This document shows, one piece after another, positions 1 through 64,000 of a DNA stretch of 64,000 bases. The DNA comes from a virus. The stretch lies in the UHGV virus genome UHGV-1366123. One strand, written 5' to 3'. Each line of letters begins with the position of its first letter. Position 1 is the stretch's first letter. The position numbers and the translations under genes were made by a program. The notes under the pieces were generated by a model. The model saw nothing but the letters and a program-made list of their open reading frames with translations. It made no database searches and was not told the DNA's origin.

Positions 1-1244
1 ATCTCGTTGATGGTGCTATTGCTTATGAGATCGTGTATGAATATGAGAAGAAATCAGAGATCATATCAAAGATCGAATCCATAAAGGGGAAAATTCGATC
101 AGTGAATGAATCGATATCTCATATGAAGAACGATGTAAAAAGATCAACACTCATAGCAGAGAGAAAGAGAGAGGAAAGAGCTTTAAGAAAGTACGAAGAA
201 ATCTACAATCTTTCATCTTCAATGTCTATGCAGAACGGAGAAGATGGTGAAGATGTTGTACCAGTGAAAATCATCGGTTTTGTTGAATTAGACCCTGCAA
301 AACTGGAGAAAATAGTAGATGGTGAATCTGGGAAGGTTTATTGGTTCTATGCAGAAAACGGCAGTTATCTGTCTGACAATCAAGTCATTAGAATCTCTTA
401 TTATGATGAATCAACATCGGGAAACGTTTCCTATGTTGAAAGACTTATAAGAAACTTCAACTTGAAGAGAAAACTTGAAGATTCTACTGTTGGATGGTTT
501 ATCATGAACTCGCAATACAAGCTCAAGATGGTAGTACCGATCGCCAACAAGACGAGAGATAAAGCAAAGGAAGCACTTCGAAAGGTAACAAACAACTACC
601 AAGAAGATCTGTTTGTCAATGCGATGACTGGGGAAGTTACTATTAACGGAGAACCAAGAATTAACTATTCACGTAACATAGTCTTCCCAAATCGAAACGG
701 TCAGTCTCCTCAAGTTGACGTTCTACAGAGCAGTGGGCCAGATCTTTCATCGATGAAGGTCGTGGACTATTTCAACCGAGCACTTCGAAAAGACTCTCGT
801 ATTCCACTGAACAGATATGATAGAGACCAATCGAACTCGAGAGCGATAATCTTCAAGGCAGATAGTGTCACTTATGAGGACATGTCCTATGCAAACTTCA
901 TAAACAGAATAAGAGCATCATTCTCCGAAGTCCTCAAGAAGCCGATTTACATCCAGTCTCTTCTTGATTGTAAAGACCTCGTGGCATTCCAATCATTGAA
1001 GTCGAGTATCGGTTTTACTTTCAACACGAACTTCCTCTTTGAAGAATCTCGACAGGCAGAGATCATGCGTGCAAGATATGAACTCGTCAAGAACTATGAA
1101 AACATAAAGGGAGAAGATGGAGGAATGCTGTTCTCACAGAAGTTCCTTTACGTGACGAAGTTCAAGGTCTTCACCGAGGAAGAATGGGAAGAGAATGAAA
1201 GAATCAAGGAAGCAGAGAAAAACAAAGAAAAACAAGAAGGTTAA
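1..1244 (+). CDS. hypothetical protein, 5' end probably truncated by the window edge. ORF track gives 33..1244 from GTG, but the frame stays open back to position 3.
   Basis: Long ORF with no in-frame stop upstream of 33. Acidic, coiled-coil-rich N-terminus. No recognisable motif. Confidence 0.55.
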   Translation, partial: LVDGAIAYEIVYEYEKKSEIISKIESIKGKIRSVNESISHMKNDVKRSTLIAERKREERALRKYEEIYNLSSSMSMQNGEDGEDVVPVKIIGFVELDPAKLEKIVDGESGKVYWFYAENGSYLSDNQVIRISYYDESTSGNVSYVERLIRNFNLKRKLEDSTVGWFIMNSQYKLKMVVPIANKTRDKAKEALRKVTNNYQEDLFVNAMTGEVTINGEPRINYSRNIVFPNRNGQSPQVDVLQSSGPDLSSMKVVDYFNRALRKDSRIPLNRYDRDQSNSRAIIFKADSVTYEDMSYANFINRIRASFSEVLKKPIYIQSLLDCKDLVAFQSLKSSIGFTFNTNFLFEESRQAEIMRARYELVKNYENIKGEDGGMLFSQKFLYVTKFKVFTEEEWEENERIKEAEKNKEKQEG

Positions 1245-1250
1245 AGTGAA

Positions 1251-2096
1251 ATGGACTTTATAGTAAAGAAAAACAACGATGATGTTTTCATGCGAAACAT
1301 CATCGTTGCCTTATCAAAGTTTTTATATGATGTGATAAAGATCGTCGAGGTGAAAGATGGTGAAGAAATCCTCAAAACCGTCAAGATCTTCTATGGTTCT
1401 GTCGATCAGCAGTATCTTTCCGATATGTTCCTTGATCCTCATCAATATGAATGGTTACAAGACGACTTGACAGAAGATGACTACAAAAAGATAGTAGAAG
1501 GACAATATCGCAAAATTCCCTATGGTGTTTTCACTTTTGAAAGTGCTGGACTTCAACCAAACCAGATGTCGGGAGGATATGAACGTGCAGAGTTCGTGAT
1601 GGATGTCGAGAACGAGATGGGAATTTCAACAGAGACTTTCTCGGCACGTACAAACTTTGTCCCCGAACAGTTCAACGTCAACATCGAAATTAAAGCATCT
1701 TCTGAAATAGAACGAATGAAGATCTATGACGCTTTCATTGAAAAGCTCTGGAAAGCGAACATGTTCTATTTCAGATACAAAGGTTTCCAAGGTCTTCCGT
1801 GTACGGTGACTTTCCCCGAGAACGCACAGATGGAAAAGAACCTCACTTTCAAGTCCAATACAAATGACAAACTTCCAATGATGAAGCTTGCTTTGAAGCT
1901 CGACACTGTTAGACCAATTATTGATGAGACCACGATAATGATGAAGAAAAACCAAGCAAAGGTAACTTTCATCAACACGAAAGTGGTGATTGGTGGAAAT
2001 GGTACTCGGAAATATCCAATAAACATTGTCCCCTCATCCGTGGAAATAAAGACACACGAACAAACAGAAGATTTCTGGGCGGGTGAAGAAATCTAA
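1251..2096 (+). CDS. hypothetical protein
   Basis: 281-aa ORF tightly packed after the previous gene. No motif recognised. Confidence 0.55.
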   Translation: MDFIVKKNNDDVFMRNIIVALSKFLYDVIKIVEVKDGEEILKTVKIFYGSVDQQYLSDMFLDPHQYEWLQDDLTEDDYKKIVEGQYRKIPYGVFTFESAGLQPNQMSGGYERAEFVMDVENEMGISTETFSARTNFVPEQFNVNIEIKASSEIERMKIYDAFIEKLWKANMFYFRYKGFQGLPCTVTFPENAQMEKNLTFKSNTNDKLPMMKLALKLDTVRPIIDETTIMMKKNQAKVTFINTKVVIGGNGTRKYPINIVPSSVEIKTHEQTEDFWAGEEI

Positions 2097-2102
2097 ATAA
2101 GC
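2093..2102 (+). promoter_or_regulatory. TTTAAATAAC-family motif (CTAAATAAGC), T4 late-promoter-like (TATAAATA), 17 nt upstream of the ATG
   Basis: One of at least 8 copies of (T)TAAATAA(C/G) located 20-40 nt upstream of start codons (2093, 30681, 41856, 46545, 47857, 49861, 59864, 61863). Confidence 0.4.
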
Positions 2103-2118
2103 AAACGTTTCTCTCGAT

Positions 2119-3693
2119 ATGAACAATTGGAACAAATCATACAAACACGGTAAGCTAATACTCGAGCACAAATCTAAACCAGTGAGAATTTTTGAAGATG
2201 ATGAATATTTCCTCTTCGAAAGTGGTGACACCATTGAGCAGATTGCATACAACTATGAAGATCTCGAACACGTTGTAGACATTGTCGACAAGAAATTGGA
2301 ATCCGAAGACGAGGAAAATGTGGACAAAGGAAGAGAACTCTGTGATAGAGTGATTGAGATCTGTGACAATCTTGAAACAGAATACGATTTCCAACATGTC
2401 CTTGAATTGTTCAGATCGTATAACGTGCCTTCTGTGGAAGATCTGACAATAATCGATGAGAACGGAATCCTTACAGAAGATTTCAGAAATGACGTGCTGT
2501 ATGGTGATGGTACGTCACTCAGACTTTTGAGACTTCTCAAAGAGTACTATGGTGAAGAAATTGCCACCGATGTTCTGAACACTCTCGATAGAGTGACTTT
2601 AGTAGAACCGATTTACTCTGTAGATTCTATACCACCAACTGTTGATGCGAAGGTCTATGAAGATCTCTCATTCAGAGATTACATTGGCTATGTTATAATG
2701 ACCGCCACCGATGAAAGTGACACATGGATTTGTATTATGAACTCTGACTCGGGTGATTATGCTATTGTTATTGACTATGTCGCAGGAACAGAGAACACTT
2801 TTAGAGTAACTCAAGATGTTATCGACACGATCTTTGAGTACTATGGTGTTGATGTCACACCACTTTTACAATCACCAGTTTCCGTCATGGAAGCACTTGA
2901 AGATAGAGCAAGTGGTGAAGATGATAAGCCAAAGGGTGAAGACGGTGAAGATGATGTGGAAGACATTGTTGAAGATGTCGATGCGGATCTTCAGAAGGAA
3001 ATCAGCGTTCTAAATGAACAGATTGAAAAAATCGAAAGTCTCCCCGAAGATATCCGTGAGAACGAGAGAATCATGGAAATCTACTACATTCTTCTTGGGA
3101 AACGTGAGTACATCCAGAAGAAGAGCGATGATGACAAGTCCAAGGAAATCGTCGATAACATCATAAACGAAATCGAGGACAACATAGGAGAAATCGATCA
3201 GGTATTCCTTGATGATGATCGCAACGAGATACAGGTCAATGAAGGGAGAGTGTTTGAACACGAAGGAATGACAATCAAACCTGTGATCACTGGTTTCCGA
3301 TCTCACAAGACAAAGACACTCATCGTCGAAAGTGGTGGAGAACGTAAGAGATATGACATCACGAACGGATCAAGAGATGTCCTCAAGAAGATTTTCAAGG
3401 TCAATGAAGCCGAGGATGTCGCCAACATTAGTGATGCTTTCTCCATAATAAACGTTATCAAAGATGACAGAAAGCTTGTCGATTCATTCTACAACTCACT
3501 GGTAAACATCGCTTACAAGATAGACGGTTATCGATCAACATCGGACTACAAGAAGTATATCAAGAACGTGGTCGATGATGGAGATTATGAAAACAAGTCC
3601 GACACATTGCCTTATCTTGTAAATGTCGCATCACAAGATGTGAAGAGATTCAACGCTGTGATAGAAAGAACGAAGACGAAACTCGGAATGTAA
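2119..3693 (+). CDS. hypothetical acidic protein
   Basis: 524-aa ORF with an Asp/Glu-rich central region. TTTAAATAAG-type motif (CTAAATAAGC) at 2093-2102 upstream. Followed by hairpin 3726-3773. Confidence 0.6.
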   Translation: MNNWNKSYKHGKLILEHKSKPVRIFEDDEYFLFESGDTIEQIAYNYEDLEHVVDIVDKKLESEDEENVDKGRELCDRVIEICDNLETEYDFQHVLELFRSYNVPSVEDLTIIDENGILTEDFRNDVLYGDGTSLRLLRLLKEYYGEEIATDVLNTLDRVTLVEPIYSVDSIPPTVDAKVYEDLSFRDYIGYVIMTATDESDTWICIMNSDSGDYAIVIDYVAGTENTFRVTQDVIDTIFEYYGVDVTPLLQSPVSVMEALEDRASGEDDKPKGEDGEDDVEDIVEDVDADLQKEISVLNEQIEKIESLPEDIRENERIMEIYYILLGKREYIQKKSDDDKSKEIVDNIINEIEDNIGEIDQVFLDDDRNEIQVNEGRVFEHEGMTIKPVITGFRSHKTKTLIVESGGERKRYDITNGSRDVLKKIFKVNEAEDVANISDAFSIINVIKDDRKLVDSFYNSLVNIAYKIDGYRSTSDYKKYIKNVVDDGDYENKSDTLPYLVNVASQDVKRFNAVIERTKTKLGM

Positions 3694-3725
3694 AAACCCG
3701 CTATTTTTTAACATCAATATAAAGA

Positions 3726-3773
3726 GAGAGCCTTGTGTGGACTAGTAACAAAAACTACCCATACAAGGCTCTC
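3726..3773. terminator. stem-loop (11-bp arms GAGAGCCTTGT/ACAAGGCTCTC) after the 2119..3693 gene
   Basis: Inverted repeat read directly from the sequence. Confidence 0.4.
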
Positions 3774-3856
3774 GAGTGTATTTCCATTGCGCTCTTTTCT
3801 TTCAAGATTATGAAAACACGATGGAACATCTTCGAGCGCAAGGAAAGTACCTCTCT
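3774..3856. repeat. promoter-stem-loop cassette (PeSL-like): arms GTATTTCCATTGCGCTC / GAGCGCAAGGAAAGTAC flank a TTGCGC-N16-TATGAA promoter-like core
   Basis: Imperfect 17-bp inverted arms. Consensus arm GAGAGGTAYTTTCCTTGCGCTC recurs at 3.9, 9.7, 10.2, 20.4, 28.1, 47.1 and 54.9 kb. Confidence 0.5.
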
Positions 3857-3876
3857 TTGATTTAAGCTTTCGAACA

Positions 3877-3957
3877 CACTTCCCTTGCATTCGAAACTAT
3901 TCAAGAATATGAAAATAGCGGAAAATGGGTCAGAGTTCAAGGAAAGTACCTCTCTCG
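3877..3957. repeat. second PeSL-like cassette: TTGCAT-N18-TATGAAAATAGCGGAAA core followed by a CAAGGAAAGTACCTCTCTC arm
   Basis: Shares the 25-bp core TTCAAGAATATGAAAATAGCGGAAA with the 9.76 and 10.19 kb copies. Confidence 0.5.
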
Positions 3958-4051
3958 AATTAGAAGGCGTATGTTTATAAACGGAAAGGTGGCTACCAGA
4001 GAGATCATCTCCGATAGCCACCACCTTCTCTTCTTTTTACGATTTTCTTTT

Positions 4052-4468
4052 TTATAGATACTTGATGAATGAGAAGTAGTCTCGGTTTTCTAAGTATCTC
4101 GGTTTTCCCTCATTCAGATAAGCTTCCTTTTCAAAGGATATGCTCACGTAAGCTTCGTCATGGTTCTTCTTTATAGCAAGTCTTATGAGATATTCCAAGA
4201 AATACCACACATAAAACGCACAGAATGAGAGAAGCATCGTGAGGATCGTGTACTTGACATCGATTCTACCTATGAAAGGAACATTAAGAATTGTAAACAC
4301 TGCAAACATCAGTTCTTTCCATTGTTCTACGTGTATTAGTTCGTGGTTCACGATGACACTATCGGCATCATTTTTACTTGATCTGATAAACACATGACCA
4401 AACAACATCATAGCACTATAACCCTTGGGCAGGAGAAATCGTACTAACTTACTGTTATAATGTATCAT
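4052..4468 (-). CDS. small membrane protein with an HExxH motif (HELIHVEQ), DUF3267-like putative metallopeptidase
   Basis: 138-aa ORF on the minority strand. Two or three hydrophobic helices plus HELIH. Confidence 0.45.
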   Translation of the reverse strand: MIHYNSKLVRFLLPKGYSAMMLFGHVFIRSSKNDADSVIVNHELIHVEQWKELMFAVFTILNVPFIGRIDVKYTILTMLLSFCAFYVWYFLEYLIRLAIKKNHDEAYVSISFEKEAYLNEGKPRYLENRDYFSFIKYL

Positions 4469-4542
4469 AAAAGCGTATTTTAGTAGTTTATATACTTTTT
4501 CGGGAAGGTAAATAACACAAATTAAAAAAAGACTTCGACATT

Positions 4543-7500
4543 ATGTCAAACAGTATAGACAAGTTTTTAGAGAATGTAGCGAGACATGACATCACGTCTT
4601 TGGAGATAATCAACGCCCTCCAAAAGATGATGATCGATGAATCTGATACTGTTAGAATAGAATACATCCTTGAGAACGGCAAAGAATCGTTCGACGTACC
4701 TTCTCTGTCCCACATCATCCGAAGACTTGAAAGAATCGACAAGAACATAAGGAACATAGTGGCAGATGGTGAGATGCAGGCGTACGTTGTTACACAAGAT
4801 GGCGTTCGAAGACAACTTATAAACATCAAGAGATTTACACCAAATGAGATAACGATCACGGACGACATCATTTCGAAGTCATTATACACACATGAAAACC
4901 TCAAAGGTGAAAAATCAACGTTTATTGATATTGACATTTCGAAGCAGGTCGAAGAGTATAAGTACGATTTCACCCATGTACAGATAAAGAAGCTTTTCGT
5001 CGATGGTTATGATTTCTCTGCAGGTACGAAATACGAGAATATACTCAAACATCTTCATTCTACGGCGAAGAAATATAAAGAACAAGAATCGATCGTTTGT
5101 GTCAAACCAAGATCACGAAACATCACCCGAGATTTCAAGATATCGGACATTTCCGAGGACGGTTATCTTTTAGACAATGGATCTGGACAGAATCTCTCGT
5201 ATACAGAATCGATCGATGGTGATGTGACGATTACAAGATCAGTTTCAGTTGGATCAAAGTTTACTGTCGGTAAGAACACTCTTTGGTCAGTTTCGGAAAT
5301 TGACAAGTCCACTGGTTATGTCCGATTTAACACGGTTTATGGTCTTGAACAAGTATCCATTGGTGATACGATCAAGATCGATATCGAAGACGAGTTTGGA
5401 ACAATTGTCCCAGTAGAGCTTCATTCATCAGAGCCATTCATTCTCTTCATCAAACCGATAAATCAGCGGTGGATAGCTTCTGATGAATGGGGATCTTGTA
5501 ATGTCTATGTGAAACCCGACGTTCAAGTCGAAGAGAAAATCAACAATCTCCGAGGTTCTTCGGCGAAGAAGGATGTTTATGTGAAGCCGAACGCCCCCTC
5601 CCTTGAAGCCAAAAACCTGCAAGTGAAGCTGATCAATTCACATAGAATAAACCAGTTCGAGACGAAGGTAAGAGAGAAATATGCCGAGAAGGAAAACGTA
5701 AAGAGCCAAATCGAAATCATCGACAAATCGATAGTGAAACTCAAAGACGAGATGGGTTCGACTGTCGATAAAAACCTACGTGAGAAACTTCAGAAGTCGA
5801 TAGATGAGAATTATAAGCAGAGAAAGAATCTCGTAAGCACTTTCTATTCTCTTGTCAATGATATCCTCACGTATACTCGAGATTCTGAAGAATTCAAACC
5901 AAAGTACAGAATCAGAGGGTTCTTTGCTATACCAGATCCTACAGTTTATAACGGAATATCCTACGACATTATCAAGTTTGAATGTCAATATCGATATCTC
6001 CGAACTGATAACACTGAATCAAACGTAGAGACAATCGACTATATCTTACCCAGTGGTGAGAAACTCAAAGCATACTACTCGAATTGGAATACGCTCCCAA
6101 TGAACCAGAGAGAGAAGATCTACAACATTGCAACTGGGGCGTATGAATGGAAATCTGAAAATGAACTCGATGCCGATAGCATTAATCCAAATCAAGTAGA
6201 CATTCCAATATCCAAAAATGAGTATGTAGAAATCAGAGTACGTTCTATCTCTGAAGCTGGCTATCCGACAGTTATCAACATGTCGGAATGGTCATCACCT
6301 GTCATTGTTGAATTCCCACAACATCTCGTCGACACATCATCGAAGATTTTCGAGGGGATTGGTGATGACAACATGCTCACGATGATAGAGAAGGAACTCA
6401 CATCAATTGGTGTTTATGATCACCTTTCAGATTCCCACACATCGGGCGAGAAAATGTTCCACCATTCTTCACGTAACATATCGACGGACTACTTCACTGA
6501 TGGTGAAAACAAGCAGAAATCGGTGATGCAGGTTCTCGACGAGATGAAGAGAACGATTGATTCGATAGAATCAAGATATGGGATTAAGAACTCTCCTCTA
6601 CAAATATCCATTCTTGATAGCAATGAGGAAAAGATCATGAACATTGAGAACAATGACCATGTGAAGATCTTTGCTGGTTATTACAAGAACGAAACCGAAT
6701 CGAACTCGAAGGGATCGATTATTCAGAAGACGTATTATCTAAGCATAAGAAATCCAAAGTCGATAGATGCAGAACTCTTGTCTTATGTCCCAGGTTTCAA
6801 CACACCAGTCACTGAGGACATGAGTGGATACGTTCACGATGAGAAGACTTACGGCTATCGTCGCTATGACTTCCCTTGCATCGGCTTTAAAACCGATGGA
6901 GAAGGTGAACACCGACTTCCGTTTGGATCTCCACAGATGAAGGGACAATTTGTCTATCAGAGATCACGTGACCTTGCACTTCAAGAGAGTATAGTCGAGA
7001 AGTGGAAGAAATCGACGACTGGGATGAATGCCTCAGAAAAGAAACTGAACGAAGAAAGAAAAGAACTGAACTTTGGGGATTATGCAACGACTGGGAAACC
7101 CGAGACACAGTTCATCGCAAAGATTGTCGATGGAAAACTCGTGGATGGAAACGGTTATCTCACAGATTTCTGCTTCCACAAAGATCACCCGCTTTTCAAG
7201 AACATAAGTGGTGTGGATAGCGAACACAAATCCACGATTAAAGACATCATCACCAAAAGTGTTCAGAGTGCATCTTTCAAGTCGAACTCGGTGAAATCGA
7301 TAATCGGTGAATCATCCAAGATTGGTTTCCACCACGATGACAGATACCTCGTAGGCAAAGACACCTGTGGTGCTTATGTTTATCTTTCACCCCAAAATCC
7401 AAAATCGATAAGCACCAACACGAACATCTATAACAAAGGGATAATCATCAACAATTCAGAAATCAGAATACCGATCATCTTCGAATGTAGAATGACGGAC

Positions 7501-7662
7501 TATTATGGTGATGGTTCTCAAGGTGAAGGGCGTGTAAATGGCGAAGATGGTGTGAAGAACGTGGTCTATGAGAAAGTTATCGGCTTTGACCTCATACAAA
7601 AGTTCATCGATGATATCTTCTCATTCGACATAACGATAAAGATGAAATATCAAGAAGACTAA
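4543..7662 (+). CDS. large (1039 aa) protein, probably a virion structural component; the length is comparable to T4 baseplate wedge gp7, but there is no motif support
   Basis: Single uninterrupted 3.1 kb ORF with coiled-coil segments. Bidirectional terminator 7686-7723 downstream. Confidence 0.7.
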   Translation: MSNSIDKFLENVARHDITSLEIINALQKMMIDESDTVRIEYILENGKESFDVPSLSHIIRRLERIDKNIRNIVADGEMQAYVVTQDGVRRQLINIKRFTPNEITITDDIISKSLYTHENLKGEKSTFIDIDISKQVEEYKYDFTHVQIKKLFVDGYDFSAGTKYENILKHLHSTAKKYKEQESIVCVKPRSRNITRDFKISDISEDGYLLDNGSGQNLSYTESIDGDVTITRSVSVGSKFTVGKNTLWSVSEIDKSTGYVRFNTVYGLEQVSIGDTIKIDIEDEFGTIVPVELHSSEPFILFIKPINQRWIASDEWGSCNVYVKPDVQVEEKINNLRGSSAKKDVYVKPNAPSLEAKNLQVKLINSHRINQFETKVREKYAEKENVKSQIEIIDKSIVKLKDEMGSTVDKNLREKLQKSIDENYKQRKNLVSTFYSLVNDILTYTRDSEEFKPKYRIRGFFAIPDPTVYNGISYDIIKFECQYRYLRTDNTESNVETIDYILPSGEKLKAYYSNWNTLPMNQREKIYNIATGAYEWKSENELDADSINPNQVDIPISKNEYVEIRVRSISEAGYPTVINMSEWSSPVIVEFPQHLVDTSSKIFEGIGDDNMLTMIEKELTSIGVYDHLSDSHTSGEKMFHHSSRNISTDYFTDGENKQKSVMQVLDEMKRTIDSIESRYGIKNSPLQISILDSNEEKIMNIENNDHVKIFAGYYKNETESNSKGSIIQKTYYLSIRNPKSIDAELLSYVPGFNTPVTEDMSGYVHDEKTYGYRRYDFPCIGFKTDGEGEHRLPFGSPQMKGQFVYQRSRDLALQESIVEKWKKSTTGMNASEKKLNEERKELNFGDYATTGKPETQFIAKIVDGKLVDGNGYLTDFCFHKDHPLFKNISGVDSEHKSTIKDIITKSVQSASFKSNSVKSIIGESSKIGFHHDDRYLVGKDTCGAYVYLSPQNPKSISTNTNIYNKGIIINNSEIRIPIIFECRMTDYYGDGSQGEGRVNGEDGVKNVVYEKVIGFDLIQKFIDDIFSFDITIKMKYQED

Positions 7663-7685
7663 TCTTAAGCACCTCCGTAAAAATT

Positions 7686-7723
7686 GGAGAGGGCTGTGGT
7701 CTCGAAATTGACCACAGCCCTCT
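7686..7723. terminator. perfect 15-bp stem (GAGAGGGCTGTGGTC / GACCACAGCCCTCTC) with an 8-nt loop, lying between convergent genes
   Basis: Read directly. It sits between the + gene ending at 7662 and the - gene ending at 7754. Confidence 0.6.
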
Positions 7724-7753
7724 CGCTGTCTATGAATAGTATGAATAGAATCC

Positions 7754-8458
7754 TTATTTTCTCTTTCTGAAAGATATCTTCTTGTCGAACCCATGACCGA
7801 CGATCTTCTGTTCATCGGTCATCTTCACTTCAACACCGTCTTTGATTTTCGAGGAGAGGAAGTTTTGGATCTTGATGAACATCTCCTCTGGAGGAACAAT
7901 CCCACCGAAGTTGATGCACTTCAAGAGTGGATTTTTACAAGTGAAGTAACTTTCAAATCCAAATCTGGCCACCTTCGGGACTATCTCGGACGCTGATATT
8001 TCGAACAGACATCTGAACATGTCGTCGTAGTCTATACGCTCATTTCCAAAACCGTATTTTCTACCGTGAGTGATCATATAAGACATGAACATAGAGAAAA
8101 CGGTATGGGCGTTGTCAATGTTCAGTAAGAACGAGACACTGTCAGAGAGTTTCTCCTTTTCATCGATCTCCTTTGTGCAGATGAGAGAAAGAGAACGTAT
8201 GTCCTTGTGATAGAAACTCAATCTTTGGAAAGGGTGCTCCCCTCTTAAAGAATCTCTCTCGGGATCAACATCAACTCTGAGAAGATACCATGTTGTGGCA
8301 ACTTCTACAAGAAAATAGGCAAGATTATCATGACAAGAAAAACGAACATCTTCGTGCTGTAAATTGAAAGCGTGCCTATCAAACACGATCTTCCTATCTA
8401 CACCATAAACGCCTTGGATGTAGTCGTAGTAGTCTTTGTTCGTGTCAAGGATTAACAT
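7754..8458 (-). CDS. hypothetical protein
   Basis: 234-aa ORF. Its start overlaps the stop of the guanylate kinase gene (ATG 8458 / 8452), so the two are translationally coupled. Confidence 0.5.
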   Translation of the reverse strand: MLILDTNKDYYDYIQGVYGVDRKIVFDRHAFNLQHEDVRFSCHDNLAYFLVEVATTWYLLRVDVDPERDSLRGEHPFQRLSFYHKDIRSLSLICTKEIDEKEKLSDSVSFLLNIDNAHTVFSMFMSYMITHGRKYGFGNERIDYDDMFRCLFEISASEIVPKVARFGFESYFTCKNPLLKCINFGGIVPPEEMFIKIQNFLSSKIKDGVEVKMTDEQKIVGHGFDKKISFRKRK

Positions 8459-8985
8459 ACGTCGAAACTGTGAGCGTAGAATTTTTCGATTGTTGTTGCC
8501 GTATCGATCTTCACATGATCATAACCGAGATCTTTCATCTTCTGATCAAAGTTTTCAAAGAGCTTGTCGTCATTCTCATCTCTGGAAGTGGTATCTTGAG
8601 ATGTATCACGAATCTGTCTTCTTAGGATTGTGACTGTCTTTTCACAGACAAGTTCCGCAATTGTTATCTTTGAACGAAGATTTTGGGGGATATTCTCGAG
8701 ACCAGTTGGTGAAGTGATGAAGAAGTCACAATCTCTGAATTCTTGAAAAGTAGTTCCGTAATATTCTCCTTGGAATTCCATGAACTGGATGAACACACTA
8801 TTATTCACTAATCTCACGAATTCCTCCTTGGAAACAAAGTGATAATCTTTACCGTCTATTTCACCATCTCTTGGTTTTCTTGTAGTATGACCTATTGCTG
8901 GTTTGTATCCAAGAGTTGTAAAAACATCTAAGAAGTGATTCTTACCAACTGCAGATTTACCAACGAAAGCTATCTTCTTCATCAC
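8452..8985 (-). CDS. gmk: guanylate kinase
   Basis: P-loop GKSAVGK. HTTRKPRDGEIDGKDYHFVSKEEF matches the Gmk signature HTTRxPRxGEvdGxdYhFV. FQGEYYGTT matches the E. coli Gmk FGNYYGTS region. Confidence 0.8.
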   Translation of the reverse strand: MMKKIAFVGKSAVGKNHFLDVFTTLGYKPAIGHTTRKPRDGEIDGKDYHFVSKEEFVRLVNNSVFIQFMEFQGEYYGTTFQEFRDCDFFITSPTGLENIPQNLRSKITIAELVCEKTVTILRRQIRDTSQDTTSRDENDDKLFENFDQKMKDLGYDHVKIDTATTIEKFYAHSFDVC

Positions 8986-8995
8986 CAGTTGTTTG

Positions 8996-9661
8996 TTAGA
9001 AGTTTAAGAACCAGTGAATTGATCTTGCAGAATCGATCAGACCATCCAGATTTCTTACTGATTCTTCTGATTTTTCAATGACTTTCTCGTTTGGCATCTT
9101 ATATTCCAAAGATGGGTAAGGATTTTTATAGAAGACAGAAGGATTGAAGAATGTGTAAAGAAGAATCTCTTCACGGATCATCTTGTAAACGTTCATTATT
9201 TCCTCTGGAGATTTTGAAGAGAGATCGTGAACAACAGTTATGTCTCGCATATCAAGAATCTTCATCTTGTTCCGTGTCTTTATAGAAAACTGCTTATAGA
9301 ACACTGGATCGGATTCCACAATGTAATAGTCTTCACAAAAGAGACCGTCACGAATAAACGGAATCGTTTCCTCGTGATTCTCAGTTTTAATACCTTCGTC
9401 GTTGATTATCATATCTTGATATGAAACCACCAAATCACCCCTTCGAGAGTATAAGTCAAGATCGATATTTTCAATCCTTGCTTGTCTACCTTCGATGATT
9501 ATGAAGATATCGTGGTTCAAGACCATATTTCTGAATTGTTCTAATGATTTCATTGTCTTCTTTGTATTCTTATGGAAATCCGACGAATCTACTTCATACG
9601 TCTTATAATGAGCAGAAAGTTGTTGTTTTTGTTCAGAAGATCGGTGGAAATGGGAAGACAA
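8996..9661 (-). CDS. hypothetical protein
   Basis: 221-aa ORF, the first gene of the leftward three-gene minus-strand block. Confidence 0.5.
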   Translation of the reverse strand: MSSHFHRSSEQKQQLSAHYKTYEVDSSDFHKNTKKTMKSLEQFRNMVLNHDIFIIIEGRQARIENIDLDLYSRRGDLVVSYQDMIINDEGIKTENHEETIPFIRDGLFCEDYYIVESDPVFYKQFSIKTRNKMKILDMRDITVVHDLSSKSPEEIMNVYKMIREEILLYTFFNPSVFYKNPYPSLEYKMPNEKVIEKSEESVRNLDGLIDSARSIHWFLNF

Positions 9662-9723
9662 TGACTAACAGTGAAGACAATCGACCATAATGAAAAACAA
9701 TGACTAAAAATGGTCGAATTAAA

Positions 9724-9807
9724 GGAAGGTACTTTCCTTGTCCTCGAAGTGACTCAAGAATATGAAAATAGCGGAAACTATACTCAAGCTCAAGGAAAGT
9801 ACCTTCC
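9724..9807. repeat. PeSL-like cassette with perfect 17-bp arms GGAAGGTACTTTCCTTG / CAAGGAAAGTACCTTCC around a TTGTCC-N17-TATGAAAATAGCGGAAA core
   Basis: Read directly. The sigma70-like -35 (9738-9743) and -10 (9761-9766) boxes are embedded in the core. Confidence 0.55.
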
Positions 9808-10163
9808 TGTAATCAGAAGAGGTATTCTGTAAGACTATGGGCTATCGTCGGGAGACAATGGACTATTTCGAAGGATTATGAGAGGATAATCAAAGACTAT
9901 GGAAAGACAATGGCTGATTATTGAAAGACAATGGCTGATTATTGAAAGACTATCGATCATAATCAAAGACAATGAAGGATTGTCGTCTTTGTGTCTTCCT
10001 TGTCTTCAAACTTATCAAATGGGGTGAAAGTAGCTCCAAGTATCTTCAAGTTCAAGGAAAGTACCTTCTTGTAATCAGAAGAGTACTTTTGTCCAATGAT
10101 GGGTTGATAATGAAAGACAATGATGATTATCAAAGGACTATTGAAAGACTATCGACTGTTTTC

Positions 10164-10245
10164 TTGGTACTTTCCTTGTCCTCGAAGCTATTCAAGAATA
10201 TGAAAATAGCGGAAAGTGTATCAGAATGCAAGGAAAGTACCTTCC
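10164..10245. repeat. PeSL-like cassette (TTGGTACTTTCCTTG ... CAAGGAAAGTACCTTCC) around the same TATGAAAATAGCGGAAA core
   Basis: Near-identical to the 9724-9807 copy. Confidence 0.55.
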
Positions 10246-10956
10246 TGTAATCAGAAGAGTATTTTTGAACAATTATGGGTTATTGTCGGAAGACAGTAGA
10301 TTATTTCGAATGATTATCAAAGACTATGAAAAGACGATGACTATGAAAAGACAGTCAATCATAATCGAAAGACAATGGACGATTATTGATTAATCATTGA
10401 AGACTTTGAAGGATTGTGGAATGACTATGAAGACAATGGACGATTGTTGAAAAATTCTCAAAAGACTATGAAGGATCATTGAAAGACTATGACGATTGTT
10501 GAAAATTCTCAAAGACTATGAAAAATTCTCAAAGACTTGGATTCTTGGACTAATAGTCAGACTAATTCTTGGAGATTATTCGGCTCAGTTGTCGACAAAC
10601 TGCGTGCTTATTCGTGTGTATTCCCGTGTGTATTCCCGAGTGTATACTCGTATACGCATGCGGTATTTCAAATTATCTGGAAAAGTAAATGCGAAGCATT
10701 TACAACTGGTTTGGAGAACAAACTATGCACGCTAGTGCATAGGTTTCTTCCAAACCATACATTGAGCGCAGAAATATCTTTATTTCTCAGATTAAAAATC
10801 TCCAGTTTAAACGATTGGTACCGCCAGCGTGTTAGGTGACACGCACGTAAAACTGTAGGAATTCCTGCGCTCACGTATGAAACTTTAAAAAACGTACACG
10901 TAAAACTTTAAAAAGATCCAACAATTAACATTCTTTAACATAACCTATCACCTCTC

Positions 10957-12273
10957 TTGATTATAGGAATTGTGAATAGACATCATCCGACATCAACTTC
11001 ATCTACTCATCTACTCATCTACTCATCAACTGATCAATTAATCAGACAACTCTACAACGAATTCCAACAAATGATCCTTGAGATAGAACTTAACCACTCA
11101 TCCTTGAAGAAGGGACAGAATGTTACGGAAGAGGACATTCTTATGGAAATATCTCGACTTGAGAGAGAAGCAAGTTATCAGTCCACAATTAACAAAGTCT
11201 CGAAAGTTGCTCTCAATTCAATCTATGGTGTTCTTGGTTATCACTCATTTATCCTTTACGACAGAGAAATTGCAAGATCGGTTTCGGAGCAATCTTCTCA
11301 CGTGATCCGTTACACCATTCTCTTCTTCAATAGGTATTTCCAACAGAGATTCCCAAATCATAGGGAACTACACGCAAAGATGGGGATTACAAAGTGTGAT
11401 CCGATCGATTTCAATGCGGTGAACTATGCTGACACTGATTCCGTGTTTATCCGTTACAAGGACATCATGGACAAGACCGATTACAAGGGGACTCTCGAGG
11501 AATTCGTCTTTGATATCGGTTCGTATGATCTCAATGATTGTGTCAAAGATATGCTCGAAGGCTATATTCGAAAGTTCAACGGATTCCAACAGAAGATCGA
11601 TGGACAACGTTCAATGAAGCTTGCTTTTGAAATGATCTGTCATAATGTCTTGTGGACATCGAAGAAGAAGTACATCAAGAATATCTCTTGGGAAGAAGGT
11701 GTTTATTTCAAGCCACTTGAAAACGTAGAAGTTAAAGGTCTCGACATTAACAAGAGTTCAACGCCAAAGTTTGTTCGAGAACTTCTCCGTGAGACAGTCC
11801 ACTACATCTTGCAACATAGAGAACTCAACCTTCGAGATTTCATCGACCACGTCAAGATGCAAAAATCAAAGTTCGAAAGTGCAAACGTGGAAGACGTTGC
11901 AATCTCTCAGAGAGTTAATGGTTATGAGAAATATGTGATAACTGCAAAAGATGGTGTCTTCGAATACGTCAAAGGTGTAACAATTCAGATCAGAGCTTCG
12001 AGTGTTTATAACGCAGAACTTGCAAAATCGAAGTACAAGCACAAATATCAACAGATCAGATCGGGGATGAAGATTCAGTACTACTATTCAACAGATCCTC
12101 GTAGTGATGTTTTCGCATTTGTCAACGGTGATCCTTGCTATGAGTTCCTTTATCCAATCGATTATTCTAAGCAGTTCGAAATGCTTTATCTTTCACCACT
12201 TAACAAGATAATCACATCGATTGGTGTACAAGCACTGCCTGTTTCATTGATCGCTTTCGATCCACTTTGGTAA
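10957..12273 (+). CDS. family B DNA polymerase, C-terminal fragment (fingers/palm: motif B KxxxNSxYG and motif C YxDTDS)
   Basis: KVALNSIYGVLG (motif B) and NYADTDSVFI (motif C). The region aligns to T4 gp43 from about residue 540 onward. The true start may be the internal Met (MILEIELN...) because the 5' end contains a (CATCTACT)x3 tandem repeat. Confidence 0.85.
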   Translation: MIIGIVNRHHPTSTSSTHLLIYSSTDQLIRQLYNEFQQMILEIELNHSSLKKGQNVTEEDILMEISRLEREASYQSTINKVSKVALNSIYGVLGYHSFILYDREIARSVSEQSSHVIRYTILFFNRYFQQRFPNHRELHAKMGITKCDPIDFNAVNYADTDSVFIRYKDIMDKTDYKGTLEEFVFDIGSYDLNDCVKDMLEGYIRKFNGFQQKIDGQRSMKLAFEMICHNVLWTSKKKYIKNISWEEGVYFKPLENVEVKGLDINKSSTPKFVRELLRETVHYILQHRELNLRDFIDHVKMQKSKFESANVEDVAISQRVNGYEKYVITAKDGVFEYVKGVTIQIRASSVYNAELAKSKYKHKYQQIRSGMKIQYYYSTDPRSDVFAFVNGDPCYEFLYPIDYSKQFEMLYLSPLNKIITSIGVQALPVSLIAFDPLW

Positions 12274-12280
12274 AAGACAA

Positions 12281-13093
12281 ATGAGAACTTTAAACTTTGT
12301 CTATGGTTGTGATGTCTTTGGAAAGAAGGAAGGGACTTGCGGAGATCCATTTGACGATTCAATCATAGTTCCCACGGAAAAGTCATCTTGTCCATATTGC
12401 TACGTCCGTTACAAGATGTTCCCAGCCCGTGGTTATGCCGATCAGTTTTTCCTACAACCAAAGATAAACGTTCGACACCTCCGAGATTTCATAAGTCCAT
12501 CAGAGGTCTCTGAAATCTACATCGGTTCGATAATGGGTGACTTTTTAAGTCCATCGATCGAAGACAAGGACATAGCTCAAGTCTTTGACACTTTCGGAGA
12601 TTTCCCACAACACGTCTTCTTTCTCTTGTCGAAGAATGCTGGAAGGTACTACAAATTCCTCCGAGACTACTATCAGAAACCGCTCCCAGATAACGTCATA
12701 ATTGGAACATCTGTGGAAAATGATGGCTTTCGTCATAGAGTGGATCTTCTGCGAGCATCTTTGAAGATTTCTCCAAACACAAGACTTTGGTTGGAAATTG
12801 AACCTCTTCTTGGATTTCATACAAAGACTGATTTCTCGGGGATTGAGTATGTTTCATGTTCTGCGCTTGGTCAAGATCAAATCTACTACCAGAATGGGAA
12901 ACGATTTCCGTGGGTCTTCCGTGAAGAATGGATGCAATCGATAATCGATAACGATACACTTGATAAAGAGAATCTGTCGATTTATCACAATATCAAAAAT
13001 CTCTGCACGTCCCCGATAATAAGAGATTGGGAGAATCCGAACCTCTATGAAAGGTTCTTCCACAAATCTCAAAAAGAAGAAACACTATGGTAA
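12281..13093 (+). CDS. DUF5131 (phage Gp37/Gp68 family) protein
   Basis: CPYCY motif, IYIGSIMGDF, HVFFLLSK and NVIIGTSVENDGFRHRVDLL match the conserved blocks of the Gp37Gp68 family. Confidence 0.55.
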   Translation: MRTLNFVYGCDVFGKKEGTCGDPFDDSIIVPTEKSSCPYCYVRYKMFPARGYADQFFLQPKINVRHLRDFISPSEVSEIYIGSIMGDFLSPSIEDKDIAQVFDTFGDFPQHVFFLLSKNAGRYYKFLRDYYQKPLPDNVIIGTSVENDGFRHRVDLLRASLKISPNTRLWLEIEPLLGFHTKTDFSGIEYVSCSALGQDQIYYQNGKRFPWVFREEWMQSIIDNDTLDKENLSIYHNIKNLCTSPIIRDWENPNLYERFFHKSQKEETLW

Positions 13094-13701
13094 AAATCGT
13101 CTACCTTTCAAGTTTGAAGTCATACGTGGCGAAGATCGGTGATAGATTCTTCACAGTCCGTATCGACATGGACAGATTCAACGACTACAACCCCTGTATC
13201 GACAAGAAGAAGTTCCTTTCATGTGCAGGATCTATCGAATATATCGGAGGTGTGGCAATTGTCGTTCCAATGATCAAACTTCTCGTAGAGAGAAGAGACG
13301 GAACAAAGACCTCTTCGAGATTTCTTTACAGATTGAGCTTTTCTGAAGAATCGTTTGACGAAATGATTGATAACTATCTTTTCACACTTCTGGAAATCTA
13401 CGTTACCGAAACAATTCCTTATTCCGATCTTTGGAAGTTCGAAGATGAGATAGTAGTCACTTCGGGAATTGGTGAAATGTTGTCAGTTATCGGCTTCAAT
13501 GAAAATGGAAAGCGGATCTCTGAAGGCTTCGTAAACTTTGAAAACCTCAGAACACCACAGATTTTCAAGTACTCTTCAGACATCATTGTTATCGACAGAC
13601 ATGGCAAAGACTTGAAAATCATCGTGAATGGTCTTCTTGTCGAAAGTACAAAGATGACAGTTTCCAGCATTTACAACAACGAATACCTCAACTTTAAGTA
13701 A
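13087..13701 (+). CDS. hypothetical protein
   Basis: 204-aa ORF. Its start overlaps the previous stop. Confidence 0.5.
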   Translation: MVKIVYLSSLKSYVAKIGDRFFTVRIDMDRFNDYNPCIDKKKFLSCAGSIEYIGGVAIVVPMIKLLVERRDGTKTSSRFLYRLSFSEESFDEMIDNYLFTLLEIYVTETIPYSDLWKFEDEIVVTSGIGEMLSVIGFNENGKRISEGFVNFENLRTPQIFKYSSDIIVIDRHGKDLKIIVNGLLVESTKMTVSSIYNNEYLNFK

Positions 13702-13712
13702 ACAGATAGACC

Positions 13713-14336
13713 ATGCCCAAACTAGTACTCGTAAAACTCAGACACGATAACAAGACCATAAGAACCTATGCTGTTTTGAAAGATGGTCAGTACTACGTTG
13801 TTGTCTTTGATGGTAAAAAGTTCAACGAGAAAAGATACTCTCTTGACGGCAAGTTCTGTTTGTTATTGGAAGATTATCTTGATGGGAATTTCGTCTTCTC
13901 AAGAACACTTGGAAGAGTGGTCTATGATGATGACAGTCGTGACATCTTCAGATCACAGAAGATCCTCGACAGAGTAGACATTTCGGAGGAAGTGTTTGAA
14001 AAAATGATAATCGATGAGATCATTTCTCTTGAAATGATTAAGAAGACTGATATCATCGACGATTCTTATTGGAAATTCCAAAAATCAGTCATTCTCAAAG
14101 CTGTTACAGGTAAACATTACCTCTTAGTGGAATACAAGGATGAAACAGATGGTTATTCATCATCCAAGCTTCACTACCACTATGGCAAGAACGTGGAAAT
14201 GGTCTCCGAAGGTAGAAATATTTCGATCGAACTTGACTATGCTTGTATCAAAAACATGCTTGTCGACGGAAATATAAAAGAGGAGGTTGAGGTGTCGACT
14301 TCAACCATTCTTTCAACCAGTGATTTTTTAATTTAG
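13713..14336 (+). CDS. hypothetical protein
   Basis: 207-aa ORF. Confidence 0.5.
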   Translation: MPKLVLVKLRHDNKTIRTYAVLKDGQYYVVVFDGKKFNEKRYSLDGKFCLLLEDYLDGNFVFSRTLGRVVYDDDSRDIFRSQKILDRVDISEEVFEKMIIDEIISLEMIKKTDIIDDSYWKFQKSVILKAVTGKHYLLVEYKDETDGYSSSKLHYHYGKNVEMVSEGRNISIELDYACIKNMLVDGNIKEEVEVSTSTILSTSDFLI

Positions 14337-14349
14337 AATCTGTGAAAAT

Positions 14350-14682
14350 ATGACTACACTGCTGGATGACTACTTCTCTGTGAAAGACTACACTCGGAGA
14401 ATGTTCAAGATCCATAACAAGATTCCAATGTCATACTTCTCAAAGAAGAAGACTGATGAGGAATTCGAACTGATAATCGAAATCTATAACAGACTAAAGG
14501 AACTACCAACTTACATCTACAACGACATGGAAGATGGTGAAAATGTCGACATTGCGATTGATGACAGATTCGGAGATCTTTTAGAAATTGTAGAAGAAGA
14601 TCCAATGAACCTTAAAAACATCGATCATTACAGGGAAATGTTGACACTTCTTGACACCTTGGAAGATCAGATCATAGCTTAA
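14350..14682 (+). CDS. hypothetical acidic protein
   Basis: 110-aa ORF. Hairpin 14709-14739 (CGGTCATCTT/AAGATGACCG) downstream. Confidence 0.45.
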   Translation: MTTLLDDYFSVKDYTRRMFKIHNKIPMSYFSKKKTDEEFELIIEIYNRLKELPTYIYNDMEDGENVDIAIDDRFGDLLEIVEEDPMNLKNIDHYREMLTLLDTLEDQIIA

Positions 14683-14809
14683 AGAAGAAGGGAAAACAAA
14701 AGAAGAAACGGTCATCTTGTCGTAAAGATAAGATGACCGAAACATTACTAAGTAATCAATCGCAAACAATCACAAACAACAAATAAAGATCAATCTCAAT
14801 TAAACGATT

Positions 14810-16213
14810 ATGAACATCTTCGAAGCATTCAACGAAACGAGAACGACGAATGGCGACAGAGCTTATAAGAGGTACATCGGAAATCCTTATGTCGATTTCT
14901 TGTTCAGACTTCAAAAGATCCGTGAAATCGCAAAGTACAAGGGACTTGCAGAAGTGGAGAAACTGATAATAGTCGATTATCCCGAGTTCCTTGAGAAGAG
15001 TGAGTTCAACCGCTTCTTCTCAATGTACATCAGAGATCCTCGTATGGGGATTGGTGAAAGAGAAATCGGTCGTGTTCTCTTGAAAATTCAGAACATTTCG
15101 ATCGATGATGTCATCGAAATCGGTCGTGCCGACGATATTCTCTTCACTCATTCCCCAAAAGAAGTCGTGGGTTATATCAAGGAAGCTATGGACAACGATT
15201 CCATTCGTGGCAACTATGAACTTCTGAAAAAGTGGCTTCCACGTGAGAGATCCAAGAAGTTCAAGATCATCAGAAACGAACTTCGTAGACAGAAGATTTC
15301 GAAGACAATCTACAGAGGATGGTGCGCATCACCCATGACTGTTGAAGCAGTCAGATCACGTGGTGAATTCCCAGATGATTACTCACATGTTCCTTCACTT
15401 TCTATGCTTCGACATAAGAAGGAATTCTTCAAGGATGAAAACTTCAAGAAGTATCTCGAGGAACTCAAGTCTGGGAAAACCAAGATCAATCAGTCCGTTT
15501 CTACACCATACGACATCTTGAGATCATATCGAAACACCGCCTTCAGTGGCTTTGATTATCGTTATACTGCATATGACGGAAAGGTGAATCCCAGTGAGAA
15601 GGGAATGGAACACGACACGTTCTATACAGAAGCTTTCAAGGCTTTGGGTTCGATGAACTTCGGCAAGATCATCCCAATCATCGATGGTTCTGGATCAATG
15701 TTCGACAGATACGACTCGATAGGTAAGGCTCGTTCAATTGGTCACTACGTTGCTCGCCATTCAGATTATCTTCCAAATCACTTCATCGTCTTCTCGGACG
15801 ATTCTCGGATTATGAAGTTGACTAAGGATGAAGACTTCTCCTATGTTCGGGATATGGCGATCATGGAATCGTTTGGTGACTGTACTAACACGAACTTTGA
15901 AGCAGTTTTACGTAATCTGAACAACGTGACAGCAGATCTTCCCGATTATGTCCTTGTTCTCAGTGATATGCAGTTTGACGATTCTTATGATAGAAACGAA
16001 ACACATCTTGATACGCTCAATCAGAAGGGTGTGAAGATGATCTGGTGGAATCTCTCAGTGGACAACGTCACATTACCGACTGTAAGCAAAGATGGGAACG
16101 TCTTCGTCAGTGGTTATTCACCTCAGATTCTGTCGATGCTTTCTGGAGAGTTCGATGCGGAATCCTACGTAACAAAGCTCATCGAAGACTATAAGAAAAA
16201 GAGAAGTAGATAG
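14810..16213 (+). CDS. von Willebrand factor A (vWA) domain protein
   Basis: MIDAS-type motif IIPIIDGSGSMF in the C-terminal half. Architecture resembles DUF2828-vWA phage proteins. Hairpin 16243-16276 downstream. Confidence 0.6.
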   Translation: MNIFEAFNETRTTNGDRAYKRYIGNPYVDFLFRLQKIREIAKYKGLAEVEKLIIVDYPEFLEKSEFNRFFSMYIRDPRMGIGEREIGRVLLKIQNISIDDVIEIGRADDILFTHSPKEVVGYIKEAMDNDSIRGNYELLKKWLPRERSKKFKIIRNELRRQKISKTIYRGWCASPMTVEAVRSRGEFPDDYSHVPSLSMLRHKKEFFKDENFKKYLEELKSGKTKINQSVSTPYDILRSYRNTAFSGFDYRYTAYDGKVNPSEKGMEHDTFYTEAFKALGSMNFGKIIPIIDGSGSMFDRYDSIGKARSIGHYVARHSDYLPNHFIVFSDDSRIMKLTKDEDFSYVRDMAIMESFGDCTNTNFEAVLRNLNNVTADLPDYVLVLSDMQFDDSYDRNETHLDTLNQKGVKMIWWNLSVDNVTLPTVSKDGNVFVSGYSPQILSMLSGEFDAESYVTKLIEDYKKKRSR

Positions 16214-16339
16214 TTGCTATTCTTTATTTTAGTTTGTGCCCGAGACCTCACCTTCGATATAAGAAAGGTGAGGTCTTAACATATAAGAACAATAACAATC
16301 ATCAACAATAACAATCAAAGACAATAACAATCAAAGACA

Positions 16340-17125
16340 ATGCAAACTTATCTCGATTTGCTCAAGTACGTTCTTGAAAATGGAACAGAAAGAACTGACA
16401 GAACTGGAACTGGAACAATCTCCGTGTTTGGTCATCAAGTGGAATATGACGTAAGTGAAAAGTTCCCAATACTCACCACGAAGAGAATCCACATGAGAAG
16501 TGTCATTATGGAACTTGCTTGGATGCTCAAAGGTGATACCAACGTGAAGTTCTTAAGAGACAATGGTGTGACGATCTGGGATGAATGGGCAGATGAAAAC
16601 GGAGATCTCGGAAAGATCTACGGAAAGCAATGGAGAGATTTCGGAGGGATTGATCAAATCAAGGATATCATCGACCAAATCAAGAACAACCCAGATTCAC
16701 GAAGAATAATCGTCTCGGCTTGGAATCCTGCAGAACTCTCGGAAATGGCACTTCCTCCTTGTCATTGCTTCTTCCAGTTCTACGTCGAAGGTGACCGACT
16801 ATCCTTGAAGCTTTATCAAAGATCTGCTGATCTCTTCTTGGGTGTTCCATTTAACCTTGCACAATACTCACTCTTGCTTTACATTGTTGCAAAGATCTGT
16901 GGAAAGAAACCTCATCGTTTTATCCACTCGTTTGGAGATCTTCATATCTACAAGAATCACTTGGATCAAGTAAAGCTCCAACTATCGAGAAAACCATACG
17001 AACTCGCAGAGGTAAAAATCGTGGGAGATATCGACATTGATAATATCTCCGCAAATCTCATCGATCAAATCGAAATCAAGAACTACGTTCATCATCCCAC
17101 AATCAAGGCGGATGTGAGTGTTTAA
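16340..17125 (+). CDS. thyA: thymidylate synthase
   Basis: Near full-length collinearity with E. coli ThyA: DRTGTGT, FPxLTTKR, DTNxxx[33 protein letters not shown] and the catalytic [11 protein letters not shown]. Confidence 0.95.
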
Positions 17126-17140
17126 AAACTCAAGCAAGCT

Positions 17141-18136
17141 ATGCAGAAAAACTCGGAACAATGCAGAACAATGCAGAAAAAATTCGGAGCAATGTGGAAA
17201 AAACTGAAGGTGGAATTCGTCGCATATGTCGGCAAGTCCTTGTGTGTCAACGATTATACGAATCCGTTCACAGATGAGAAGTACAGAGAATCACTGAGAA
17301 AGTTGATAAATGACACTCGTGAAGGTGCGATTATTCTTATGGACGGAGAGTACTTCGAAATGATGGAAAGATCAAACTTTAGAGTTCCGTCGATTGTTCT
17401 CTTTGATTTTCAACACAAAGACACCAAAGATACGAAGTTCATCTGTTCATACAGTCAACTTTGTGATTTCCTTCGTGGGAGAAACGAGAAGGTCTTCGTT
17501 ATAGGTGGATACGACACATGGGCATCGCTTGTTCAGTACGTCTCCAAAATCCACTTCCTCGTCACTGATGAGAAATGGAACGAGGAAATGACAAGACCAT
17601 TCTTGGATGATGTTCATAAAGTGTGTAAGATAACAAACTACTCAGAATTCCCTAACGGAATAATCCACCAAGAACGTGAATTTGCAGACAATGTTGTGAT
17701 TTGCAACAGTTATGTTTCTAAAGACAAAGGATGTGAACTTTACTGTTGGGATGTTCTTTCACATGTGAATTCTGAAGGTGAACCTGTAAACAGAATACTT
17801 TCGAATGGTGTATCGACAATCGTCGGAGGAGGTGATACGATTTCGATCGTTACAGATTTCAAGATGTACAGAATACCGCCCACAACTGATATCCGTGTTG
17901 TGGAAAATCCTCGTTTCCGTTCGCTTGGTGTTGTTATGCAGTCGTGTAAAATCTCTGGTGGCGACATTATCATTTCTTTTACCAACAACTCACCACACCG
18001 TGTTATGTTGGACTATAAGAAAGTGGTTGCTAATATTCACATAATCGGAGACTACAAACTCATAGGTTGTAATAACGATTTCTCAGAGAATATGGAAACC
18101 AGCAAATGGGGAACTAAACTGATCAAACACTCATAA
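17141..18136 (+). CDS. DHFR-like (degenerate) N-domain fused to a beta-barrel dUTPase-like C-domain; paralog 1 of 3
   Basis: VFVIGGYDTWASLVQYVSKIHFLVTD parallels the DHFR VIGG region of the 19228 gene. The C-terminal GGGDTISIVTD ... GGDIIISF resembles dUTPase motifs 3 and 4. The 5' end carries a tandem CAATGCAGAA repeat, so the true start is uncertain. Confidence 0.5.
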   Translation: MQKNSEQCRTMQKKFGAMWKKLKVEFVAYVGKSLCVNDYTNPFTDEKYRESLRKLINDTREGAIILMDGEYFEMMERSNFRVPSIVLFDFQHKDTKDTKFICSYSQLCDFLRGRNEKVFVIGGYDTWASLVQYVSKIHFLVTDEKWNEEMTRPFLDDVHKVCKITNYSEFPNGIIHQEREFADNVVICNSYVSKDKGCELYCWDVLSHVNSEGEPVNRILSNGVSTIVGGGDTISIVTDFKMYRIPPTTDIRVVENPRFRSLGVVMQSCKISGGDIIISFTNNSPHRVMLDYKKVVANIHIIGDYKLIGCNNDFSENMETSKWGTKLIKHS

Positions 18137-18155
18137 GAACAATCACAAACAAAAG

Positions 18156-19214
18156 ATGAAGAAGAACAAGACCGAAATCGAAATGATCCTATTTGTCAAT
18201 GACAAAGGCAAGACAGTCAACGCCCAGAAGTTGTTATCTTCACCCTCCGAAAGTGATCTTCGAGACTATATCGGAAAGATTACAACTGGGAACATCATCG
18301 TCTTTGATGAGGACACGTGTTCTACACTTATCGCTCCATTACCAAACAGAATCTGTGTTGTAATTACCCAGAACAAGGACTTCAATCGTGAAGGGTTTGT
18401 TCGTGTAGAATCTATCCGAGATTTCATCGACATGCTCGGTACGAAGTTCGACAGATATCGTGATGTTTACGTAATGGTCGACAACATTCACATCGCAAGA
18501 AGCTTCATGGGTCATGTCGATAGAGTGAAGATGGTGGAAGTCAAAGGATCAAAGAACCACGACAGATACGAACTCTCTGATGTTCCTTACAAGACAATCA
18601 CTGATATTCGTCGATCTTCGAACGTTGTCGGTGAATACTCTCTCAATGATCTCGTAAAAATCATTGATTATGAGTTTAAAGACAACGTCTTCATGTGCAC
18701 AGCAAGTGTTGATGGCTTTGGATGTTGTGGTGTCTGTGCACGAGAACCAAGAATCCATGTCGACAGCTTTGGTGAAACTGTGAGAAGAAAGTCGGACTGT
18801 CGTGAATCCATAGTCCTTCACAAAGGTGATAGAGTTTTCATGAAGACTGATATCGAGATTTACAGAATTCCCAAGAACGTTTATGTCGATATCAAGACAA
18901 TCTTACATGGCTTTATCTGTAACGGAATCTCTGTGGAATCGTCGAGTATCGCTGACGGTGTCGTCTGTGTTGGACTGATAAACATGGGATCGAAGCCTGT
19001 CACCATTCACAAGGATCAAACAATTGCCATAATGGCGGTCAGAGGTGATCATGAGTTCTTGAAAGTAGAGCATAAAGACTTCCCACGTGAAAAAGTCGAT
19101 GGGTGGAATAACTTCGAACGTGAAGACGAAGATGAAAATCGTCGACCACTAAAGGATGAGTGTTGTGTGGGTAGTATAATGGAACGTTGTGAAGACAGCG
19201 ATTATGACTTTTAA
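18156..19214 (+). CDS. DHFR-like (degenerate, GG motif lost) N-domain fused to a dUTPase-like C-domain; paralog 2 of 3
   Basis: N-terminus collinear with the DHFR fold pattern (IIVFDEDT ... PLPNRICVVITQ). C-terminal ADGVVCVGLINMGSKPVTIHKDQTIAIM resembles the dUTPase GxIDxDYRGE ... kGdRIAQ blocks. Confidence 0.5.
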   Translation: MKKNKTEIEMILFVNDKGKTVNAQKLLSSPSESDLRDYIGKITTGNIIVFDEDTCSTLIAPLPNRICVVITQNKDFNREGFVRVESIRDFIDMLGTKFDRYRDVYVMVDNIHIARSFMGHVDRVKMVEVKGSKNHDRYELSDVPYKTITDIRRSSNVVGEYSLNDLVKIIDYEFKDNVFMCTASVDGFGCCGVCAREPRIHVDSFGETVRRKSDCRESIVLHKGDRVFMKTDIEIYRIPKNVYVDIKTILHGFICNGISVESSSIADGVVCVGLINMGSKPVTIHKDQTIAIMAVRGDHEFLKVEHKDFPREKVDGWNNFEREDEDENRRPLKDECCVGSIMERCEDSDYDF

Positions 19215-19227
19215 AGAATAATCGATT

Positions 19228-20097
19228 ATGCCAGTAAAGTTTATAGCTTGTACAGATAAGAACTTCGCTGTTGGAAACGATAGCAAACTTCTGTTCAGAA
19301 TTCGAGAAGATATGAAGCTGTTCCGTGAGCTGACGATGGGAAGCATTGTCGTCATGGGCAGGAAGACCTTCGAAGAGATCGGAAAGCCACTTGAAGGTAG
19401 AATAAACATTGTTCTATCAAGATCGGACATTTCTATTGGAGGTGTTCACGTTTTCCGATCGATGGAAGAATTGAAAGCTTTCTGCATGACATCTGAAAAT
19501 CGACAGAAAGATGTCTTTGTGATTGGTGGTGCAGAAATGTGGGAACTCTTTAGAAGATATGTTTCACAGATCCACCTCACGAAAGTCCCAGATGACTGTC
19601 CCGAATACGACACCGTCTTCCCTCATGATCTCTTGACGGCTTTCACACTCGTTCATAAGAATCAGATCGGCATCTATGAAAAGAACTATCAACCGATTGT
19701 CCATGAAGTCTATGACAGACAGAAGGATGTGACGGTTATGAACCGCAAGAATGATAAGCTCGTACCTTTGAGATTTGTCGATGTTCTTGAATATGTCGGT
19801 GATAAACCATCAACGATTCTTAAAGACGATTCAGTGAAGATACTTGCAAATGACAGAATCGCTGTAAAAACTGATCTTCGTGTTTATGAACTTCCTTTAG
19901 ACACGCTTGTCAGTGTGGATGTCGTTCCATCAGTTTTTATGGACAACGGACTGATGATTGCAGGTTGGGATATCTTTGATGATGACTTTATCGTTTACAT
20001 GACACTGATTGGAAAGAAGTCGATTTCACTGAAACGTGGTGATATCATAGCAGACGTTAATTTCTATTCTCGTCATCCTCTGATTTACGCCCCATAA
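19228..20097 (+). CDS. folA: dihydrofolate reductase with a C-terminal dUTPase-like beta-barrel extension; paralog 3 of 3
   Basis: IVVMGRKTFEEIGKPLEGRINIVLSRS and VFVIGGAEMWELF ... IHLTKV match the E. coli FolA blocks ([35 protein letters not shown]). About 130 extra C-terminal residues carry AGWDIFDDDF and KRGDIIADV. Confidence 0.8.
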   Translation: MPVKFIACTDKNFAVGNDSKLLFRIREDMKLFRELTMGSIVVMGRKTFEEIGKPLEGRINIVLSRSDISIGGVHVFRSMEELKAFCMTSENRQKDVFVIGGAEMWELFRRYVSQIHLTKVPDDCPEYDTVFPHDLLTAFTLVHKNQIGIYEKNYQPIVHEVYDRQKDVTVMNRKNDKLVPLRFVDVLEYVGDKPSTILKDDSVKILANDRIAVKTDLRVYELPLDTLVSVDVVPSVFMDNGLMIAGWDIFDDDFIVYMTLIGKKSISLKRGDIIADVNFYSRHPLIYAP

Positions 20098-20108
20098 AAA
20101 ACCGAACA

Positions 20109-20327
20109 ATGAATATGGACAAGAAGTACAGCGGTTATATCGTGATGAGTGATGGACTTCTATCACCGAATGACCAAATCTCGTACAATGGTTCTGTTTT
20201 CACATATCTTGGGAAATCACAGAGTTCAAGTGGTGAGCTTTGTGGTGTCTTCAAGAATGGTGAAGTAGAATGCTTTATCCCAGTCAGAATCGTAAGATCA
20301 ATGAAGGACAAGAAACTCGTGTACTAA
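20109..20327 (+). CDS. hypothetical small protein
   Basis: 72-aa ORF in a gene-dense context. Confidence 0.35.
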   Translation: MNMDKKYSGYIVMSDGLLSPNDQISYNGSVFTYLGKSQSSSGELCGVFKNGEVECFIPVRIVRSMKDKKLVY

Positions 20328-20351
20328 GGAAGATACTCTCCTTGGCTCTCC

Positions 20352-20433
20352 TTGGTATTTCCCTTGATTTCTGAATCCATTGGAGGTGTGAAAGCCTTCA
20401 GAAATGGTTTCGAGGTCAAGGGAAATACGTCTC
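20352..20433. repeat. PeSL-like inverted repeat (GGTATTTCCCTTGA ... TCAAGGGAAATACG) in the 240-bp non-coding gap
   Basis: 14-bp arms flank about 50 bp. A variant of the dispersed arm consensus. Confidence 0.45.
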
Positions 20434-20573
20434 TGAAAATCTCTGAATATCCGTGAACCACTCCCCATTTCCGTATGATAGGAAATATGGCAGGTCGATT
20501 GTAAGACAAACCAACCAATAAACAATAATCAACATCAACATTCGACAGACAACAATCAATCAATCAAGCAAAA

Positions 20574-21302
20574 ATGGACATTATCAAAAACCTCGGTTAT
20601 AACCAACATGGGATACTGGACAACATCCAGAAGCTGTATCTCGACGGAAAGCCGATCGATTGTGACATCACTTATTCCAAAGGTGCTTTCTATGGAAAGT
20701 TCAAAGTGAAGGAAGCAGATGGAGAAACTCGTGAAATCACAATCGAACAACCTCGACTAAAGTTTGATGTTTTCCCACTTTCGGAAGATGTTCAGAAGAT
20801 AGAACCCTTAAAGCCACTTCCACTCGAAGATCAATCGATCGAATCAATGATGATCGACCTACCGTTTATCGTCAGACCAACAAAGCCAGACACGTCGGTG
20901 ACTGATGAAACTGGGTCGAAGATGTTCAACCGATTCCAAGGTTTTCACACTCCAGACGACATGTATGAAACGTACTGGTTCTGGATCAACGAAGCTTATC
21001 GTGTGCTGAAGGTCGGTGGTACGCTTCTCTTCAAGACACAGAACACGATTTATGGCGGTATCAACCACAATACTGAGTTTTTCTCGTTCATGTGTGCCGA
21101 GAGAGCAGGGTTTGTCACCGAAGACACCTTCGTTCTTGGTGCAAAGTCGAGAATGATCTCACCATTTATGACCAAGCAGTTGCACGCTCGAAAGTTCACA
21201 TCGACTTTCTTCATCTTCAAGAAGCACAAATCCACAAAACATAAGAAGTTCAACTATTGGTCATTAATCCCAAAGCTTGAAGAATCTCATCATCATCAAT
21301 AA
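20574..21302 (+). CDS. hypothetical protein
   Basis: 242-aa ORF with a CA-rich leader and a C-terminal basic tail. No firm motif. Confidence 0.5.
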   Translation: MDIIKNLGYNQHGILDNIQKLYLDGKPIDCDITYSKGAFYGKFKVKEADGETREITIEQPRLKFDVFPLSEDVQKIEPLKPLPLEDQSIESMMIDLPFIVRPTKPDTSVTDETGSKMFNRFQGFHTPDDMYETYWFWINEAYRVLKVGGTLLFKTQNTIYGGINHNTEFFSFMCAERAGFVTEDTFVLGAKSRMISPFMTKQLHARKFTSTFFIFKKHKSTKHKKFNYWSLIPKLEESHHHQ

Positions 21303-21322
21303 TTAATACAAAACTAAACCGT

Positions 21323-23365
21323 ATGTCAAAATCAGAAATCGCTAACGAGTTCTTGAGTGATCTCGTCGTGCATTCGAAGTATGCGAACATTGTCCCAGAG
21401 GAACATAGAAAGCAGACTTGGGAAGAATGTGTGGCAGAACTGGAGAAGATGTTCATCAATGACTATCCTCATCTTGAGGGAGAGATCCGTGAGAACATGA
21501 AGATGGTGTACTCAAAGAAGGTGTTCCCATCAATGAGATCGATCCAGTTCGGTGGTCTCCCAATCTCGTATAATCCAACACGAATATACAACTGTTCTGC
21601 ACTTCTTCTTAATGATACAAAGTGCTTCTCAGAGATCATGCACATTCTCTTGAGTGGGACAGGAATCGGTGTTTCTATCCAAAAGCGACACATCGACAAT
21701 CTCCCAGAAGTCAAGAAACCAACCAAGAAGAAGCGTTTCCTCATCTCAGATTCTATCGAAGGTTGGGCAGATGCCGTTCGTATGCTCTGTTACTCTTATC
21801 TTCGTGGGAATCCTTACCCAGAGTTCGACTATCGTGACATCCGCCCAAAGGGATCAATCATCAAGAAGTTGAACTGCTATGCACCAGGTCATGAAAGACT
21901 CAAGAAGTCAATCGAACAGATCGACAAGGTCTTCAAGACAGCAGTTGGTCGAAAGCTCACACCTCTTGAATGTCTTGATATTTCTTGCTTCATCGGTGAT
22001 GCTGTGGTCAGTGGTGGTGTGAGAATGGCTGCAATGATCATGTTCTTCGATAAGGATGATGAAGCAATTATGACTGCAAAGTCAAATGTTCCACTTCGAA
22101 GTGCAACAGTAGAATCTGAGGACGATAAGAACTGGTACATCAAGGTAGAACCGAAGAACATCGACGACTTCTATGGTGATGAATCACGAGTTATCACTGT
22201 TCGCAAGAAGTTCGGTGACTTTGACAATTCTTGGGACTTTGACAACATCTGCAAGAATCTCTCTGCAAGTTGGTACTACGTGCATCCTCAGAGAGCAATG
22301 AGTAACAACTCTGCAGTACTTCATCGTGATGATACCACACGTGAAGAACTCGAGAAGTTGATGAGAATCGCAGATTCGAACAAGTCTGGAGAACCAGGTC
22401 TTTTCTGGACGAATGACTATGACATGATCTCGAACCCATGTGGCGAGATTGCGCTCAACGACTGTCAGTTCTGTAATCTTTCAACGATCGTTGCCTACGA
22501 TATTCGTACGCAGGAAGAGTTTAACCATCGTGCACGAGTGGCATCATTCCTTGGAACTCTCCAAGCAGGTTACACGAACTTTCACTACCTCCGCCCAAAG
22601 TGGAAGGAACAGACCGAAAAGGAAGCACTTCTGGGGGTATCTTTGACAGGTATTGCATCGGGAACTATCCTTTCTCTCAATGAAACCGAAGCTGCATTGT
22701 GTGCAGTAGAAGAAAACAAGAGAGTGGCAAAACTCATCGGTGTAAATGAAGCACAAAGAGTAACGACGATCAAGCCCGAAGGGACATCAACGATCGTTGC
22801 TGGTGTGTTCGGAAGTGGGATTCACTCTGCTCATGCTGAATACTACGTTCGCAACATTCGCATTCTGAAGTCTGACCCAGTTTACACTTATCTGAAGATC
22901 AACGCTCCAGATTTCCTTGATGATGAATATTCCGATAAGGACAAAGCCGTGTTCTCTGTTCCTATGCGAGCAAATCACGACTGCATCTTCAGAACGGAAT
23001 CCACCTTCGACCTTCTTGAGAGAATCAAGAGATTCAACGAGAACTGGATAGCACCAGGTCATATCTCTGGAGCAAACAAGCACAACGTCTCCTCGACTGT
23101 CTACGTCAAAGATGGTGAAATCGATAAGGTCATCGAGTGGATGTGGGATAATCGTAATTCCTATTCTGGTCTCACGATTCTTCCTTTCGATGGTGGTACT
23201 TACAAACAAGCACCTTTCCAAGATATCACGAAGGAAGAATATGAACAGATGCTTGAGAAGTTCCCGACGAATCTCGACCTTTCTAAGGTTTATATCGAAG
23301 ACATCAAGACTACTCAATTCGAATACGCTTGCGCAGGTGGGGCTTGTGAAGTGAAGTCCGTTTAG
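21323..23365 (+). CDS. nrdJ: ribonucleotide reductase, class II (adenosylcobalamin-type, monomeric NrdJ-like)
   Basis: Active-site NPCGEI motif, a second Cys pair CQFCNLS, and a C-terminal redox pair CAGGAC. 680 aa. Confidence 0.8.
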   Translation: MSKSEIANEFLSDLVVHSKYANIVPEEHRKQTWEECVAELEKMFINDYPHLEGEIRENMKMVYSKKVFPSMRSIQFGGLPISYNPTRIYNCSALLLNDTKCFSEIMHILLSGTGIGVSIQKRHIDNLPEVKKPTKKKRFLISDSIEGWADAVRMLCYSYLRGNPYPEFDYRDIRPKGSIIKKLNCYAPGHERLKKSIEQIDKVFKTAVGRKLTPLECLDISCFIGDAVVSGGVRMAAMIMFFDKDDEAIMTAKSNVPLRSATVESEDDKNWYIKVEPKNIDDFYGDESRVITVRKKFGDFDNSWDFDNICKNLSASWYYVHPQRAMSNNSAVLHRDDTTREELEKLMRIADSNKSGEPGLFWTNDYDMISNPCGEIALNDCQFCNLSTIVAYDIRTQEEFNHRARVASFLGTLQAGYTNFHYLRPKWKEQTEKEALLGVSLTGIASGTILSLNETEAALCAVEENKRVAKLIGVNEAQRVTTIKPEGTSTIVAGVFGSGIHSAHAEYYVRNIRILKSDPVYTYLKINAPDFLDDEYSDKDKAVFSVPMRANHDCIFRTESTFDLLERIKRFNENWIAPGHISGANKHNVSSTVYVKDGEIDKVIEWMWDNRNSYSGLTILPFDGGTYKQAPFQDITKEEYEQMLEKFPTNLDLSKVYIEDIKTTQFEYACAGGACEVKSV

Positions 23366-23391
23366 TATTGATTGATTATTGATTGTGTCGT

Positions 23392-23423
23392 CGACCTCCG
23401 TGGGATAAAAACCACGGAGGTCG
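23392..23423. terminator. 12-bp perfect stem CGACCTCCGTGG / CCACGGAGGTCG followed by ATTTTTATAAG
   Basis: Read directly. Lies after nrdJ. Confidence 0.55.
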
Positions 23424-23454
23424 ATTTTTATAAGATAATAAAAAACCTGTAAGA

Positions 23455-23940
23455 ATGATTATCACGTTTCTCATCATAATCGTCTCTTTCATCCTCTTGT
23501 TCTATAAGACGATCAAACTCTACAAGTACACTTCAGATTGTTTCACAAACATCGTCGAAAATGAAACGATTCAACTAAGGTACAGGATGAAAATCGATGG
23601 ACAAGACGTAAAGAATGTCAGAAAGACAATGTTCAACGTGCTTTATGTTTTTGTGGTTATACCAGATGAAGTGAGAAAGGCAGATCATATGAGCTACATC
23701 ATAAGCCACTTACAGCTGATCGAAGAATCATTACAAGTTCAGAATCTTTATGGTCTTGTAAGTTCTTCACGTGAACAGTTTGTAAGTGAAGAAAATGATA
23801 AAGAAAGAACGATTTATCTCGTAAAGTTCAAGCCGATCATTTATGGTCTTGATCTTTGGAGAATCCTTGTCTTCATTTTCTCTATAATCGTCGCAATTTA
23901 TAATAAAGAAATAGCAGAACTGATATGGCTAATGTTTTAA
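23455..23940 (+). CDS. membrane protein with N- and C-terminal transmembrane helices
   Basis: Hydrophobic segments IITFLIIIVSFILLF and ILVFIFSIIVAIY. Confidence 0.45.
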   Translation: MIITFLIIIVSFILLFYKTIKLYKYTSDCFTNIVENETIQLRYRMKIDGQDVKNVRKTMFNVLYVFVVIPDEVRKADHMSYIISHLQLIEESLQVQNLYGLVSSSREQFVSEENDKERTIYLVKFKPIIYGLDLWRILVFIFSIIVAIYNKEIAELIWLMF

Positions 23941-25016
23941 GTGGGAACGATCCTTCCTACATCCTTAACCCAAAGATAAGAACAAGAGAGCGGTCTATCG
24001 TTTTCTCGAATAACCAGTTTATGGACAGTTTTGGAAGAACTTTCCTTGACATGTCCGAGTTCTCTGTAAAGTGTGAAAGATCGTCATCGACGATAATCAC
24101 GATTGATCCATACGAAGAGGTTCAGATCCCTTCATTCAAGAACGTGATCTTCACATGTTTCGGTGGATCTGTTGCACATATGAACGATGCACAGATTCGA
24201 TCGAAGCAGACTTTACACTTCGGTATGAATGTGGAAGTCGAGAATCCGAAAGATGCACTGTCGTGGAATTCCAAAACTACTCATCTGAACATAAGTTTTG
24301 TGTTCCCACCTTTAATGAGTGAAGGTATCGACGGAATAGCTAACCTCCAAACACAGCGTATAAACATTCAAAGATACCTCTCGAAATCTGGGAAATATGT
24401 CGGAGATGTTGAAGATATCACTTTTGAGCATCTTCATACGCATGTAAAGTTCAACATCCACTACGAATATGACGAGATTTTGAATGAACATGATCTGAAG
24501 ATAAGCGACTTCAAAGTAGGTGGTAAGTTCAGTGGAGGTGGAGAAATCGACACTGAGTGCAACGTCACGAAAAAGTCACGAGTTTTTATGCTCTCACCAA
24601 ACATAGACTATCAGTTGGATGGTGTTGAATCTGTTCGATTCCTTTATAGTCGGGAAACATGGGAGAAACTATGTGACAACGGAGCTATTCTGAGAAAGTA
24701 CACTGCTCTTGGAAGTGAAGAAGATGTCCGATTAGAGCACGACATGTTCCAATCAAAGTTCTCTGTCGCAGAGTTCCGTGGGATTTCGATCATTCTTGAA
24801 AACAACTCAGAAACCGAAGGTCTTCTTCAAGAGGTCTCTGTAGAAAAGATCTACAAGAAGTATGATGAATCGTTCAGTTGTTCGATCACGTGTGGTAGTC
24901 TCCGAGAACACGACGTTTATCACAGCTTCGGTTTTGTGAGACCCCAAGGAAACAACGTATCTTTCAGAAATATAACAAGAAAAAAGATCGATTTACAAGT
25001 TTTATCTTATGAATAA
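23925..25016 (+). CDS. hypothetical protein
   Basis: 363-aa ORF. Confidence 0.5.
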   Translation: MANVLSGNDPSYILNPKIRTRERSIVFSNNQFMDSFGRTFLDMSEFSVKCERSSSTIITIDPYEEVQIPSFKNVIFTCFGGSVAHMNDAQIRSKQTLHFGMNVEVENPKDALSWNSKTTHLNISFVFPPLMSEGIDGIANLQTQRINIQRYLSKSGKYVGDVEDITFEHLHTHVKFNIHYEYDEILNEHDLKISDFKVGGKFSGGGEIDTECNVTKKSRVFMLSPNIDYQLDGVESVRFLYSRETWEKLCDNGAILRKYTALGSEEDVRLEHDMFQSKFSVAEFRGISIILENNSETEGLLQEVSVEKIYKKYDESFSCSITCGSLREHDVYHSFGFVRPQGNNVSFRNITRKKIDLQVLSYE

Positions 25017-25296
25017 ACTCAACCTTTTATCAATCCTTAAGGTGTTGGTAAAGCAGGAACTGGGAAATGTCACAGTCAATGGCAATCTCCTCAGTTACAA
25101 CAGTGGTGTGGTGTCCAATAATGTCACAGGTCGTACATACAACGTAGTGGCAAACTACAATTCACTGAATCCAAATGTTGTATCTTGTATGTTCTCTACT
25201 TCACAGGGTACGAGCCACATGGTCTTCGTAAGAGGTCAAGAACGATTTGATCTTCTTCTGAAGCTCATGGAAGTATGTCAAGACAAGCAAATGTAA
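25009..25296 (+). CDS. hypothetical protein
   Basis: 95-aa ORF overlapping the previous stop. Confidence 0.4.
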   Translation: MNKLNLLSILKVLVKQELGNVTVNGNLLSYNSGVVSNNVTGRTYNVVANYNSLNPNVVSCMFSTSQGTSHMVFVRGQERFDLLLKLMEVCQDKQM

Positions 25297-25317
25297 CTTT
25301 TTAATTTCAATCCAAAT

Positions 25318-25581
25318 ATGACTAAGAAAGAATTCATCACAGCTCTCGCAGAGCAGACTGGTGCAACTAAGACGCAGGTAGAAGCCATCATCGGTGCTTA
25401 TCACAAGACTATCATCGAAAGTCTTAAGAAGGATGAGCCAGTGACCTTCGTTGGCTTCGGTACGTACTCATCCAGAGTTCGCCCAGAGCGTGAAGCCTTC
25501 AAGCCTGGTACTAAGGAAAAGATGACAGTACCTGCAAAGAAGGTCGGTAAGTTCAAGATGTCAAAGTCTGTAGAACTTTAG
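25318..25581 (+). CDS. hup: HU/IHF-family DNA-binding protein
   Basis: MTKKEFI ... LAE ... beta-arm GFGTYSSRVRPEREAFKPGTKE, typical of the HU fold. 87 aa. Confidence 0.85.
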   Translation: MTKKEFITALAEQTGATKTQVEAIIGAYHKTIIESLKKDEPVTFVGFGTYSSRVRPEREAFKPGTKEKMTVPAKKVGKFKMSKSVEL

Positions 25582-25616
25582 TAGAAAAAGGAGATAAACG
25601 AATTCGCAATGAACGG

Positions 25617-25650
25617 ATGGGCTGGTCTTTGGAAACATAGACCAGCCCAT
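25617..25650. terminator. stem ATGGGCTGGTCT / AGACCAGCCCAT followed by TTCGTATAAAAATAC
   Basis: Read directly. Lies after hup. Confidence 0.5.
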
Positions 25651-25774
25651 TTCGTATAAAAATACTGAAAATATCGAAAATGACGACGGAATCGACACCG
25701 ACGAACACTGACGAGTATCTTCGATATAAAAATGGAAAGAACGAATTAGTCAAATCAAACTTAATAAAGAACAA

Positions 25775-27205
25775 ATGAAAGCCAAGAAGCATCACGTGGG
25801 CATGTTTGACCACATGTTCCAAAAGGGAAAGATCACATTCTTGCTGGATGGTTACTCCGCAGGTTCATCTGGGAAGGGCAAATGTGAATCTCTGATCGTA
25901 AAGAACACGTCGTTTGGATCTAAAGACAGTGATAAGCGTCTTGCAGTCTGTACCACAAACTCTGCAAATGCGTCACATTGGGTTTATGATGACGGCAAGA
26001 AGATGATGTTCGAAGTCCTCCCTTCATCGGCTTACCTGTACGAAAAGCTCGAGTTCGTGGCTATCGGTCACGGTGCGTCGTTCTCCGTTGAACGTCTCTT
26101 CGAAGAAATCAAGATGAGCGGTCTTCCCCTCGATAAGCTCTTCATCCACCCCAAGGCAGGGATCATCACCAAGATCGACGAAGACTACGAAAAGGGTCTT
26201 TGTGATATCGACGGCAACTATTCGTCACAAGACCACGACGGCACAATTGCAGGTGGTTCAACTTGCTCTGGATCTGGTGCAGTTCGTGCAAAGAAGGTCG
26301 TTCGAAACAAGACGGTGACTTATGCTTACCAAGTCCCAGAACTCAAGCAGTTCATCTGTGATGTCGAAAAGCGTCTTATGACGTTTATGATCAATGGAGG
26401 ATCAGTCCTTCTGCAGATTGGTCAAGGTTTCCCACTTTCGTATGGTCTCGGCTATAACAAGCAGAACTCAACAAGTCGAAATGTGACAATCAGTGCAGCT
26501 TTGGATGATATGAATCTTCCTCCATTCTTCGCAGGTGACGTTATCTTGAATGGTAGAACTTATCCGATCAAGATCAACAACAAGAAGTATCGCCTTATTG
26601 GTGGGAAGCCAGTTGTCCGACTTCACAAGAACTCGGAATCGACGCTCAAGTACTACGCTCATAAGCATCTGTTCGACTTCATCGAAGGAGATGATCACGT
26701 TTCTATCGTCACACGTAAGGAATTCATCAACTTCTACGAAATGCGTGAGTTCCCCTACCTTGAATACGAAGTCATCGAATCGTTCAGTGGTACTGGTTAT
26801 TCTCCAATCTGGAACGAAGAAAGTCACCAGCGAGAAATCACGTGGGAAGATGTCGAAAAGAACTATGGGAAGACAATCCCAGATGATGTAAAATGCACGT
26901 CACTTACCAAGCTCCCCCGAAGAGTCTTTGAGTTCGATAAGAGCCTTCTGCACGACGGTATTCTCTACAATCTCTCTCCAAATGGCAAAACTCATATTGT
27001 CATCAACTTCGTCAACTGGGTAGATGGTGAAATGGACGGAGAACGTGAGAAGATCACCGAAAAGGTCGAAGATTGGCTCTCCAAGAACATGTTCGGCGAA
27101 ATCGACACTATCAACAAGCTCGTAGGTGGTAATGATGAAAAGGTCGTGCTTTCTGTACTCGGGACTGGTCGTGAATCCGACGACTTTGTCGCTGTAGAAC
27201 AGTAA
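25775..27205 (+). CDS. purZ: adenylosuccinate synthetase homolog with a non-canonical P-loop; candidate PurZ (N6-succino-2-amino-2'-deoxyadenylate synthase)
   Basis: PurA fold blocks are present (GYSAGSSGKGK P-loop, TNSANASHW, GGSTCSGSG), but the canonical GDEGKGK, with its catalytic Asp, is GSSGKGK here. A PurA homolog in a phage alongside purB and mazG matches the Z-base cluster. Confidence 0.7.
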   Translation: MKAKKHHVGMFDHMFQKGKITFLLDGYSAGSSGKGKCESLIVKNTSFGSKDSDKRLAVCTTNSANASHWVYDDGKKMMFEVLPSSAYLYEKLEFVAIGHGASFSVERLFEEIKMSGLPLDKLFIHPKAGIITKIDEDYEKGLCDIDGNYSSQDHDGTIAGGSTCSGSGAVRAKKVVRNKTVTYAYQVPELKQFICDVEKRLMTFMINGGSVLLQIGQGFPLSYGLGYNKQNSTSRNVTISAALDDMNLPPFFAGDVILNGRTYPIKINNKKYRLIGGKPVVRLHKNSESTLKYYAHKHLFDFIEGDDHVSIVTRKEFINFYEMREFPYLEYEVIESFSGTGYSPIWNEESHQREITWEDVEKNYGKTIPDDVKCTSLTKLPRRVFEFDKSLLHDGILYNLSPNGKTHIVINFVNWVDGEMDGEREKITEKVEDWLSKNMFGEIDTINKLVGGNDEKVVLSVLGTGRESDDFVAVEQ

Positions 27206-27231
27206 TTTCCTCTCTTCAAAGGAACAATCCG

Positions 27232-27279
27232 CAAGAATGGGGTCATTGTGACAATAAGCACACAATGACCCCATTCTTG
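27232..27279. terminator. perfect 19-bp stem CAAGAATGGGGTCATTGTG / CACAATGACCCCATTCTTG followed by TTATAAGATTAATAAAAAACG
   Basis: Read directly. Lies after purZ. Confidence 0.6.
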
Positions 27280-27336
27280 TTATAAGATTAATAAAAAACG
27301 TAGCAACCCCCCCCACACCATTTCAAAATCTTCATT

Positions 27337-27738
27337 ATGACAAAAGACGACTGCACAAGCATTAAGAAGATACTACGGATTTCTACGATAGTTTTCTTCG
27401 TTATCACTACGATTTACTTCATTGTCGCAATTATGCGTATTGCAAACATAGGAAGTGAAAACAAACCTCACGAGATAATCGATTCGTTGAAATACACAAA
27501 CTCTGTCTATGAACACGATGTTCGAAAGTTGAAGGCGCAGATCGATTCACTTTCCCTACAAAACGAGATATCTTCAAAAAAGATCGATTCACTTGAAAAT
27601 GTCGTCGACACGAAGACATCTTCACTAAGGAAAGCAGAGAGCGCAATGCGAGCAAAGAAGCTGAATTTCTCCAAAGACGTGTTCGAAGTCGAACAAGAAC
27701 TAAGACAAAACATCCAAGAATATGAAAAGAATAATTAG
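27337..27738 (+). CDS. type-II membrane protein with coiled coil (i-spanin-like topology; function unknown)
   Basis: N-terminal TM IVFFVITTIYFIVAIM followed by heptad-rich sequence. Confidence 0.4.
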   Translation: MTKDDCTSIKKILRISTIVFFVITTIYFIVAIMRIANIGSENKPHEIIDSLKYTNSVYEHDVRKLKAQIDSLSLQNEISSKKIDSLENVVDTKTSSLRKAESAMRAKKLNFSKDVFEVEQELRQNIQEYEKNN

Positions 27739-28120
27739 TCTCTCGCTCTTGATGCTCATCTATGGTGTAACAGTGTCACATGCGCAGAACATAGAAATCT
27801 CGAAGAAAGATGCTGTCATAATCAACCACATGTTTGATCAACACAAGCAACTTCTTGAAATCTCCACAATGAAGGATTCGATCATGCAGTCGTTGAGGGA
27901 AGTCGTGGACAACAAGACACTTATCATTGAAAACCAACTTGAACAGCTTCGCAAGTATGACGAAATGATGATGAAGAATGACACGATCATTAATAACCAT
28001 AAGAAGATGGCGGAGATCTATGAGAAATCTCTGAAAAAGGAAAGACAAAAGTCAGTATTTTGGAAATATGTTGGACTTCTTTCCTCTGCAGTGGCTATCA
28101 CCGCATTCATCATAAAATAG
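27722..28120 (+). CDS. secreted or membrane-anchored coiled-coil protein (signal peptide plus C-terminal TM)
   Basis: MKRIISLSLLMLIYGVTVSHAQ signal-like N-terminus. C-terminal VGLLSSAVAITAFII. Confidence 0.4.
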   Translation: MKRIISLSLLMLIYGVTVSHAQNIEISKKDAVIINHMFDQHKQLLEISTMKDSIMQSLREVVDNKTLIIENQLEQLRKYDEMMMKNDTIINNHKKMAEIYEKSLKKERQKSVFWKYVGLLSSAVAITAFIIK

Positions 28121-28198
28121 GCTCTCCGAGCTTAAGGAAGGTATTTTCCTTGCGCTCTGGAATATCGACGAATATTTTCACCCCAATCAAATCAAGAA

Positions 28199-36884: not shown

Positions 36885-37142
36885 ATGGAAATAAAGCTAT
36901 TAGGAAAGAAGATCCTCATTAAGCTCAATGAGGTCGAAAAGCAGGTCGATGGCTTCGAACTGGTACAACATAACGATGTAGACCAAACAGCAGGTGTCGT
37001 CACGAATGTTGGTATTGGTGTCACAGAAGTCAAAGTCGGTGATAAAGTAATCGTCAACAAGTTCTCTGGTATTGAGGTGCTTATCGAGGGTGATAAGTTC
37101 AAGGTAGTAGAGGAACACGAAATATTAATCATTGTAAGATAA
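36885..37142 (+). CDS. groES: co-chaperonin GroES (Cpn10)
   Basis: 85 aa. IKLLGKKILIK ... VKVGDKVIVNKFSGIEV ... EHEILIIV matches the GroES beta-barrel pattern. Immediately upstream of groEL. Confidence 0.75.
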   Translation: MEIKLLGKKILIKLNEVEKQVDGFELVQHNDVDQTAGVVTNVGIGVTEVKVGDKVIVNKFSGIEVLIEGDKFKVVEEHEILIIVR

Positions 37143-37151
37143 ACAGACTGA

Positions 37152-38741
37152 ATGAACGCTGTAGATGTAAAAAGTGGATCAGAAGCCAGAGAGCTGATCC
37201 TCGTTGGTGCAAAGACGATCCACGACGTTGTTGGGTCTACTCTGGGACCTGGCGGTCGAAATGTCATCATCAAGCACAACACGTACGATGTACCACAGGT
37301 CACTAAAGATGGTGTGACTGTAGCAAGAAAGATGAAGCTACAGAACTATTGGCACAACATAGGCTGTCAACTCGTAAAGCAAGCATCAATGCGAACTGCA
37401 GTTGATGCAGGTGATGGAACAACGTCTTCTGTTGTGATGGCGTATACGATGATGAAACTAATCGACGGACTTCTAAATGAGAATCCCGAGATTGATGTTC
37501 ATCGACTTCGTCACGAAATGGAAAAGATGAAGGATGTTCTCATTGAAAAGCTTCGGGAAATCGCCACACCGATCGTTGATATTCAGCAGGTCTTCGATAT
37601 CGCAAAGATCTCCACGAACAATGATGAGAAACTTGCAGGTCTTCTTGCAGAGATCTATGGGAAGATCGGTAAAGATGGGATAATCGTTCTTGAACAATCA
37701 CAACTTTCTGATATCACCTATTCGATCGAATCTGGATTCCGATTTGATGGCGGTTGGCAGTCTCATTATTTCGTAAAGGACAAATCAAAGATGTCGTTTG
37801 GATCTGACGATTGTGCAATCTTCATCACAAATCACAAGATCCAAGACGGAAAGACGATGCTCTCGGCACTTTCAAGAATCTATGGTACAGGTGTCCGTGA
37901 CCTTTTGATCATTGCGGAAAACATCGAAGGTGAAGCACTATCGACCTTGATCGCCAATAACCAGAGTGGGAAGATGAACATTTGTCTCGTCAATCCACCA
38001 TATTACGGACAGAAGCGTGAAGAATACCTCACTGACCTCTCCATTTCTCTTGATATGAAGCCACTGATGGTGGGAGACCAATCCGTCACCCCTCTTTCGT
38101 TCACAGAAGAGTACTTCTCTTGCGGTCGAAGCGTCTTTGTGGATAAAAACACCACAACGATCAGAAATGACAAGGAAAGTGTATCGTCTGCCGTCGAAGA
38201 GCATATCTCAAATCTGAAGTCTCTTATGGATTCCGACGAGGAAGACAAGGAATGGATCGAGAAGAGAATAGCGACCCTAAGGTCATCAGTTGCCGTCATC
38301 AAGGTCGGTGGGAATTCAGAATCTGAAGTTTATGAACACAAGGATAGACTTGAAGATGCGATTTGTGCTATAAGATCAGCATACAAGGATGGAATAGTCG
38401 CAGGTTGTGGTATCACGTACCTAAGACTAATCTCTGCACTTGATCCTTCTCTTGACACGTTCCATATCTTGAAATCTGGACTTGAATCCGTGTTCAAGAA
38501 GATTATGATCAACTCATGCATATCAGAGGAAGAAGAATCGTCGATTCTCTACTTCATAGGTGAAGATGAAGCGTATGGTTATGATGCCAAGAAACGTCAG
38601 AAGTCGTATAACTCGATCCAAGATGGCATCATCGACTCGGCACGTGTTATAAAAAACTGTATCGAGAACTCGATATCGGTCGCTATCATGTTTATGATCT
38701 CTGACAACATCGTTATGGAAATCGATGAATCGATTATTTAG
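37152..38741 (+). CDS. groEL: chaperonin GroEL (Cpn60)
   Basis: TLGPGGRNVII, VTKDGVTVA and AGDGTTSSVVMA (GroEL ATP-binding DGTTT block). 529 aa. Confidence 0.9.
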   Translation: MNAVDVKSGSEARELILVGAKTIHDVVGSTLGPGGRNVIIKHNTYDVPQVTKDGVTVARKMKLQNYWHNIGCQLVKQASMRTAVDAGDGTTSSVVMAYTMMKLIDGLLNENPEIDVHRLRHEMEKMKDVLIEKLREIATPIVDIQQVFDIAKISTNNDEKLAGLLAEIYGKIGKDGIIVLEQSQLSDITYSIESGFRFDGGWQSHYFVKDKSKMSFGSDDCAIFITNHKIQDGKTMLSALSRIYGTGVRDLLIIAENIEGEALSTLIANNQSGKMNICLVNPPYYGQKREEYLTDLSISLDMKPLMVGDQSVTPLSFTEEYFSCGRSVFVDKNTTTIRNDKESVSSAVEEHISNLKSLMDSDEEDKEWIEKRIATLRSSVAVIKVGGNSESEVYEHKDRLEDAICAIRSAYKDGIVAGCGITYLRLISALDPSLDTFHILKSGLESVFKKIMINSCISEEEESSILYFIGEDEAYGYDAKKRQKSYNSIQDGIIDSARVIKNCIENSISVAIMFMISDNIVMEIDESII

Positions 38742-38820
38742 ATGAAACTATGACACCAAGCAGATTCATAAGAAACTCGAAAACAGAACTTTTAAACAAC
38801 ATCATCAGTCAATCATTATT

Positions 38821-39963
38821 ATGAGCAACGAAGTTTTTGATTTTGGTGGGATTTTCGATATGAAGTCCGATGACTTCAAGCAGAAGGAAACCACCCAATT
38901 CTCCAACCCAGACTTTTACTCTCCTCGCATCGACGACGAGAATGTAAAGGACAACATCTATCAGTCAAAGCTGAGATTCCTACCAAATGTCAACGTCGCC
39001 CCCAACGGAGAGCGCACGAACATCGTAGTAAAGCACGTCTACTACGTTCCCGATCCAGATAACCCTGGGCAGAAGTGCTACATCGATGCACCATCGAACG
39101 AGCCTAAGGCGAAGGATATCGCATCTGTAGCGTTCATGATGTTCGGCTACGATAAGAGCAAGATCTACAGATCAGATGCTCCTGCAATCGTCAAGAAGAA
39201 TGCAAAGCAGTTGAAGCGCAACACCTACCACTACTCTTTGGTGCAGGTCATCAAGGACACACAACATCCAGAACTCGAAGGATCGGTAAAGATCTTCAGA
39301 TACGGTGGTGTGATCTACGAAAAGATCATGCAACTTATCAACGGTAACCCAGCTCTTGGGATCAATCCAATCATCCCATTCGATCCTCTCAATGGTAAGG
39401 AATTCATCATGGTTCTTTCCAAGGGTCAGAATGATCAAGGTCAAGAACTTAACACCTACATGCAGTCGAGATTCGTCGATGATCGTTCCGCAATCACGAT
39501 TGATGGACGAGAAATGACCGATTCTAATGAGGACAAGCAGGAGATCTTCAACTTCCTCAAGGAAAAGTCTCCCGATCTCTCACAGACGATGTTCCAAAAG
39601 ATGACGGAAGACGATGTTGAACGTCTCAATCGAGCAGTCCGTGATGTCATTGACGATGATAAGTGGTTCGGTATGGCTTATCAAGCATGTTATGGGAAGC
39701 CATTCATTCCCGATGCAGTCCGTGAATCTGTCGTGTCCACAGAGAAGTACGATGATGAAGATATCGAAGTCGAAGAACAGGTAGTCGAAGAACCAGTGAA
39801 GAAATCTCCACGACGAGAAGAACCAGCTTCCTCTACGATGTCCAAGTTCAAGTCCCTCAAGGAAGAAGCTGAAAAGCCTGCACCTGCAAAGAAGCCGACT
39901 GATAAGCAACCATCGATCTCTGACATGATGGAAGATATCGATGACGATCTCGACTTTGAATAG
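38821..39963 (+). CDS. single-stranded DNA-binding protein, T4 gp32-like
   Basis: KLRFLPNVN ... core collinear with the gp32 RFLPSKNDEQ ... region. Highly acidic C-terminal tail (DIDDDLDFE) as in gp32. Confidence 0.7.
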   Translation: MSNEVFDFGGIFDMKSDDFKQKETTQFSNPDFYSPRIDDENVKDNIYQSKLRFLPNVNVAPNGERTNIVVKHVYYVPDPDNPGQKCYIDAPSNEPKAKDIASVAFMMFGYDKSKIYRSDAPAIVKKNAKQLKRNTYHYSLVQVIKDTQHPELEGSVKIFRYGGVIYEKIMQLINGNPALGINPIIPFDPLNGKEFIMVLSKGQNDQGQELNTYMQSRFVDDRSAITIDGREMTDSNEDKQEIFNFLKEKSPDLSQTMFQKMTEDDVERLNRAVRDVIDDDKWFGMAYQACYGKPFIPDAVRESVVSTEKYDDEDIEVEEQVVEEPVKKSPRREEPASSTMSKFKSLKEEAEKPAPAKKPTDKQPSISDMMEDIDDDLDFE

Positions 39964-39991
39964 CTAATTGATTGATGTTTAGTTGAAGCTT

Positions 39992-40029
39992 GAAGCCCCC
40001 TTGGATGTGAAAATGTTCAAGGGGGCTTC
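39992..40029. terminator. 12-bp perfect GC-rich stem GAAGCCCCCTTG / CAAGGGGGCTTC followed by TGTATAAGATG
   Basis: Read directly. Lies after the gp32-like gene. Confidence 0.6.
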
Positions 40030-40041
40030 TGTATAAGATGA

Positions 40042-41220
40042 ATGATGGAAAATGTACAAGGAATCTTCGATTTTTCTACGGAAACAGAGTCGTTTTCTCA
40101 TGACGAGTTCATAAGAAAGTTCATCCCTTTGTTCAAGTCTGTGCTCGTATCCAAGTTCGGTACGTCATACAAAGCGAAGATAAGTATGACAAGCCGTGAT
40201 ATTAATTGTGGATGTCCACATTGTGGAGATGGTAGCAGTTCATACAAGAGGAGATTTCACATATACTTCCAAAACTACTCTTATAAATGCTACAACGATT
40301 GTCACAAGCCGTTTGGCTCTTTGTACAATCTCATACATGAGTACGGACTTCAGTACAGTTTCACGCATGTAGAACTTTCTCACATCAAGCGAGTTTTCGA
40401 GGACTTCATGAAAAGTGGTCTTGCGAAAACCGACAAATCGATCAAAGTCACTGGTCGTGACATTATCGACAAAGATGGTCACATATCGACGCAAGTCCCA
40501 GAAGTCAACGATTACGCATTTCCAAGAGAAGAGATAATGGGCGCAAAACATCTCCGAGAAGTCAGAAGATCACCTGCGCTCATCGAATATCTCCGAAAAA
40601 GAGCAGTGATCACCGATAAAACCGATCTTTACGAAAACAGATTGAGGACGTTTGCATATAACGAGAAGTATGAAGACCTTTATGTTTTCAATCTTGCGAA
40701 GAATATGCGTGATGTGATAGGTGTGCAGATCAAGCACCTCTCTCCGAAGTCACGGAGAAGGTTTACAACGATGTCATGGTCTAAAATATGGACTGACATT
40801 TTCCAGCTTCAGCCGAAGGGTTTCGAAGAGCTTTCCGTGAAGTTTGACAAGATATCAATGATATGGAACTCGTTGCATATTGACTTCTCTCGAAGATACA
40901 ACATTCTTGAAGGGACTTTCGATGCCTACTTCGTGGACAATTCGATCGCATGTTGGGGACTTTCAAACTTTGTCTATAACAAGAGCGCATACTACATCAC
41001 CGATAATACGCTCCTTGATATGGCAGGCAAAAAGAAGTCATTGGAACTGATAAATGGTGGTTACAACACCTTCTTGTGGGCAAAGTTTGCAGAAGATTTC
41101 CCAGATATTGCTTACACGTGCAAAGATATGAACGACATAGTCAGAAAATTCCCAAACTTCAATATGGGTGTCTTGGAGAAGTACTTTGGTAATGATGAAT
41201 TTGATACACTTTACATATGA
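40042..41220 (+). CDS. DNA primase, T4 gp61-like (zinc ribbon plus TOPRIM)
   Basis: CGCPHCGDGSS ... KCYNDCHK zinc ribbon (T4 gp61 CPVCGD ... HCYNCNYH). TOPRIM-like EGTFDAYFVDNSIACWG (gp61 EGPIDSLFLDNAVAITGG). Confidence 0.7.
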   Translation: MMENVQGIFDFSTETESFSHDEFIRKFIPLFKSVLVSKFGTSYKAKISMTSRDINCGCPHCGDGSSSYKRRFHIYFQNYSYKCYNDCHKPFGSLYNLIHEYGLQYSFTHVELSHIKRVFEDFMKSGLAKTDKSIKVTGRDIIDKDGHISTQVPEVNDYAFPREEIMGAKHLREVRRSPALIEYLRKRAVITDKTDLYENRLRTFAYNEKYEDLYVFNLAKNMRDVIGVQIKHLSPKSRRRFTTMSWSKIWTDIFQLQPKGFEELSVKFDKISMIWNSLHIDFSRRYNILEGTFDAYFVDNSIACWGLSNFVYNKSAYYITDNTLLDMAGKKKSLELINGGYNTFLWAKFAEDFPDIAYTCKDMNDIVRKFPNFNMGVLEKYFGNDEFDTLYI

Positions 41221-41336
41221 ACAAGAAGAAAAGAAAGAAGAATGTTGACGTGACGAAAATAGTCACCAACGGCATAATTGCGACTATTGTCTTGATGCTC
41301 GTGATGGTGATTATTCAATCGATCATTCTCATCTGA
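41217..41336 (+). CDS. small single-pass membrane protein (39 aa)
   Basis: ATG overlaps the primase TGA (ATGA coupling). Basic N-terminus plus IIATIVLMLVMVIIQSIILI. Confidence 0.35.
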   Translation: MNKKKRKKNVDVTKIVTNGIIATIVLMLVMVIIQSIILI

Positions 41337-41364
41337 GAAGATTAGAAGGTTAGAAGAAATAGAA

Positions 41365-41429
41365 ACGTTTTTTATATGTTATGGAGGGTGGTCGTGAGAA
41401 ATCTGGCCACCCTCCACGACATATAAAAA
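41365..41429. terminator. long two-tier palindrome: outer CGTTTTTTATATGT / ACATATAAAAACG, inner GGAGGGTGG / CCACCCTCC
   Basis: Read directly. Confidence 0.45.
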
Positions 41430-41478
41430 CGACGAAAGAAACACAAGAACAATCGATAACAAATAACAACCCCACAAA

Positions 41479-41601
41479 ATGATCCGTAAGATCTTAAATA
41501 CGTTAGTAGTGATCGGTGCATCACTTTTCCTCATCTTGATCATGTCCATGATCGTTTTCATTGTATCGTGTGTTATGGTCATCATGAGTTTCTTCATGTA
41601 A
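41479..41601 (+). CDS. small hydrophobic protein (40 aa)
   Basis: MIRKILNTLVVIGASLFLILIMSMIVFIVSCVMVIMSFFM. Below the ORF-track size cut-off. Confidence 0.35.
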   Translation: MIRKILNTLVVIGASLFLILIMSMIVFIVSCVMVIMSFFM

Positions 41602-41626
41602 AACCACGACGATACTAACAAGAAAA

Positions 41627-41842
41627 ATGGACGATTTAAAGCAAAACGTAGTAATAGCCGTAATCTCGATAATAATAACCGCAATATTCGGATTGTTAGT
41701 GATTTCGATATCGGACTTCATAGATGCGAGATCATCAAAAGACAACCTCATCCACTACAACTTCCAGATATCAGAACCAGAACCCACAATAGTTATTGGC
41801 GTAGGTGAAAATGCTGAAGGTAGCGACACGTGGTCGTTCTGA
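41627..41842 (+). CDS. small membrane protein (71 aa)
   Basis: VVIAVISIIITAIFGLLVISI transmembrane segment. Confidence 0.4.
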   Translation: MDDLKQNVVIAVISIIITAIFGLLVISISDFIDARSSKDNLIHYNFQISEPEPTIVIGVGENAEGSDTWSF

Positions 41843-41898
41843 AAACATATCGTCTTTTAAATAACGAAACCTTTATACCTCGGTGTTGAAAGACGATT

Positions 41899-42123
41899 AT
41901 GACGATCAAGGATTGTATAATAGACATTTGTAAGTCTATAGGAAAAATCTCAGTTTCTGATATCTTGAAATATGTTCGGAACAATGGATGGTTTGAAAAA
42001 GATCTCTCCATTGACATTGATGACGATGACCAGACCAGTATTGGAAAAATACAAAAGTTCGTAAGAGATGGTATAGACACCATAACGGAATCGGAATCGG
42101 AAGAAGTAAACTCTGAAGAATAA
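41899..42123 (+). CDS. hypothetical small acidic protein
   Basis: 74-aa ORF preceded by TTTAAATAACG (41856-41866). Confidence 0.4.
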   Translation: MTIKDCIIDICKSIGKISVSDILKYVRNNGWFEKDLSIDIDDDDQTSIGKIQKFVRDGIDTITESESEEVNSEE

Positions 42124-42128
42124 CGACA

Positions 42129-42539
42129 ATGACGATCAAATCATACATCAATCAACTCGAAGACAGAGACATCATCCGAGCATATGTCGCCTGTGTGATA
42201 CACCAATACGAGGACAAAGTCGGAACTAAAGATCCCGATGAGTTCTTGAAACTGGAATATGAAGATGTTTCCAAACATATCGATGAAATAATCAAGAATG
42301 CTCGTACGACGTTCATGTGTTACGCCACTAATGAGGAGGAAATGGTAGAGTTCGTCAAGAGCGACGGATATATCGAACTTCTCCGAGAAGGAGGTGACTA
42401 TGAAGATGTCCTTCAAATGTACGGAGGTGATGAAAACGCAATGATGGTTGCTTACTTCTATGATCTTATAGAAGATGATGTGTTTGAACACGACGGTTAC
42501 TTTTTCTATATGATGGAAAATGACTACGAACGTGGATAG
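42129..42539 (+). CDS. paralog-array member 1 (acidic; N-terminal MTIKSYINQL, C-terminal DGYFFYMM)
   Basis: Shares the family N-terminal block MT(V/I)xEYIxTLPDxDLIxAYI and the C-terminal GYYF motif. Confidence 0.65.
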   Translation: MTIKSYINQLEDRDIIRAYVACVIHQYEDKVGTKDPDEFLKLEYEDVSKHIDEIIKNARTTFMCYATNEEEMVEFVKSDGYIELLREGGDYEDVLQMYGGDENAMMVAYFYDLIEDDVFEHDGYFFYMMENDYERG

Positions 42540-42581
42540 CTTCCGCAACAAATAAAGAAACAATCTTAATAAGAAACAAAT

Positions 42582-42983
42582 ATGACCGCAGAAGAATATG
42601 TCGGATCGTTACCCGACAAAGATCTCATCTTTGCGTATATCAATTGCATCATCTTCGAATATCTCACAGGTGCGGAATTCGAAGATTTTGATATCTTCAT
42701 ATTCCACAAACAGTATGAAGATGTTAAAGATTATATCGATGCATTTGTGGAAGAAGCTCGTGATCGTGCACTCACCGACTACCCAATCACATCTGAAAAA
42801 GATGTTCTCAGATACTACGATGAAACTTGTTATGGTCATGAAAACGATCCAGATGTCGATATCCAAGAAGGAAGAAAGAGATTCGAAGATGATCCATTAG
42901 GAATGCTCCACCAATTACTCGATACGATGAGTGATAACTGGGCTGAATACAACGGTTATTATTTCGTGGTTGGTGCTTGGTAA
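42582..42983 (+). CDS. paralog-array member 2
   Basis: MTAEEYVGSLPDKDLIFAYINCI ... EEARDRALTDYPITSEKDVLRYYDE ... NGYYFVVGAW. Confidence 0.7.
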   Translation: MTAEEYVGSLPDKDLIFAYINCIIFEYLTGAEFEDFDIFIFHKQYEDVKDYIDAFVEEARDRALTDYPITSEKDVLRYYDETCYGHENDPDVDIQEGRKRFEDDPLGMLHQLLDTMSDNWAEYNGYYFVVGAW

Positions 42984-43010
42984 TATAAAAAATCGTAAAA
43001 GAAAGAAACA

Positions 43011-43400
43011 ATGACTGTAAGAGAATACATCAACACATTTGAAGACGCAGGTCTCATTCTTGCGCATATCGAACTTGTCAAAGATGGGAAGTATGGGAAA
43101 GAAACCGTAGATTTTGATATCGACAACGATGAAATCGAAGATGTCAAAGACCAAGTCGATAAGCTCATATACAAATCATTCGATAGGTGCGTGTATCCAG
43201 ATCCAATAAGAACTGAGGAAGACATCTACGAGTATCTCAAGACTTGTGTTGGTTATGGTACTGATGATGATCCAACATACTTAGAATATAAGGCAATATG
43301 GGAAAAAGATCCATGGACTAAGTTCTTCCAATCGATTGACGAACAGTGTCCTTGGTTTGAACAAGATGGTTACTACTTCATGGACACTTATAACATGTAA
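43011..43400 (+). CDS. paralog-array member 3
   Basis: MTVREYINTFEDAGLILAHIELV ... QDGYYFMD. Confidence 0.7.
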   Translation: MTVREYINTFEDAGLILAHIELVKDGKYGKETVDFDIDNDEIEDVKDQVDKLIYKSFDRCVYPDPIRTEEDIYEYLKTCVGYGTDDDPTYLEYKAIWEKDPWTKFFQSIDEQCPWFEQDGYYFMDTYNM

Positions 43401-43821
43401 AAAGGAAAGAGAAAGAAATACGACTGCAGAACAATATATCAAGACACTACCAGATTCGGAGCTTATTCTCTCTTATATCGCATTGGTAGTATCTGAAGAC
43501 ATCGAAGGAACGGAAGGTATGGATGCCGACATCAACAACGATGAATACGAAGATGTCAAAGACCAAGTCAACACACTCATCGAACAAGCTCGTGATCGTG
43601 CGATCATCAATTATCCTATAAGATCCGAAGAAGATACTCTCAAATATTTCGAAGACACCTATGGTGAATTCATTGAGAATAATGAGGATCTCCAAGAATA
43701 TGAGAAGAAATGGAAAGAAAACCCATGGAAGGAATTCAAAGATTCTCTTAATGAAGTGAAAGCTTATTACAAGAATGGTAAGTGGTACGAACACAATGAT
43801 TATTACTTCATAGTCTGGTAA
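43366..43821 (+). CDS. paralog-array member 4; the canonical ATG is replaced by ACG, so the start is uncertain (ORF track 43336..43821 uses TTG; first in-frame ATG is 43366)
   Basis: (T)AEQYIKTLPDSELILSYIALV ... EQARDRAIINYPIRSEEDTLKYFED ... NDYYFIVW. At the homologous start position the sequence reads AAATACGACT versus AAAATGACT in its siblings. Confidence 0.5.
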   Translation: MVTTSWTLITCKKERERNTTAEQYIKTLPDSELILSYIALVVSEDIEGTEGMDADINNDEYEDVKDQVNTLIEQARDRAIINYPIRSEEDTLKYFEDTYGEFIENNEDLQEYEKKWKENPWKEFKDSLNEVKAYYKNGKWYEHNDYYFIVW

Positions 43822-43848
43822 TTCGTATTCATAGAAAAGATAAAGATT

Positions 43849-43879
43849 GACGTGGCGAAATGTTTGATTTCGCCACGTC
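43849..43879. terminator. 13-bp stem GACGTGGCGAAAT / ATTTCGCCACGTC followed immediately by TGTATATAAAAG
   Basis: Read directly. First of three homologous hairpin-plus-TATA modules inside the array. Confidence 0.6.
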
Positions 43880-43891
43880 TGTATATAAAAG
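43880..43891 (+). promoter_or_regulatory. TGTATATAAAAG box directly abutting a terminator hairpin (same module at 44720 and 45678)
   Basis: Conserved 12-mer in three homologous intergenic modules within the paralog array. Related TATA(A/T)AAG boxes follow terminators at 16277, 23424, 27280, 29536, 31334 and 40030. Confidence 0.4.
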
Positions 43892-43907
43892 AAAATTCTG
43901 ATATAAA

Positions 43908-44252
43908 ATGAAAACGAGATTAAGAGAATATATCGAAACGCTACCAGATTCATACATCGTTTCTCAATATCTTACATGTGTTGAACTTGGATATACGCAC
44001 GATAAAGAGATTATCGATCTATACGAACAACATGCTCATGATCGTCTACTCATCGATCGTCCAATACACACTAGTTATGACGTTATGGAATACTTTGATG
44101 ATACCTTTCCCGATTGGGAAAACGATCCAGATCTCGTAGAAGAAAGAAAGAAATGGGAAGAAGATCCATGGGGAAAATTATACAAAGTACTCGACGAAAT
44201 GGGTACTTGGTGTGGATATGGTGGTTGTTATTTCTTGGCTGAAAAACGATAA
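43908..44252 (+). CDS. paralog-array member 5 (short subfamily)
   Basis: MKTRLREYIETLPDSYIVSQYL ... FPDWENDPDLVEERKKWEEDPW ... GGCYFLA. Confidence 0.7.
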   Translation: MKTRLREYIETLPDSYIVSQYLTCVELGYTHDKEIIDLYEQHAHDRLLIDRPIHTSYDVMEYFDDTFPDWENDPDLVEERKKWEEDPWGKLYKVLDEMGTWCGYGGCYFLAEKR

Positions 44253-44292
44253 CACAACTTCTGATAGATATATAAAAAATAACGATAGAAAA

Positions 44293-44643
44293 ATGGAAAA
44301 TTTAACGCTAATAGAATATATAAGGACGCTACCTAATAGTGAACTCATCGAAGCGTACATGGGATCTCTCGCAATTGGACAAATGAGAGATAAGGAAATT
44401 ATTGATATGTACGAACAACATGCTCGTGAACGTTTAATCTTTGATCATCCAGTGCATAAAGAAGATATTATTGGAATCTTTGATGAAATGTTTCCAGATT
44501 GGGAAAACAACCCAGACCTCGTAGAAGAGAGAAAGGAATGGGAAGAATATCCATGGTATAAGCTACGACAAGCACTTGATGCAACGTACGGTAATAATTG
44601 GCATGAATACCAAAGTTATTATTTCGTTGACAATGTTCGATAA
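44293..44643 (+). CDS. paralog-array member 6 (short subfamily; ORF track start 44212 overlaps the upstream gene)
   Basis: MENLTLIEYIRTLPNSELIEAYM ... FPDWENNPDLVEERKEWEEYPW ... QSYYFVD. Closest to member 5. Confidence 0.65.
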   Translation: MENLTLIEYIRTLPNSELIEAYMGSLAIGQMRDKEIIDMYEQHARERLIFDHPVHKEDIIGIFDEMFPDWENNPDLVEERKEWEEYPWYKLRQALDATYGNNWHEYQSYYFVDNVR

Positions 44644-44685
44644 CACAGTTCACTCACGAAAACACTGATAGAAAATAACAAGTCG

Positions 44686-44719
44686 GATGTGACGAAAGGT
44701 TCAAACCTTTCGTCACATC
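44686..44719. terminator. 16-bp stem GATGTGACGAAAGGTT / AACCTTTCGTCACATC followed by TGTATATAAAG
   Basis: Read directly. Homologous to the 43849 and 45644 modules. Confidence 0.6.
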
Positions 44720-44763
44720 TGTATATAAAGAAAGAAAAACAATCTTAATAGAGAAGAGAGAAA

Positions 44764-45156
44764 ATGACTGTAGAAGAATATATCAAGACGCTACCCGACG
44801 CAGATCTCATCTTTGCGTACATTGCGTGTGCTGGAACAGAAGATATCGACGTTGGTGAAGACCTTCGTGAACTCGATATAGAAAACGACGAATATGAAGA
44901 CTTTAGTGATGAGGTCGAAGAACTCGTAGAACAAGCACGTGACCGTGCCATAGCTGAATATCCTATCAGCTCTAAGGAAGATGCTCTGAGATACTTCGAC
45001 GAGTGCTATGGTGATGATCTTGAGGATGATGAAGAACTCCAAGAATGGAGAGAGAAATGGGAAGAAGACCCATGGACACATTTCTATCATGTACTTGACG
45101 AAATGGGTGATTGGTATGAAGACAACGGTTATCACTTCAGAGCTGAAGAGTGGTAA
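44764..45156 (+). CDS. paralog-array member 7
   Basis: MTVEEYIKTLPDADLIFAYIACA ... EQARDRAIAEYPISSKEDALRYFDE ... NGYHFRAEEW. Confidence 0.7.
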   Translation: MTVEEYIKTLPDADLIFAYIACAGTEDIDVGEDLRELDIENDEYEDFSDEVEELVEQARDRAIAEYPISSKEDALRYFDECYGDDLEDDEELQEWREKWEEDPWTHFYHVLDEMGDWYEDNGYHFRAEEW

Positions 45157-45174
45157 TAAGAAGAAAAGAGAAAT

Positions 45175-45621
45175 ATGACTGTAAAAGAACATATCAACAC
45201 ACTTAAATATCCAGGTGTCGTCTTTGCGTATATCGAATGTGTTTTAAAAGAAGGCATCGATGTAGTTGAGAATTTACGTGATCTCGATATAGAGAACGAC
45301 CAGTATGAAGATGTTAAAGATCTGGTCGATGAACTCGTAAAACAGGCAGACTATTGTTCTCTCGCTGATTATCCAATCATAACCAAAGAAGATGTTCTGA
45401 CATACTTTGAGGATTCCTATTGGGAATACCATGGTGAAAACGGAGAGTACATAAAACTCGTGGAATATAAGCGTGAATGGAAGAAAGATACATGGAACAA
45501 GTTCCGTCGATTGATTGAGAGAACTGTAGAGGATGTCAGAAGGGAAAATAATAGTAACGATACTTTGTATGAATGCAGAGGTTACTACTTTATAATCGAT
45601 CCTCAAGGGCACAACTCGTGA
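45175..45621 (+). CDS. paralog-array member 8
   Basis: MTVKEHINTLKYPGVVFAYIECV ... CRGYYFIIDP. Confidence 0.7.
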   Translation: MTVKEHINTLKYPGVVFAYIECVLKEGIDVVENLRDLDIENDQYEDVKDLVDELVKQADYCSLADYPIITKEDVLTYFEDSYWEYHGENGEYIKLVEYKREWKKDTWNKFRRLIERTVEDVRRENNSNDTLYECRGYYFIIDPQGHNS

Positions 45622-45643
45622 GCTGACCATAATAGAAAATCGA

Positions 45644-45678
45644 GACGGTGGCGAAAGGTTTAAACCTTTCGCCACATC
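45644..45678. terminator. stem GTGGCGAAAGGTTT / AAACCTTTCGCCAC followed by TGTATATAAAAG
   Basis: Read directly. Confidence 0.55.
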
Positions 45679-45722
45679 TGTATATAAAAGAAACGAAAAA
45701 GAACAAAAACCTCCGTGAAATT

Positions 45723-46058
45723 ATGACTATTAAAGAATACTTAGAAGGTCTCTTCGAATCGAAGATGTATCTCAAGTTTTACGAGTTGTTCGGTGACAGA
45801 TTCGGATTCTCTCTTGAAGATGACTATTCTCAGTTTGAAAAGAAAGTAGACTATTTCGTCGAAACTGCAGATATCGAATTCTTCTGTCTTGAAGAAAACC
45901 TCGAAGACACTGTTGACAAATTCTTCATCATTCCAATGTTGAAGAACATGAGCGACATCAGTTATATTCGAAAGTTCTTCGATTATGAATCGTATAAGCA
46001 GATGCTCATTGATCGTGGTTACACAGTCAAAGACAACTACGTGTTCTCACCATTCTAA
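45723..46058 (+). CDS. paralog-array member 9 (divergent; ORF track start 45648 lies inside the terminator hairpin)
   Basis: MTIKEYLEGLFESKMYLKFYELF ... Retains the N-terminal block and periodic acidic-aromatic pattern but lacks the terminal GYYF. Confidence 0.55.
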   Translation: MTIKEYLEGLFESKMYLKFYELFGDRFGFSLEDDYSQFEKKVDYFVETADIEFFCLEENLEDTVDKFFIIPMLKNMSDISYIRKFFDYESYKQMLIDRGYTVKDNYVFSPF

Positions 46059-46078
46059 ACAATAAGAAACAAAAGATC

Positions 46079-46459
46079 ATGACTATCAGAGATTATATCA
46101 GAGAAAACTGTCATATTCCTTACGAAGCAATAATTGCCTATTACGAATATGATACCAGTGTCAGTGGTATCGATATCGACTTCGAATACGACGAAAAGGA
46201 AGCAGGAGGATTCGAAGCCATGGAAATTGATATTCAGAAGGAACTTGCAGATAAACTCATCGACAAGGCTGAAAGCGTTTATCAATGTGATGAAGATTCG
46301 TTTGAAGACATGGTAAACGATCACTATATCGATCAATACATAGCCGATGGGGCTGATCCGAAGGGGATTTATCGCTTCTTCGATTATGATAAGTTCAGAG
46401 AACACCTTTTCAATGACGGTTTCTTCGAACATAACGGTTATTGGTTCATCGGGTATTAG
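46079..46459 (+). CDS. paralog-array member 10
   Basis: MTIRDYIRENCHIPYEAIIAYYEY ... NGYWFIGY. Confidence 0.7.
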   Translation: MTIRDYIRENCHIPYEAIIAYYEYDTSVSGIDIDFEYDEKEAGGFEAMEIDIQKELADKLIDKAESVYQCDEDSFEDMVNDHYIDQYIADGADPKGIYRFFDYDKFREHLFNDGFFEHNGYWFIGY

Positions 46460-46494
46460 TCGAAAGAAACTAATAAACGTAAGAATCGAACGAT

Positions 46495-46537
46495 GGGGGG
46501 GGGGTCACGTAGTTATCTTTTATTACATGACCCCCCC
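46495..46537. repeat. G10 ... C7 homopolymer-capped hairpin (GGGGGGGGGGTCACGTA ... TACATGACCCCCCC)
   Basis: Read directly. The only long G/C homopolymers in an otherwise AT-rich window. Followed by TTTAAATAAC (46545-46554). Confidence 0.5.
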
Positions 46538-46576
46538 TCGTTCATTTAAATAACAAAATCTAAAGAAACAAAAATT

Positions 46577-46990
46577 ATGACGACGACTATTAGAGACTAT
46601 ATCAGAGAAAACTGTCACATCGACTATGAAGCAGTGATCGCCTACTACGAAAGTGGCTATTGTAATGTTGAAGTCGATATCGACTTCGAATACGACGACG
46701 AAAAGGAAGCAGGGGAATTCGAGACTTCGGAAGATTACGATAACTACTACTCAGAAATCGACGTTCAGAAGGAACTCGCAGATGCGATCATCGAGAAGGC
46801 AGAAGAAAACTATCAGTGTGATGATGATGGATTCGAAGACATGGTAAACGAACTCTACATCGACCCATGTATTGAAGGTGCAGCTGATCCAGACACGATC
46901 TATCGTTACTTCGACTATGATAGTTTCAGACGTGACCTTCTGATGGGTGACTACTTCTATCAAGACGGTTATTACTTCCTCGCCTACTAG
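46577..46990 (+). CDS. paralog-array member 11
   Basis: MTTTIRDYIRENCHIDYEAVIAYYES ... DGYYFLAY. Closest to member 10. Confidence 0.7.
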   Translation: MTTTIRDYIRENCHIDYEAVIAYYESGYCNVEVDIDFEYDDEKEAGEFETSEDYDNYYSEIDVQKELADAIIEKAEENYQCDDDGFEDMVNELYIDPCIEGAADPDTIYRYFDYDSFRRDLLMGDYFYQDGYYFLAY

Positions 46991-47022
46991 TCGAGAGATT
47001 CATAATATCATAAAAATCAGAG

Positions 47023-47053
47023 AGGGCAAGGAAAACTATTTCCTTGCCCTCTC
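47023..47053. terminator. perfect 14-bp stem AGAGGGCAAGGAAA / TTTCCTTGCCCTCT with a 4-nt loop, closing the array
   Basis: Read directly. The stem sequence is related to the PeSL arm motif. Confidence 0.55.
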
Positions 47054-47126
47054 CTTGTGTTTGAGCCTATTTCTCCTTGCCGAACTACCTTCACAGTCGT
47101 CAGAGATCAAGGAAAGTACCTCTCCG

Positions 47127-47834
47127 TCATTTCCTCGATTCTCTCTTCTTCACATAGTCTTGTACTTCTTTTATCTTTGTTTTTACAATTTCCACATCTT
47201 TATGCTTTCCTATACCACTTCCGTCAAGATTTCTCCAATATCTCCAATAGATCGCTCTTATCTGCATCTTCTCGATGTATCTTATCGGGAACGTACAAAT
47301 CTTGTACCAATCTTCATATGAAACAATCATTGGTTTCGATTGGAATCTTTCAAGTCTGTATGATCTGATTGCAAATTCGAAACCGCTGTTTTGAAGGACT
47401 TTCTTTGCCACATCATAATAAAGCGGAATATCCAAGATCGGTGTTTCTCCAGCGTTTATCTTTTCTATGTTTGGACTTATGACTTGCGTATTCCAAAGCC
47501 TTATTATCGTGTCGAGAACCTTTATACGCATCGACGGAGGGATAAACGACAGGTTTATCCCATAAGGAAGAAGATGACCTTCCGATGTTATCTTATAACC
47601 TATTATGAAAGTCAATGGACACCATGAGAAGAAGTCCATTTCATCCTTAGTTATAGGATCATAGAACCACGTATAAATCTTGCCTATCTTTGGAATAGGT
47701 GTTCGAGATTCTTCTCTGGGGTTCTTCTCTTTCATAACATAAACGTCATCAAACCACTTCTTTGATCTACTGACGATAGTAGAGTAAGGCGTGGTCTCGG
47801 ACATTTTCATTATGGTTTCTGATACAAGCTCCAT
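47127..47834 (-). CDS. hypothetical protein
   Basis: Isolated 235-aa ORF on the minus strand between the array and the baseplate gene. Confidence 0.5.
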   Translation of the reverse strand: MELVSETIMKMSETTPYSTIVSRSKKWFDDVYVMKEKNPREESRTPIPKIGKIYTWFYDPITKDEMDFFSWCPLTFIIGYKITSEGHLLPYGINLSFIPPSMRIKVLDTIIRLWNTQVISPNIEKINAGETPILDIPLYYDVAKKVLQNSGFEFAIRSYRLERFQSKPMIVSYEDWYKICTFPIRYIEKMQIRAIYWRYWRNLDGSGIGKHKDVEIVKTKIKEVQDYVKKRESRK

Positions 47835-47882
47835 CGTACTTTTCTTTTATTTGACGGTTAAATAAAAGAAACTCGGAAAAGA

Positions 47883-49490
47883 ATGATTGCGGATTTCTTA
47901 TCAAAATTGAGAATTAAGGCATACGACACACTCAACGACACCATAAACTTCCTAATCCAAAAGTACAAGACTGATATTCGTTCATTCTCGTATTCATCAC
48001 CCTTTGGTCAGATTCTTATTGTTTTGCAGAACCATATGCAAAACATTTACTATTATATCACAGATTCCGCAAATCAGACAAATTTCCACACTGCAAACAG
48101 ACAATCTTCCGTTTATGGCTTGGCCAGACTTCAAGGTTATAACGCTTATCGTGGGAAATCTGCGACTGGTGTCATAAATCTGAAAGTCAAACCAGATGCA
48201 AAGACGAATCTCATAACTGGGAATCGTGTTTTTATACCGAATTATTCAAAGCTTACGTGTCTGCAGAATGGTCTCGTTTACATGCTCGATCTTGGTAAAG
48301 ATTACGAGATCTTCGACATTCAAAAAAGAGTAGACGTTTCCTTGAACATAATAGAGGGAAAACTTGAGTACCAAACGTTCACAGGGACAGGTGAAGATAT
48401 TCAGTCTTATGAAGTTCATGCATCCCAATGGAACATGTTTGACAATGACTTCGTTATTGTTACTGTAAATGGGAAAGAATACCCTCAGTACGATTCACTT
48501 TACGACATACCTTACGGAGAATGCGGATGTTTGGTGAAAACTGGGATGACTTCTGGGATCGATGTCATCTTCGGGAAATCATCTCATAACGAAGTACCTC
48601 CTCTTGGTGCAGAAATACGAGTGGACTACATCACTACGAGTGGTTCTGTGGGGAACGTTTTCGAAGATACGGTCTTGTTTTCCCTCAATGACACTTGCTT
48701 TGACACTTATGGAAACGAGATAAACATGTCCGATATCTTTGTTGCCGTCAATGAGGTCAATCCTTCATTTGGTGCAGATTCAGAACCAATAGAAATGACA
48801 AAGATTCTCGCACCAAACATTTCTCGCAACTTTGTAATACACGACAAACGAACAATTGAGAACTTCTTCCGTCGTATGAACTACTTCTCATTGATAGATG
48901 TTTTCAAGAGAGAAGTGAATCATCACAATGAGTATTCCGTCGTTCTTGTTCCAAAGCTCAAATCCCTCATACTTCGAAACGAAGACTACTTCGATTTCAA
49001 CACAGATCACCTTTTTATAAAGGAAAATGAAAAGCAGAAACTGATCGACACGATAAAGTCGTATGGTAACAAATCGTTAGATATTTCAATAAGCATTGTA
49101 AACCCAGAGATTAGAAGATTTGTGGTTTATCTTTATGTTGAACTTTTCCGAGAAGTGAAAGGAAAACCGACGGACTTTGAACGTGTACAATCCGACATTC
49201 GTCATGCACTTTCTGCTTATCTTCTCGATTCACAGAAACTGACGAAGATAACTCATTCTGACATAGTTTCACAGATTGACGGTATAGTTGGTGTCGATAG
49301 CGTCAAAGTGGTGTTTGTTCCAGAGTACGAAGGTGATGTGGATGAAATCGGCAACATTTCTCTGAAGCCATCACAGATCGCAGTCCTTCGTGGAGGTTTT
49401 ACAGATTCTCAAGGCATCTCTTACAAGGACACTTTCACGACACCAAACGAGATGTCATCGGTCAACATAGCAATAGAGTATTCCAAATAA
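47883..49490 (+). CDS. baseplate wedge protein, T4 gp6-like (Baseplate_J family), tentative
   Basis: QSSVYGLARLQGYNAYRGKSATGVINLKV resembles the gp6 block RSSVVQAAQDNGYLPTSKSAAQTEIMLT. 535 aa. GGTTAAATAAAAG motif upstream. Confidence 0.5.
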   Translation: MIADFLSKLRIKAYDTLNDTINFLIQKYKTDIRSFSYSSPFGQILIVLQNHMQNIYYYITDSANQTNFHTANRQSSVYGLARLQGYNAYRGKSATGVINLKVKPDAKTNLITGNRVFIPNYSKLTCLQNGLVYMLDLGKDYEIFDIQKRVDVSLNIIEGKLEYQTFTGTGEDIQSYEVHASQWNMFDNDFVIVTVNGKEYPQYDSLYDIPYGECGCLVKTGMTSGIDVIFGKSSHNEVPPLGAEIRVDYITTSGSVGNVFEDTVLFSLNDTCFDTYGNEINMSDIFVAVNEVNPSFGADSEPIEMTKILAPNISRNFVIHDKRTIENFFRRMNYFSLIDVFKREVNHHNEYSVVLVPKLKSLILRNEDYFDFNTDHLFIKENEKQKLIDTIKSYGNKSLDISISIVNPEIRRFVVYLYVELFREVKGKPTDFERVQSDIRHALSAYLLDSQKLTKITHSDIVSQIDGIVGVDSVKVVFVPEYEGDVDEIGNISLKPSQIAVLRGGFTDSQGISYKDTFTTPNEMSSVNIAIEYSK

Positions 49491-49496
49491 AGAAGA

Positions 49497-49868
49497 ATGG
49501 AAAAATCAATCAAGTTAACAAGAAACAACTTTCTTGTAGAAGAATTGTGTAAAGATGCGCTCCTCGATTTCGATTCTCCGAGAAATGTTGGTGTTGTCGT
49601 ATGTGGTAACGAGAAATATGAAGATGTGAAAGTCGGGGACAAGGTCTTCTTCGGTGAAACCAATGGTTACATGATAGAACTCAACGGCATTCGTTATTGT
49701 CTTCTGTCATATTCCGAAATGCTCGGCATTATCGAGGGTGAATGTGGTCGGGAAGATATTATCGTTGGGAGATACCGAGACCTTGATGACTACATAGACA
49801 AGCTCACACAGAAGAATCTTCTCGGTGATAATCCGATCAACATACACGAAGGTATGTTTTATAAATAA
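49497..49868 (+). CDS. possible second Cpn10/GroES-fold protein (gp31-like co-chaperonin candidate)
   Basis: IKLTRNNFLVEE ... NVGVVVCGNE ... DVKVGDKVFFGETNGYMIELNGIRYCLLSYSEMLGIIE parallels the GroES blocks IRPLHDRVIVK ... GEVLAVGNG ... DVKVGDIVIF ... EVLIMSESDILAIVE. Confidence 0.35.
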   Translation: MEKSIKLTRNNFLVEELCKDALLDFDSPRNVGVVVCGNEKYEDVKVGDKVFFGETNGYMIELNGIRYCLLSYSEMLGIIEGECGREDIIVGRYRDLDDYIDKLTQKNLLGDNPINIHEGMFYK

Positions 49869-49903
49869 CGAAATCATAAAAAAGAATTAAAACAAGAATA
49901 ATT

Positions 49904-50743
49904 ATGCTTAGAAATAAATCACTAAAGCGATATTCAGCTGGTGCAAGAAGAGCATTCGAAAGCGCATCGAATCCTTCAGTAAAGCAGGCTAGCAGAGCAT
50001 CTTCAAAGAAGCAGGTCACTGATGCATCTGTAAAGCAGGCTTCTTTCCGTGAAGCTGTAACACGCACGATTGAGAAGCAGAAGGCATCTTCAAAGAGACA
50101 GGCTTCTCTCCGTGAAGCAGTTTCTCGTACGATTTCGAAGGAAGCTTCTGCTCGTCAGAAGTCACTCGCCAAGCAGGCTTCTCTTCGTGAAGCTGTTTCA
50201 CGTTCTATCTCAAAGCAGAAGGCATCTGCCAAGCAGTCATCAATTCGTGAAGCTATCGCAGAAATGTCCGCCAAGCAGGCATCTTCTGCAAAGCAGGCAA
50301 CCTCTGCAAGCCGTAAGACTCGTCTGTCTTATAAGGAAGCATCTGCAAAGCAGGCATCTCGTCAGTCTCAGAAGGCAGTATCACTCAAGAGCGCTGATGA
50401 ACTCGTACAGCAGGACATCCTCAACTCTGAAGATGTAGAAAACGTACTGAAGCAGGCAGAACTCTCTACGAAGCAGATCGACGCAGTCATCGACGCTCTC
50501 CCAGAGAAGAAGGAAGTTTCACTTGAAGAAGTTGTAACTGAACTCACCGAACAGAGCGTTGAAAAGGAAGTTATCGATGATGTCATTGAAATTGCAACTG
50601 AAGAAGCTGTCAAGGTTTCTGTCAAGGATACGCAGGTCAACGAATCACAGGCTCGTCGACTTCGTAGAGCAATTAGAGAATCGCTCTCGAGAAAAGCTAA
50701 TCGTGCAGTCTACGAAAAGCGTCTTTCAAGAATCCGTCGCTAA
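49904..50743 (+). CDS. repeat protein with tandem 20-21-aa KQAS(L/F)REAVSRTISKQKASA units and an acidic C-terminal half
   Basis: About 60-bp tandem DNA repeats across 50030-50300. Serine-, lysine- and glutamine-rich. Confidence 0.6.
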   Translation: MLRNKSLKRYSAGARRAFESASNPSVKQASRASSKKQVTDASVKQASFREAVTRTIEKQKASSKRQASLREAVSRTISKEASARQKSLAKQASLREAVSRSISKQKASAKQSSIREAIAEMSAKQASSAKQATSASRKTRLSYKEASAKQASRQSQKAVSLKSADELVQQDILNSEDVENVLKQAELSTKQIDAVIDALPEKKEVSLEEVVTELTEQSVEKEVIDDVIEIATEEAVKVSVKDTQVNESQARRLRRAIRESLSRKANRAVYEKRLSRIRR

Positions 50744-50771
50744 AAGACAAAACTAACATACAAAAGAAACT

Positions 50772-50810
50772 GTTTCAGCCCGACCATAATAAGAATGGTC
50801 GGGCTGAAAC
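50772..50810. terminator. 16-bp perfect stem GTTTCAGCCCGACCAT / ATGGTCGGGCTGAAAC followed by TTTTTATATGG
   Basis: Read directly. Confidence 0.65.
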
Positions 50811-50861
50811 TTTTTATATGGTTCAATTGATAAGAATCATATAAAAAAGGCGTATACACCA

Positions 50862-51608
50862 ATGGCTAAAAAATCACAGTACATAAACCCTTCGGAATAC
50901 AATGATGAACTGGTTAAATGTGTGAAACAAGATAAGTTGTCGGCAAAGATGATAGAAATGTTCTCCATTCATGCGAAGAATGTCTGCAGACGTTTCTATT
51001 TCCCAGATGATGACGATAAGAATGATGCAGTTTCTACGTGCATGGTCGATTTTCTCCACAATTGGAAATCTTTTGCCGTACAAAACAACGTGTTCCTAAA
51101 GTTCAATAGAAACTTTCAAATTGGTGAAAAACTTGAGCTGATAATCGAAAACTCGGGAACGTTCATCTTTACTGCTGGAGAACATCTCGATAAGGAAACG
51201 ATGACCTTCGAGATCAGAGATACCGCAAACAAGTCGATCAGATCGCTTATGATACTCTGCCAAGAAAAGCCACTTTCGGACATCATAAGAGTGACAAACA
51301 ACACATCTAACCACAAGATGATGATTAGAGACCTTCATAATCAAGAAGATCTGACAGTGTTCTCAAAGTTGATCGTCCATGAGCTTCCAAATGAACAACC
51401 ACTAATCCTTGAAGATGGCTATTATAACATTATCGGTGAAAATGTCTACTCATTTGTTCCATTTTCTCCTGCATTCCAATTCTTAACATCTTTGTGTAAC
51501 AACTCGATAAAGAAATCGCTTGACTACACATCACCCAAAGCCTTGAGAGGTGGGAATCAAGTAAGACTCTCGTGTAACGCAGAAGATAACGGAATCTACA
51601 CGCTATAA
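50862..51608 (+). CDS. hypothetical protein; the N-terminal about 110 aa weakly resemble the T4 gp55 late sigma factor
   Basis: The KSQYINPSEYNDELVKCV ... MIEMFSIHAKNVCRRFYF ... DFLHNW pattern is reminiscent of gp55 (KYNYVNNKELLQAII ... LAIMLIAEGLSKRFNF ... KGLHNF). The protein is 248 aa versus 185. Confidence 0.45.
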   Translation: MAKKSQYINPSEYNDELVKCVKQDKLSAKMIEMFSIHAKNVCRRFYFPDDDDKNDAVSTCMVDFLHNWKSFAVQNNVFLKFNRNFQIGEKLELIIENSGTFIFTAGEHLDKETMTFEIRDTANKSIRSLMILCQEKPLSDIIRVTNNTSNHKMMIRDLHNQEDLTVFSKLIVHELPNEQPLILEDGYYNIIGENVYSFVPFSPAFQFLTSLCNNSIKKSLDYTSPKALRGGNQVRLSCNAEDNGIYTL

Positions 51609-51622
51609 AAAGGTTAAAGAAA

Positions 51623-51844
51623 ATGAAGATAAAGATTTTCGAAAGCATTAAGAACATCAAGATCAAACCGATCCACATGTTACTGATTGCGGTGTTACTT
51701 ATCATCGCATCAAGGTATGTCTTTGAATACGTCAACCCATGGCTGGGGTGGATGTCTTATGGAGGGTCGATTTATGTCCTCTACAAATCTCTGACAGGAA
51801 TCTATAAAACTCATATCGAAAAAGAAGATGAAGAAGATCGCTAA
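51623..51844 (+). CDS. small membrane protein
   Basis: HMLLIAVLLIIASRYVF and WLGWMSYGGSIYVLY hydrophobic segments. Confidence 0.4.
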   Translation: MKIKIFESIKNIKIKPIHMLLIAVLLIIASRYVFEYVNPWLGWMSYGGSIYVLYKSLTGIYKTHIEKEDEEDR

Positions 51845-52631
51845 ACTTCTGTCTATCGGTGCACTTGCAACACTTTCCATCTCATGTGAGAGAGTTGCAC
51901 CAAACTATGCTGGTGTTCTCATGGAGAACTATGGCAAGAATGGTAAATCCGACTTCAACATAGTAACTGGCCGTGTCAACACGTTTGCACCAGGTACTGA
52001 ACTTTTCCAAGTCCCTCTGTTTGAACAACGTGGGGAATTCTCGGAAAAGGTAACTCTCAAAAGTTCTGATAACACCGAGTTCACTGCTCGACCAACGTAT
52101 TCTTACAAGGTTATCAAGGATCGTGCAATTGATGTCGTGTTTGATAACAAGCATATCGAATCAAGTCCTCTGAATGATTCTACAAACTTCATCTCATCAA
52201 TCGAGGACAACATCATAGAGCCAAGAATCTATGACCTCATCAAGGAAGAATCTCGAAAGCATAAAACGGATGAACTCATGGCGGACGGTGGTTCACTTTC
52301 CTTTGAAAAGTCTCTTGAAGATGTCATCCGTGAGGAATTCAAAAAGCGAGGATTCGAACTACTGACTTTCTCTGCACAACTCGAATTTTCCGAAAAAGTC
52401 AGAGAGAAGATCGATTCTCGAAATGAGGTCAACACCAATCTTTCTGTCCTTGATCAACAGATAGAAGAACAAAAGAAAAGAAACCAACTCGAACAGCTTC
52501 GTGCAGAACAGAACAAGATCCGTTCGAGTGGAATTGATGAAAAACTTCTGATGAAGGAATTTATAGAAAAGTGGGATGGTAAGACACCAATCTACGGTAA
52601 AATCCCAGACATCATCAAGTTAGAGAAATAG
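51828..52631 (+). CDS. putative lipoprotein
   Basis: N-terminal MKKIAKLLSIGALATLSISC (signal peptide plus lipobox-like LSISC). Confidence 0.5.
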   Translation: MKKIAKLLSIGALATLSISCERVAPNYAGVLMENYGKNGKSDFNIVTGRVNTFAPGTELFQVPLFEQRGEFSEKVTLKSSDNTEFTARPTYSYKVIKDRAIDVVFDNKHIESSPLNDSTNFISSIEDNIIEPRIYDLIKEESRKHKTDELMADGGSLSFEKSLEDVIREEFKKRGFELLTFSAQLEFSEKVREKIDSRNEVNTNLSVLDQQIEEQKKRNQLEQLRAEQNKIRSSGIDEKLLMKEFIEKWDGKTPIYGKIPDIIKLEK

Positions 52632-52673
52632 CAGGTTATAGAAATAACAGACAAATCGCCCCCAGACGAGAAA

Positions 52674-52710
52674 GAGCCGTGCTAAGGAGAAAGTTCCTTC
52701 AGCACGGCTC
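52674..52710. terminator. stem GAGCCGTGCTAAGGA / TCCTTCAGCACGGCTC
   Basis: Read directly. Confidence 0.5.
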
Positions 52711-52794
52711 TTGGTGTATAGATGAAACCATGCTGATTATAAGATTAATGAATGATGAAGAAATATCAATCAACTAATCAATCAAAGTAAGAAT

Positions 52795-53049
52795 ATGAAA
52801 AAGATAGGTCGCATAGGCTTTAGAGTGGTTTCCGTCTATGAAGTAGAAGAATGTGAAGTTCCCGATCACGTATACGAATCATTCAAAAAACTGGAAGAGA
52901 TGGGTGTTGATGAAATAAGCAACTTCTCCTCGGATGATGATGAATGTCGAGTTTATGACTACATCATGAGAAACTATGACAGTCCGCACGAATCTATCAC
53001 GTGTGAAGTAAAGCTCGATGAGATCTATCTTGACGAGAATAACTATTAA
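52795..53049 (+). CDS. hypothetical small acidic protein
   Basis: 84-aa ORF. Confidence 0.4.
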   Translation: MKKIGRIGFRVVSVYEVEECEVPDHVYESFKKLEEMGVDEISNFSSDDDECRVYDYIMRNYDSPHESITCEVKLDEIYLDENNY

Positions 53050-53060
53050 CAACAGACAAA

Positions 53061-54407
53061 ATGGAAAAGATGGAAAACAACTATCCTCAGATGCCAAATG
53101 GTCTCCTGCTCACCGAAGAGTTCAAGAAAGCGTATGACCTTCTTGAACACACGAAGGAATTCGTGTTTTTGACTGGGGATGCAGGATCTGGCAAGACCAC
53201 ATTCCTAAAATGGTGGTTAAGTAACACTTCAAAGAAGACAGTCGTTCTGTCTCCAACTGGTATGGGAGCTGTAAATCTTCTCCCAATCAAGGCATCAACC
53301 GTCCATAAGTTCTTCAAGTTTGGCAATAAGCCATTGTTCACATCGAACATCCCCCGACTTTCGTCTCAGAAATACAAGGAGAACAGACAGTTGTATCTCA
53401 ATGTCGACACGATCATCATTGATGAGTGTTCGATGGTATCTTCCATGATGATGCAGGCAATCGATGATTTTTATCGAATTAACTTTGATTCTGATGAACC
53501 ATTCGGTGGAAAGCAGATAGTCCTTGTCGGTGATATGGCACAGCTCCCACCAGTTATTGGGTCTGATGCCGAAAGACAATACACTAAGGACAGATTTGGT
53601 GGGAAATACTTCTTCTATGCGAATATCTTCAAGGAGGTAAGTATCAAGTTTGTCGAGTTCACAGAAATCTTCAGACAGAATGATCCCGAGTTCATTGGAT
53701 ACCTCAACAAGATCAGAACTGGGACGATAACACAAAGTGATATCATAAAGCTCAATGACATCTTCACATCAAACAAGGTGTCTGATGATGCTATGGTGAT
53801 CTCGTTCAGAAATGATGTCGTCGACATGATCAACGACTATAAGCTCAATGAGATCAAAGCAGAAGATGTGTTCCTCTATTCATCGATCAATGGCTTCTTC
53901 AATCCAAAGTCTTGTCCAGTCAAGGAAATCACACGTGTAAGACCTGGGTGCCGTATAATGTGCAGAAACAACGACAAGGAAGAAAGATGGGTGAATGGAA
54001 CGATCGCAAAGTTCGTCAAGAAGATCAATGACGATAAGATTATGATCGAACTTGAGGGAGGTGACAAGCAGATTATGGAAAAGGTCGAGTTCACCGATTC
54101 CAAGTTCGAGTACAACTCAAAGACTGGGGAAATCGAAGCCAAGGAAACATCTTCCATGACCTGCTTCCCTATCGTTGTGTCTTATGCAATGACTGCACAT
54201 AAATCGCAAGGGATCACACTTGACGAGGTGAAGATCGACATTGGTAAAGGTGCTTTCGACACAGGTCAGCTTTATGTAGCACTGTCACGTTGTCGGTCGA
54301 TGCGAGGAATACAGCTTATATCAAACATGTCGATACGAGACGTGAAAGTTGATGATAAGATTTATGAATTCTATAAAAAAATGAGAGAAAACAATGGAGT
54401 ACTTTAA
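53061..54407 (+). CDS. dda: SF1B DNA helicase, T4 Dda/RecD-like
   Basis: Walker A FLTGDAGSGKTT, Walker B IIIDECSMV, VLVGDMAQLPPV, and the C-terminal VALSRCRSMRGIQL block. Confidence 0.85.
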   Translation: MEKMENNYPQMPNGLLLTEEFKKAYDLLEHTKEFVFLTGDAGSGKTTFLKWWLSNTSKKTVVLSPTGMGAVNLLPIKASTVHKFFKFGNKPLFTSNIPRLSSQKYKENRQLYLNVDTIIIDECSMVSSMMMQAIDDFYRINFDSDEPFGGKQIVLVGDMAQLPPVIGSDAERQYTKDRFGGKYFFYANIFKEVSIKFVEFTEIFRQNDPEFIGYLNKIRTGTITQSDIIKLNDIFTSNKVSDDAMVISFRNDVVDMINDYKLNEIKAEDVFLYSSINGFFNPKSCPVKEITRVRPGCRIMCRNNDKEERWVNGTIAKFVKKINDDKIMIELEGGDKQIMEKVEFTDSKFEYNSKTGEIEAKETSSMTCFPIVVSYAMTAHKSQGITLDEVKIDIGKGAFDTGQLYVALSRCRSMRGIQLISNMSIRDVKVDDKIYEFYKKMRENNGVL

Positions 54408-54816
54408 GGTAGTAATTGCTTACCGTGCGTCAGATGATGAAGGTAAGCTGAAGAAATTCACCAAGCAGATCATCGTGAATTCCAAGAACTTCGCAGAAGC
54501 AGAAAAGGACGCTATGCACGCCTTTGGGGAAGCAGTTCCCGAAGGTCATGCCGAATTCGAGATGAAGTCCATCTCAAAGGTACATTTCGAATACATCTTC
54601 GGCATGGACAATCAACAGATCCTCCACCGCCCACAATGGTATAAGGCGACAGTAAAGACTGATTCTGAGAAGTTCCAGATTCTAATCTGTGGTGATAACA
54701 ACATTTCTGATATCTCAAACGATATCTCCGAGAGAATGAGCAACGAGGTGGTTATTCCTTTTGGTGTGGTTCAAGTCACCTCCACCAACATTCTCACTGT
54801 AGAACTCACGGCATAA
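54394..54816 (+). CDS. hypothetical protein
   Basis: 140-aa ORF overlapping the dda stop. Confidence 0.5.
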   Translation: MEYFKVVIAYRASDDEGKLKKFTKQIIVNSKNFAEAEKDAMHAFGEAVPEGHAEFEMKSISKVHFEYIFGMDNQQILHRPQWYKATVKTDSEKFQILICGDNNISDISNDISERMSNEVVIPFGVVQVTSTNILTVELTA

Positions 54817-54849
54817 GCCATCAACCAATAACCACGACAAGATATTCTT

Positions 54850-54906
54850 GAAGGCACAGAGAGGTATTTCCGTTGCGCTCTGTGCCTTCAAGAATATAAA
54901 AAATCG
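54850..54906. repeat. PeSL-like cassette: stem GAAGGCACAGAG / CTCTGTGCCTTC with loop AGGTATTTCCGTTGCG, then TATAAAAAATCG; TTGCGC-N16-TATAAA
   Basis: The arm motif sits in the loop here. Lies upstream of the HD hydrolase gene. Confidence 0.5.
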
Positions 54907-54915
54907 ATACAAAGT

Positions 54916-55674
54916 ATGGGAAAAAGAAAGAAGATACAAGAAAAGTTCAAGAAACTGAGGAAGTCGGGGTGTCTTAAAGATATCGCATCGATCAGAAATA
55001 CAAACCCCGAAATGATGGGCAAAGGGGTGACTATCACAAACATGGCAGACACCTTCAACCTCTTCGATTTCAAGGCAGAAAACATCAACATTCATGCGGT
55101 GGCCAGATCACTGTCGAATCAATGCAGATACAATGGATCGACGAATGGGTTCTACTCTGTGGCTCAACATTGCGTTCGTATGGCAGAATCCGCTTTGCTT
55201 GCATATGGTGACGTTCGACTTGCTCTCGCAATTCTGCTCCACGACGCTACAGAGTGCTACGTTTCCGATATCCCTTACACGTTGAAGAGGGAACTTCCCG
55301 ATCATATCAAGCAGATCGAGAAGGATATCGAGAAGGTGATTTTCTCACACTTTGGTGTGGGTGAATACCTCGATTCAAAGCTTATGAAGTTCATCGACAC
55401 ACAAATCTGTAATGATGAACTCGAGTTCCTTCTTGGTCAGCAGATCGGCATTGACGAGTATCTCTCAGACAAACTCAGAGATCTCGACAATCGTGATTGG
55501 TCACGTGGTGGCATTTACCCATATCAAAAGCCAATCGTGTTCGAGTTCGACTATTGGTCTCCAGAGAAGGCATATGAACAATTCATCACACACTTCTATA
55601 AGTACACTTACCTCATCGAAAAGTATAAGGGAAAGGAAGTGTTGACGAAGTTTGGTGTTAACACAGAGAAATAA
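54916..55674 (+). CDS. HD-domain phosphohydrolase
   Basis: Metal-binding H ... HD ... D pattern (VAQHCV, LLHDATECYVSD). Confidence 0.7.
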   Translation: MGKRKKIQEKFKKLRKSGCLKDIASIRNTNPEMMGKGVTITNMADTFNLFDFKAENINIHAVARSLSNQCRYNGSTNGFYSVAQHCVRMAESALLAYGDVRLALAILLHDATECYVSDIPYTLKRELPDHIKQIEKDIEKVIFSHFGVGEYLDSKLMKFIDTQICNDELEFLLGQQIGIDEYLSDKLRDLDNRDWSRGGIYPYQKPIVFEFDYWSPEKAYEQFITHFYKYTYLIEKYKGKEVLTKFGVNTEK

Positions 55675-55689
55675 AAAACCTCCGCACTT

Positions 55690-56661
55690 ATGATAGATCA
55701 GTTATTCGTATCAAAGTTCTCTCCGAAGAAGCTATCCGCATTTGTTCTTCCACAGAGAATTAAGGACATGTTCAAAGATGAAGATGATCCACTCAGACAG
55801 TCTATGATCTTCTATGGTCTTCAAGGATGTGGGAAGTCAAGTCTTGCGAAATACCTCGGTAAGAAGTACGTTTTCTTGTACATCAATGCATCGACAAACG
55901 GAAGAATTGAAGATCTTCGAGACATGGTCACAGAATTCTGTGATTCTTCCCCACTTATCTGGGATGATGGGGTGAAATCTGATCGAAAGGTAGTCCTTTT
56001 TGATGAGATAAATGGCGCATCCGCACAATTCTTTGAAGGTCTCAAAGGGTTCATGGAAGAATACTCATCAGTTATCTTCCTTGCAACAACGAACCACTTC
56101 CACAAGATACCAGATCCGATCAAGTCAAGAATGGTTTCGGTCGACTTCACACCTCAGAACAAAGAAGAAGAAGAACAGATCTTGAAAGGATACAAATCAA
56201 GAATTGGGAAGATCCTCGAAGGTTGTGGGATCGAGTGCTCGGAAGAAGGATTCGAAATGCTGATGAAGAAGTATTACCCAGATTTTCGATCAACCTTGAA
56301 CTTCCTGCAGAGCGTCTACAACGGATCGAAGATAGTCGACAAGAACTCGATATCGTCCTATGGTGACAGATTCTCCGAAATCTACGACATGATTCTTGAC
56401 AAATCGGCAAATCCTGTCGACATTCATAAGCTCCTCGGTGGTGACTATTCATCAATGGCTTCCGAAATCATAGAATCGCTAGATACTGACTTCATCGAAT
56501 ACATGACTGGGAAACTCGGTTCTTCGATGACATCTGCAATTCCCACGATTTGTATTGTGGTCTGTGATCATCTTTACAAACTGCAAATGTCGGTCGATCC
56601 TATGATCGTCTTGAAGTCATGTGTATTCACGCTAAACAACTATTATAAATCCCTGAAATGA
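55690..56661 (+). CDS. clamp loader large subunit, T4 gp44-like AAA+ ATPase
   Basis: Walker A GLQGCGKSS, Walker B VVLFDEINGA, sensor-1 LATTN. PDFRSTLNFLQ matches the gp44 PDFRKTIGELD block. Confidence 0.8.
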   Translation: MIDQLFVSKFSPKKLSAFVLPQRIKDMFKDEDDPLRQSMIFYGLQGCGKSSLAKYLGKKYVFLYINASTNGRIEDLRDMVTEFCDSSPLIWDDGVKSDRKVVLFDEINGASAQFFEGLKGFMEEYSSVIFLATTNHFHKIPDPIKSRMVSVDFTPQNKEEEEQILKGYKSRIGKILEGCGIECSEEGFEMLMKKYYPDFRSTLNFLQSVYNGSKIVDKNSISSYGDRFSEIYDMILDKSANPVDIHKLLGGDYSSMASEIIESLDTDFIEYMTGKLGSSMTSAIPTICIVVCDHLYKLQMSVDPMIVLKSCVFTLNNYYKSLK

Positions 56662-56960
56662 AAGCCATGGATTCAATAAAAGTGAGACAATCACTTCTCA
56701 GTGTTTACAAGAAATACGGATTATCGTGTAAGTATGAAAGTTCATCAATATCTTCTGGGATTATGAAGATACACCAAGAGACCTGCCATAAGTTAGGAAG
56801 TGTCGTCACGAATATCACTTTCGACGACAAGTCCAACATCTGCACCATAACACATAACGATGGTGAGAAATGGTCTACGAAGTCATTCAGATTCACGTCA
56901 TCTGAAGAATTCTTGTCATTGTACGACAAAACGATCGATGAGCTTCTGAACAAAAAGTAG
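56658..56960 (+). CDS. hypothetical protein (sits where T4 has gp62, the clamp-loader small subunit, but no sequence support)
   Basis: 100-aa ORF overlapping the gp44-like stop. Confidence 0.4.
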   Translation: MKAMDSIKVRQSLLSVYKKYGLSCKYESSSISSGIMKIHQETCHKLGSVVTNITFDDKSNICTITHNDGEKWSTKSFRFTSSEEFLSLYDKTIDELLNKK

Positions 56961-57045
56961 GAAGACAAAAAAGAACGGTAGTTGGAAGATTGGTGATGAG
57001 CAATGCCTAAAAAACGTTGCTCATCATCTGTATTATAGAACTTAT

Positions 57046-57384
57046 GTGGAAACTAATAATAACAACAAATCAATCAGTCAAACACTTATGGACAAACAAG
57101 AACTCGAAAAGATCGTAAAACCACTCTGTTGGAGAAGCTATGACAACGGAAGAGTTATCACCGCAGAAACAGTCTTGAAGTACAATCTGAAACTTGAAAA
57201 GGTAGGTGAATGCTACTTGGTTCACAGAATATACTCGGATAATGACTGCTTAGAGTATAACAAACCAGTCACGCTTCAAACTGCAAAAGATATCGCATGG
57301 ACTGCTTATCTTCATACGATAGGTTGTATGATGGAAACTGTAACACAAGACGACAACGATAATGGCAAAGGCAAGAGTAAGTAA
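57046..57384 (+). CDS. hypothetical protein
   Basis: 112-aa ORF. Confidence 0.4.
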   Translation: METNNNNKSISQTLMDKQELEKIVKPLCWRSYDNGRVITAETVLKYNLKLEKVGECYLVHRIYSDNDCLEYNKPVTLQTAKDIAWTAYLHTIGCMMETVTQDDNDNGKGKSK

Positions 57385-57763
57385 AGGAGCGTTTTCTTTT
57401 ATCGATAAATTCCTCGATGATTGGCGCAAGGAAAAGGTAAGTGATGTCGATGAGGTCGTCGCATTTGTGAATGATTGTATTGACAAGCTACAGTCGTTGA
57501 CAAACTTTGAAGTGTACTCACGAGAAACAAAAGTGTCTGATGGAACGTTCAATATAAGTTGCGAAATGGAGGGAGACGAATACGGATTCGTGAGAGTTTA
57601 TGCAACGCTGTTCGACGATCATAGTTACTACGCATCTTTGACTTATATCGACAACGACACCCACGAGATTATCGATGGTCAGATATCAGTAAAGAAGAAG
57701 ACGACAATGATCCAGAAGATGCAAGAGTTCGTGGAAAGTGTAGAACGTAAAATCGGGAAGTAG
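57362..57763 (+). CDS. hypothetical protein
   Basis: 133-aa ORF. Confidence 0.4.
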   Translation: MAKARVSKGAFSFIDKFLDDWRKEKVSDVDEVVAFVNDCIDKLQSLTNFEVYSRETKVSDGTFNISCEMEGDEYGFVRVYATLFDDHSYYASLTYIDNDTHEIIDGQISVKKKTTMIQKMQEFVESVERKIGK

Positions 57764-57766
57764 TTT

Positions 57767-58207
57767 ATGGGATTTTTAAAGGCATTGAAGGATTTCGTGA
57801 ACAAGAGAGGTGTTGTGAACACGAAAAGATCGTATGTTCACACAGATGATCTTCGTCTCAATCCTTCTTCTGAGCACCAAATATCAGAGGTCACAAAGTA
57901 TGACATTGTACCTCATAACATGGTCGTGATAGCCACTCATGGAACTGGCTACTTTGTACGTAGTGAAGATTGTCACACATACAAGGAAACAAACACGACG
58001 TGCTATGACTTCATACTTGAGAATCAATATGATGGATCGTTTGTGGATATCGTCATAAACTACGAAAGTGATGGAAATGGAGAAGGGAAGATCTGTAACA
58101 TTTCCATGGCGTACGAATATGAAAACGACTCATCAATCGAAAACGTATCGAAAGATGAAGCGATAAAGTTTATGGCTTCATTCCTACAAAGAACTCTGCT
58201 ATTATGA
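57767..58207 (+). CDS. hypothetical protein
   Basis: 146-aa ORF. Confidence 0.4.
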   Translation: MGFLKALKDFVNKRGVVNTKRSYVHTDDLRLNPSSEHQISEVTKYDIVPHNMVVIATHGTGYFVRSEDCHTYKETNTTCYDFILENQYDGSFVDIVINYESDGNGEGKICNISMAYEYENDSSIENVSKDEAIKFMASFLQRTLLL

Positions 58208-58299
58208 CAGAGTATGACACGAACGGATATGACAGACATATGACAAAGATGACAGACGTATGACAAAGATGACAGACGTATGACAATTTTGTCATGACA
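58204..58299. repeat. nine phased copies of ATGACA (period 9-11 bp), including 20-bp unit GATGACAGACGTATGACAAA x2, ending in palindrome TTGTCATGACAA
   Basis: Read directly. ATGACA starts at 58204, 58214, 58229, 58240, 58249, 58260, 58269, 58280 and 58294. Confidence 0.55.
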
Positions 58300-58387
58300 A
58301 CGATAATTTGGCACGATTTTTGTTATAATTATTATGAAAGATCGATCACTCGGATCAATCAACTTCAACCCAACATAAACAACAACA

Positions 58388-59068
58388 ATGACTATGACAA
58401 CAACGGCAACCATACAAGACAAACTCGACAAGAACGTAGAGTTTGTTTGTTCATTGTACAAGGCACGATTCGAAAAGTCGAAGGCTGTACAAGACGAATC
58501 GTTATACCACGTAACGTACACGATCACCTGTGAAGATTCCCACACTATCATCTTCCACGCAAACCTCTTTCCGAAAATGTTCGGGATGGTCATCAATGAT
58601 CTACTGAATAATAATGAATCTTCAATGATCGTGGAGACACTTGAAAACGAAGATGACTACGCAGAAAAAGTCGTGTCGACGCTTTCGGGTCTCATGTCTT
58701 ACAAGAAATCAGAAGATGAAGAGGATCATTCTTCTGCAGACATGTACGACCTCGTAGGTTTTGCGGTTGGTGCAACAAAGAACGCCACGTGGGAACACAA
58801 ATACGGAAAAGACGATATCAAGAAAACCTCATATGATCACTTCATCATCAATATCAACTATGAGGTGACAATGACTATCACACTTGAATATTGGGCAGAT
58901 GGTCGTCCGTACGTTTCCGAAGTCGATATCCTCACGTTCACCGTACGTACTCTCAGTGGGACTTATGAGAAGAAGACACTCAACACTACGATATCGGACG
59001 CTATGCTTGAATCTGTCGATTTCATCAATCTTGCCAACAGGTTCTCGGGTGGTAGAATGATAAAATAG
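58388..59068 (+). CDS. hypothetical protein
   Basis: 226-aa ORF followed by a strong terminator. Confidence 0.5.
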   Translation: MTMTTTATIQDKLDKNVEFVCSLYKARFEKSKAVQDESLYHVTYTITCEDSHTIIFHANLFPKMFGMVINDLLNNNESSMIVETLENEDDYAEKVVSTLSGLMSYKKSEDEEDHSSADMYDLVGFAVGATKNATWEHKYGKDDIKKTSYDHFIININYEVTMTITLEYWADGRPYVSEVDILTFTVRTLSGTYEKKTLNTTISDAMLESVDFINLANRFSGGRMIK

Positions 59069-59121
59069 AAACCTCCGTCTCCGTCGAGATCGACATTGAC
59101 GTTTTTAAATAACACAAGCAA

Positions 59122-59165
59122 GTGAAACCTCGTGATAACAATTATCACGAGGTTTCACTTTTTTC
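59122..59165. terminator. 17-bp perfect stem GTGAAACCTCGTGATAA / TTATCACGAGGTTTCAC plus a T-run (canonical intrinsic terminator)
   Basis: Read directly. TTTTTT follows the stem. Confidence 0.75.
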
Positions 59166-59225
59166 GAAAATATCAATATCAATATCGATCATCGATCATA
59201 ATCATCATTATCAACATCCATCAAT

Positions 59226-59858
59226 ATGTTAGAGGTAGATTTAGCAAAGCTGGTAGTCTCTCATTTCTCCAAAGACTGTGAAGTGTATCAAGAAGTGAAA
59301 GCTTGTTCTTCACGTGTCATTGATATCGTGGTTCGTAGGAAATCGGGACTTATGGCAATAGAAACCAAAGTGACGTTGAATATGAAACTTTGGGAACAGG
59401 CATTCAAGAACAAGAAGTGGTGTAATTACTCTTTCATCGCAATTCCCGAGAACATCTATAGGAAATCTCGACGAAAGATGATCTCTGGTATATGCAGAGG
59501 TCTGAACATTGGTATCATTGTTGTAGATTTTGATGGAAATGTAAGCATTCAGTACAACCCTGCAGAAGAAATCCCCACACAAACCTTAAAGCTGTACGAC
59601 GAACAGAAGTCGTTCGCTCTTGCAGGAAGTGGCGGTGTTCCATACTTTACACCATTTAAGAAGACCGTCTCCGAGATCAAGAAGTATCTCGAAAAGCATG
59701 GGAAGTCAGAACTGGTAACCGTGATCAAGTCTATTGATCATCACTACAAAACAGAGCAATCTGCAATACAGTCGATTCGAAATTATGCTTCCAAAGGTGT
59801 TTTAAAAGGTATTGTCTCGTCGGAAGACGGTAGGTATTTAGAGCTTTCCCAACCTTAA
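59226..59858 (+). CDS. PD-(D/E)xK nuclease, Hjc-like (possible Holliday-junction resolvase/endonuclease)
   Basis: N-terminal VIDIVVRRKSGLMAIETKV matches the D ... (D/E)xK core with Hjc-like spacing. Confidence 0.45.
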   Translation: MLEVDLAKLVVSHFSKDCEVYQEVKACSSRVIDIVVRRKSGLMAIETKVTLNMKLWEQAFKNKKWCNYSFIAIPENIYRKSRRKMISGICRGLNIGIIVVDFDGNVSIQYNPAEEIPTQTLKLYDEQKSFALAGSGGVPYFTPFKKTVSEIKKYLEKHGKSELVTVIKSIDHHYKTEQSAIQSIRNYASKGVLKGIVSSEDGRYLELSQP

Positions 59859-59888
59859 ATAAGCAAACAATTCAAGAAAGACTATCCA

Positions 59889-61844
59889 ATGAGTAACAAT
59901 AAAAATGTTGTAATCTTTGAGAACCATAGCGTTCCAATGAATCGTGTAAATGAATCGTTGGAAACCGCAAATGGGGTCAAAGATTACGTCTTTGAGGGTG
60001 TCTGTGCTACCTTTAATGGGAAAAACGAAAACGCAAGATTCTACGATAGAGACGAGTATCTTCGTCATGTTGAATACCTTCAGAAGGAAATAGAACAGAA
60101 CTCTCTGGCAGGATCTCTTGATCACCCAGATGGTGATGAAGAGGACGAAACGAAGGACATCTTCACCCCTAAAATGAAGGATCTGTCCCACCTCATCACA
60201 AAGCTTTGGTACAAGCCAGAGACTGATGAAGTCTGGATCAGAATCAAGCTTCTTGATACTGAATGGGGTAAGGATGCTAAGGCTTGTGTTGATGCTGGTA
60301 TGCCACTGTTCATTAGCTCAAGATCATCTGGTTTCATTGACAAAGATGGGCGAGTATGGCTTGCACAAATTCACACATACGATATCGTCTACAGACCTGG
60401 GTTTGGTAACGCTAAACTTTCTCCAGTCCTCGAATCATTCGATGGAAAGAGCACATATCTCAGCGTCTACTCACGCCAGAAGGAAGTAGACAGCACTGAA
60501 TCTGAAAATACTAATATGGAAAAAAAGACTTATAAACTAAGCGAACTCACAAAGGAAGATGTTCTCTCGCTTCTGTTCAATCCTTCGGTGAAGGGAGCTT
60601 ATGATTTCACGAGTGATGTGATCGAAAAACTCGACGAATTCTTCGATTATCCAAAGTTTATCGATTACTTCAATGAAAACGATCCAATGCTTTCTGACGC
60701 AATCGTGAACTACTTCATGGATTGTGGAAGATACGTTTATGATGATGGTACTTCTTGTGAAAATATCGCCGACTTCATAAAGATCGAAGTTGGTCGTGCA
60801 TGTGACGACTATTTCGCAGAAATCAAGCAGACGTTCAAGGACAACTTCGGGGATTTTGTTGAAGAAGGTGATGGAAAGGTAGACATCGATCGTTATGCTC
60901 GCATCATCGAAGAAAGCAAGAAATCAAAGAGAAATGTTCTGCGCAAGATCCAGTCGGTGAACGAATGCGAATCTGTGAAGTTGGTAGTTTCTGATTTCTG
61001 CAATGATCCTTCTTACGGATATGAAGATAAGTTCGAAGTCGCCAGAGAGTTCTTCGTCAAGTATCCCGAATATGGCGTAGTTGTCGATGATTGTTCTATG
61101 GAAGATGTTGTTCTTATCGCTTGTGATATGAAGAACGACTGCATCTATGACGAGATCGAGAACTCTGAAGTCAGAACCAAGAACGAAATCGCAGATGTCA
61201 AGCGTATTGTCAACAAGCTTTATGCTCAGATCAACCAAGACAGAGCAGAATATAAGCAGACGATAAACTCACTCGTTCGAAATGTAAACCAAGTCCTCGA
61301 AGAGTACAAGGCAGATATCGAAAGTGCATTCATCACGATTGATGAAATCCGTGACGATGTTTACAACATAATCTCATGGATCGAATCAAACAACAGTGCA
61401 CTTGACAAGTCAGAGGAAGTTGCACAGATCTCCAAGAAGCTGGATGATGCTACCCAGAGCTTTAGTCAGAAGATTGGTGAAATCGAAGCATCACAGGATG
61501 CGGTAATGTCTCACGTAGACAATATCGAAAGTGATGTTTCCCTTATTGCCGAATCTGCAAACAGAACGAAGCAGATGGTGAAGGAATCTGCAACGGCACG
61601 AAAGATTGAAGATGCGACAAGCATTGGTTCAAGAATCAACAACGTCATCGAGACGATCAAGGCACAAACACCCGCTTTCCGTGTGTTTGAATCTGACGGT
61701 TCTCTCTACGTTCCTAACAGATTTGCAAAGAGTTATAACTCGCTCGACGAAGACCAGAAGACTTTCGTCAAGTCTGTTTTTGAAACAAAGAATCCGAGAT
61801 CTAAATCGGAATTCTTCTCCATTTGGGATTCTCTCGGTCTTTAA
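59889..61844 (+). CDS. prohead core protease (T4 gp21-like N-domain) fused to a long acidic coiled-coil scaffold-like region
   Basis: The N-terminal roughly 190 aa resemble gp21 (FEGVCATFNGKNENARFY ... GSLDHPDGD, versus gp21 GYFATFGNVNRNGYKF ... LAHHDDYRD). The remainder is Glu/Asp/Lys-rich helical sequence. CTTAAATAAGC motif upstream. Confidence 0.6.
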   Translation: MSNNKNVVIFENHSVPMNRVNESLETANGVKDYVFEGVCATFNGKNENARFYDRDEYLRHVEYLQKEIEQNSLAGSLDHPDGDEEDETKDIFTPKMKDLSHLITKLWYKPETDEVWIRIKLLDTEWGKDAKACVDAGMPLFISSRSSGFIDKDGRVWLAQIHTYDIVYRPGFGNAKLSPVLESFDGKSTYLSVYSRQKEVDSTESENTNMEKKTYKLSELTKEDVLSLLFNPSVKGAYDFTSDVIEKLDEFFDYPKFIDYFNENDPMLSDAIVNYFMDCGRYVYDDGTSCENIADFIKIEVGRACDDYFAEIKQTFKDNFGDFVEEGDGKVDIDRYARIIEESKKSKRNVLRKIQSVNECESVKLVVSDFCNDPSYGYEDKFEVAREFFVKYPEYGVVVDDCSMEDVVLIACDMKNDCIYDEIENSEVRTKNEIADVKRIVNKLYAQINQDRAEYKQTINSLVRNVNQVLEEYKADIESAFITIDEIRDDVYNIISWIESNNSALDKSEEVAQISKKLDDATQSFSQKIGEIEASQDAVMSHVDNIESDVSLIAESANRTKQMVKESATARKIEDATSIGSRINNVIETIKAQTPAFRVFESDGSLYVPNRFAKSYNSLDEDQKTFVKSVFETKNPRSKSEFFSIWDSLGL

Positions 61845-61855
61845 TGACCGAGAGA
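61830..61855. terminator. stem TCTCTCGGTC / GACCGAGAGA overlapping the protease/scaffold stop
   Basis: Read directly. Confidence 0.45.
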
Positions 61856-61903
61856 AATCTCTCCTAAATAACGAAATCAAAATTATAACAAAAGAAGATT
61901 TAT

Positions 61904-63526
61904 ATGACTAAGATAAATGAAGGTCTTCTCAACAGAGTGGTCAATGAACACTCTTCTAAGTTGAGAAAGCTGTTTAAGGACAGAGGTTATTCTGTCAATG
62001 AGTCTCGACTTCGTGATATCGCCCTCATGGCTCACACCAGAAAGATTTACGAAAGTGCTTCTAATGGTGCTAATGTCCCAGGTCGTGGTGCATTCTCATT
62101 CGGATCGGCTACTGAGCGTGGTTCTGCAGAAATGTTCGACAGACTCTTCACGGTGTTCGTAGACACTGCAGCTACTAACGTTGGTTTCGACCTCCTGCAC
62201 GTAGCTCCTATGACGAAGAGCAACATCACGATGGTTGTCGCAGAACCAGTTTATGCTGGTGGTAAGAAGGAATCTGCAAATGGTAATCACCTGCAGGTCT
62301 TCCAGATCAAGGCAAAGACCACGACGAGTGCTGATCCTCTGAAGGTAGGTACGAAGTACGAAATCAAGGAAACTGGTGGTGCAACGAAGGTTGCTGAAGC
62401 CAAGTTCATCGGCATCCATCAGTACAATGGTAACTTCATCTTCGATCTCGTAAGTGTTGAAGCCACTCATAAGGACAAGGTTCTTGCAGAAATCCTCGAA
62501 AACGCAGAAATCACCTCGGGTAGCGGTAAGTGGGTTCTCAGTGGTAACACTGTAGACTACGTAAACGGCTTCACGAACTTCATCGCTGGTTTCTCGGGTT
62601 CTGGTCTTCAGAACAACGATCCTTTCCACGTTGGTCGTAACAACGGTAAGACGCTGTTCAAGCCAATGTCACGTGAAGTTGGTGAAACGCAGGGTGCACG
62701 TACTCTTGGTACGAAGATGTGGAACAGAACGTTCTCTGCAGAAACCTTCCACGTTGACCTCTCTCTGACGACGGAGCAGATTCAGGATGCTCGCATGGAT
62801 CACGACTTCGACATGCTTGAATTCTCTGAAGAAATCATGAAGAATGACCTCGATCAGTCTATCAATGATCACATTCTTTCTATGATCTTCGCTTCGGGTT
62901 GGGATCATCACGTTGCTATCAACAAGCTCTCCAACATCAACCTCAACGCAAACTTCGGTACTGGTACTGGTGCAACGCAGGAATTTGTTGGTCTTGATGG
63001 TGAACTCAAGCAGATCTCTGGTGCAACCTCTGTTCTCCCTGCTGTTGGTGCAATCGCAGAAAACCTTTCCACCCTGCAGAAGAGAATCATCACGAGAATG
63101 TTCTTCGCTTCTACGATCATCAAGAATCGTGGTCGTGTAGGTGCAGGTAACACCGCTGTTGTCAATGGTACGAACTCTACGGCTATCCGTGACGTTCGTG
63201 GTTTTGCTATCGCCCCATTTGAAAACACGCTTCAGACGCAGTCATCCCTCGCCCACCTCGGTCAGTTCTACGGAATTGATGTCTTCGAAGATGGTCTGAT
63301 GGATCTGAACGACTGCCGTGTGGCTGTCTTCAACAAGGGTGGTGAAAAGACCCCAGGTCTCGCATTCTGCCCATACATCCTCGGTGAAAAGGTTGAAACC
63401 GTCGCTGAAGGTACGATGGAGAAGAAGTTCAGACTTAAGTCTCGCTACGTTATCGCTGAACGTGGTTCTCATCCAGAAGCTCAGTACATGACGTTCGTAG
63501 TAGAAGGTAGCGACAAGCTCGTCTAA
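61904..63526 (+). CDS. major capsid protein, T4 gp23-like
   Basis: 540 aa. Collinear blocks with gp23 in the central and C-terminal regions (FYGIDVFEDGLMDL ... GLAFCPYI versus gp23 YRVYIDQYAKQDYF ... GIYYAPYV). CCTAAATAACG motif 30 nt upstream. Confidence 0.8.
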   Translation: MTKINEGLLNRVVNEHSSKLRKLFKDRGYSVNESRLRDIALMAHTRKIYESASNGANVPGRGAFSFGSATERGSAEMFDRLFTVFVDTAATNVGFDLLHVAPMTKSNITMVVAEPVYAGGKKESANGNHLQVFQIKAKTTTSADPLKVGTKYEIKETGGATKVAEAKFIGIHQYNGNFIFDLVSVEATHKDKVLAEILENAEITSGSGKWVLSGNTVDYVNGFTNFIAGFSGSGLQNNDPFHVGRNNGKTLFKPMSREVGETQGARTLGTKMWNRTFSAETFHVDLSLTTEQIQDARMDHDFDMLEFSEEIMKNDLDQSINDHILSMIFASGWDHHVAINKLSNINLNANFGTGTGATQEFVGLDGELKQISGATSVLPAVGAIAENLSTLQKRIITRMFFASTIIKNRGRVGAGNTAVVNGTNSTAIRDVRGFAIAPFENTLQTQSSLAHLGQFYGIDVFEDGLMDLNDCRVAVFNKGGEKTPGLAFCPYILGEKVETVAEGTMEKKFRLKSRYVIAERGSHPEAQYMTFVVEGSDKLV

Positions 63527-63554
63527 ACGAAGCCACGAAAATACACTCTCCTTT

Positions 63555-63599
63555 TTTGAGGGGCTGATGAACCATCTTGAGGTTTGTCAGCCCCTCAAA
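63555..63599. terminator. 13-bp stem TTTGAGGGGCTGA / TCAGCCCCTCAAA after the MCP gene
   Basis: Read directly. Confidence 0.6.
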
Positions 63600-63657
63600 G
63601 TGTTTCTAAAATATAAGAAACGTGGAGAAAAATGGTAACATCCATTTATGAATTAAT

Positions 63658-64000
63658 ATGGCAAAAACTATCTTTAACGGAAACGCAAAGAGTTTTTCAG
63701 AGATCAACCAATTCATAGGAAACTTTGATAAATCTGGTGGTCTGCTCTCTGAACACACAACAGCAGAAATCCGAGAATGGGTTCACACAGGTTCTTATGT
63801 CCTCAACGCCTGCATATCGGGATCAATCCTCAAAGGTGTACCTTCTGGCAGAATCATCACAATATCTGGTGATCCAAAGACTGGGAAATCCTTCGTTCTT
63901 CTGTCATGTATGGCACAGTTACAAAAGAAGGGTTATTTCTGCATCTACTTCGACACCGAGAACGCCACAAGCTATGACAGATTCATAGCACAAGGTGTTG
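63658..64000 (+). CDS. uvsX: RecA-family recombinase, T4 UvsX-like (3' partial; continues beyond the window)
   Basis: ISGSILKGVPSGRIITISGDPKTGKSFVLLSCMAQ matches the UvsX LSGEITGGMQSGLLILAGPSKSFKSNFGLTMVSS Walker-A region. No stop before the window end. Confidence 0.7.
   Translation, partial: MAKTIFNGNAKSFSEINQFIGNFDKSGGLLSEHTTAEIREWVHTGSYVLNACISGSILKGVPSGRIITISGDPKTGKSFVLLSCMAQLQKKGYFCIYFDTENATSYDRFIAQGV

Follow-up and report, generated by a model that had tools for sequence, protein, structure and literature searches.

What kind of element occupies region 3774-3957 of the virus genome UHGV-1366123, in which inverted arms frame a T/A-rich centre twice in succession? The stretch analysed here, referred to as the window, is 64,000 nt of this genome. 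A first-pass annotation had described a dispersed family of promoter-bearing stem-loop cassettes and had listed 13 arm positions (3777, 3833, 3940, 9724, 9791, 10049, 10164, 10229, 20355, 20417, 28133, 47101 and 54862). Each of these positions, from 3777 to 54862, corresponds to a real arm, and the repeat family is real, intergenic and non-random. Region 3774-3957 itself consists of two tandem units, each composed of a left arm, a T/A-rich centre and the right arm CAAGGAAAGTACC.

A repeated 76-bp module in a T4-type phage

The arms of the window make up nine intergenic cassettes at six loci, seven of them paired and two of them half cassettes, the latter at 47.1 and 54.9 kb (Table 1). The cassette is a 76-bp intergenic module, present in about nine copies per 64 kb, in which two inverted 19-nt boxes stand exactly 63 bp apart with a conserved 10-bp centre between them. 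A search with the 22-mer consensus of the first-pass annotation, allowing up to 3 mismatches, yielded 5 matches where 0 were expected, while AGGTAYTTTCCTTG with up to 2 mismatches yielded 17 against 0.81 expected (shuffle maximum 3), the motif being roughly 20-fold enriched relative to shuffled sequence. A weight matrix made from 86 arms matched the window 20 times at 12 bits or more, compared with 0-2 times in shuffles; at 20 bits or more there were 14 matches, all of which lay within the nine cassette sites. Intergenic DNA accounts for 11.8% of the window and contains every cassette site except for the degenerate right arm of cassette 4, which is situated inside the start of a gene. The proposed inverted pairing of arms 40-60 bp apart was borne out at seven sites, where 49-50 nt separate the 13-nt arm cores and the start-to-start spacing is 63 nt (62 in cassette 1a). 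Weak partner arms at 3872, 9987 and 28195 had been missing from the original list.

The assignment of this phage to the T4 type was upheld by Pfam, which identified a gp20 portal (Portal_T4 at 33-1244, E 9e-39), the gp23 capsid protein (Gp23 at 61904-63526) and a gp44 clamp loader. PHROGs revealed a baseplate wedge protein, a gp2-like end protector and a Dda-like helicase, and a gp32-like SSB, a primase and a terminase were also found with these two resources. The family B polymerase is split between two distant genes, and a search for tRNAs returned nothing real. Megablast of positions 1-20000 of the window against 50,697 phage records gave no match, and relatives were detected at the protein level only. 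The closest capsid proteins are those of phages of Flavobacterium (39.5% identity), Tenacibaculum, Chryseobacterium and Prevotella, and the 5-mer core of the Shine-Dalgarno sequence was found at 0 of 65 gene starts, the upstream regions of which are 50% A. Because the closest capsid relatives infect Bacteroidota and the genes are without Shine-Dalgarno sites, the host is probably a member of this phylum.

Pattern scans of IMG/VR and of metagenome assemblies recovered related contigs of about 145-150 kb, the group being one of T4-like gut phages. Six to eight of these relatives are 85-94% identical to the window and collinear with it, and they contain more than 60 cassettes among them. The exact paired-arm pattern had no match in 185,579 GTDB species genomes, so that the cassette is neither a host repeat nor visible in a prophage, and the box sequence was found in the literature only within unrelated primers. 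One cassette was found in an unrelated 50-kb contig, L075, in which the arms and the 63-nt spacing are kept and the centre is a G+C-rich hairpin that has no TA box. The 10-12 kb of L075 that was compared had no tblastx or protein similarity to this phage group.

Table 1. Cassettes of the 64,000-nt window and their parts
Cassette	Position	Strand	Left arm	Centre	Right arm	Remarks
1a	3777..3851	+	3777-3789 (TGTATTTCCATTG, variant)	3809-3818 (TATGAAAACA)	3839-3851 (CAAGGAAAGTACC)	Spacing 62 nt; conserved in 6 relatives
1b	3875..3950	+	3875-3887 (weak)	3908-3917 (TATGAAAATA)	3938-3950	
2a	9728..9803	+	9728-9740	9761-9770 (TATGAAAATA)	9791-9803	
2b	9990..10065	+	9990-10002 (degenerate)	10023-10032 (GGTGAAAGTA)	10053-10065	
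2c	10166..10241	+	10166-10178	10199-10208 (TATGAAAATA)	10229-10241	
3	20354..20429	+	GGTATTTCCCTTG	20387-20396 (TGTGAAAGCC; relatives TATGAAAGCC)	CAAGGGAAATACG	Same variant in both arms
4	28140..28215	+	28140-28152 (strong)	28173-28182 (TATTTTCACC)	28203-28215 (degenerate)	ATG of adenylosuccinate-lyase-like (PurB-like) gene at 28199
5 (half)	47045..47120	.	Degenerate; overlaps hairpin 47021-47054		47108-47120 (conserved)	
6 (half)	54842..54904	+	Box AGGTATTTCCGTTGCGCTC at 54862-54880	TATAAAAAAT at 54895-54904		ATG at 54916

Several cassettes had also been placed at the boundaries of strand switches or accessory genes. The loci at 3.8, 9.7-10.2 and 47.1 kb are the only ones at which the coding strand changes, whereas cassettes 3, 4 and 6 (20.4, 28.1 and 54.9 kb) have co-directional genes on both sides. 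Cassette 1a lies between the convergent genes 2119-3693 (+) and 4052-4468 (-), the second of which is a real gene. On the 3' side of cassette 1b, a conserved extension, AAT(T/C)AGAAG, is followed by a hairpin at 3988-4022, and the 1a/1b pair has two separate hairpins, on either side of it. The three cassettes of the second locus, beginning with 2a, are found at the head of a 1.3-kb non-coding region (9662-10956) between divergent transcription units in 6 of the 6 relatives examined, and AATCAGAAGAG and TATTTTTG lie downstream of cassette 2c. Half cassette 5 is again situated between convergent genes, its right arm coming directly after the stop codon of the minus-strand gene 47127-47834.

Cassettes 4 and 6 are the only ones that adjoin a start codon, and start codons are found 13-20 nt downstream of the single-box copies. 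Between the box of cassette 4 and the ATG lie N20, TATTTTCA and 18 nt, and the degenerate right arm, which falls within the coding sequence, encodes residues 2-6 of the PurB-like protein, whose SPLDxRY N-terminus is conserved. Half cassette 6 contains a 20-bp hairpin, with stems at 54842-54861 and 54878-54897, of which the box makes up the loop and the first part of the 3' strand; from the box to the ATG the order is N19, TATAAAAAAT and 11 nt. Small ORFs downstream of cassettes (e.g., 9972-10250, 10537-10839 and 3755-4024) are interrupted by stop codons in relatives.

Constraint on arms and centre, and the question of a selected stem-loop

Read towards the centre, the arms are inverted copies of AGGTACTTTCCTTGnnCTC, extended by (T/G)(G/A)A. 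Information in the arm is high from positions -1 to +17, and arm variants retain GGTA, six pyrimidines and TTG. Among 63 verified pairs from the relatives, the spacing is 63 nt in 58 and 62 nt in five; a spacing of 64 nt, which was permitted by the search, occurred in none of the 63. Every centre contains TGAAA, at a distance of 22 nt from the left CCTTG and of 23 nt from the right CAAGG, and apart from this pentamer the cores belong to unrelated classes. The conserved AT-rich core of the first-pass annotation is therefore borne out as far as the central TGAAA is concerned, but the 25-nt sequence TTCAAGAATATGAAAATAGCGGAAA proposed for it is present in only three of the nine cassettes.

As a measure of constraint, 3-7 orthologous sequences were compared for each locus and the proportion of columns that vary was determined. 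It amounted to 0.11 for the arms and 0.12 for the 10-bp centre, rising to 0.34 for the inner 8 nt and 0.50 for the spacers. In neighbouring genes it was 0.02-0.18 for first and second codon positions and 0.39-0.52 for third positions (alignments of 5-8 sequences). Arms and centre (TRTGAAA) vary as little as first and second codon positions, and the spacers, fixed in length, vary like third positions. Three constrained blocks that are separated by freely evolving spacers of fixed length constitute the signature of -35 and -10 recognition, doubled around a shared centre. The cassette is a real and strongly constrained regulatory repeat with an unusual paired-box architecture, and it is restricted to one phage group.

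An alternative function at the level of RNA appears quite improbable, although a number of observations are in its favour. The cassette would form a hairpin of 13-30 bp within longer messages and act as a terminator, as a processing or stability site, or as a dock for an RNA-binding protein. The cassettes are predicted to fold with energies of -18 to -44 kcal/mol and z-scores as low as -7.8. Stop codons lie 15-45 nt ahead of them, a position that they share with the unique terminator hairpins of the phage, and several loci are between convergent genes. Both arms of cassette 3 carry the same two substitutions, representing one compensated event, and the hairpin stem of cassette 6 has undergone compensatory changes in relatives. 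Moreover, the phage encodes a DUF2828/DUF7788 protein, labelled in PHROGs as an RNA-binding protein, for which a PDB sequence search gave no match.

Covariation between the arms was assessed in 71 distinct cassettes, at variable positions outside and inside the 13-nt core, by comparison with shuffled partners. Watson-Crick pairs at these positions did not exceed chance and often fell below it (observed/shuffled, 17/27.3, 8/17.9, 15/25.1 and 26/33.5). The only covarying arm position was +7, and its signal came from one event, that in cassette 3. Selection in the arms is not for base pairing; their complementarity follows from the presence of two inverted copies of one recognition sequence. The extended hairpin as the selected unit was ruled out by the same shuffle test.

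Further features speak against a function in RNA. The other terminator hairpins of the phage are unique and have no sequence in common, whereas the cassette arms are invariant, and a loop would not be expected to have a conserved centre between neutral spacers of fixed length. Folding energy did not consistently favour either strand, and a comparison of strand folding and G-U tolerance with local gene direction had a mixed outcome. The cassettes are without a U-tract, and cassettes 1a and 1b are already bracketed by hairpins of their own. Rfam gave no match at the gathering score and, up to an E value of 1, only spurious hairpins of the microRNA type; a Ro/Y-RNA-like reading of the cassettes found no support. 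Most likely, to judge from these sequence comparisons, the cassette is a module for the control of transcription at the DNA level and not a selected stem-loop.

Promoter-like geometry of the paired boxes

The first-pass annotation had placed the TTG of the arm 16-18 bp from the TAT of the core, and nearly all copies do have a spacer of 17 bp (16 bp in cassette 6). On both strands, three bases and then a 17-bp spacer lie between the arm TTG and a T(A/G)(T/C) triplet. Conservation of arms and centre, together with drift of the spacers at constant length, is the pattern expected of a promoter. The simplest model would be a symmetric promoter module with two outer -35-type boxes and an overlapping -10-like centre, since it could account for the inverted boxes, their exact spacing, the constrained centre, the neutral spacers, independence of orientation and the functional-looking copies with a single box.

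According to this model, the 19-nt box AGGTACTTTCCTTGnnCTC would serve as an upstream recognition element of the -35 region, its TTG 17 bp from the centre, and the 10-bp centre (TRTGAAAnnn, or TAYTTTCA on the opposite strand) as a melting element of the -10/-7 type. As the two inverted boxes share one centre, RNA polymerase could bind either way, and start sites would lie about 15 bp apart on opposite strands of a symmetric, potentially bidirectional promoter. In bacterial bidirectional promoters, divergent start sites are by definition 7-25 bp apart (PMC10268837), a range that would include the distance implied here. The copies with one good box, cassettes 4 and 6, may act as one-way promoters just upstream of a start codon. 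The conservation of the box greatly exceeds that of ordinary -35 elements, for which reason the box probably has a dedicated reader, for instance an activator, a repressor or a specificity subunit modified or encoded by the phage; with such a reader the same sites could double as operators. The RNA hairpin formed in read-through transcripts would be a by-product, which may contribute to termination or processing.

That the cassette represents a symmetric, possibly bidirectional promoter or operator module is put forward tentatively, as having somewhat less than an even chance of being correct; transcription, its direction and the factor responsible are what we infer from the arrangement of the parts. 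Relative to flanking genes, the centre faces either way: loci at which the TGAAA strand follows gene direction are about as many as those at which it does not, as expected of a symmetric element. The same comparison ruled out a simple one-way promoter, as well as a reading of TAT-GAAA-ATA as a GNRA-type loop. Other observations weigh against a promoter. The cassettes between convergent gene ends (1a/1b, 5 and the C-type locus in relatives) would have no gene to serve, the centre of the L075 copy lacks the TA box, and cassette 3 in its entirety folds into a long hairpin with G-U pairs on the sense strand.

The resemblance of the cassettes to sigma70 promoters is weak. While the 17-bp spacing from TTG to TAT is present, a standard scan for -35 and -10 elements called none of the cassettes, and promoter-like sites matching the sigma70 consensus numbered 16, compared with 21.2 in shuffles. 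The TATGAA hexamer on the TGAAA strand is without the -7 T, its -11 A is polymorphic (A/G) among orthologues, and TGAAA/TTTCA is the only invariant part of the centre. The opposite strand, TAYTTT(CA), is a better -10/-7 match than TATGAA. Promoters of Bacteroidota are of the TTTG / TAnnTTTG type rather than of the sigma70 consensus (PMC7366714), and the TTTG / TAnnTTTG consensus is nearly absent from the 64-kb window. When the cassettes were compared with Bacteroidota sigmaA promoters, one strand, cTTG-N20-TAYTTTCA, matched 6 of 8 positions of the -7 motif, the spacing in the consensus being about 19 bp, and the other strand matched TA only; neither strand is a full match.

A role for the boxes as operators outside the promoter proper is unlikely. 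They would then form a pair recognized jointly by a sequence-specific phage DNA-binding protein, which clamps or loops the DNA to repress or insulate transcription, while a protein such as the HU-like protein of the phage could bend the A/T-rich centre. In line with such a role, conservation of the boxes is much stronger than that of the centre, GTAC forms the middle of a weak pseudo-palindrome in each box, and 63 bp corresponds exactly to six helical turns. Arm pairing is not selected, the cassette is independent of orientation, and the L075 copy retains arms and spacing while losing the centre. An HU/IHF-family protein is encoded at 25318-25581 (Pfam Bac_DNA_binding, E 2e-25). On the other hand, a candidate binding protein for the boxes was not identified, the 19-nt box is asymmetric, which is unusual for a dimer site, and a 63-bp loop would be very tight. 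Operators would also leave unexplained why the centre is as constrained as the arms and why single boxes occur at a fixed distance from a TA box before genes.

It is far less probable, indeed scarcely credible, that each box is a -24/-12 promoter of the sigma54 type (GG-N10-GC), despite the resemblance of TGGTAC-TTTCC-TTGC to TGGCAC-N5-TTGC. The box fits GG..AC-N5-TTG exactly, with C as the next base in about half of the arms, and the near-consensus sequence TGGCACGATTTTTGT occurs downstream of ATGACA repeats at 58309. However, the sigma54 consensus with up to 2 mismatches has 24 matches in the window against 25.8 expected, and, whereas GG and TTG are invariant, only about 50% of arms have the critical C at -12. 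Two such boxes would fire into each other, the conserved downstream CTC is not a feature of sigma54 promoters, and no enhancer-binding ATPase was found among the window proteins scanned.

The symmetric promoter model has a bolder version, which is rather unlikely: the cassettes may embody an undescribed promoter architecture, a symmetric two-box module that is read either way with a dedicated phage factor and is portable, in a T4-like phage of Bacteroidota with, perhaps, 2-aminoadenine (Z) DNA. Portable behaviour is suggested by the single copy in an otherwise unrelated phage contig.

Mobility and comparison with known cassettes

Correia, ERIC and MITE-like repeats are intergenic, multicopy elements of about 100 bp with terminal inverted repeats. 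Like them, the cassettes may carry promoter elements and fold in RNA. It is nevertheless very improbable that the cassette is a miniature mobile or recombinogenic element that shuffles neighbouring genes in the manner of MITEs, Correia elements or PeSLs, and to which regulation is secondary. Its terminal inverted repeats extend to about 27-30 nt in a total of about 100 bp, and it is present in many copies, one of them in the unrelated 50-kb contig. The cores at one orthologous site are mosaic, being of A type, B type or an A/B hybrid, and outside the window three different gene-sized inserts adjoin that same mosaic-core cassette in different genomes. Against mobility, all six loci of the window are occupied and collinear in 6-8 relatives, with no empty site seen, and neither a consistent target-site duplication or flanking direct repeat, nor a gene interrupted by a copy, nor a transposase was identified. 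In addition, the arms are invariant at old orthologous sites while the spacers drift, indicating selection at the level of the phage. This purifying selection, as well as the lack of target-site duplications, empty sites and insertions into genes, distinguishes the cassettes from Correia and ERIC repeats. A MITE was ruled out by the absence of target-site duplications and empty sites.

The idea that the cassettes mark synteny breaks did not hold in the window, where the 6-8 relatives are collinear at all six loci. Invertible promoters of Bacteroidales, or invertons, likewise have inverted repeats that flank a promoter-like segment, in a Bacteroidota setting (PMC8748976), but in the cassettes the repeats are only 50 bp apart and of unrelated sequence, and orientation at each locus is constant. 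An inverton was rejected, as no flipped orthologue was found and orientation was identical in all orthologues of each locus.

PeSL and PmSL cassettes of T4-type phages were reportedly described by Arbiol et al. in 2010. In a PeSL, a stem-loop (terminator) directly precedes an early promoter of the sigma70-like type, after which come a Shine-Dalgarno site and a start codon; PeSLs are concentrated in hyperplastic regions and beside sites where close relatives differ by indels or replacements (Comeau et al., 2014; PMC4122927). The present cassettes share with PeSLs and PmSLs (Comeau et al., 2014; PMC4122927) the character of short, dispersed, conserved intergenic modules in a T4-type genome, with inverted repeats, an arrangement like -35/N17/-10 and degraded "half" copies. 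At one locus outside the window, gene replacement adjoins a cassette, a further point of likeness. The stem-loop of a PeSL, however, precedes its promoter, whereas the repeats here surround a promoter-like centre at an exact spacing of 63 bp. The cassette hexamers are poor sigma70 matches, Shine-Dalgarno sites are missing, and it is the sequence of the arms and not their pairing that is conserved. Furthermore, within the window the variable small-ORF region contains no cassette, and none is located at an indel. The cassettes do not belong to the PeSL family, and the resemblance is functional and partial. Most likely they are an unusual variant of dispersed phage regulatory cassettes, a function that we infer.

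Middle promoters of T4 combine a MotA box at -30 with a -10 element. There too, a phage-specific box replaces the canonical -35 element and the -10 element is looser, and dependence on a phage factor is predicted for the cassettes as well. The box sequence differs from that of the cassettes, and the MotA box measures 9 nt compared with 19 nt here, where the boxes are also in inverted pairs. Symmetric bidirectional bacterial promoters are said to have been described by Warman et al. in 2021. Such promoters also comprise an outward-facing pair with overlapping -10 and outer -35 elements and can yield antisense or non-coding divergent RNA, as is predicted for the cassettes (PMC10268837). Known cases have TATAAT symmetry, a poorly conserved -35 element and a usual start-site spacing of 18 bp, whereas in the cassettes the outer boxes are the best conserved part, the centre is TRTGAAA/TAYTTTCA and the start sites are those implied by the geometry.

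Almost nothing is known about the timing of transcription in large lytic Bacteroidota phages. As promoters read by means of a dedicated box, the cassettes would define a regulon, point to a specificity factor and supply Bacteroidota genetics with compact parts that are possibly bidirectional. As operators or RNA sites, they would nevertheless be the mark of a global regulator in a phage group that occurs in human-associated metagenomes. The constraint on three blocks provides a precise mutational design for either reading. Two repeated intergenic signals stand out in the window, the cassettes and hairpin-plus-TATAAGA boxes, and the variable region of paralogues and small ORFs at 42-47 kb has hairpin-plus-TATATAAA signals in place of cassettes.

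Predicted DNA modification and candidate binding proteins

The presence in the window of a five-gene nucleotide set, encoding a PurZ-like homologue of adenylosuccinate synthetase, an adenylosuccinate lyase, a MazG-like pyrophosphatase, an HD phosphohydrolase and a guanylate kinase, suggests that the DNA of this T4-like Bacteroidota phage contains 2-aminoadenine (Z). If so, the way in which its promoters are read would be affected as well. The phage also encodes an HU/IHF-family DNA-binding protein reminiscent of TF1 from phage SPO1, a protein whose binding sites are early promoters in modified phage DNA. A protein carrying DUF2828 and DUF7788 belongs to a family labelled 'RNA-binding protein' in PHROGs, and a sequence search of the PDB returned no match to it.

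Positions of genes and intergenic features (window coordinates, except for the L075 cassette)
Feature	Position	Remarks
PurZ-like adenylosuccinate-synthetase homologue	25775-27205	PHROG '2-aminooxy adenylosuccinate synthetase', E 4e-23
Adenylosuccinate lyase	28199-29470	
MazG-like pyrophosphatase	31365-31835	
HD phosphohydrolase	54916-55674	
Guanylate kinase	8452-8985	
HU/IHF-family DNA-binding protein	25318-25581	87 aa; Pfam Bac_DNA_binding, E 2e-25
DUF2828 + DUF7788 protein	14810-16213	467 aa
Iteron-like repeats	9874-10503	
Long conserved hairpin	about 10700-10765	
A-rich repeats	about 10870-10915	
Polymerase N-terminal gene	35385-36881	exonuclease and start of polymerase domain
Polymerase C-terminal gene	10957-12273	polymerase part
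GroES-like chaperonin gene	36885-37142	
Cpn60/GroEL-like chaperonin gene	37152-38741	
Second GroES-like match	49497-49868	
Hairpin + TATAAGA sites	16282, 23429, 27281, 31339, 32680, 40032, 52738, 63612	
TATAAAA sites	25655, 33852, 43884, 50840	examples
Cassette in L075 (same contig as L252)	7714-7807	in the gap separating a large gene from the following start codon

An origin-like region, a split polymerase and a possible two-part terminase

The cassettes are intergenic modules in which two inverted 19-nt boxes (arms) surround a 10-bp centre. Three of them lie within 1.3 kb of non-coding DNA (9662-10956), each with iteron-like repeats, about 21 nt long (AAAGACAATGG..GATTATTG), on its 3' side; 3' of the repeats is a long conserved hairpin and, 3' of this, A-rich repeats (CACGTAAAACTTTAAAAA). 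Judged by its sequence, the region looks like a replication origin. Relatives possess another region that has the same centre, and cassettes and repeats flank it in mirror orientation (L185, a region from one relative).

The family B DNA polymerase is encoded by two genes with approximately 24 kb between them. Because the neighbouring genes at 32745-33827 and 33880-34698 both match terminase families, a split or two-part large terminase is suggested. Chaperonin genes of the GroES and Cpn60/GroEL types are also present, along with a second GroES-like match.

Intergenic signals, paralogues and cassette-like copies elsewhere

Many intergenic regions contain a unique G+C-rich hairpin with TATAAGA or TATAAAA directly 3' and a start codon 3-60 nt further on. 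This appears to be the chief signal besides the cassettes and, as predicted from sequence, looks like a terminator joined to a promoter of the T4 late type (TATAAATA-like). At 58208-58330, ATGACA(A/G)A repeats and TGTCAT/ATGACA palindromes form an array. Downstream of it is TGGCACGATTTTTGT, which comes close to the sigma54 -24/-12 consensus, and in relatives (L042) a paralogous copy is found 3' of a cassette. About 10 paralogous genes of approximately 130 aa each stand in tandem at 42129-46990; this family has its own hairpin-plus-TGTATATAAA signals and differs in copy number in one relative (L226).

Within the Cpn60-like gene, an inverted pair of weak box-like sequences (38107-38186), 56 nt apart and scoring 14.6 and 14.8 bits against the weight matrix built from 86 arms, is probably a chance occurrence or a decayed copy. 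A cassette was also found in L075, a 50-kb contig with 46% G+C and Shine-Dalgarno sites at its genes, for which protein similarity to the phage group was not found in the 10-12 kb fetched. Its arms and 63-nt spacing are as in the phage group, and its centre is a G+C-rich hairpin.

Follow-up and report, generated by a model that had tools for sequence, protein, structure and literature searches.

A paralogous pair of cassette, repeat and hairpin modules in T4-like phages as possible origins of replication or early control regions

What does a T4-like phage keep in 1.5 kb of DNA that holds no gene and lies at a point of divergent transcription? The question is raised by positions 9554-11070 of a 64,000-nucleotide stretch of the uncultured virus genome UHGV-1366123; this whole stretch is referred to as the window. 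A first-pass annotation had placed a gene-free hub at 9662-10956. The lack of genes is borne out, the limits are not: the gap is wider on both sides. Six orthologous regions share no conserved open reading frame of 40 aa or longer, and the sequence features listed in the annotation were found to within about 5 bases of the places given for them. The left edge is marked by a gene on the minus strand (8996-9553) for a clade-specific ORFan of 185 aa, which is 90-94% identical in relatives at the nucleotide level and for which only four homologues were found. The gene in fact starts with the ATG at 9553-9551, which has the context AAGACAATG. An AF2 model of the encoded protein, a candidate for binding the repeats described below, was uninformative (pLDDT 50). 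The three-gene block said to run leftward from here does so for only 1.8 kb, beyond which genes are oriented rightward again. On the right, a G-poor, C/A/T-rich leader on the plus strand (10946-11070), in which TCATCTAC is repeated 4.6 times at 10991-11044 and which resembles leaders of other genes of the same phage, precedes the gene for the C-terminal fragment of a family-B DNA polymerase (11071-12273, plus strand; PF00136, phrog_262/1918; tblastn with the MaF61 polymerase, 400-aa homologues). This gene opens a co-oriented block that extends over more than 50 kb. The T4-like affiliation is evident from the portal protein gp20 (PF07230), a gp32-like protein, the split family-B polymerase and a TATAAA-type late motif, and the host is probably a Shine-Dalgarno-less member of the Bacteroidota. 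Near and distant searches of GenBank phage DNA gave no match.

The region is one of two paralogous, mutually inverted copies of a module, both of which are kept in about ten related T4-like phage genomes of ~150 kb. In three complete contigs the second hub lies 67-68 kb away and is about 30% diverged, with all parts in identical order. Order and polarity are fixed: three units of hairpin cassette, promoter-like flank and inverted-repeat site, phased direct-repeat arrays, and a structured element of 330 nt. The element and the second hub, both indispensable to any explanation, had been missed in the earlier account.

The repeat arrays are highly non-random. AAGACWATG occurs 19 times in the window as compared with 2.18 ± 1.48 expected occurrences, and none of 100 shuffles reached 19. 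Thirteen copies lie on the plus strand at 9655-10520, and a fourteenth (9551-9559, minus strand) turns out to be where the leftward gene really starts. The previously reported number of about 25 AAAGAC(A/T)ATG iterons is approached only when the motif is relaxed to its AGAC core, found 22 times on the plus strand and, as GTCT, four times on the minus strand (3.9 expected). The unit, which can also be written AAGACAATGGCTGATTATTGA or AAGACAATGG, is a direct repeat of the form (A)AAGAC(A/T)AT(G) with about eight informative positions. The ATG is optional: it is present in ~63% of the copies and replaced by ATC, ATA, GTA or TTG in about a third. Distances between repeats in the hub are quantised (10/11, 20/21 and 30/31 bp), and across eight hub copies almost all spacings amount to 10/11, 19-21, 29-32 or 41 bp, multiples of ~10.5 bp that put the repeats in helical phase.

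All arrays have plus polarity. The leading array (9655-9717) is made up of AAGACAATG, AAGACAATC and AAAACAATG and ends in AAAAATGGTCGAATTAA right before cassette 1; the same lead-in is found before cassettes in both hubs of the relatives. Array A (9831-9975) contains an inverted-repeat site, CGTCGGGAGACA, at 9846-9857 and the 21-bp tandem AAAGACAATGGCTGATTATTGA, whose earlier description is correct (9898-9950, 2.5 copies, 96% matches). Array B (10093-10159) consists of AAGACAATG, AGGACTATT and AAGACTATC. Array C (10269-10540) starts with ATTATGGGTTATTGTCGGAAGACAGT, has an inverted-repeat site at 10284-10295 and comprises about 12 AAGAC units with spacings of 11, 17, 21 and 30-32 bp. The inverted-repeat site TGTCGGAAGACA (TGTC-GGAA-GACA) is an inverted-repeat version of the array repeat. 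The arrays turn over fast, with 70-84% identity and many indels where the flanking genes are 88-94% identical. Despite this turnover, motif, phase, polarity and architecture are kept. RNA structure in the arrays is neither clearly selected for nor clearly selected against: folding z-scores are -1.3 for array A and -0.9 to -0.4 for array C, none of them significant, and range overall from -2.2 to +0.5 (plus strand -1.3 to +0.5), with only the minus strand of 10269-10410 reaching -2.2. Purine richness, taken as a proxy for R-loop formation, is 0.60 versus a window mean of 0.54 ± 0.05 and not exceptional.

The arrays alternate with hairpin cassettes. Two such cassettes, described as PeSL-like and promoter-bearing, had been reported; the cassettes are real, and there are three of them, the middle one with a decayed left arm. 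The cassette-plus-array units of 174 nt each are located at 9728, 9990 and 10166. In cassette 1 (9718-9813, plus strand) the arms ATTAAAGGAAGGTACTTTCCTTG and CAAGGAAAGTACCTTCCTGTAAT enclose the loop box CTCAAGAATATGAAAATAGCGGAAA; its inverted repeat I2 (30 nt, 87% complementary) folds with z = -6.1 on the plus and -8.0 on the minus strand, and promoter-like flank 1 (9808-9830, plus strand) reads TGTAATCAGAAGAG-GTATTCTGT. Cassette 2 (9976-10092, plus strand) is a decayed 174-nt unit, a D1 copy with 63% identity to copy 1, that retains the right arm CAAGGAAAGTACCTTC at 10053-10068 and a flank, TGTAATCAGAAGAG-TACTTTTG, matching TAnnTTTG exactly. Cassette 3 (10160-10268, plus strand) has arms at 10166-10178 and 10229-10244, the loop box TTCAAGAATATGAAAATAGCGGAAA at 10191-10215 and the flank TGTAATCAGAAGAG-TATTTTTG. 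All belong to a genome-wide PeSL-like family, the arm motif of which occurs 12 times in the window versus 0.23 expected and in 49 stretches of the relatives, where more than 100 distinct cassette copies were found. The 56 scattered single matches to the cassette arm in 596 Gb of genomes are at about chance level and were discarded as a clue to the host.

The cassette hairpins are stable on both strands (-26 to -41 kcal/mol, z = -3.8 to -8.0). They have no clear U-tract, and several of them are located where genes converge. A strand test on 46 cassettes, using folding energy and G-U count, gave a weak signal (p = 0.03) and no G-U asymmetry. Covariation was sought in the stems and not found, and the inner boxes TCCTCGAAG and GCGCTCTGA proved to be modular sequence blocks. 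Since the arms are conserved in sequence and show no compensatory change, they could equally be protein sites. The flank AATCAGAAGAG-TAT(T/C)(C/T)T.. is kept after about 30 hub cassettes. The putative assignment of the cassettes as promoters rests on a partial resemblance of this flank to TAnnTTTG, which we take to be the Bacteroidota -7 box and which is matched exactly in two of the three cassette flanks of the window. Sigma-70-type sites were not enriched in a promoter and terminator scan, and the full Bacteroidota consensus TTTG-N17-22-TAnnTTTG yielded a single, irrelevant match.

The third component is a conserved, hub-specific element on the plus strand (10600-10945), defined by alignment of 12 copies from the two paralogous loci. 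It is 86-96% identical to its orthologues and about 70% identical to its paralogue, and folds with z = -6.1 on the plus and -4.5 on the minus strand. It opens with the previously noted direct repeat CGTGTGTATTCC, 2.8 copies of which are confirmed at 10613-10645 and which forms, together with GTATAC palindromes, a stretch of GTATAC-type 12-bp repeats at 10613-10665. Hairpins H1 (10685-10703) and H2 (10707-10757), the invariant block CCAAACCATACATTGAGCGCAG (10750-10771), hairpin H3 (10770-10787), the box TCCAGTTTAAAC (10801-10812) and a hairpin GCGTGT..ACACGC (10827-10844) follow. The A-rich end comprises three CACGTA..AAACT(T/G)TA(AAAAA) units (10844-10915), the repeat CACGTAAAACT lying at 10844 and 10897 as annotated, and TTAACAT twice (10925-10941). 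Units of the type CGyAyGT-AAAACTTTAAAAAA are present two to four times per element copy, as are AAACTTTAAAAA(A) units at its 3' end, AAACTTTAAAAA being found nowhere else in the window. Between copies, two pairs of H1 differ in both partners (A-U/U-A, G-C/A-U); H2 has had its inner stem replaced and H3 has been replaced entirely, yet both still fold as hairpins. A BoxA-like TTCTTTAACA near 10930 was dropped as it is not conserved in orthologues, and so was a CS-6-like TAGCGT on the minus strand of the H2 loop, which is not kept in the paralogue. Searches for distant copies with a 15-mer and two-anchor patterns in viral contigs and one metagenome scan returned the same clade and chance matches only.

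Taken together, our best, albeit tentative, reading of the hub is a promoter-driven, iteron-bearing origin of replication or early control module similar to T4 oriE/oriF. The PeSL-like cassettes would act as terminator/early-promoter units firing rightward, and the phased repeats and their inverted-repeat variant would be sites for one sequence-specific DNA-binding protein, which might bind as an oligomer to the direct repeats and as a dimer to the inverted repeat that closely follows each promoter. The transcript would run through the arrays into the hairpin element, where, together with the A-rich repeats, either it or the opened DNA may start synthesis. The two hubs would then be two transcription-activated origins. 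Of the roles proposed in the first-pass annotation, the iteron origin and the regulator-binding array have thus stood up best, given the phasing, the inverted-repeat sites after promoter-like boxes, the architecture shared by ~10 genomes and the paralogous copy; the third, an array of minigenes, has not.

Several observations speak for an origin. The hub contains a cluster of same-orientation, evenly spaced direct repeats, and such clusters are confined to the two hubs of each genome. The inverted-repeat site follows about 25 promoter-like flanks at a fixed distance of ~22 nt. The element carries three further hub-specific repeat families as well as hairpins with compensatory changes between copies and folding z-scores of -6 to -7, and the hub, at the point of divergent transcription, heads a replication and nucleotide-metabolism operon. 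On the other hand, the hub is not where the duplex is weakest: the A-rich end of the element ranks locally only in the top 0.4% of the window, and about 12 other places are less stable. No Rep/O/DnaA-like or DNA-binding domain was recognised in the neighbours of either hub, TAnnTTTG is neither a general feature upstream of this phage's genes nor associated with gene starts, and relatives with polymerase C-fragments of 56% and 43% identity have no hub upstream of the polymerase gene. DnaA boxes (TTATCCACA, up to one mismatch) are absent from 9554-11070 and total 19 in the window versus 17.3 expected; GC and AT skew around both hubs follow gene orientation only, with no further GC-skew inflection. 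The genome encodes PurZ, PurB, MazG and guanylate kinase. If these genes mean that the DNA contains 2-aminoadenine, the A-rich tracts would not melt easily, which argues against an origin. Furthermore, the compensatory changes in the hairpins, slightly more stable on the plus strand in every copy, suggest a function at the RNA level, for which no origin is required.

The same observations leave room for a purely transcriptional hub, a possible though doubtful alternative in which a phage or host regulator, bound to operator arrays around three early promoters in tandem, turns these off or on and origin function is absent. The 330-nt element would then be a cis-acting leader RNA, serving for example processive antitermination through the downstream cassettes or RNA stability, and each of two early operons would have its own copy, as with lambda OL-PL-nutL/OR-PR-nutR or HK022 putL/putR. 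This would suit the polarity that all hub parts share with the promoter-like flanks, the inverted-repeat site just downstream of each promoter-like box, the plus-strand preference of the covarying hairpins and the location in hubs of about six of the roughly ten AATCAGAAGAG-type flanks per genome. Hub 1 heads the polymerase/nucleotide-metabolism block, which contains further cassettes (20416, 28136, 47107), and hub 2 faces tRNA genes and a NADAR gene. However, two reversed cassettes and a strong terminator intervene between the element and the next genes in hub 2, and in a 77% relative the polymerase gene has a cassette 125 nt upstream and no element in between. Four different short-repeat families would be unusual in one leader RNA, and no regulator gene was recognised.

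It is less probable that the hubs are non-coding RNA genes giving rise to abundant early RNAs, in which 20-30 unstructured, start-site-like AAGACWAUG units act as a sponge or decoy and the 330-nt domain is a new structured RNA. Proposed targets are 30S/S1, a translational repressor, an RNase or an abortive-infection toxin. More generally, we consider it unlikely that the hubs are genes for an undescribed phage RNA which either serves as a decoy for a translation, RNA-decay or defence factor of the Shine-Dalgarno-less host or resembles the structured pre-primer RNA II of ColE1. The motif does coincide with the start context of real genes, namely thyA (the annotated context CAAAGACAATG at 16334-16342 is correct), the leftward gene at 9551 and a gene at 12281, and the strict strand bias of the repeats, the GNRA-capped 5' hairpin that TGTC-GGAA-GACA would form and the compensated, plus-strand-favoured hairpins of the element all fit an RNA product. 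Hub 2 has no protein gene directly downstream, and T4 has stable RNAs of unknown function beside its tRNA genes. An RNA decoy is at variance, however, with the ATG being found in only about 63% of the copies, with the unconstrained length of the mini-ORFs, with arrays neither more nor less structured than shuffles and with a 10.5-nt register that has no obvious meaning in RNA. The terminator scan found no terminator defining the 3' end of hub 1, and neither hub reaches the gathering score of any family in Rfam 15 (E ≤ 1 and gathering score); the only match is a chance one of mir-942 to cassette 1 (26.6 bits versus a gathering score of 100, E = 0.095).

Hyperplastic, largely functionless DNA, the ORF-less remnant of cassette recombination and slippage of a duplicated leader-plus-start-codon segment, appears improbable. 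It would account for the rapid indel turnover and copy-number change, for assemblies that break inside the hub, for the dispersal of cassettes, which mediate shuffling in T4-type phages (PMC4122927), and for the absence of a hub upstream of the polymerase gene in the more distant relatives. It would not account for two copies, 30% diverged, with their parts in the same order in every genome examined, for an element conserved as much as the neighbouring genes with hairpins kept by compensatory change, or for motif, phase and polarity that withstand the turnover.

An array of lambda-bar-like four-codon minigenes that titrate ribosomes or sequester tRNA by peptidyl-tRNA drop-off is very improbable, for although the 21-bp units do read MADY*, MDDY* and MDDC* and ORFs of 4-7 codons begin at seven of the window's 14 motif ATGs, the ORFs from motif ATGs in eight hub copies have a median of 11 codons (range 3-92) and are no shorter than in two control frames, the ATG itself is replaced in about a third of the repeats, and peptides and ORFs differ between orthologues. 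The likeness to the bar minigenes ends with some units that consist of AUG, three codons and a stop in a good start context; here neither ATG nor ORF length is conserved, and nothing indicates that translation is under selection.

For almost no uncultured phage have origins and early control regions been identified, and the T4-like phages of Shine-Dalgarno-less hosts are no exception. The module described here is compact, duplicated and comes with natural variants, as about ten genomes offer two paralogues each with variable repeat number. Since cassettes, phased repeats (with their operator-like inverted repeat) and hairpin element can be separated cleanly, the function of iterons in a T4-type phage becomes directly testable. 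Should the RNA reading be true instead, the module would contribute a structured phage RNA of a new kind as well as a decoy made of repeat RNA.

Among known systems, T4 oriE combines an early promoter with evenly spaced iterons, while oriF and oriG have a promoter followed by an unwinding element and use an R-loop as primer. Our T4-like phage likewise has short direct repeats, evenly spaced and clustered beside promoter-like elements, at a switch of transcription direction, and more than one such locus per genome. T4 origins are located near transcriptional divergence, and even there a role for the oriE iterons has yet to be proven (PMC3016281). The hub differs in that it has no sequence similarity to T4 origins, in its repeats of 9-10 bp in a 10.5/21-bp register, 20-30 in number and in three blocks between hairpin cassettes, and in the attached 330-nt hairpin element. 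Its two copies are true paralogues, whereas T4 origins share no motif, and repEA/repEB-like genes were not recognised here.

The cassettes are reminiscent of PeSLs (promoter-early stem-loops; Arbiol 2010; Comeau 2014), the terminator/promoter cassettes of T4-type phages (PMC4122927). As in these, a conserved stem-loop motif, often followed by a promoter-like box, is scattered over the intergenic DNA of a T4-type genome, where it lies between transcription units and at places where genes converge, and is tied to indels, copy-number change and assembly breaks (PMC4122927). The hub cassettes are much larger, with 17-bp arms ~50 bp apart and conserved inner boxes; their arms are conserved in sequence rather than by compensatory change, the putative promoters are not of the sigma-70 type, and three in tandem with repeat arrays between them have not been described for PeSLs.

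The arrays themselves invite comparison with plasmid and phage iterons. Well-known iteron origins are P1 oriR/incA, F, pPS10, R6K gamma and lambda ori, and SPP1 with oriL/oriR is a two-origin phage. The hub, whose origin role is putative, lacks a recognisable gene for a Rep/O-type initiator, adjoining or containing the repeats, as well as DnaA boxes, and its unit has half the usual iteron length. Like iteron origins, it has repeats that point in one direction and lie on one face of the helix, a further repeat cluster elsewhere in the genome, an inverted-repeat version at the promoter, as in Rep operators, and an adjacent A-rich repeated segment. In parC of plasmid R1, ten 11-bp repeats flank the par promoter and are bound by ParR. 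Our lytic, T4-like genome has no parM/parR-type genes, a far larger number of repeats and a structured element attached to them. Like parC, however, the hub has phased repeats of ~10-11 bp on both sides of a promoter-like site, an arrangement that would suit a small DNA-binding protein which coats the DNA cooperatively and at the same time acts as a repressor of the promoter.

The hub is a duplicated, polar, gene-free module built of hairpin cassettes, their flanks, arrays of phased short repeats and a hairpin-rich element. It was correctly recognized as gene-free from the beginning, but its true limits are 9554-11070, between the leftward gene, whose ATG at 9553 itself lies in a AAGACAATG context, and the ATG at 11071 of the C-terminal polymerase fragment. 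The statement that it holds no plausible ORF was borne out, as no ORF of at least 40 aa is common to six orthologous regions. The repeat features are genuine and well beyond chance: the window contains 19 copies of AAGACWATG versus 2.2 expected, 13 of these on the + strand inside 9655-10520, and the AGAC core occurs 22 times on the + and four times on the - strand versus 3.9 expected. What the first-pass annotation had observed is confirmed and extended, including the 21-bp tandem (9898-9950), the 12-bp CGTGTGTATTCC repeat and the CACGTAAAACT repeat, while its count of about 25 iterons holds for the relaxed motif and not for the strict one.

PeSL-like cassettes are present as reported, but there are three rather than two, as parts of a 174-nt cassette-plus-array unit found at 9728, 9990 and 10166. 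Their arms, GGAAGGTACTTTCCTTG and CAAGGAAAGTACCTTCC, are separated by about 50 bp and enclose a conserved box (TTCAAGAATATGAAAATAGCGGAAA in the hub copies). Members of this dispersed family lie in the window at 3838, 3937, 9790, 10052, 10228, 20416, 28136 and 47107 and in relatives in more than 100 distinct copies, often at gene ends, convergent ends included. Cassettes fold strongly on either strand; their arms are conserved in sequence with no compensatory changes, so that they may act as hairpins, as protein sites or as both. Two cassettes occupy the convergent intergenic region 3838-4045. Behind the second come a TATGTTTA box, a hairpin (GGTGGCTA..TAGCCACC) and a T-run; this arrangement is conserved in relatives and might represent a bidirectional terminator or a small RNA about 55 nt long.

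The promoter-like flank 3' of the hub cassettes reads AATCAGAAGAG-TAT(T/C)(C/T)T.., and two of the three flanks in the window read TACTTTTG and TATTTTTG, which we take to be the Bacteroidota -7 box TAnnTTTG. About 22 nt further on follows ATGGGTTTC-TGTCGGAAGACAAT. It holds the inverted repeat TGTC-GGAA-GACA, made from the repeat core and placed at constant distance in about 25 cassettes belonging to the two hubs. The direct repeats conform to (G/c)(A/g)AAGAC(A/T)AT(G)(A/G), are spaced, across eight hub copies, nearly always by 10/11, 19-21, 29-32 or 41 bp, and cluster in the hubs only. The thyA leader (16288-16341), made of 3.4 copies of the 16-nt unit AACAATAACAATCAAA(GAC), carries two AAGACAAT motifs and is the sole site outside the hub with a doubled hub repeat. 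A second phased array at 58200-58300, 5' of the gene at 58388, comprises about ten TATGACA units at 10-bp spacing and terminates in the palindrome TTGTCATGACAA; its opposite strand reads TGTCAT per 10 bp and is Pho-box-like, and in relatives (L012, L030 and L041) this array comes after a hairpin cassette.

The 330-nt element (10600-10945) had been described only piecemeal, through direct repeats and palindromes that are indeed present. It comprises 12-bp repeats, GTATAC palindromes, hairpins H1-H3, a further fourth hairpin, the invariant blocks ACAACTGGTTTGG, CCAAACCATACATTGAGCGCAG and TCCAGTTTAAAC, and two to four CGyAyGT-AAAACTTTAAAAAA units, a motif absent from the rest of the window. Its folding z-scores are -6 to -7. 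Between paralogues, two pairs of H1 are altered on both sides, and the inner stem of H2 and the entire H3 are rewritten and still form hairpins.

The second hub is found in every complete relative, 67-68 kb off and inverted; its equivalent would lie beyond the window, about 78 kb along and pointing back. Its order is that of the first (terminator, three cassette-plus-array units, spacer, element), and 3' of the element follow two reversed cassettes, a strong terminator, tRNA genes and a NADAR gene. As the element paralogues are about 70% identical versus 86-96% for orthologues, the sequences indicate that the duplication is old and that both copies were kept. In one relative (IMGVR_UViG_3300045988_122716, 126,800-129,424; L027+L032+L023), two tRNA genes and a NADAR-domain gene lie 3' of hub 2 together with a TnpB/IS605 OrfB-type gene (Cas12f-like TNB, RuvC), a mobile RNA-guided nuclease within a T4-like phage.

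The family-B DNA polymerase is split between two genes that are separated by 24 kb and reversed in order, with the C-terminal part (11071-12273), which begins before motif B, preceding the N-terminal part (35385-36881), which covers the exonuclease through motif A (DYESLFPS). The junctions show no evident sequence resembling an intein. Genes for the C-fragment only (about 400 aa) occur in relatives at 77%, about 55%, 43% and 37% identity. In the 77% relative, both contigs start within a cassette arm 125 nt 5' of this gene, where the assembly broke off at a repeat; these 125 nt contain no element. No hub lies 5' of the gene in the relatives at 56% and 43% (GC about 30%). The module is therefore limited to a narrow clade, or mobile.

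The phage is an uncultured T4-like myovirus, with a T4-type portal (33-1244, PF07230), a gp32-like protein, a terminase fragment and genes for thymidylate synthase, DHFR and ribonucleotide reductase. Within a 360-aa ORF (32745-33827), similarity to the T4-type large terminase is confined to the N-terminal ATPase domain (PF03237); the enzyme may be split like the polymerase or oddly organised. Dihydrofolate reductase is matched by two neighbouring genes, 18156-19214 (weakly, E = 7.5e-6) and 19228-20097, which may be a diverged tandem duplication. Since gene starts lack Shine-Dalgarno sequences, leaders are A-rich and G-poor, and the closest isolate polymerase (33% aa identity) comes from a Flavobacterium phage, a host of Bacteroidota type is likely. 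At the DNA level the window matched no GenBank phage; close relatives are six IMG/VR contigs of about 150 kb and several metagenome contigs, with 88-94% nucleotide identity in the genes flanking the hub. The motif TATAAAAAA occurs eight times versus 0.9 expected (+ strand, 38648, 42984, 44271, 50840, 54372 and 54895; - strand, 4048 and 41368), mostly directly 5' of structural-type genes, and looks like this phage's counterpart of the T4 late promoter TATAAATA. The window also combines a PurZ/PurA-like adenylosuccinate synthetase (PF00709, phrog_1211; 25775-27205), PurB (28199-29470), MazG pyrophosphatase (31365-31835) and guanylate kinase (8452-8985), a set that by its gene content recalls phages swapping adenine for 2-aminoadenine (Z); such DNA, if real, would alter the behaviour of 'AT-rich' DNA in this genome.

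We tentatively rank first a replication origin closest to the T4 design, because the hub appears to combine promoters with repeats that share both orientation and helical face, with an operator-like inverted repeat and with a repeat- and hairpin-rich segment ending in A-rich units, and because it lies at a transcription divergence, heads the replication operon and is present twice per genome. Transcription from the cassettes would proceed rightward and into the hairpin element, and one sequence-specific protein would bind both the phased repeats and the inverted-repeat form of them. Against an origin, an initiator gene was sought and none found, the hub contains neither DnaA boxes nor an extreme AT-rich DUE, the hubs show no skew signal, and a putative 2-aminoadenine genome would blunt A-rich melting. 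The compensatory changes in the hairpins count against it as well, since they fit an RNA role without an origin. A purely transcriptional hub, operator plus leader, is possible. A non-coding RNA or decoy is doubtful. The + strand of the element is more stable than the - strand by 2-8 kcal/mol in every copy, the copies not being independent, which weakly suggests a + strand RNA. Rfam returned no family match in the hubs, and in the arrays selection on RNA structure is not clear in either direction (z = -1.3 to +0.5 on the + strand; -2.2 in one - strand segment). Functionless hyperplastic DNA is unlikely because two diverged hub copies are retained; the arrays evolve faster than any other part (70-84% identity, many indels, 11-23 copies), and their motif, phase and polarity persist despite this turnover.

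Of the roles first suggested, an origin or regulator array is plausible, whereas an array of four-codon minigenes acting as decoy is unsupported. Bar-like minigenes are very improbable: only about 63% of repeats contain ATG, replaced elsewhere by ATC, ATA, GTA or TTG, and across eight hub copies the motif-ATG ORFs (median 11 codons, range 3-92) are not shorter than in the +1 and +2 control frames. That a subset of units reads as four codons is a side effect of their 21-bp register. A short ORF 3' of each promoter-like flank (MGFCRKTM...) has a conserved start and a variable length of 3-35 aa.

Among known systems, the hub's combination of parts comes closest to phage and plasmid origins, that of T4 in particular, where oriE consists of an early promoter and evenly spaced 12-nt repeats, oriF and oriG of a promoter, a DUE and an R-loop, and origins lie near transcriptional divergence (PMC3016281). 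The cassettes conceptually match PeSL, the terminator/early-promoter cassettes of T4-type phages (PMC4122927). The hub belongs with known kinds, PeSL cassettes and iteron- or origin-like control regions, and calls for no new category.

Follow-up and report, generated by a model that had tools for sequence, protein, structure and literature searches.

A tandem array of eleven highly acidic, ArdA-like paralogues in an uncultivated T4-like phage

Phage T7 encodes Ocr (gp0.3), a small and acidic DNA mimic that acts as a dimer and inhibits Type I restriction–modification (R-M). ArdA is the DNA mimic with which mobile elements disable bacterial restriction enzymes, its homodimer resembling bent B-DNA and inhibiting Type I R-M. 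ArdA-type mimics (PF07275; Tn916 ORF18, PDB 2W82; IncI and IncF plasmids) are usually single-copy and broad-spectrum, and ArdA domain 1 is thought to touch HsdR. ArdA domain 3 is built of a three-stranded sheet plus three helices, and its C terminus closes a strand; the residues named for ArdA are D111, D112, D115, P131, L134, Y137, I138, D139, Y140, D146 and I160-F161 (PMC2731889). The natural small ArdA proteins termed sArdC match the ArdA C terminus and are active against EcoKI and EcoR124II in vivo (PMC12548430). They keep the C-terminal dimerization region and are predicted to form dimers (Utkina et al. 2025, PMC12548430), and they are about one-third of the length of ArdA, chromosomal (Lactococcus, Actinomycetes) and single-copy (PMC12548430). 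In the Fletchervirus NCTC 12673, a Campylobacter phage, the ArdA-like DNA mimic gp119 (pI 3.74) inhibits EndoV; its resemblance to ArdA is confined to domains 2 and 3, and both dimerization and DNA mimicry are predicted for it (PMC13091555). With regard to gene organization, promoter/stem-loop (PeSL) cassettes are known from the hyperplastic regions of T4-type phages (PMC2839356, PMC4122927).

Here we describe a locus in a 64-kb window (the whole stretch of DNA analysed) from an uncultivated, human-associated T4-like myovirus of ~150 kb, whose probable host belongs to the Bacteroidota. Eleven paralogues, all on the + strand, occupy positions 42129–46990 in the ORF list of the window. A primase-like gene lies on one side and T4 gp2 on the other, the gp2 gene being convergent with g11, and the locus is a hyperplastic region of a T4-type phage. 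A family HMM found no further member in the window, and in searches of billions of proteins the family was confined to related phage contigs of ~145–151 kb. The small orf74, located immediately upstream of the array, shares its first 11 nt with g1 and is kept in relatives (dN/dS ~0.1), with no detectable membership of the family. The window also encodes PurZ-like, MazG-like, ThyA-like and dNMP-phosphatase-like genes. Lengths in the following list are counted from the homologous Met.

orf74, 41899..42123, + strand: acidic 74-aa protein immediately upstream of the array
g1, 42129..42539, + strand: 136 aa, sub-family A, pI 4.16, net charge -22, family HMM 1e-36
g2, 42582..42983, + strand: 133 aa, sub-family B
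g3, 43011..43400, + strand: 129 aa, sub-family B
g4, 43420..43821, + strand: 133 codons, sub-family B
g5, 43908..44252, + strand: 114 aa, short sub-family B form
g6, 44293..44643, + strand: 116 aa, short sub-family B form
g7, 44764..45156, + strand: 130 aa, sub-family B; at 35% D+E and net charge -37, the most acidic of the array
g8, 45175..45621, + strand: 148 aa, sub-family B, fast-evolving member
g9, 45723..46058, + strand: 111 aa, sub-family C
g10, 46079..46459, + strand: 126 aa, sub-family D, ArdA-like C-terminal domain
g11, 46577..46990, + strand: 137 aa, sub-family D, closest member to ArdA

The preliminary description had proposed a head-to-tail array of 11 diverged acidic paralogues sharing an N-terminal block and a C-terminal GYYF-type motif, and ORFs, alignment, BLASTP and profiles all bear this out. 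Both motifs are common to the members in the alignment, and the F of GYYF is invariant. The proteins span 111–148 aa. Several figures of the preliminary description require revision: the tail that follows GYYF has 2–10 residues, rather than 3–6; and the computed pI of the 11 members is 4.05–4.58, rather than below 4, with a net charge of -10 to -37 and a D+E content of 21–35%. Near-identical segments had been reported for g5/g6 and g10/g11. Such stretches are present in both pairs, but overall identity is only 51% and 59%, respectively (BLASTP 3e-49 for g10 versus g11). BLASTP among g2–g8 gives 1e-8 to 1e-45. Sub-family profiles built without common sequences match one another at E 1e-5 to 2e-12, except for the weaker match of the g9 type with the g2–g8 type (E 4e-4), and g1 connects sub-family B with C and D in both sequence and profile comparisons. 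At the level of sequence, the paralogy of the members is thus far above chance, and the four sub-families are all homologous.

None of Pfam, PHROGs, PADLOC, PDB sequences or Foldseek recognized the family. It is understandable that the preliminary description could not place it, because every curated library misses it, and the known-fold check suggested there likewise left it unrecognized. The best members score 12.4–13.6 bits (E 0.11–0.25) against Pfam ArdA (PF07275), below its gathering score of 27 bits; ArdA is nevertheless the sole family that recurs sub-threshold, its matches always stopping at profile position 154/155. Pfam scans gave no ArdA match for ten window members (all but g10) at E<=1, nor for g10 and g11 at E<=10. 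More sensitive comparisons point to ArdA through sub-family D. By tblastn against 72,556 plasmids (7.3 Gb), g11 matched 1,790 records, of which the best 15 are all annotated ArdA; the best match (E 3e-3, 37% identity) covers residues 49–134. Against 2.3 Gb of phage genomes, the best four matches of g11 are all antirestriction/ArdA-like genes, two of which pass Pfam ArdA (E 3e-12 and 2e-35), and g7 and g10 gave no match. In pairwise BLASTP, g11 matches Citrobacter ArdA at 3e-10 and phage PT2 ArdA at 2e-8, g10 matches plasmid ArdA at 1.6e-6, and g9 reaches 1e-5 in pairwise ArdA comparison. The D-type profile aligns with the ArdA profile (hhalign) with 93.9% probability and E 1.6e-7, the E value improving from 2.4e-3 to 1.6e-5 to 1.6e-7 as ArdA profile diversity is widened; the real score of 27.5 compares with 21.5 for the top of 300 column shuffles. 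The C-type profile matches ArdA in register (E 1.5e-4). Sub-families A and B have no direct ArdA match (profile E 0.1–0.3) and reach ArdA only via D. By homology, the family is a remote, shortened ArdA derivative with a remodelled N terminus. The ArdA half of the earlier suggestion of Ocr/ArdA-type DNA mimics is in this way supported at the level of homology; kinship with Ocr was rejected, and no sequence or fold similarity to Ocr was found.

AlphaFold2 models were obtained with pLDDT values of 93.7 (g11) and 90.8 (g7). The g11 model (137 aa) comprises strand 79–82, helices 83–99, 105–111 and 114–123, and strands 126–129 and 132–135, and counterparts of these elements are present in g7. Both models have the predicted beta-alpha-alpha-alpha-beta-beta architecture of ArdA domain 3. 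The ArdA residues named in PMC2731889 are identical or conservatively swapped in 18–22 of 22 D-type sequences. Within the dimer-interface 'antirestriction motif' (ORF18 126–140, with L134, Y137, I138 and D139, and D146 as partner), P131 is retained as P in 21, L134 as I/L in 20, Y137 as Y/F in 22, I138 as F in 22, D139 as D in 22, Y140 as Y in 22 and D146 as D/E in 18. This motif is kept in sub-family D (g10/g11), partly kept in C and lost in A and B, where a W-x-x-D-P-W segment stands in its place. The essential VF motif of ArdA (I160-F161, in the middle strand of domain 3) aligns with the (Y/W/I/V/F)-F of GYYF, the F being invariant in 11 of 11 window members and 31 of 31 sequences of set A3. 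ArdA domain 1 (residues 3–61, a conserved N-terminal beta-sheet with long loops) is missing: the longest ArdA alignment begins at residue 50 of ArdA, and the N terminus is modelled as two short helices in both g11 and g7.

Copy number was compared across ten related phages whose flanking genes are 93–100% identical. Gene order is the same throughout, and the arrays hold 3–11 copies through differences in presence or absence. Related arrays also contain chimeric genes, among them the g2/g7 chimera of L014, where the deletion is the product of recombination between paralogous coding sequences. L007 and L010 have an indel junction that brings g3 next to g7, and L009 carries a truncated g2. Every related array has g9, a highly conserved gene (dN/dS 0.02–0.06), and g5 is missing from 10 of the 10 related arrays compared, near-identical proteins being found elsewhere (P0010). 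For 10 of the 11 genes dN/dS is 0.02–0.5 (dS 0.15–1.3), a sequence-derived sign of purifying selection and hence of functional constraint. The exception, g8, has values of 0.7–1.55 versus five relatives, that is, near 1, but all of its alleles have an intact reading frame and keep the core motifs. Array genes have a higher dN/dS than flanking genes. In g4, the start position is ACG, whereas it is ATG in the orthologues of L011, L012 and L013, and the orthologue P0001 begins MTAEQ; a canonical start is therefore missing at the homologous position, and g4 may be translated inefficiently, have lost its activity or contain a sequence error. The repeated duplication and rapid divergence proposed earlier, and the expansion sought in relatives, are thus both evident. 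The idea of a 'cassette system' finds no support if it means programmed diversification: no reverse transcriptase, invertase or similar machinery was seen beside the array, and its variation looks like the ordinary gain, loss and recombination of a T4-type hyperplastic region.

The array and its borders contain the following intergenic elements, which are promoter-like or terminator-like by sequence.

41858..41869, + strand: TAAATAACGAAA late-promoter-like motif upstream of orf74
43849..43889, + strand: hairpin then CTGTATATAAA, a terminator/promoter-like cassette upstream of g5
44269..44276, + strand: TATATAAA motif 24 nt ahead of g6, lacking a hairpin
44686..44729, + strand: hairpin and CTGTATATAAA cassette upstream of g7
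45648..45688, + strand: hairpin and CTGTATATAAA upstream of g9, a cassette sharing 93% identity with that of g7
46489..46558, + strand: G/C-run hairpin then TAAATAACAAAA late-promoter-like motif upstream of g11
47019..47054, unstranded: terminator-like hairpin, bidirectional, separating g11 from the convergent gp2 gene

The three copies of the hairpin and CTGTATATAAA composite all lie within the array and occupy the same sites in relatives, and several indel junctions in related arrays have no hairpin cassette. The TAAATAACGAAA motif is followed by the tightly packed run orf74-g1-g2-g3-g4. The late-promoter-like TAAATAAC precedes orf74-g1–g4, g11 and a capsid-like gene, with a variant, TAAATAAA, preceding a baseplate gene; g5–g10 have a motif class common to nucleotide-metabolism and replication genes. 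The orf74-g1–g4 and g11 units share the motif of the capsid and baseplate genes, and late rather than early expression would follow for them. Such timing would be atypical of anti-restriction proteins that are not packaged, which counts against the reading that we prefer below.

By analogy with the described mimics, we consider it probable, with some reservation, that the duplicated ArdA-derived genes encode decoys that mimic DNA and act against Type I restriction as well as against other defence or host proteins that bind DNA. One ArdA-derived gene would have been duplicated into 11 diverged paralogues, each retaining the ArdA C-terminal domain that ends in the VF-type strand (GYYF), plus a domain-2-like helical part, with ArdA domain 1 replaced by a short helical N terminus of ~25–30 aa of its own. 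The products would most likely be small, highly acidic dimers, as suggested by ArdA, sArdC and gp119, that resemble a segment of B-DNA and block the groove in which host enzymes bind DNA, chiefly those of Type I R-M complexes. The g10/g11 and g9 types would be the ancestral, most ArdA-like forms, and g1 and the g2–g8 types later derivatives without the ArdA dimer-interface motif, which probably have different binding partners or another mode of pairing. Close relatives gain, lose and recombine copies, and the array would therefore act as a changeable decoy repertoire.

The need for 11 copies sits awkwardly with single-copy, broad-spectrum mimics and fits better with many different targets. It is conceivable, if somewhat doubtful, that most copies, especially g1–g8, have been re-aimed from restriction enzymes to different DNA-binding proteins of the host, for example glycosylases, repair nucleases, RNA polymerase or nucleoid proteins, making the array a host-takeover or DNA-protection kit possibly linked to a modified-base genome. 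The loss of the dimer-interface motif in A and B agrees with this, as do the PurZ-, MazG-, ThyA- and dNMP-phosphatase-like genes, which suggest non-canonical DNA needing shelter from repair, and the inhibition of EndoV, not R-M alone, by the gp119 mimic (PMC13091555). However, the D and C types retain the full ArdA structural motif set, and this reading, with its putative targets, overlaps with the decoy explanation rather than opposing it.

We regard it as improbable that the proteins are packaged in the virion like T4 internal proteins (IPs), with the MTxxEYI block as a capsid-targeting sequence, and injected with the DNA. Polymorphism is also a feature of the T4 IP locus, whose IPI* counters restriction; the N-terminal block is kept across otherwise diverged paralogues, the locus adjoins gp2, a head-packaged DNA-end protector, and TAAATAAC lies upstream of orf74-g1–g4 and g11 as it does for the capsid-like gene. 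Yet in both AlphaFold2 models the block, after which no consistent (L/I)xE protease site was seen, lies inside a folded domain (pLDDT 94–97), unlike a detachable leader; DNA-associated internal proteins are mostly basic, whereas the array members are extremely acidic; and the motif class of g5–g10 is that of nucleotide-metabolism and replication genes. Decaying duplicates or selfish filler with no present function would account for the missing ATG of g4, the truncated g2 in L009, the near-neutral g8 and the ease with which relatives lose copies, but purifying selection in 10 of the 11 genes, the intact g8 alleles and the confident models of g11 and g7 make this very improbable. The same holds for the immunity or antitoxin bank raised earlier, for which nothing was found in support, with no toxin or nuclease partner genes within or adjoining the array.

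As ArdA-derived decoys, the array proteins can be set beside the described systems. As with PeSL cassettes, short hairpin and promoter-like composites recur between the small accessory genes of the locus, and conserved core genes flank this variable region, where gene presence differs among near-identical phages. Here, however, the composites are a hairpin with CTGTATATAAA or TATAAGA, promoter-like only, rather than a sigma-70 early promoter; several indel junctions are cassette-free (L007 and L010, for example, at g3-g7); and recombination between paralogous coding sequences produced at least one deletion (L014). Like gp119 as described, the products are small, very acidic proteins of a T4-like myovirus, but gp119 is a single gene, and no Campylobacter phage is among the matches listed for g11, g7 and g10 (tblastn, phage genomes). 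Like sArdC as described, they are truncated ArdA derivatives with the C-terminal part retained; unlike sArdC, which has the C-terminal third of ArdA only, they are about twice as long and tandemly expanded, with an additional N-terminal module plus a domain-2-like part, ~70 residues preceding the domain-3 match. They differ from ArdA itself in their family-specific helical N terminus in place of domain 1, their sub-threshold Pfam scores, their length (111–148 aa versus 160–180 aa), their 3–11 tandem paralogues versus a single gene, and their carrier, which is a lytic T4-like phage and not a conjugative element. They resemble it in a homologous C-terminal domain with the same order of secondary structure up to the C terminus, in the essential VF motif of all members and the interface motif of the g10/g11 type, and in being very negative (pI ~4, from sequence-derived pI and net charge) and borne by a mobile genetic element.

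The array occupies positions 42129-46990 and comprises eleven consecutive plus-strand open reading frames, g1-g11, encoding aromatic-rich products of 111-148 amino acids (counted from the homologous start) with a net charge of -10 to -37 and an Asp+Glu content of 21-35%. The eleven-paralog array of the preliminary description is thus confirmed; the pI, put there below 4, lies slightly above that value (4.05-4.58). The aligned products share an N-terminal MT-x-x-EYI block and a C-terminal G-Y-Y-F motif, of which the Phe is invariant, and sort into four sub-families: A (g1), B (g2-g8), C (g9) and D (g10 and g11). BLASTP E values are 1e-8 to 1e-45 among sub-family B members and 3e-49 between g10 and g11. 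The near-identity described for g5/g6 and g10/g11 holds for stretches of these pairs; overall identity is 51% and 59%, respectively. Profiles of sub-families that have no sequences in common still match one another (D-C, E = 4e-9; D-B, 1e-7; D-A, 1e-6; A-B, 2e-12; C-A, 1e-5; C-B, 4e-4), and g1-g11 therefore form one family. The family HMM detected no further copy across the 64-kb window.

At its conserved start position g4 has ACG (43420-43422), where the orthologues of the related loci L011, L012 and L013 have ATG; the gene may recently have been inactivated, translation may begin at a non-canonical codon, or the base may be a sequencing error. Directly upstream of the array, orf74 (41899-42123, plus strand) encodes an acidic 74-amino-acid protein that is kept in relatives with a dN/dS of about 0.1. 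The gene begins with the same 11 nucleotides as g1, ATGACGATCAA. As a possible twelfth family member it was rejected (hhalign E = 0.011 over 9 columns).

The source of the window is a T4-like myovirus, in which the array has the following neighbours and landmarks:

35385-36881, family-B DNA polymerase, N-terminal half
37152-38741, GroEL
38821-39963, gp32
40042-41220, primase-like gene
42129-46990, plus strand, array g1-g11
47127-47834, minus strand, gp2 DNA-end protector, convergent to the array
47883-49490, gp6 baseplate wedge
49497-49868, GroES-like gene
59889-61844, prohead protease
61904-63526, capsid-like gene

The nearest cultured polymerases are those of a Flavobacterium phage (32% identity) and of Prevotella Lak phages. 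The relatives are metagenomic contigs of 145-151 kb, one of them recorded as oral metagenome, and none of 50,697 deposited phage genomes matched the locus at the DNA level in a blastn search. We infer a host in Bacteroidota. A sigma-70 promoter scan was uninformative (17 sites against 22.5 expected), an outcome that fits a non-proteobacterial host; Rfam and tRNA scans of the window returned nothing significant.

Several other features of the window were noted. The family-B polymerase is apparently encoded by two genes 23 kb apart (10957-12273 and 35385-36881) whose order is swapped: the gene for the C-terminal half, matching phrog_262 positions 478-841, lies upstream of that for the N-terminal half, matching positions 12-496. 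The terminase large subunit is matched by two adjacent open reading frames (32745-33827 and 33880-34698), and this gene may be split or interrupted. The annotation of relatives has an extra 85-amino-acid Cpn10 gene directly 5' of GroEL, where the window has a coding-looking gap of 270 nucleotides (36882-37151). A PurZ-like adenylosuccinate-synthetase homologue (25775-27205), a MazG-like pyrophosphatase (31365-31835), a dNMP-phosphatase-like gene (54916-55674) and a thymidylate-synthase-like gene (16340-17125) co-occur. This set could be a pathway to a non-canonical DNA base which, if true, would bear on why there are many DNA-mimic proteins.

Searched with a family profile, 1.84 billion representative proteins gave 15 matches, one spurious; P0038, a 2,102-amino-acid eukaryote-like repeat protein among the profile matches, was put down to low-complexity noise and rejected. 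Two further searches, over 5.8 billion clusters, yielded about 70 family clusters. None has a functional annotation apart from one apparently spurious GH114 glycosidase label, and every long contig in the set measures about 145-151 kb. Scanning array members with Pfam, PHROGs and PADLOC found nothing significant. The same was true of tblastn of g7 and of g10 against phage genomes, and of the Foldseek search of AlphaFold models suggested in the preliminary description, here run against the PDB. PDB-sequence HMM searches with two family profiles returned only a spurious SPT6 match (E = 4e-4) and no ArdA. The family, which had not been recognised at first reading, is thus missed by Pfam, PHROGs, PADLOC, PDB sequences and Foldseek alike.

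The C terminus of g10 and g11 (…FDYDxFRRDL…DGYYF) resembles that of ArdA, a DNA-mimic antirestriction protein (Pfam PF07275), and this lead was then tested. Pfam ArdA was the sole family to recur below threshold (3 of 31 family members), and all these matches reach profile position 154/155. In tblastn of g11 against all phage genomes, the top four matches were ArdA-like or antirestriction genes; the two of these that were checked pass Pfam ArdA (E = 3e-12 and 2e-35). Against 7.3 Gb of plasmids, g11 matched 1,790 records, 1,528 of them conjugative; the best 15 of the 1,790 are all annotated ArdA (best E = 3e-3; 37% identity across residues 49-134). Pairwise BLASTP gave E values of 3e-10 for g11 and 2e-6 for g10 against a Citrobacter plasmid ArdA, 2e-8 for g11 against the Aeromonas phage PT2 ArdA, 3e-8 for g11 residues 32-136 onto residues 50-168 of an Atlantibacter plasmid ArdA, and 1e-5 for g9 against the latter protein.

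Profile-profile comparison was anchored on Tn916 ORF18, the query sequence of which was verified to be identical to PDB 2W82_A. A first ArdA profile of 28 close ORF18 relatives gave E = 9e-4 and 23% probability, and it took four additional, diverged ArdAs to make the comparison convincing. With growing ArdA diversity the E value of the D type fell from 2.4e-3 to 1.6e-5 and 1.6e-7, with a final probability of 93.9%; such a gain is typical of true remote homology. The C-type profile alone matched ArdA at E = 1.5e-4 in the same register as the D type. The weakest real comparison scored 27.5; of 300 ArdA profiles with shuffled columns, used as a control, none scored above 21.5. Sub-families A and B reach ArdA solely via sub-family D. 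Descent of the family from ArdA is very likely, and we regard the family as an ArdA branch, not recognised before, that has been truncated and expanded in tandem.

ArdA is built from domains 1 (residues 3-61), 2 (62-103) and 3 (104-165), the last consisting of three helices and a three-stranded sheet; its dimer-interface 'antirestriction motif' spans residues 126-140, with L134, Y137, I138, D139 and D146, and its essential VF motif is I160-F161 on the middle strand (McMahon et al., PMC2731889). In the hhalign register, residues 69-134 of g11 align onto residues 95-161 of ORF18. The key positions were counted over 22 D-type sequences.

Key ArdA positions and their D-type equivalents
D111: D, 22/22
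D112: D/E, 21/22
D115: D/E, 21/22
P131: P, 21/22
L134: I/L, 20/22
Y137: Y/F, 22/22
I138: F, 22/22
D139: D, 22/22
Y140: Y, 22/22
D146: D/E, 18/22
I160-F161: (Y/W)-F, 22/22

As I160-F161 is aligned to (Y/W)-F in every sequence, the GYYF signature of the array corresponds to the VF motif of ArdA. AlphaFold2 models of g11 (pLDDT 93.7, pTM 0.82) and g7 (pLDDT 90.8, pTM 0.83) have the strand-helix-helix-helix-strand-strand order of domain 3 up to the C terminus; before these elements come two short helices at the N terminus and a long helix. In contrast to ArdA, the array family lacks domain 1, and sub-families A and B have a W-x-x-D-P-W segment in place of the interface motif. This phage lineage has reduced ArdA to its C-terminal two domains and added a new N terminus.

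Copy number was compared across relatives, as the preliminary description had suggested, in ten related loci obtained by exact-protein look-up and via the flanking gp2 gene; these contain 3, 5, 7, 7, 8, 8, 9, 10, 10 and 11 members. All ten arrays lie between the primase-like gene and gp2, with relative order unchanged. All nine close relatives have g1, g9 and one or more D-type genes. In L005, the most diverged phage, the array consists of one gene of C type and two of D type, and C and D therefore look ancestral, A and B derived. Presence and absence vary in blocks (for example g4-g6, g3-g8, g5 and g8), and chimeras join the N-terminal half of g2 to the C-terminal half of g7 (in locus L014) and that of g4 to that of g6 (protein P0002). 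In L009, the g2 orthologue (12171-12563, minus strand) is an array member in decay: the first 20 positions of the profile are missing from its N terminus, and its homologous start is not an ATG.

Flanking genes are 93-100% identical at the amino-acid level to those of six relatives (the small orf74, 89-95%), with dN/dS of 0.02-0.14 in most comparisons; array genes have dN/dS of 0.02-0.5, except g8. The latter combines 57-64% identity with ordinary dS (0.15-0.26) and dN/dS of 0.7-1.55, its replacements being scattered, with no frameshift and with core motifs kept. A whole-gene test of g8 for dN/dS above 1 was not significant; since the bootstrap intervals include 1, selection on g8 is strongly relaxed or partly positive, but not proven positive.

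Two types of candidate regulatory element are present. A hairpin followed by CTGTATATAAA occurs in three plus-strand copies in the window, all within the array (5' of g5, g7 and g9), and a bare TATATAAA lies 5' of g6; relatives' arrays have these elements at equivalent sites. The hairpin and TATATAAA cassettes are related to a genome-wide element, a hairpin followed by TATAAGA or TATA(T/A)AAA, found 5' of the thymidylate-synthase-, MazG-, PurZ-, dNMP-phosphatase- and primase-like genes. The second motif, TAAATAAC(R)AAA, has 7 matches against 1.3 expected, all on the plus (coding) strand, and lies 24-42 nucleotides 5' of six start codons, including those of the capsid-like gene, orf74 and g11.

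16258-16288, 23429, 27281, 31339, 32680 and 40032, hairpin and TATAAGA element 5' of nucleotide-metabolism and replication genes
4509, 29513, 41858, 46547, 49862, 59106 and 61865, plus strand, TAAATAAC(R)AAA

A variant, TAAATAAA, precedes the baseplate gene gp6. The hairpin and TATA-type element, by the genes that it precedes, suggests an early or middle expression class. The second motif resembles the T4 late promoter, TATAAATA, and looks like its equivalent in this phage. As orf74 leads g1-g4, these genes also lie behind that motif, and the array may be divided between two temporal classes. Between g10 and g11 (46489-46546) a G10 run pairs with a C7 run in a homopolymer hairpin prone to slippage and assembly error. 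The hairpin and TATA-type elements resemble the PeSL terminator-promoter cassettes of T4-type hyperplastic regions (PMC4122927, PMC2839356).

In the model of ArdA bound to EcoKI, domain 3 covers the target site of the Type I enzyme inside the methyltransferase groove, domain 2 extends to the groove ends and domain 1 points towards HsdR (PMC2731889). The ArdA C terminus alone (sArdC) protects lambda from EcoKI and EcoR124II (PMC12548430), and a domain 2-3-like protein of a T4-like Campylobacter phage is a DNA-mimic inhibitor of EndoV (PMC13091555). By analogy with this model and these precedents, D- and C-type proteins would be expected to dimerise via the conserved Y-F-D-Y interface and to fill the DNA groove of Type I methyltransferase cores; in the derived A and B types, partners or pairing may have shifted. 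An anti-restriction or anti-defence decoy function is the probable role of the array. Beyond this, we tentatively propose an evolving repertoire of DNA-mimic decoys, in which each paralog, possibly each heterodimer, would have its own target among the host's DNA-binding defence or repair enzymes, or would be diversified to escape mimic-sensing systems such as PARIS, which senses Ocr. Part of the repertoire would be made early; the rest (g1-g4 and g11) would be made late and enter the next cell together with the DNA. Copy gain, loss and recombination would set host range among phages that otherwise hardly differ.

Other readings carry less weight. Neofunctionalisation of the mimics towards repair or nucleoid proteins, which overlaps the decoy reading, is rather unlikely but gains appeal from the modified-base pathway that the window may encode. 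Packaged, injected internal proteins like those of T4 would suit the late-type motif and the proximity of gp2, but a folded N terminus and extreme acidity make this reading improbable. That the genes are decaying duplicates or an immunity bank is very improbable given purifying selection on 10/11 genes and the absence of partner toxins.

Curated profile libraries and Foldseek are blind to this branch of ArdA, and surveys of anti-defence genes in gut and oral phages therefore likely under-count DNA mimics. If the decoy copies differ in target, DNA mimicry would be a specific, evolvable scaffold, not a blunt tool, and the array a natural panel of variants with which to map what determines the target of a mimic. 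ArdA usually occurs as one gene, carried by plasmids and conjugative transposons, and is seen as an all-purpose inhibitor with broad action on Type I restriction. In this lytic T4-like phage lineage, by contrast, the family reaches eleven diverged copies, their number varying among phages with core genes 93-100% identical: a single-copy, broad-spectrum DNA mimic has here been turned into a variable, multi-copy repertoire.
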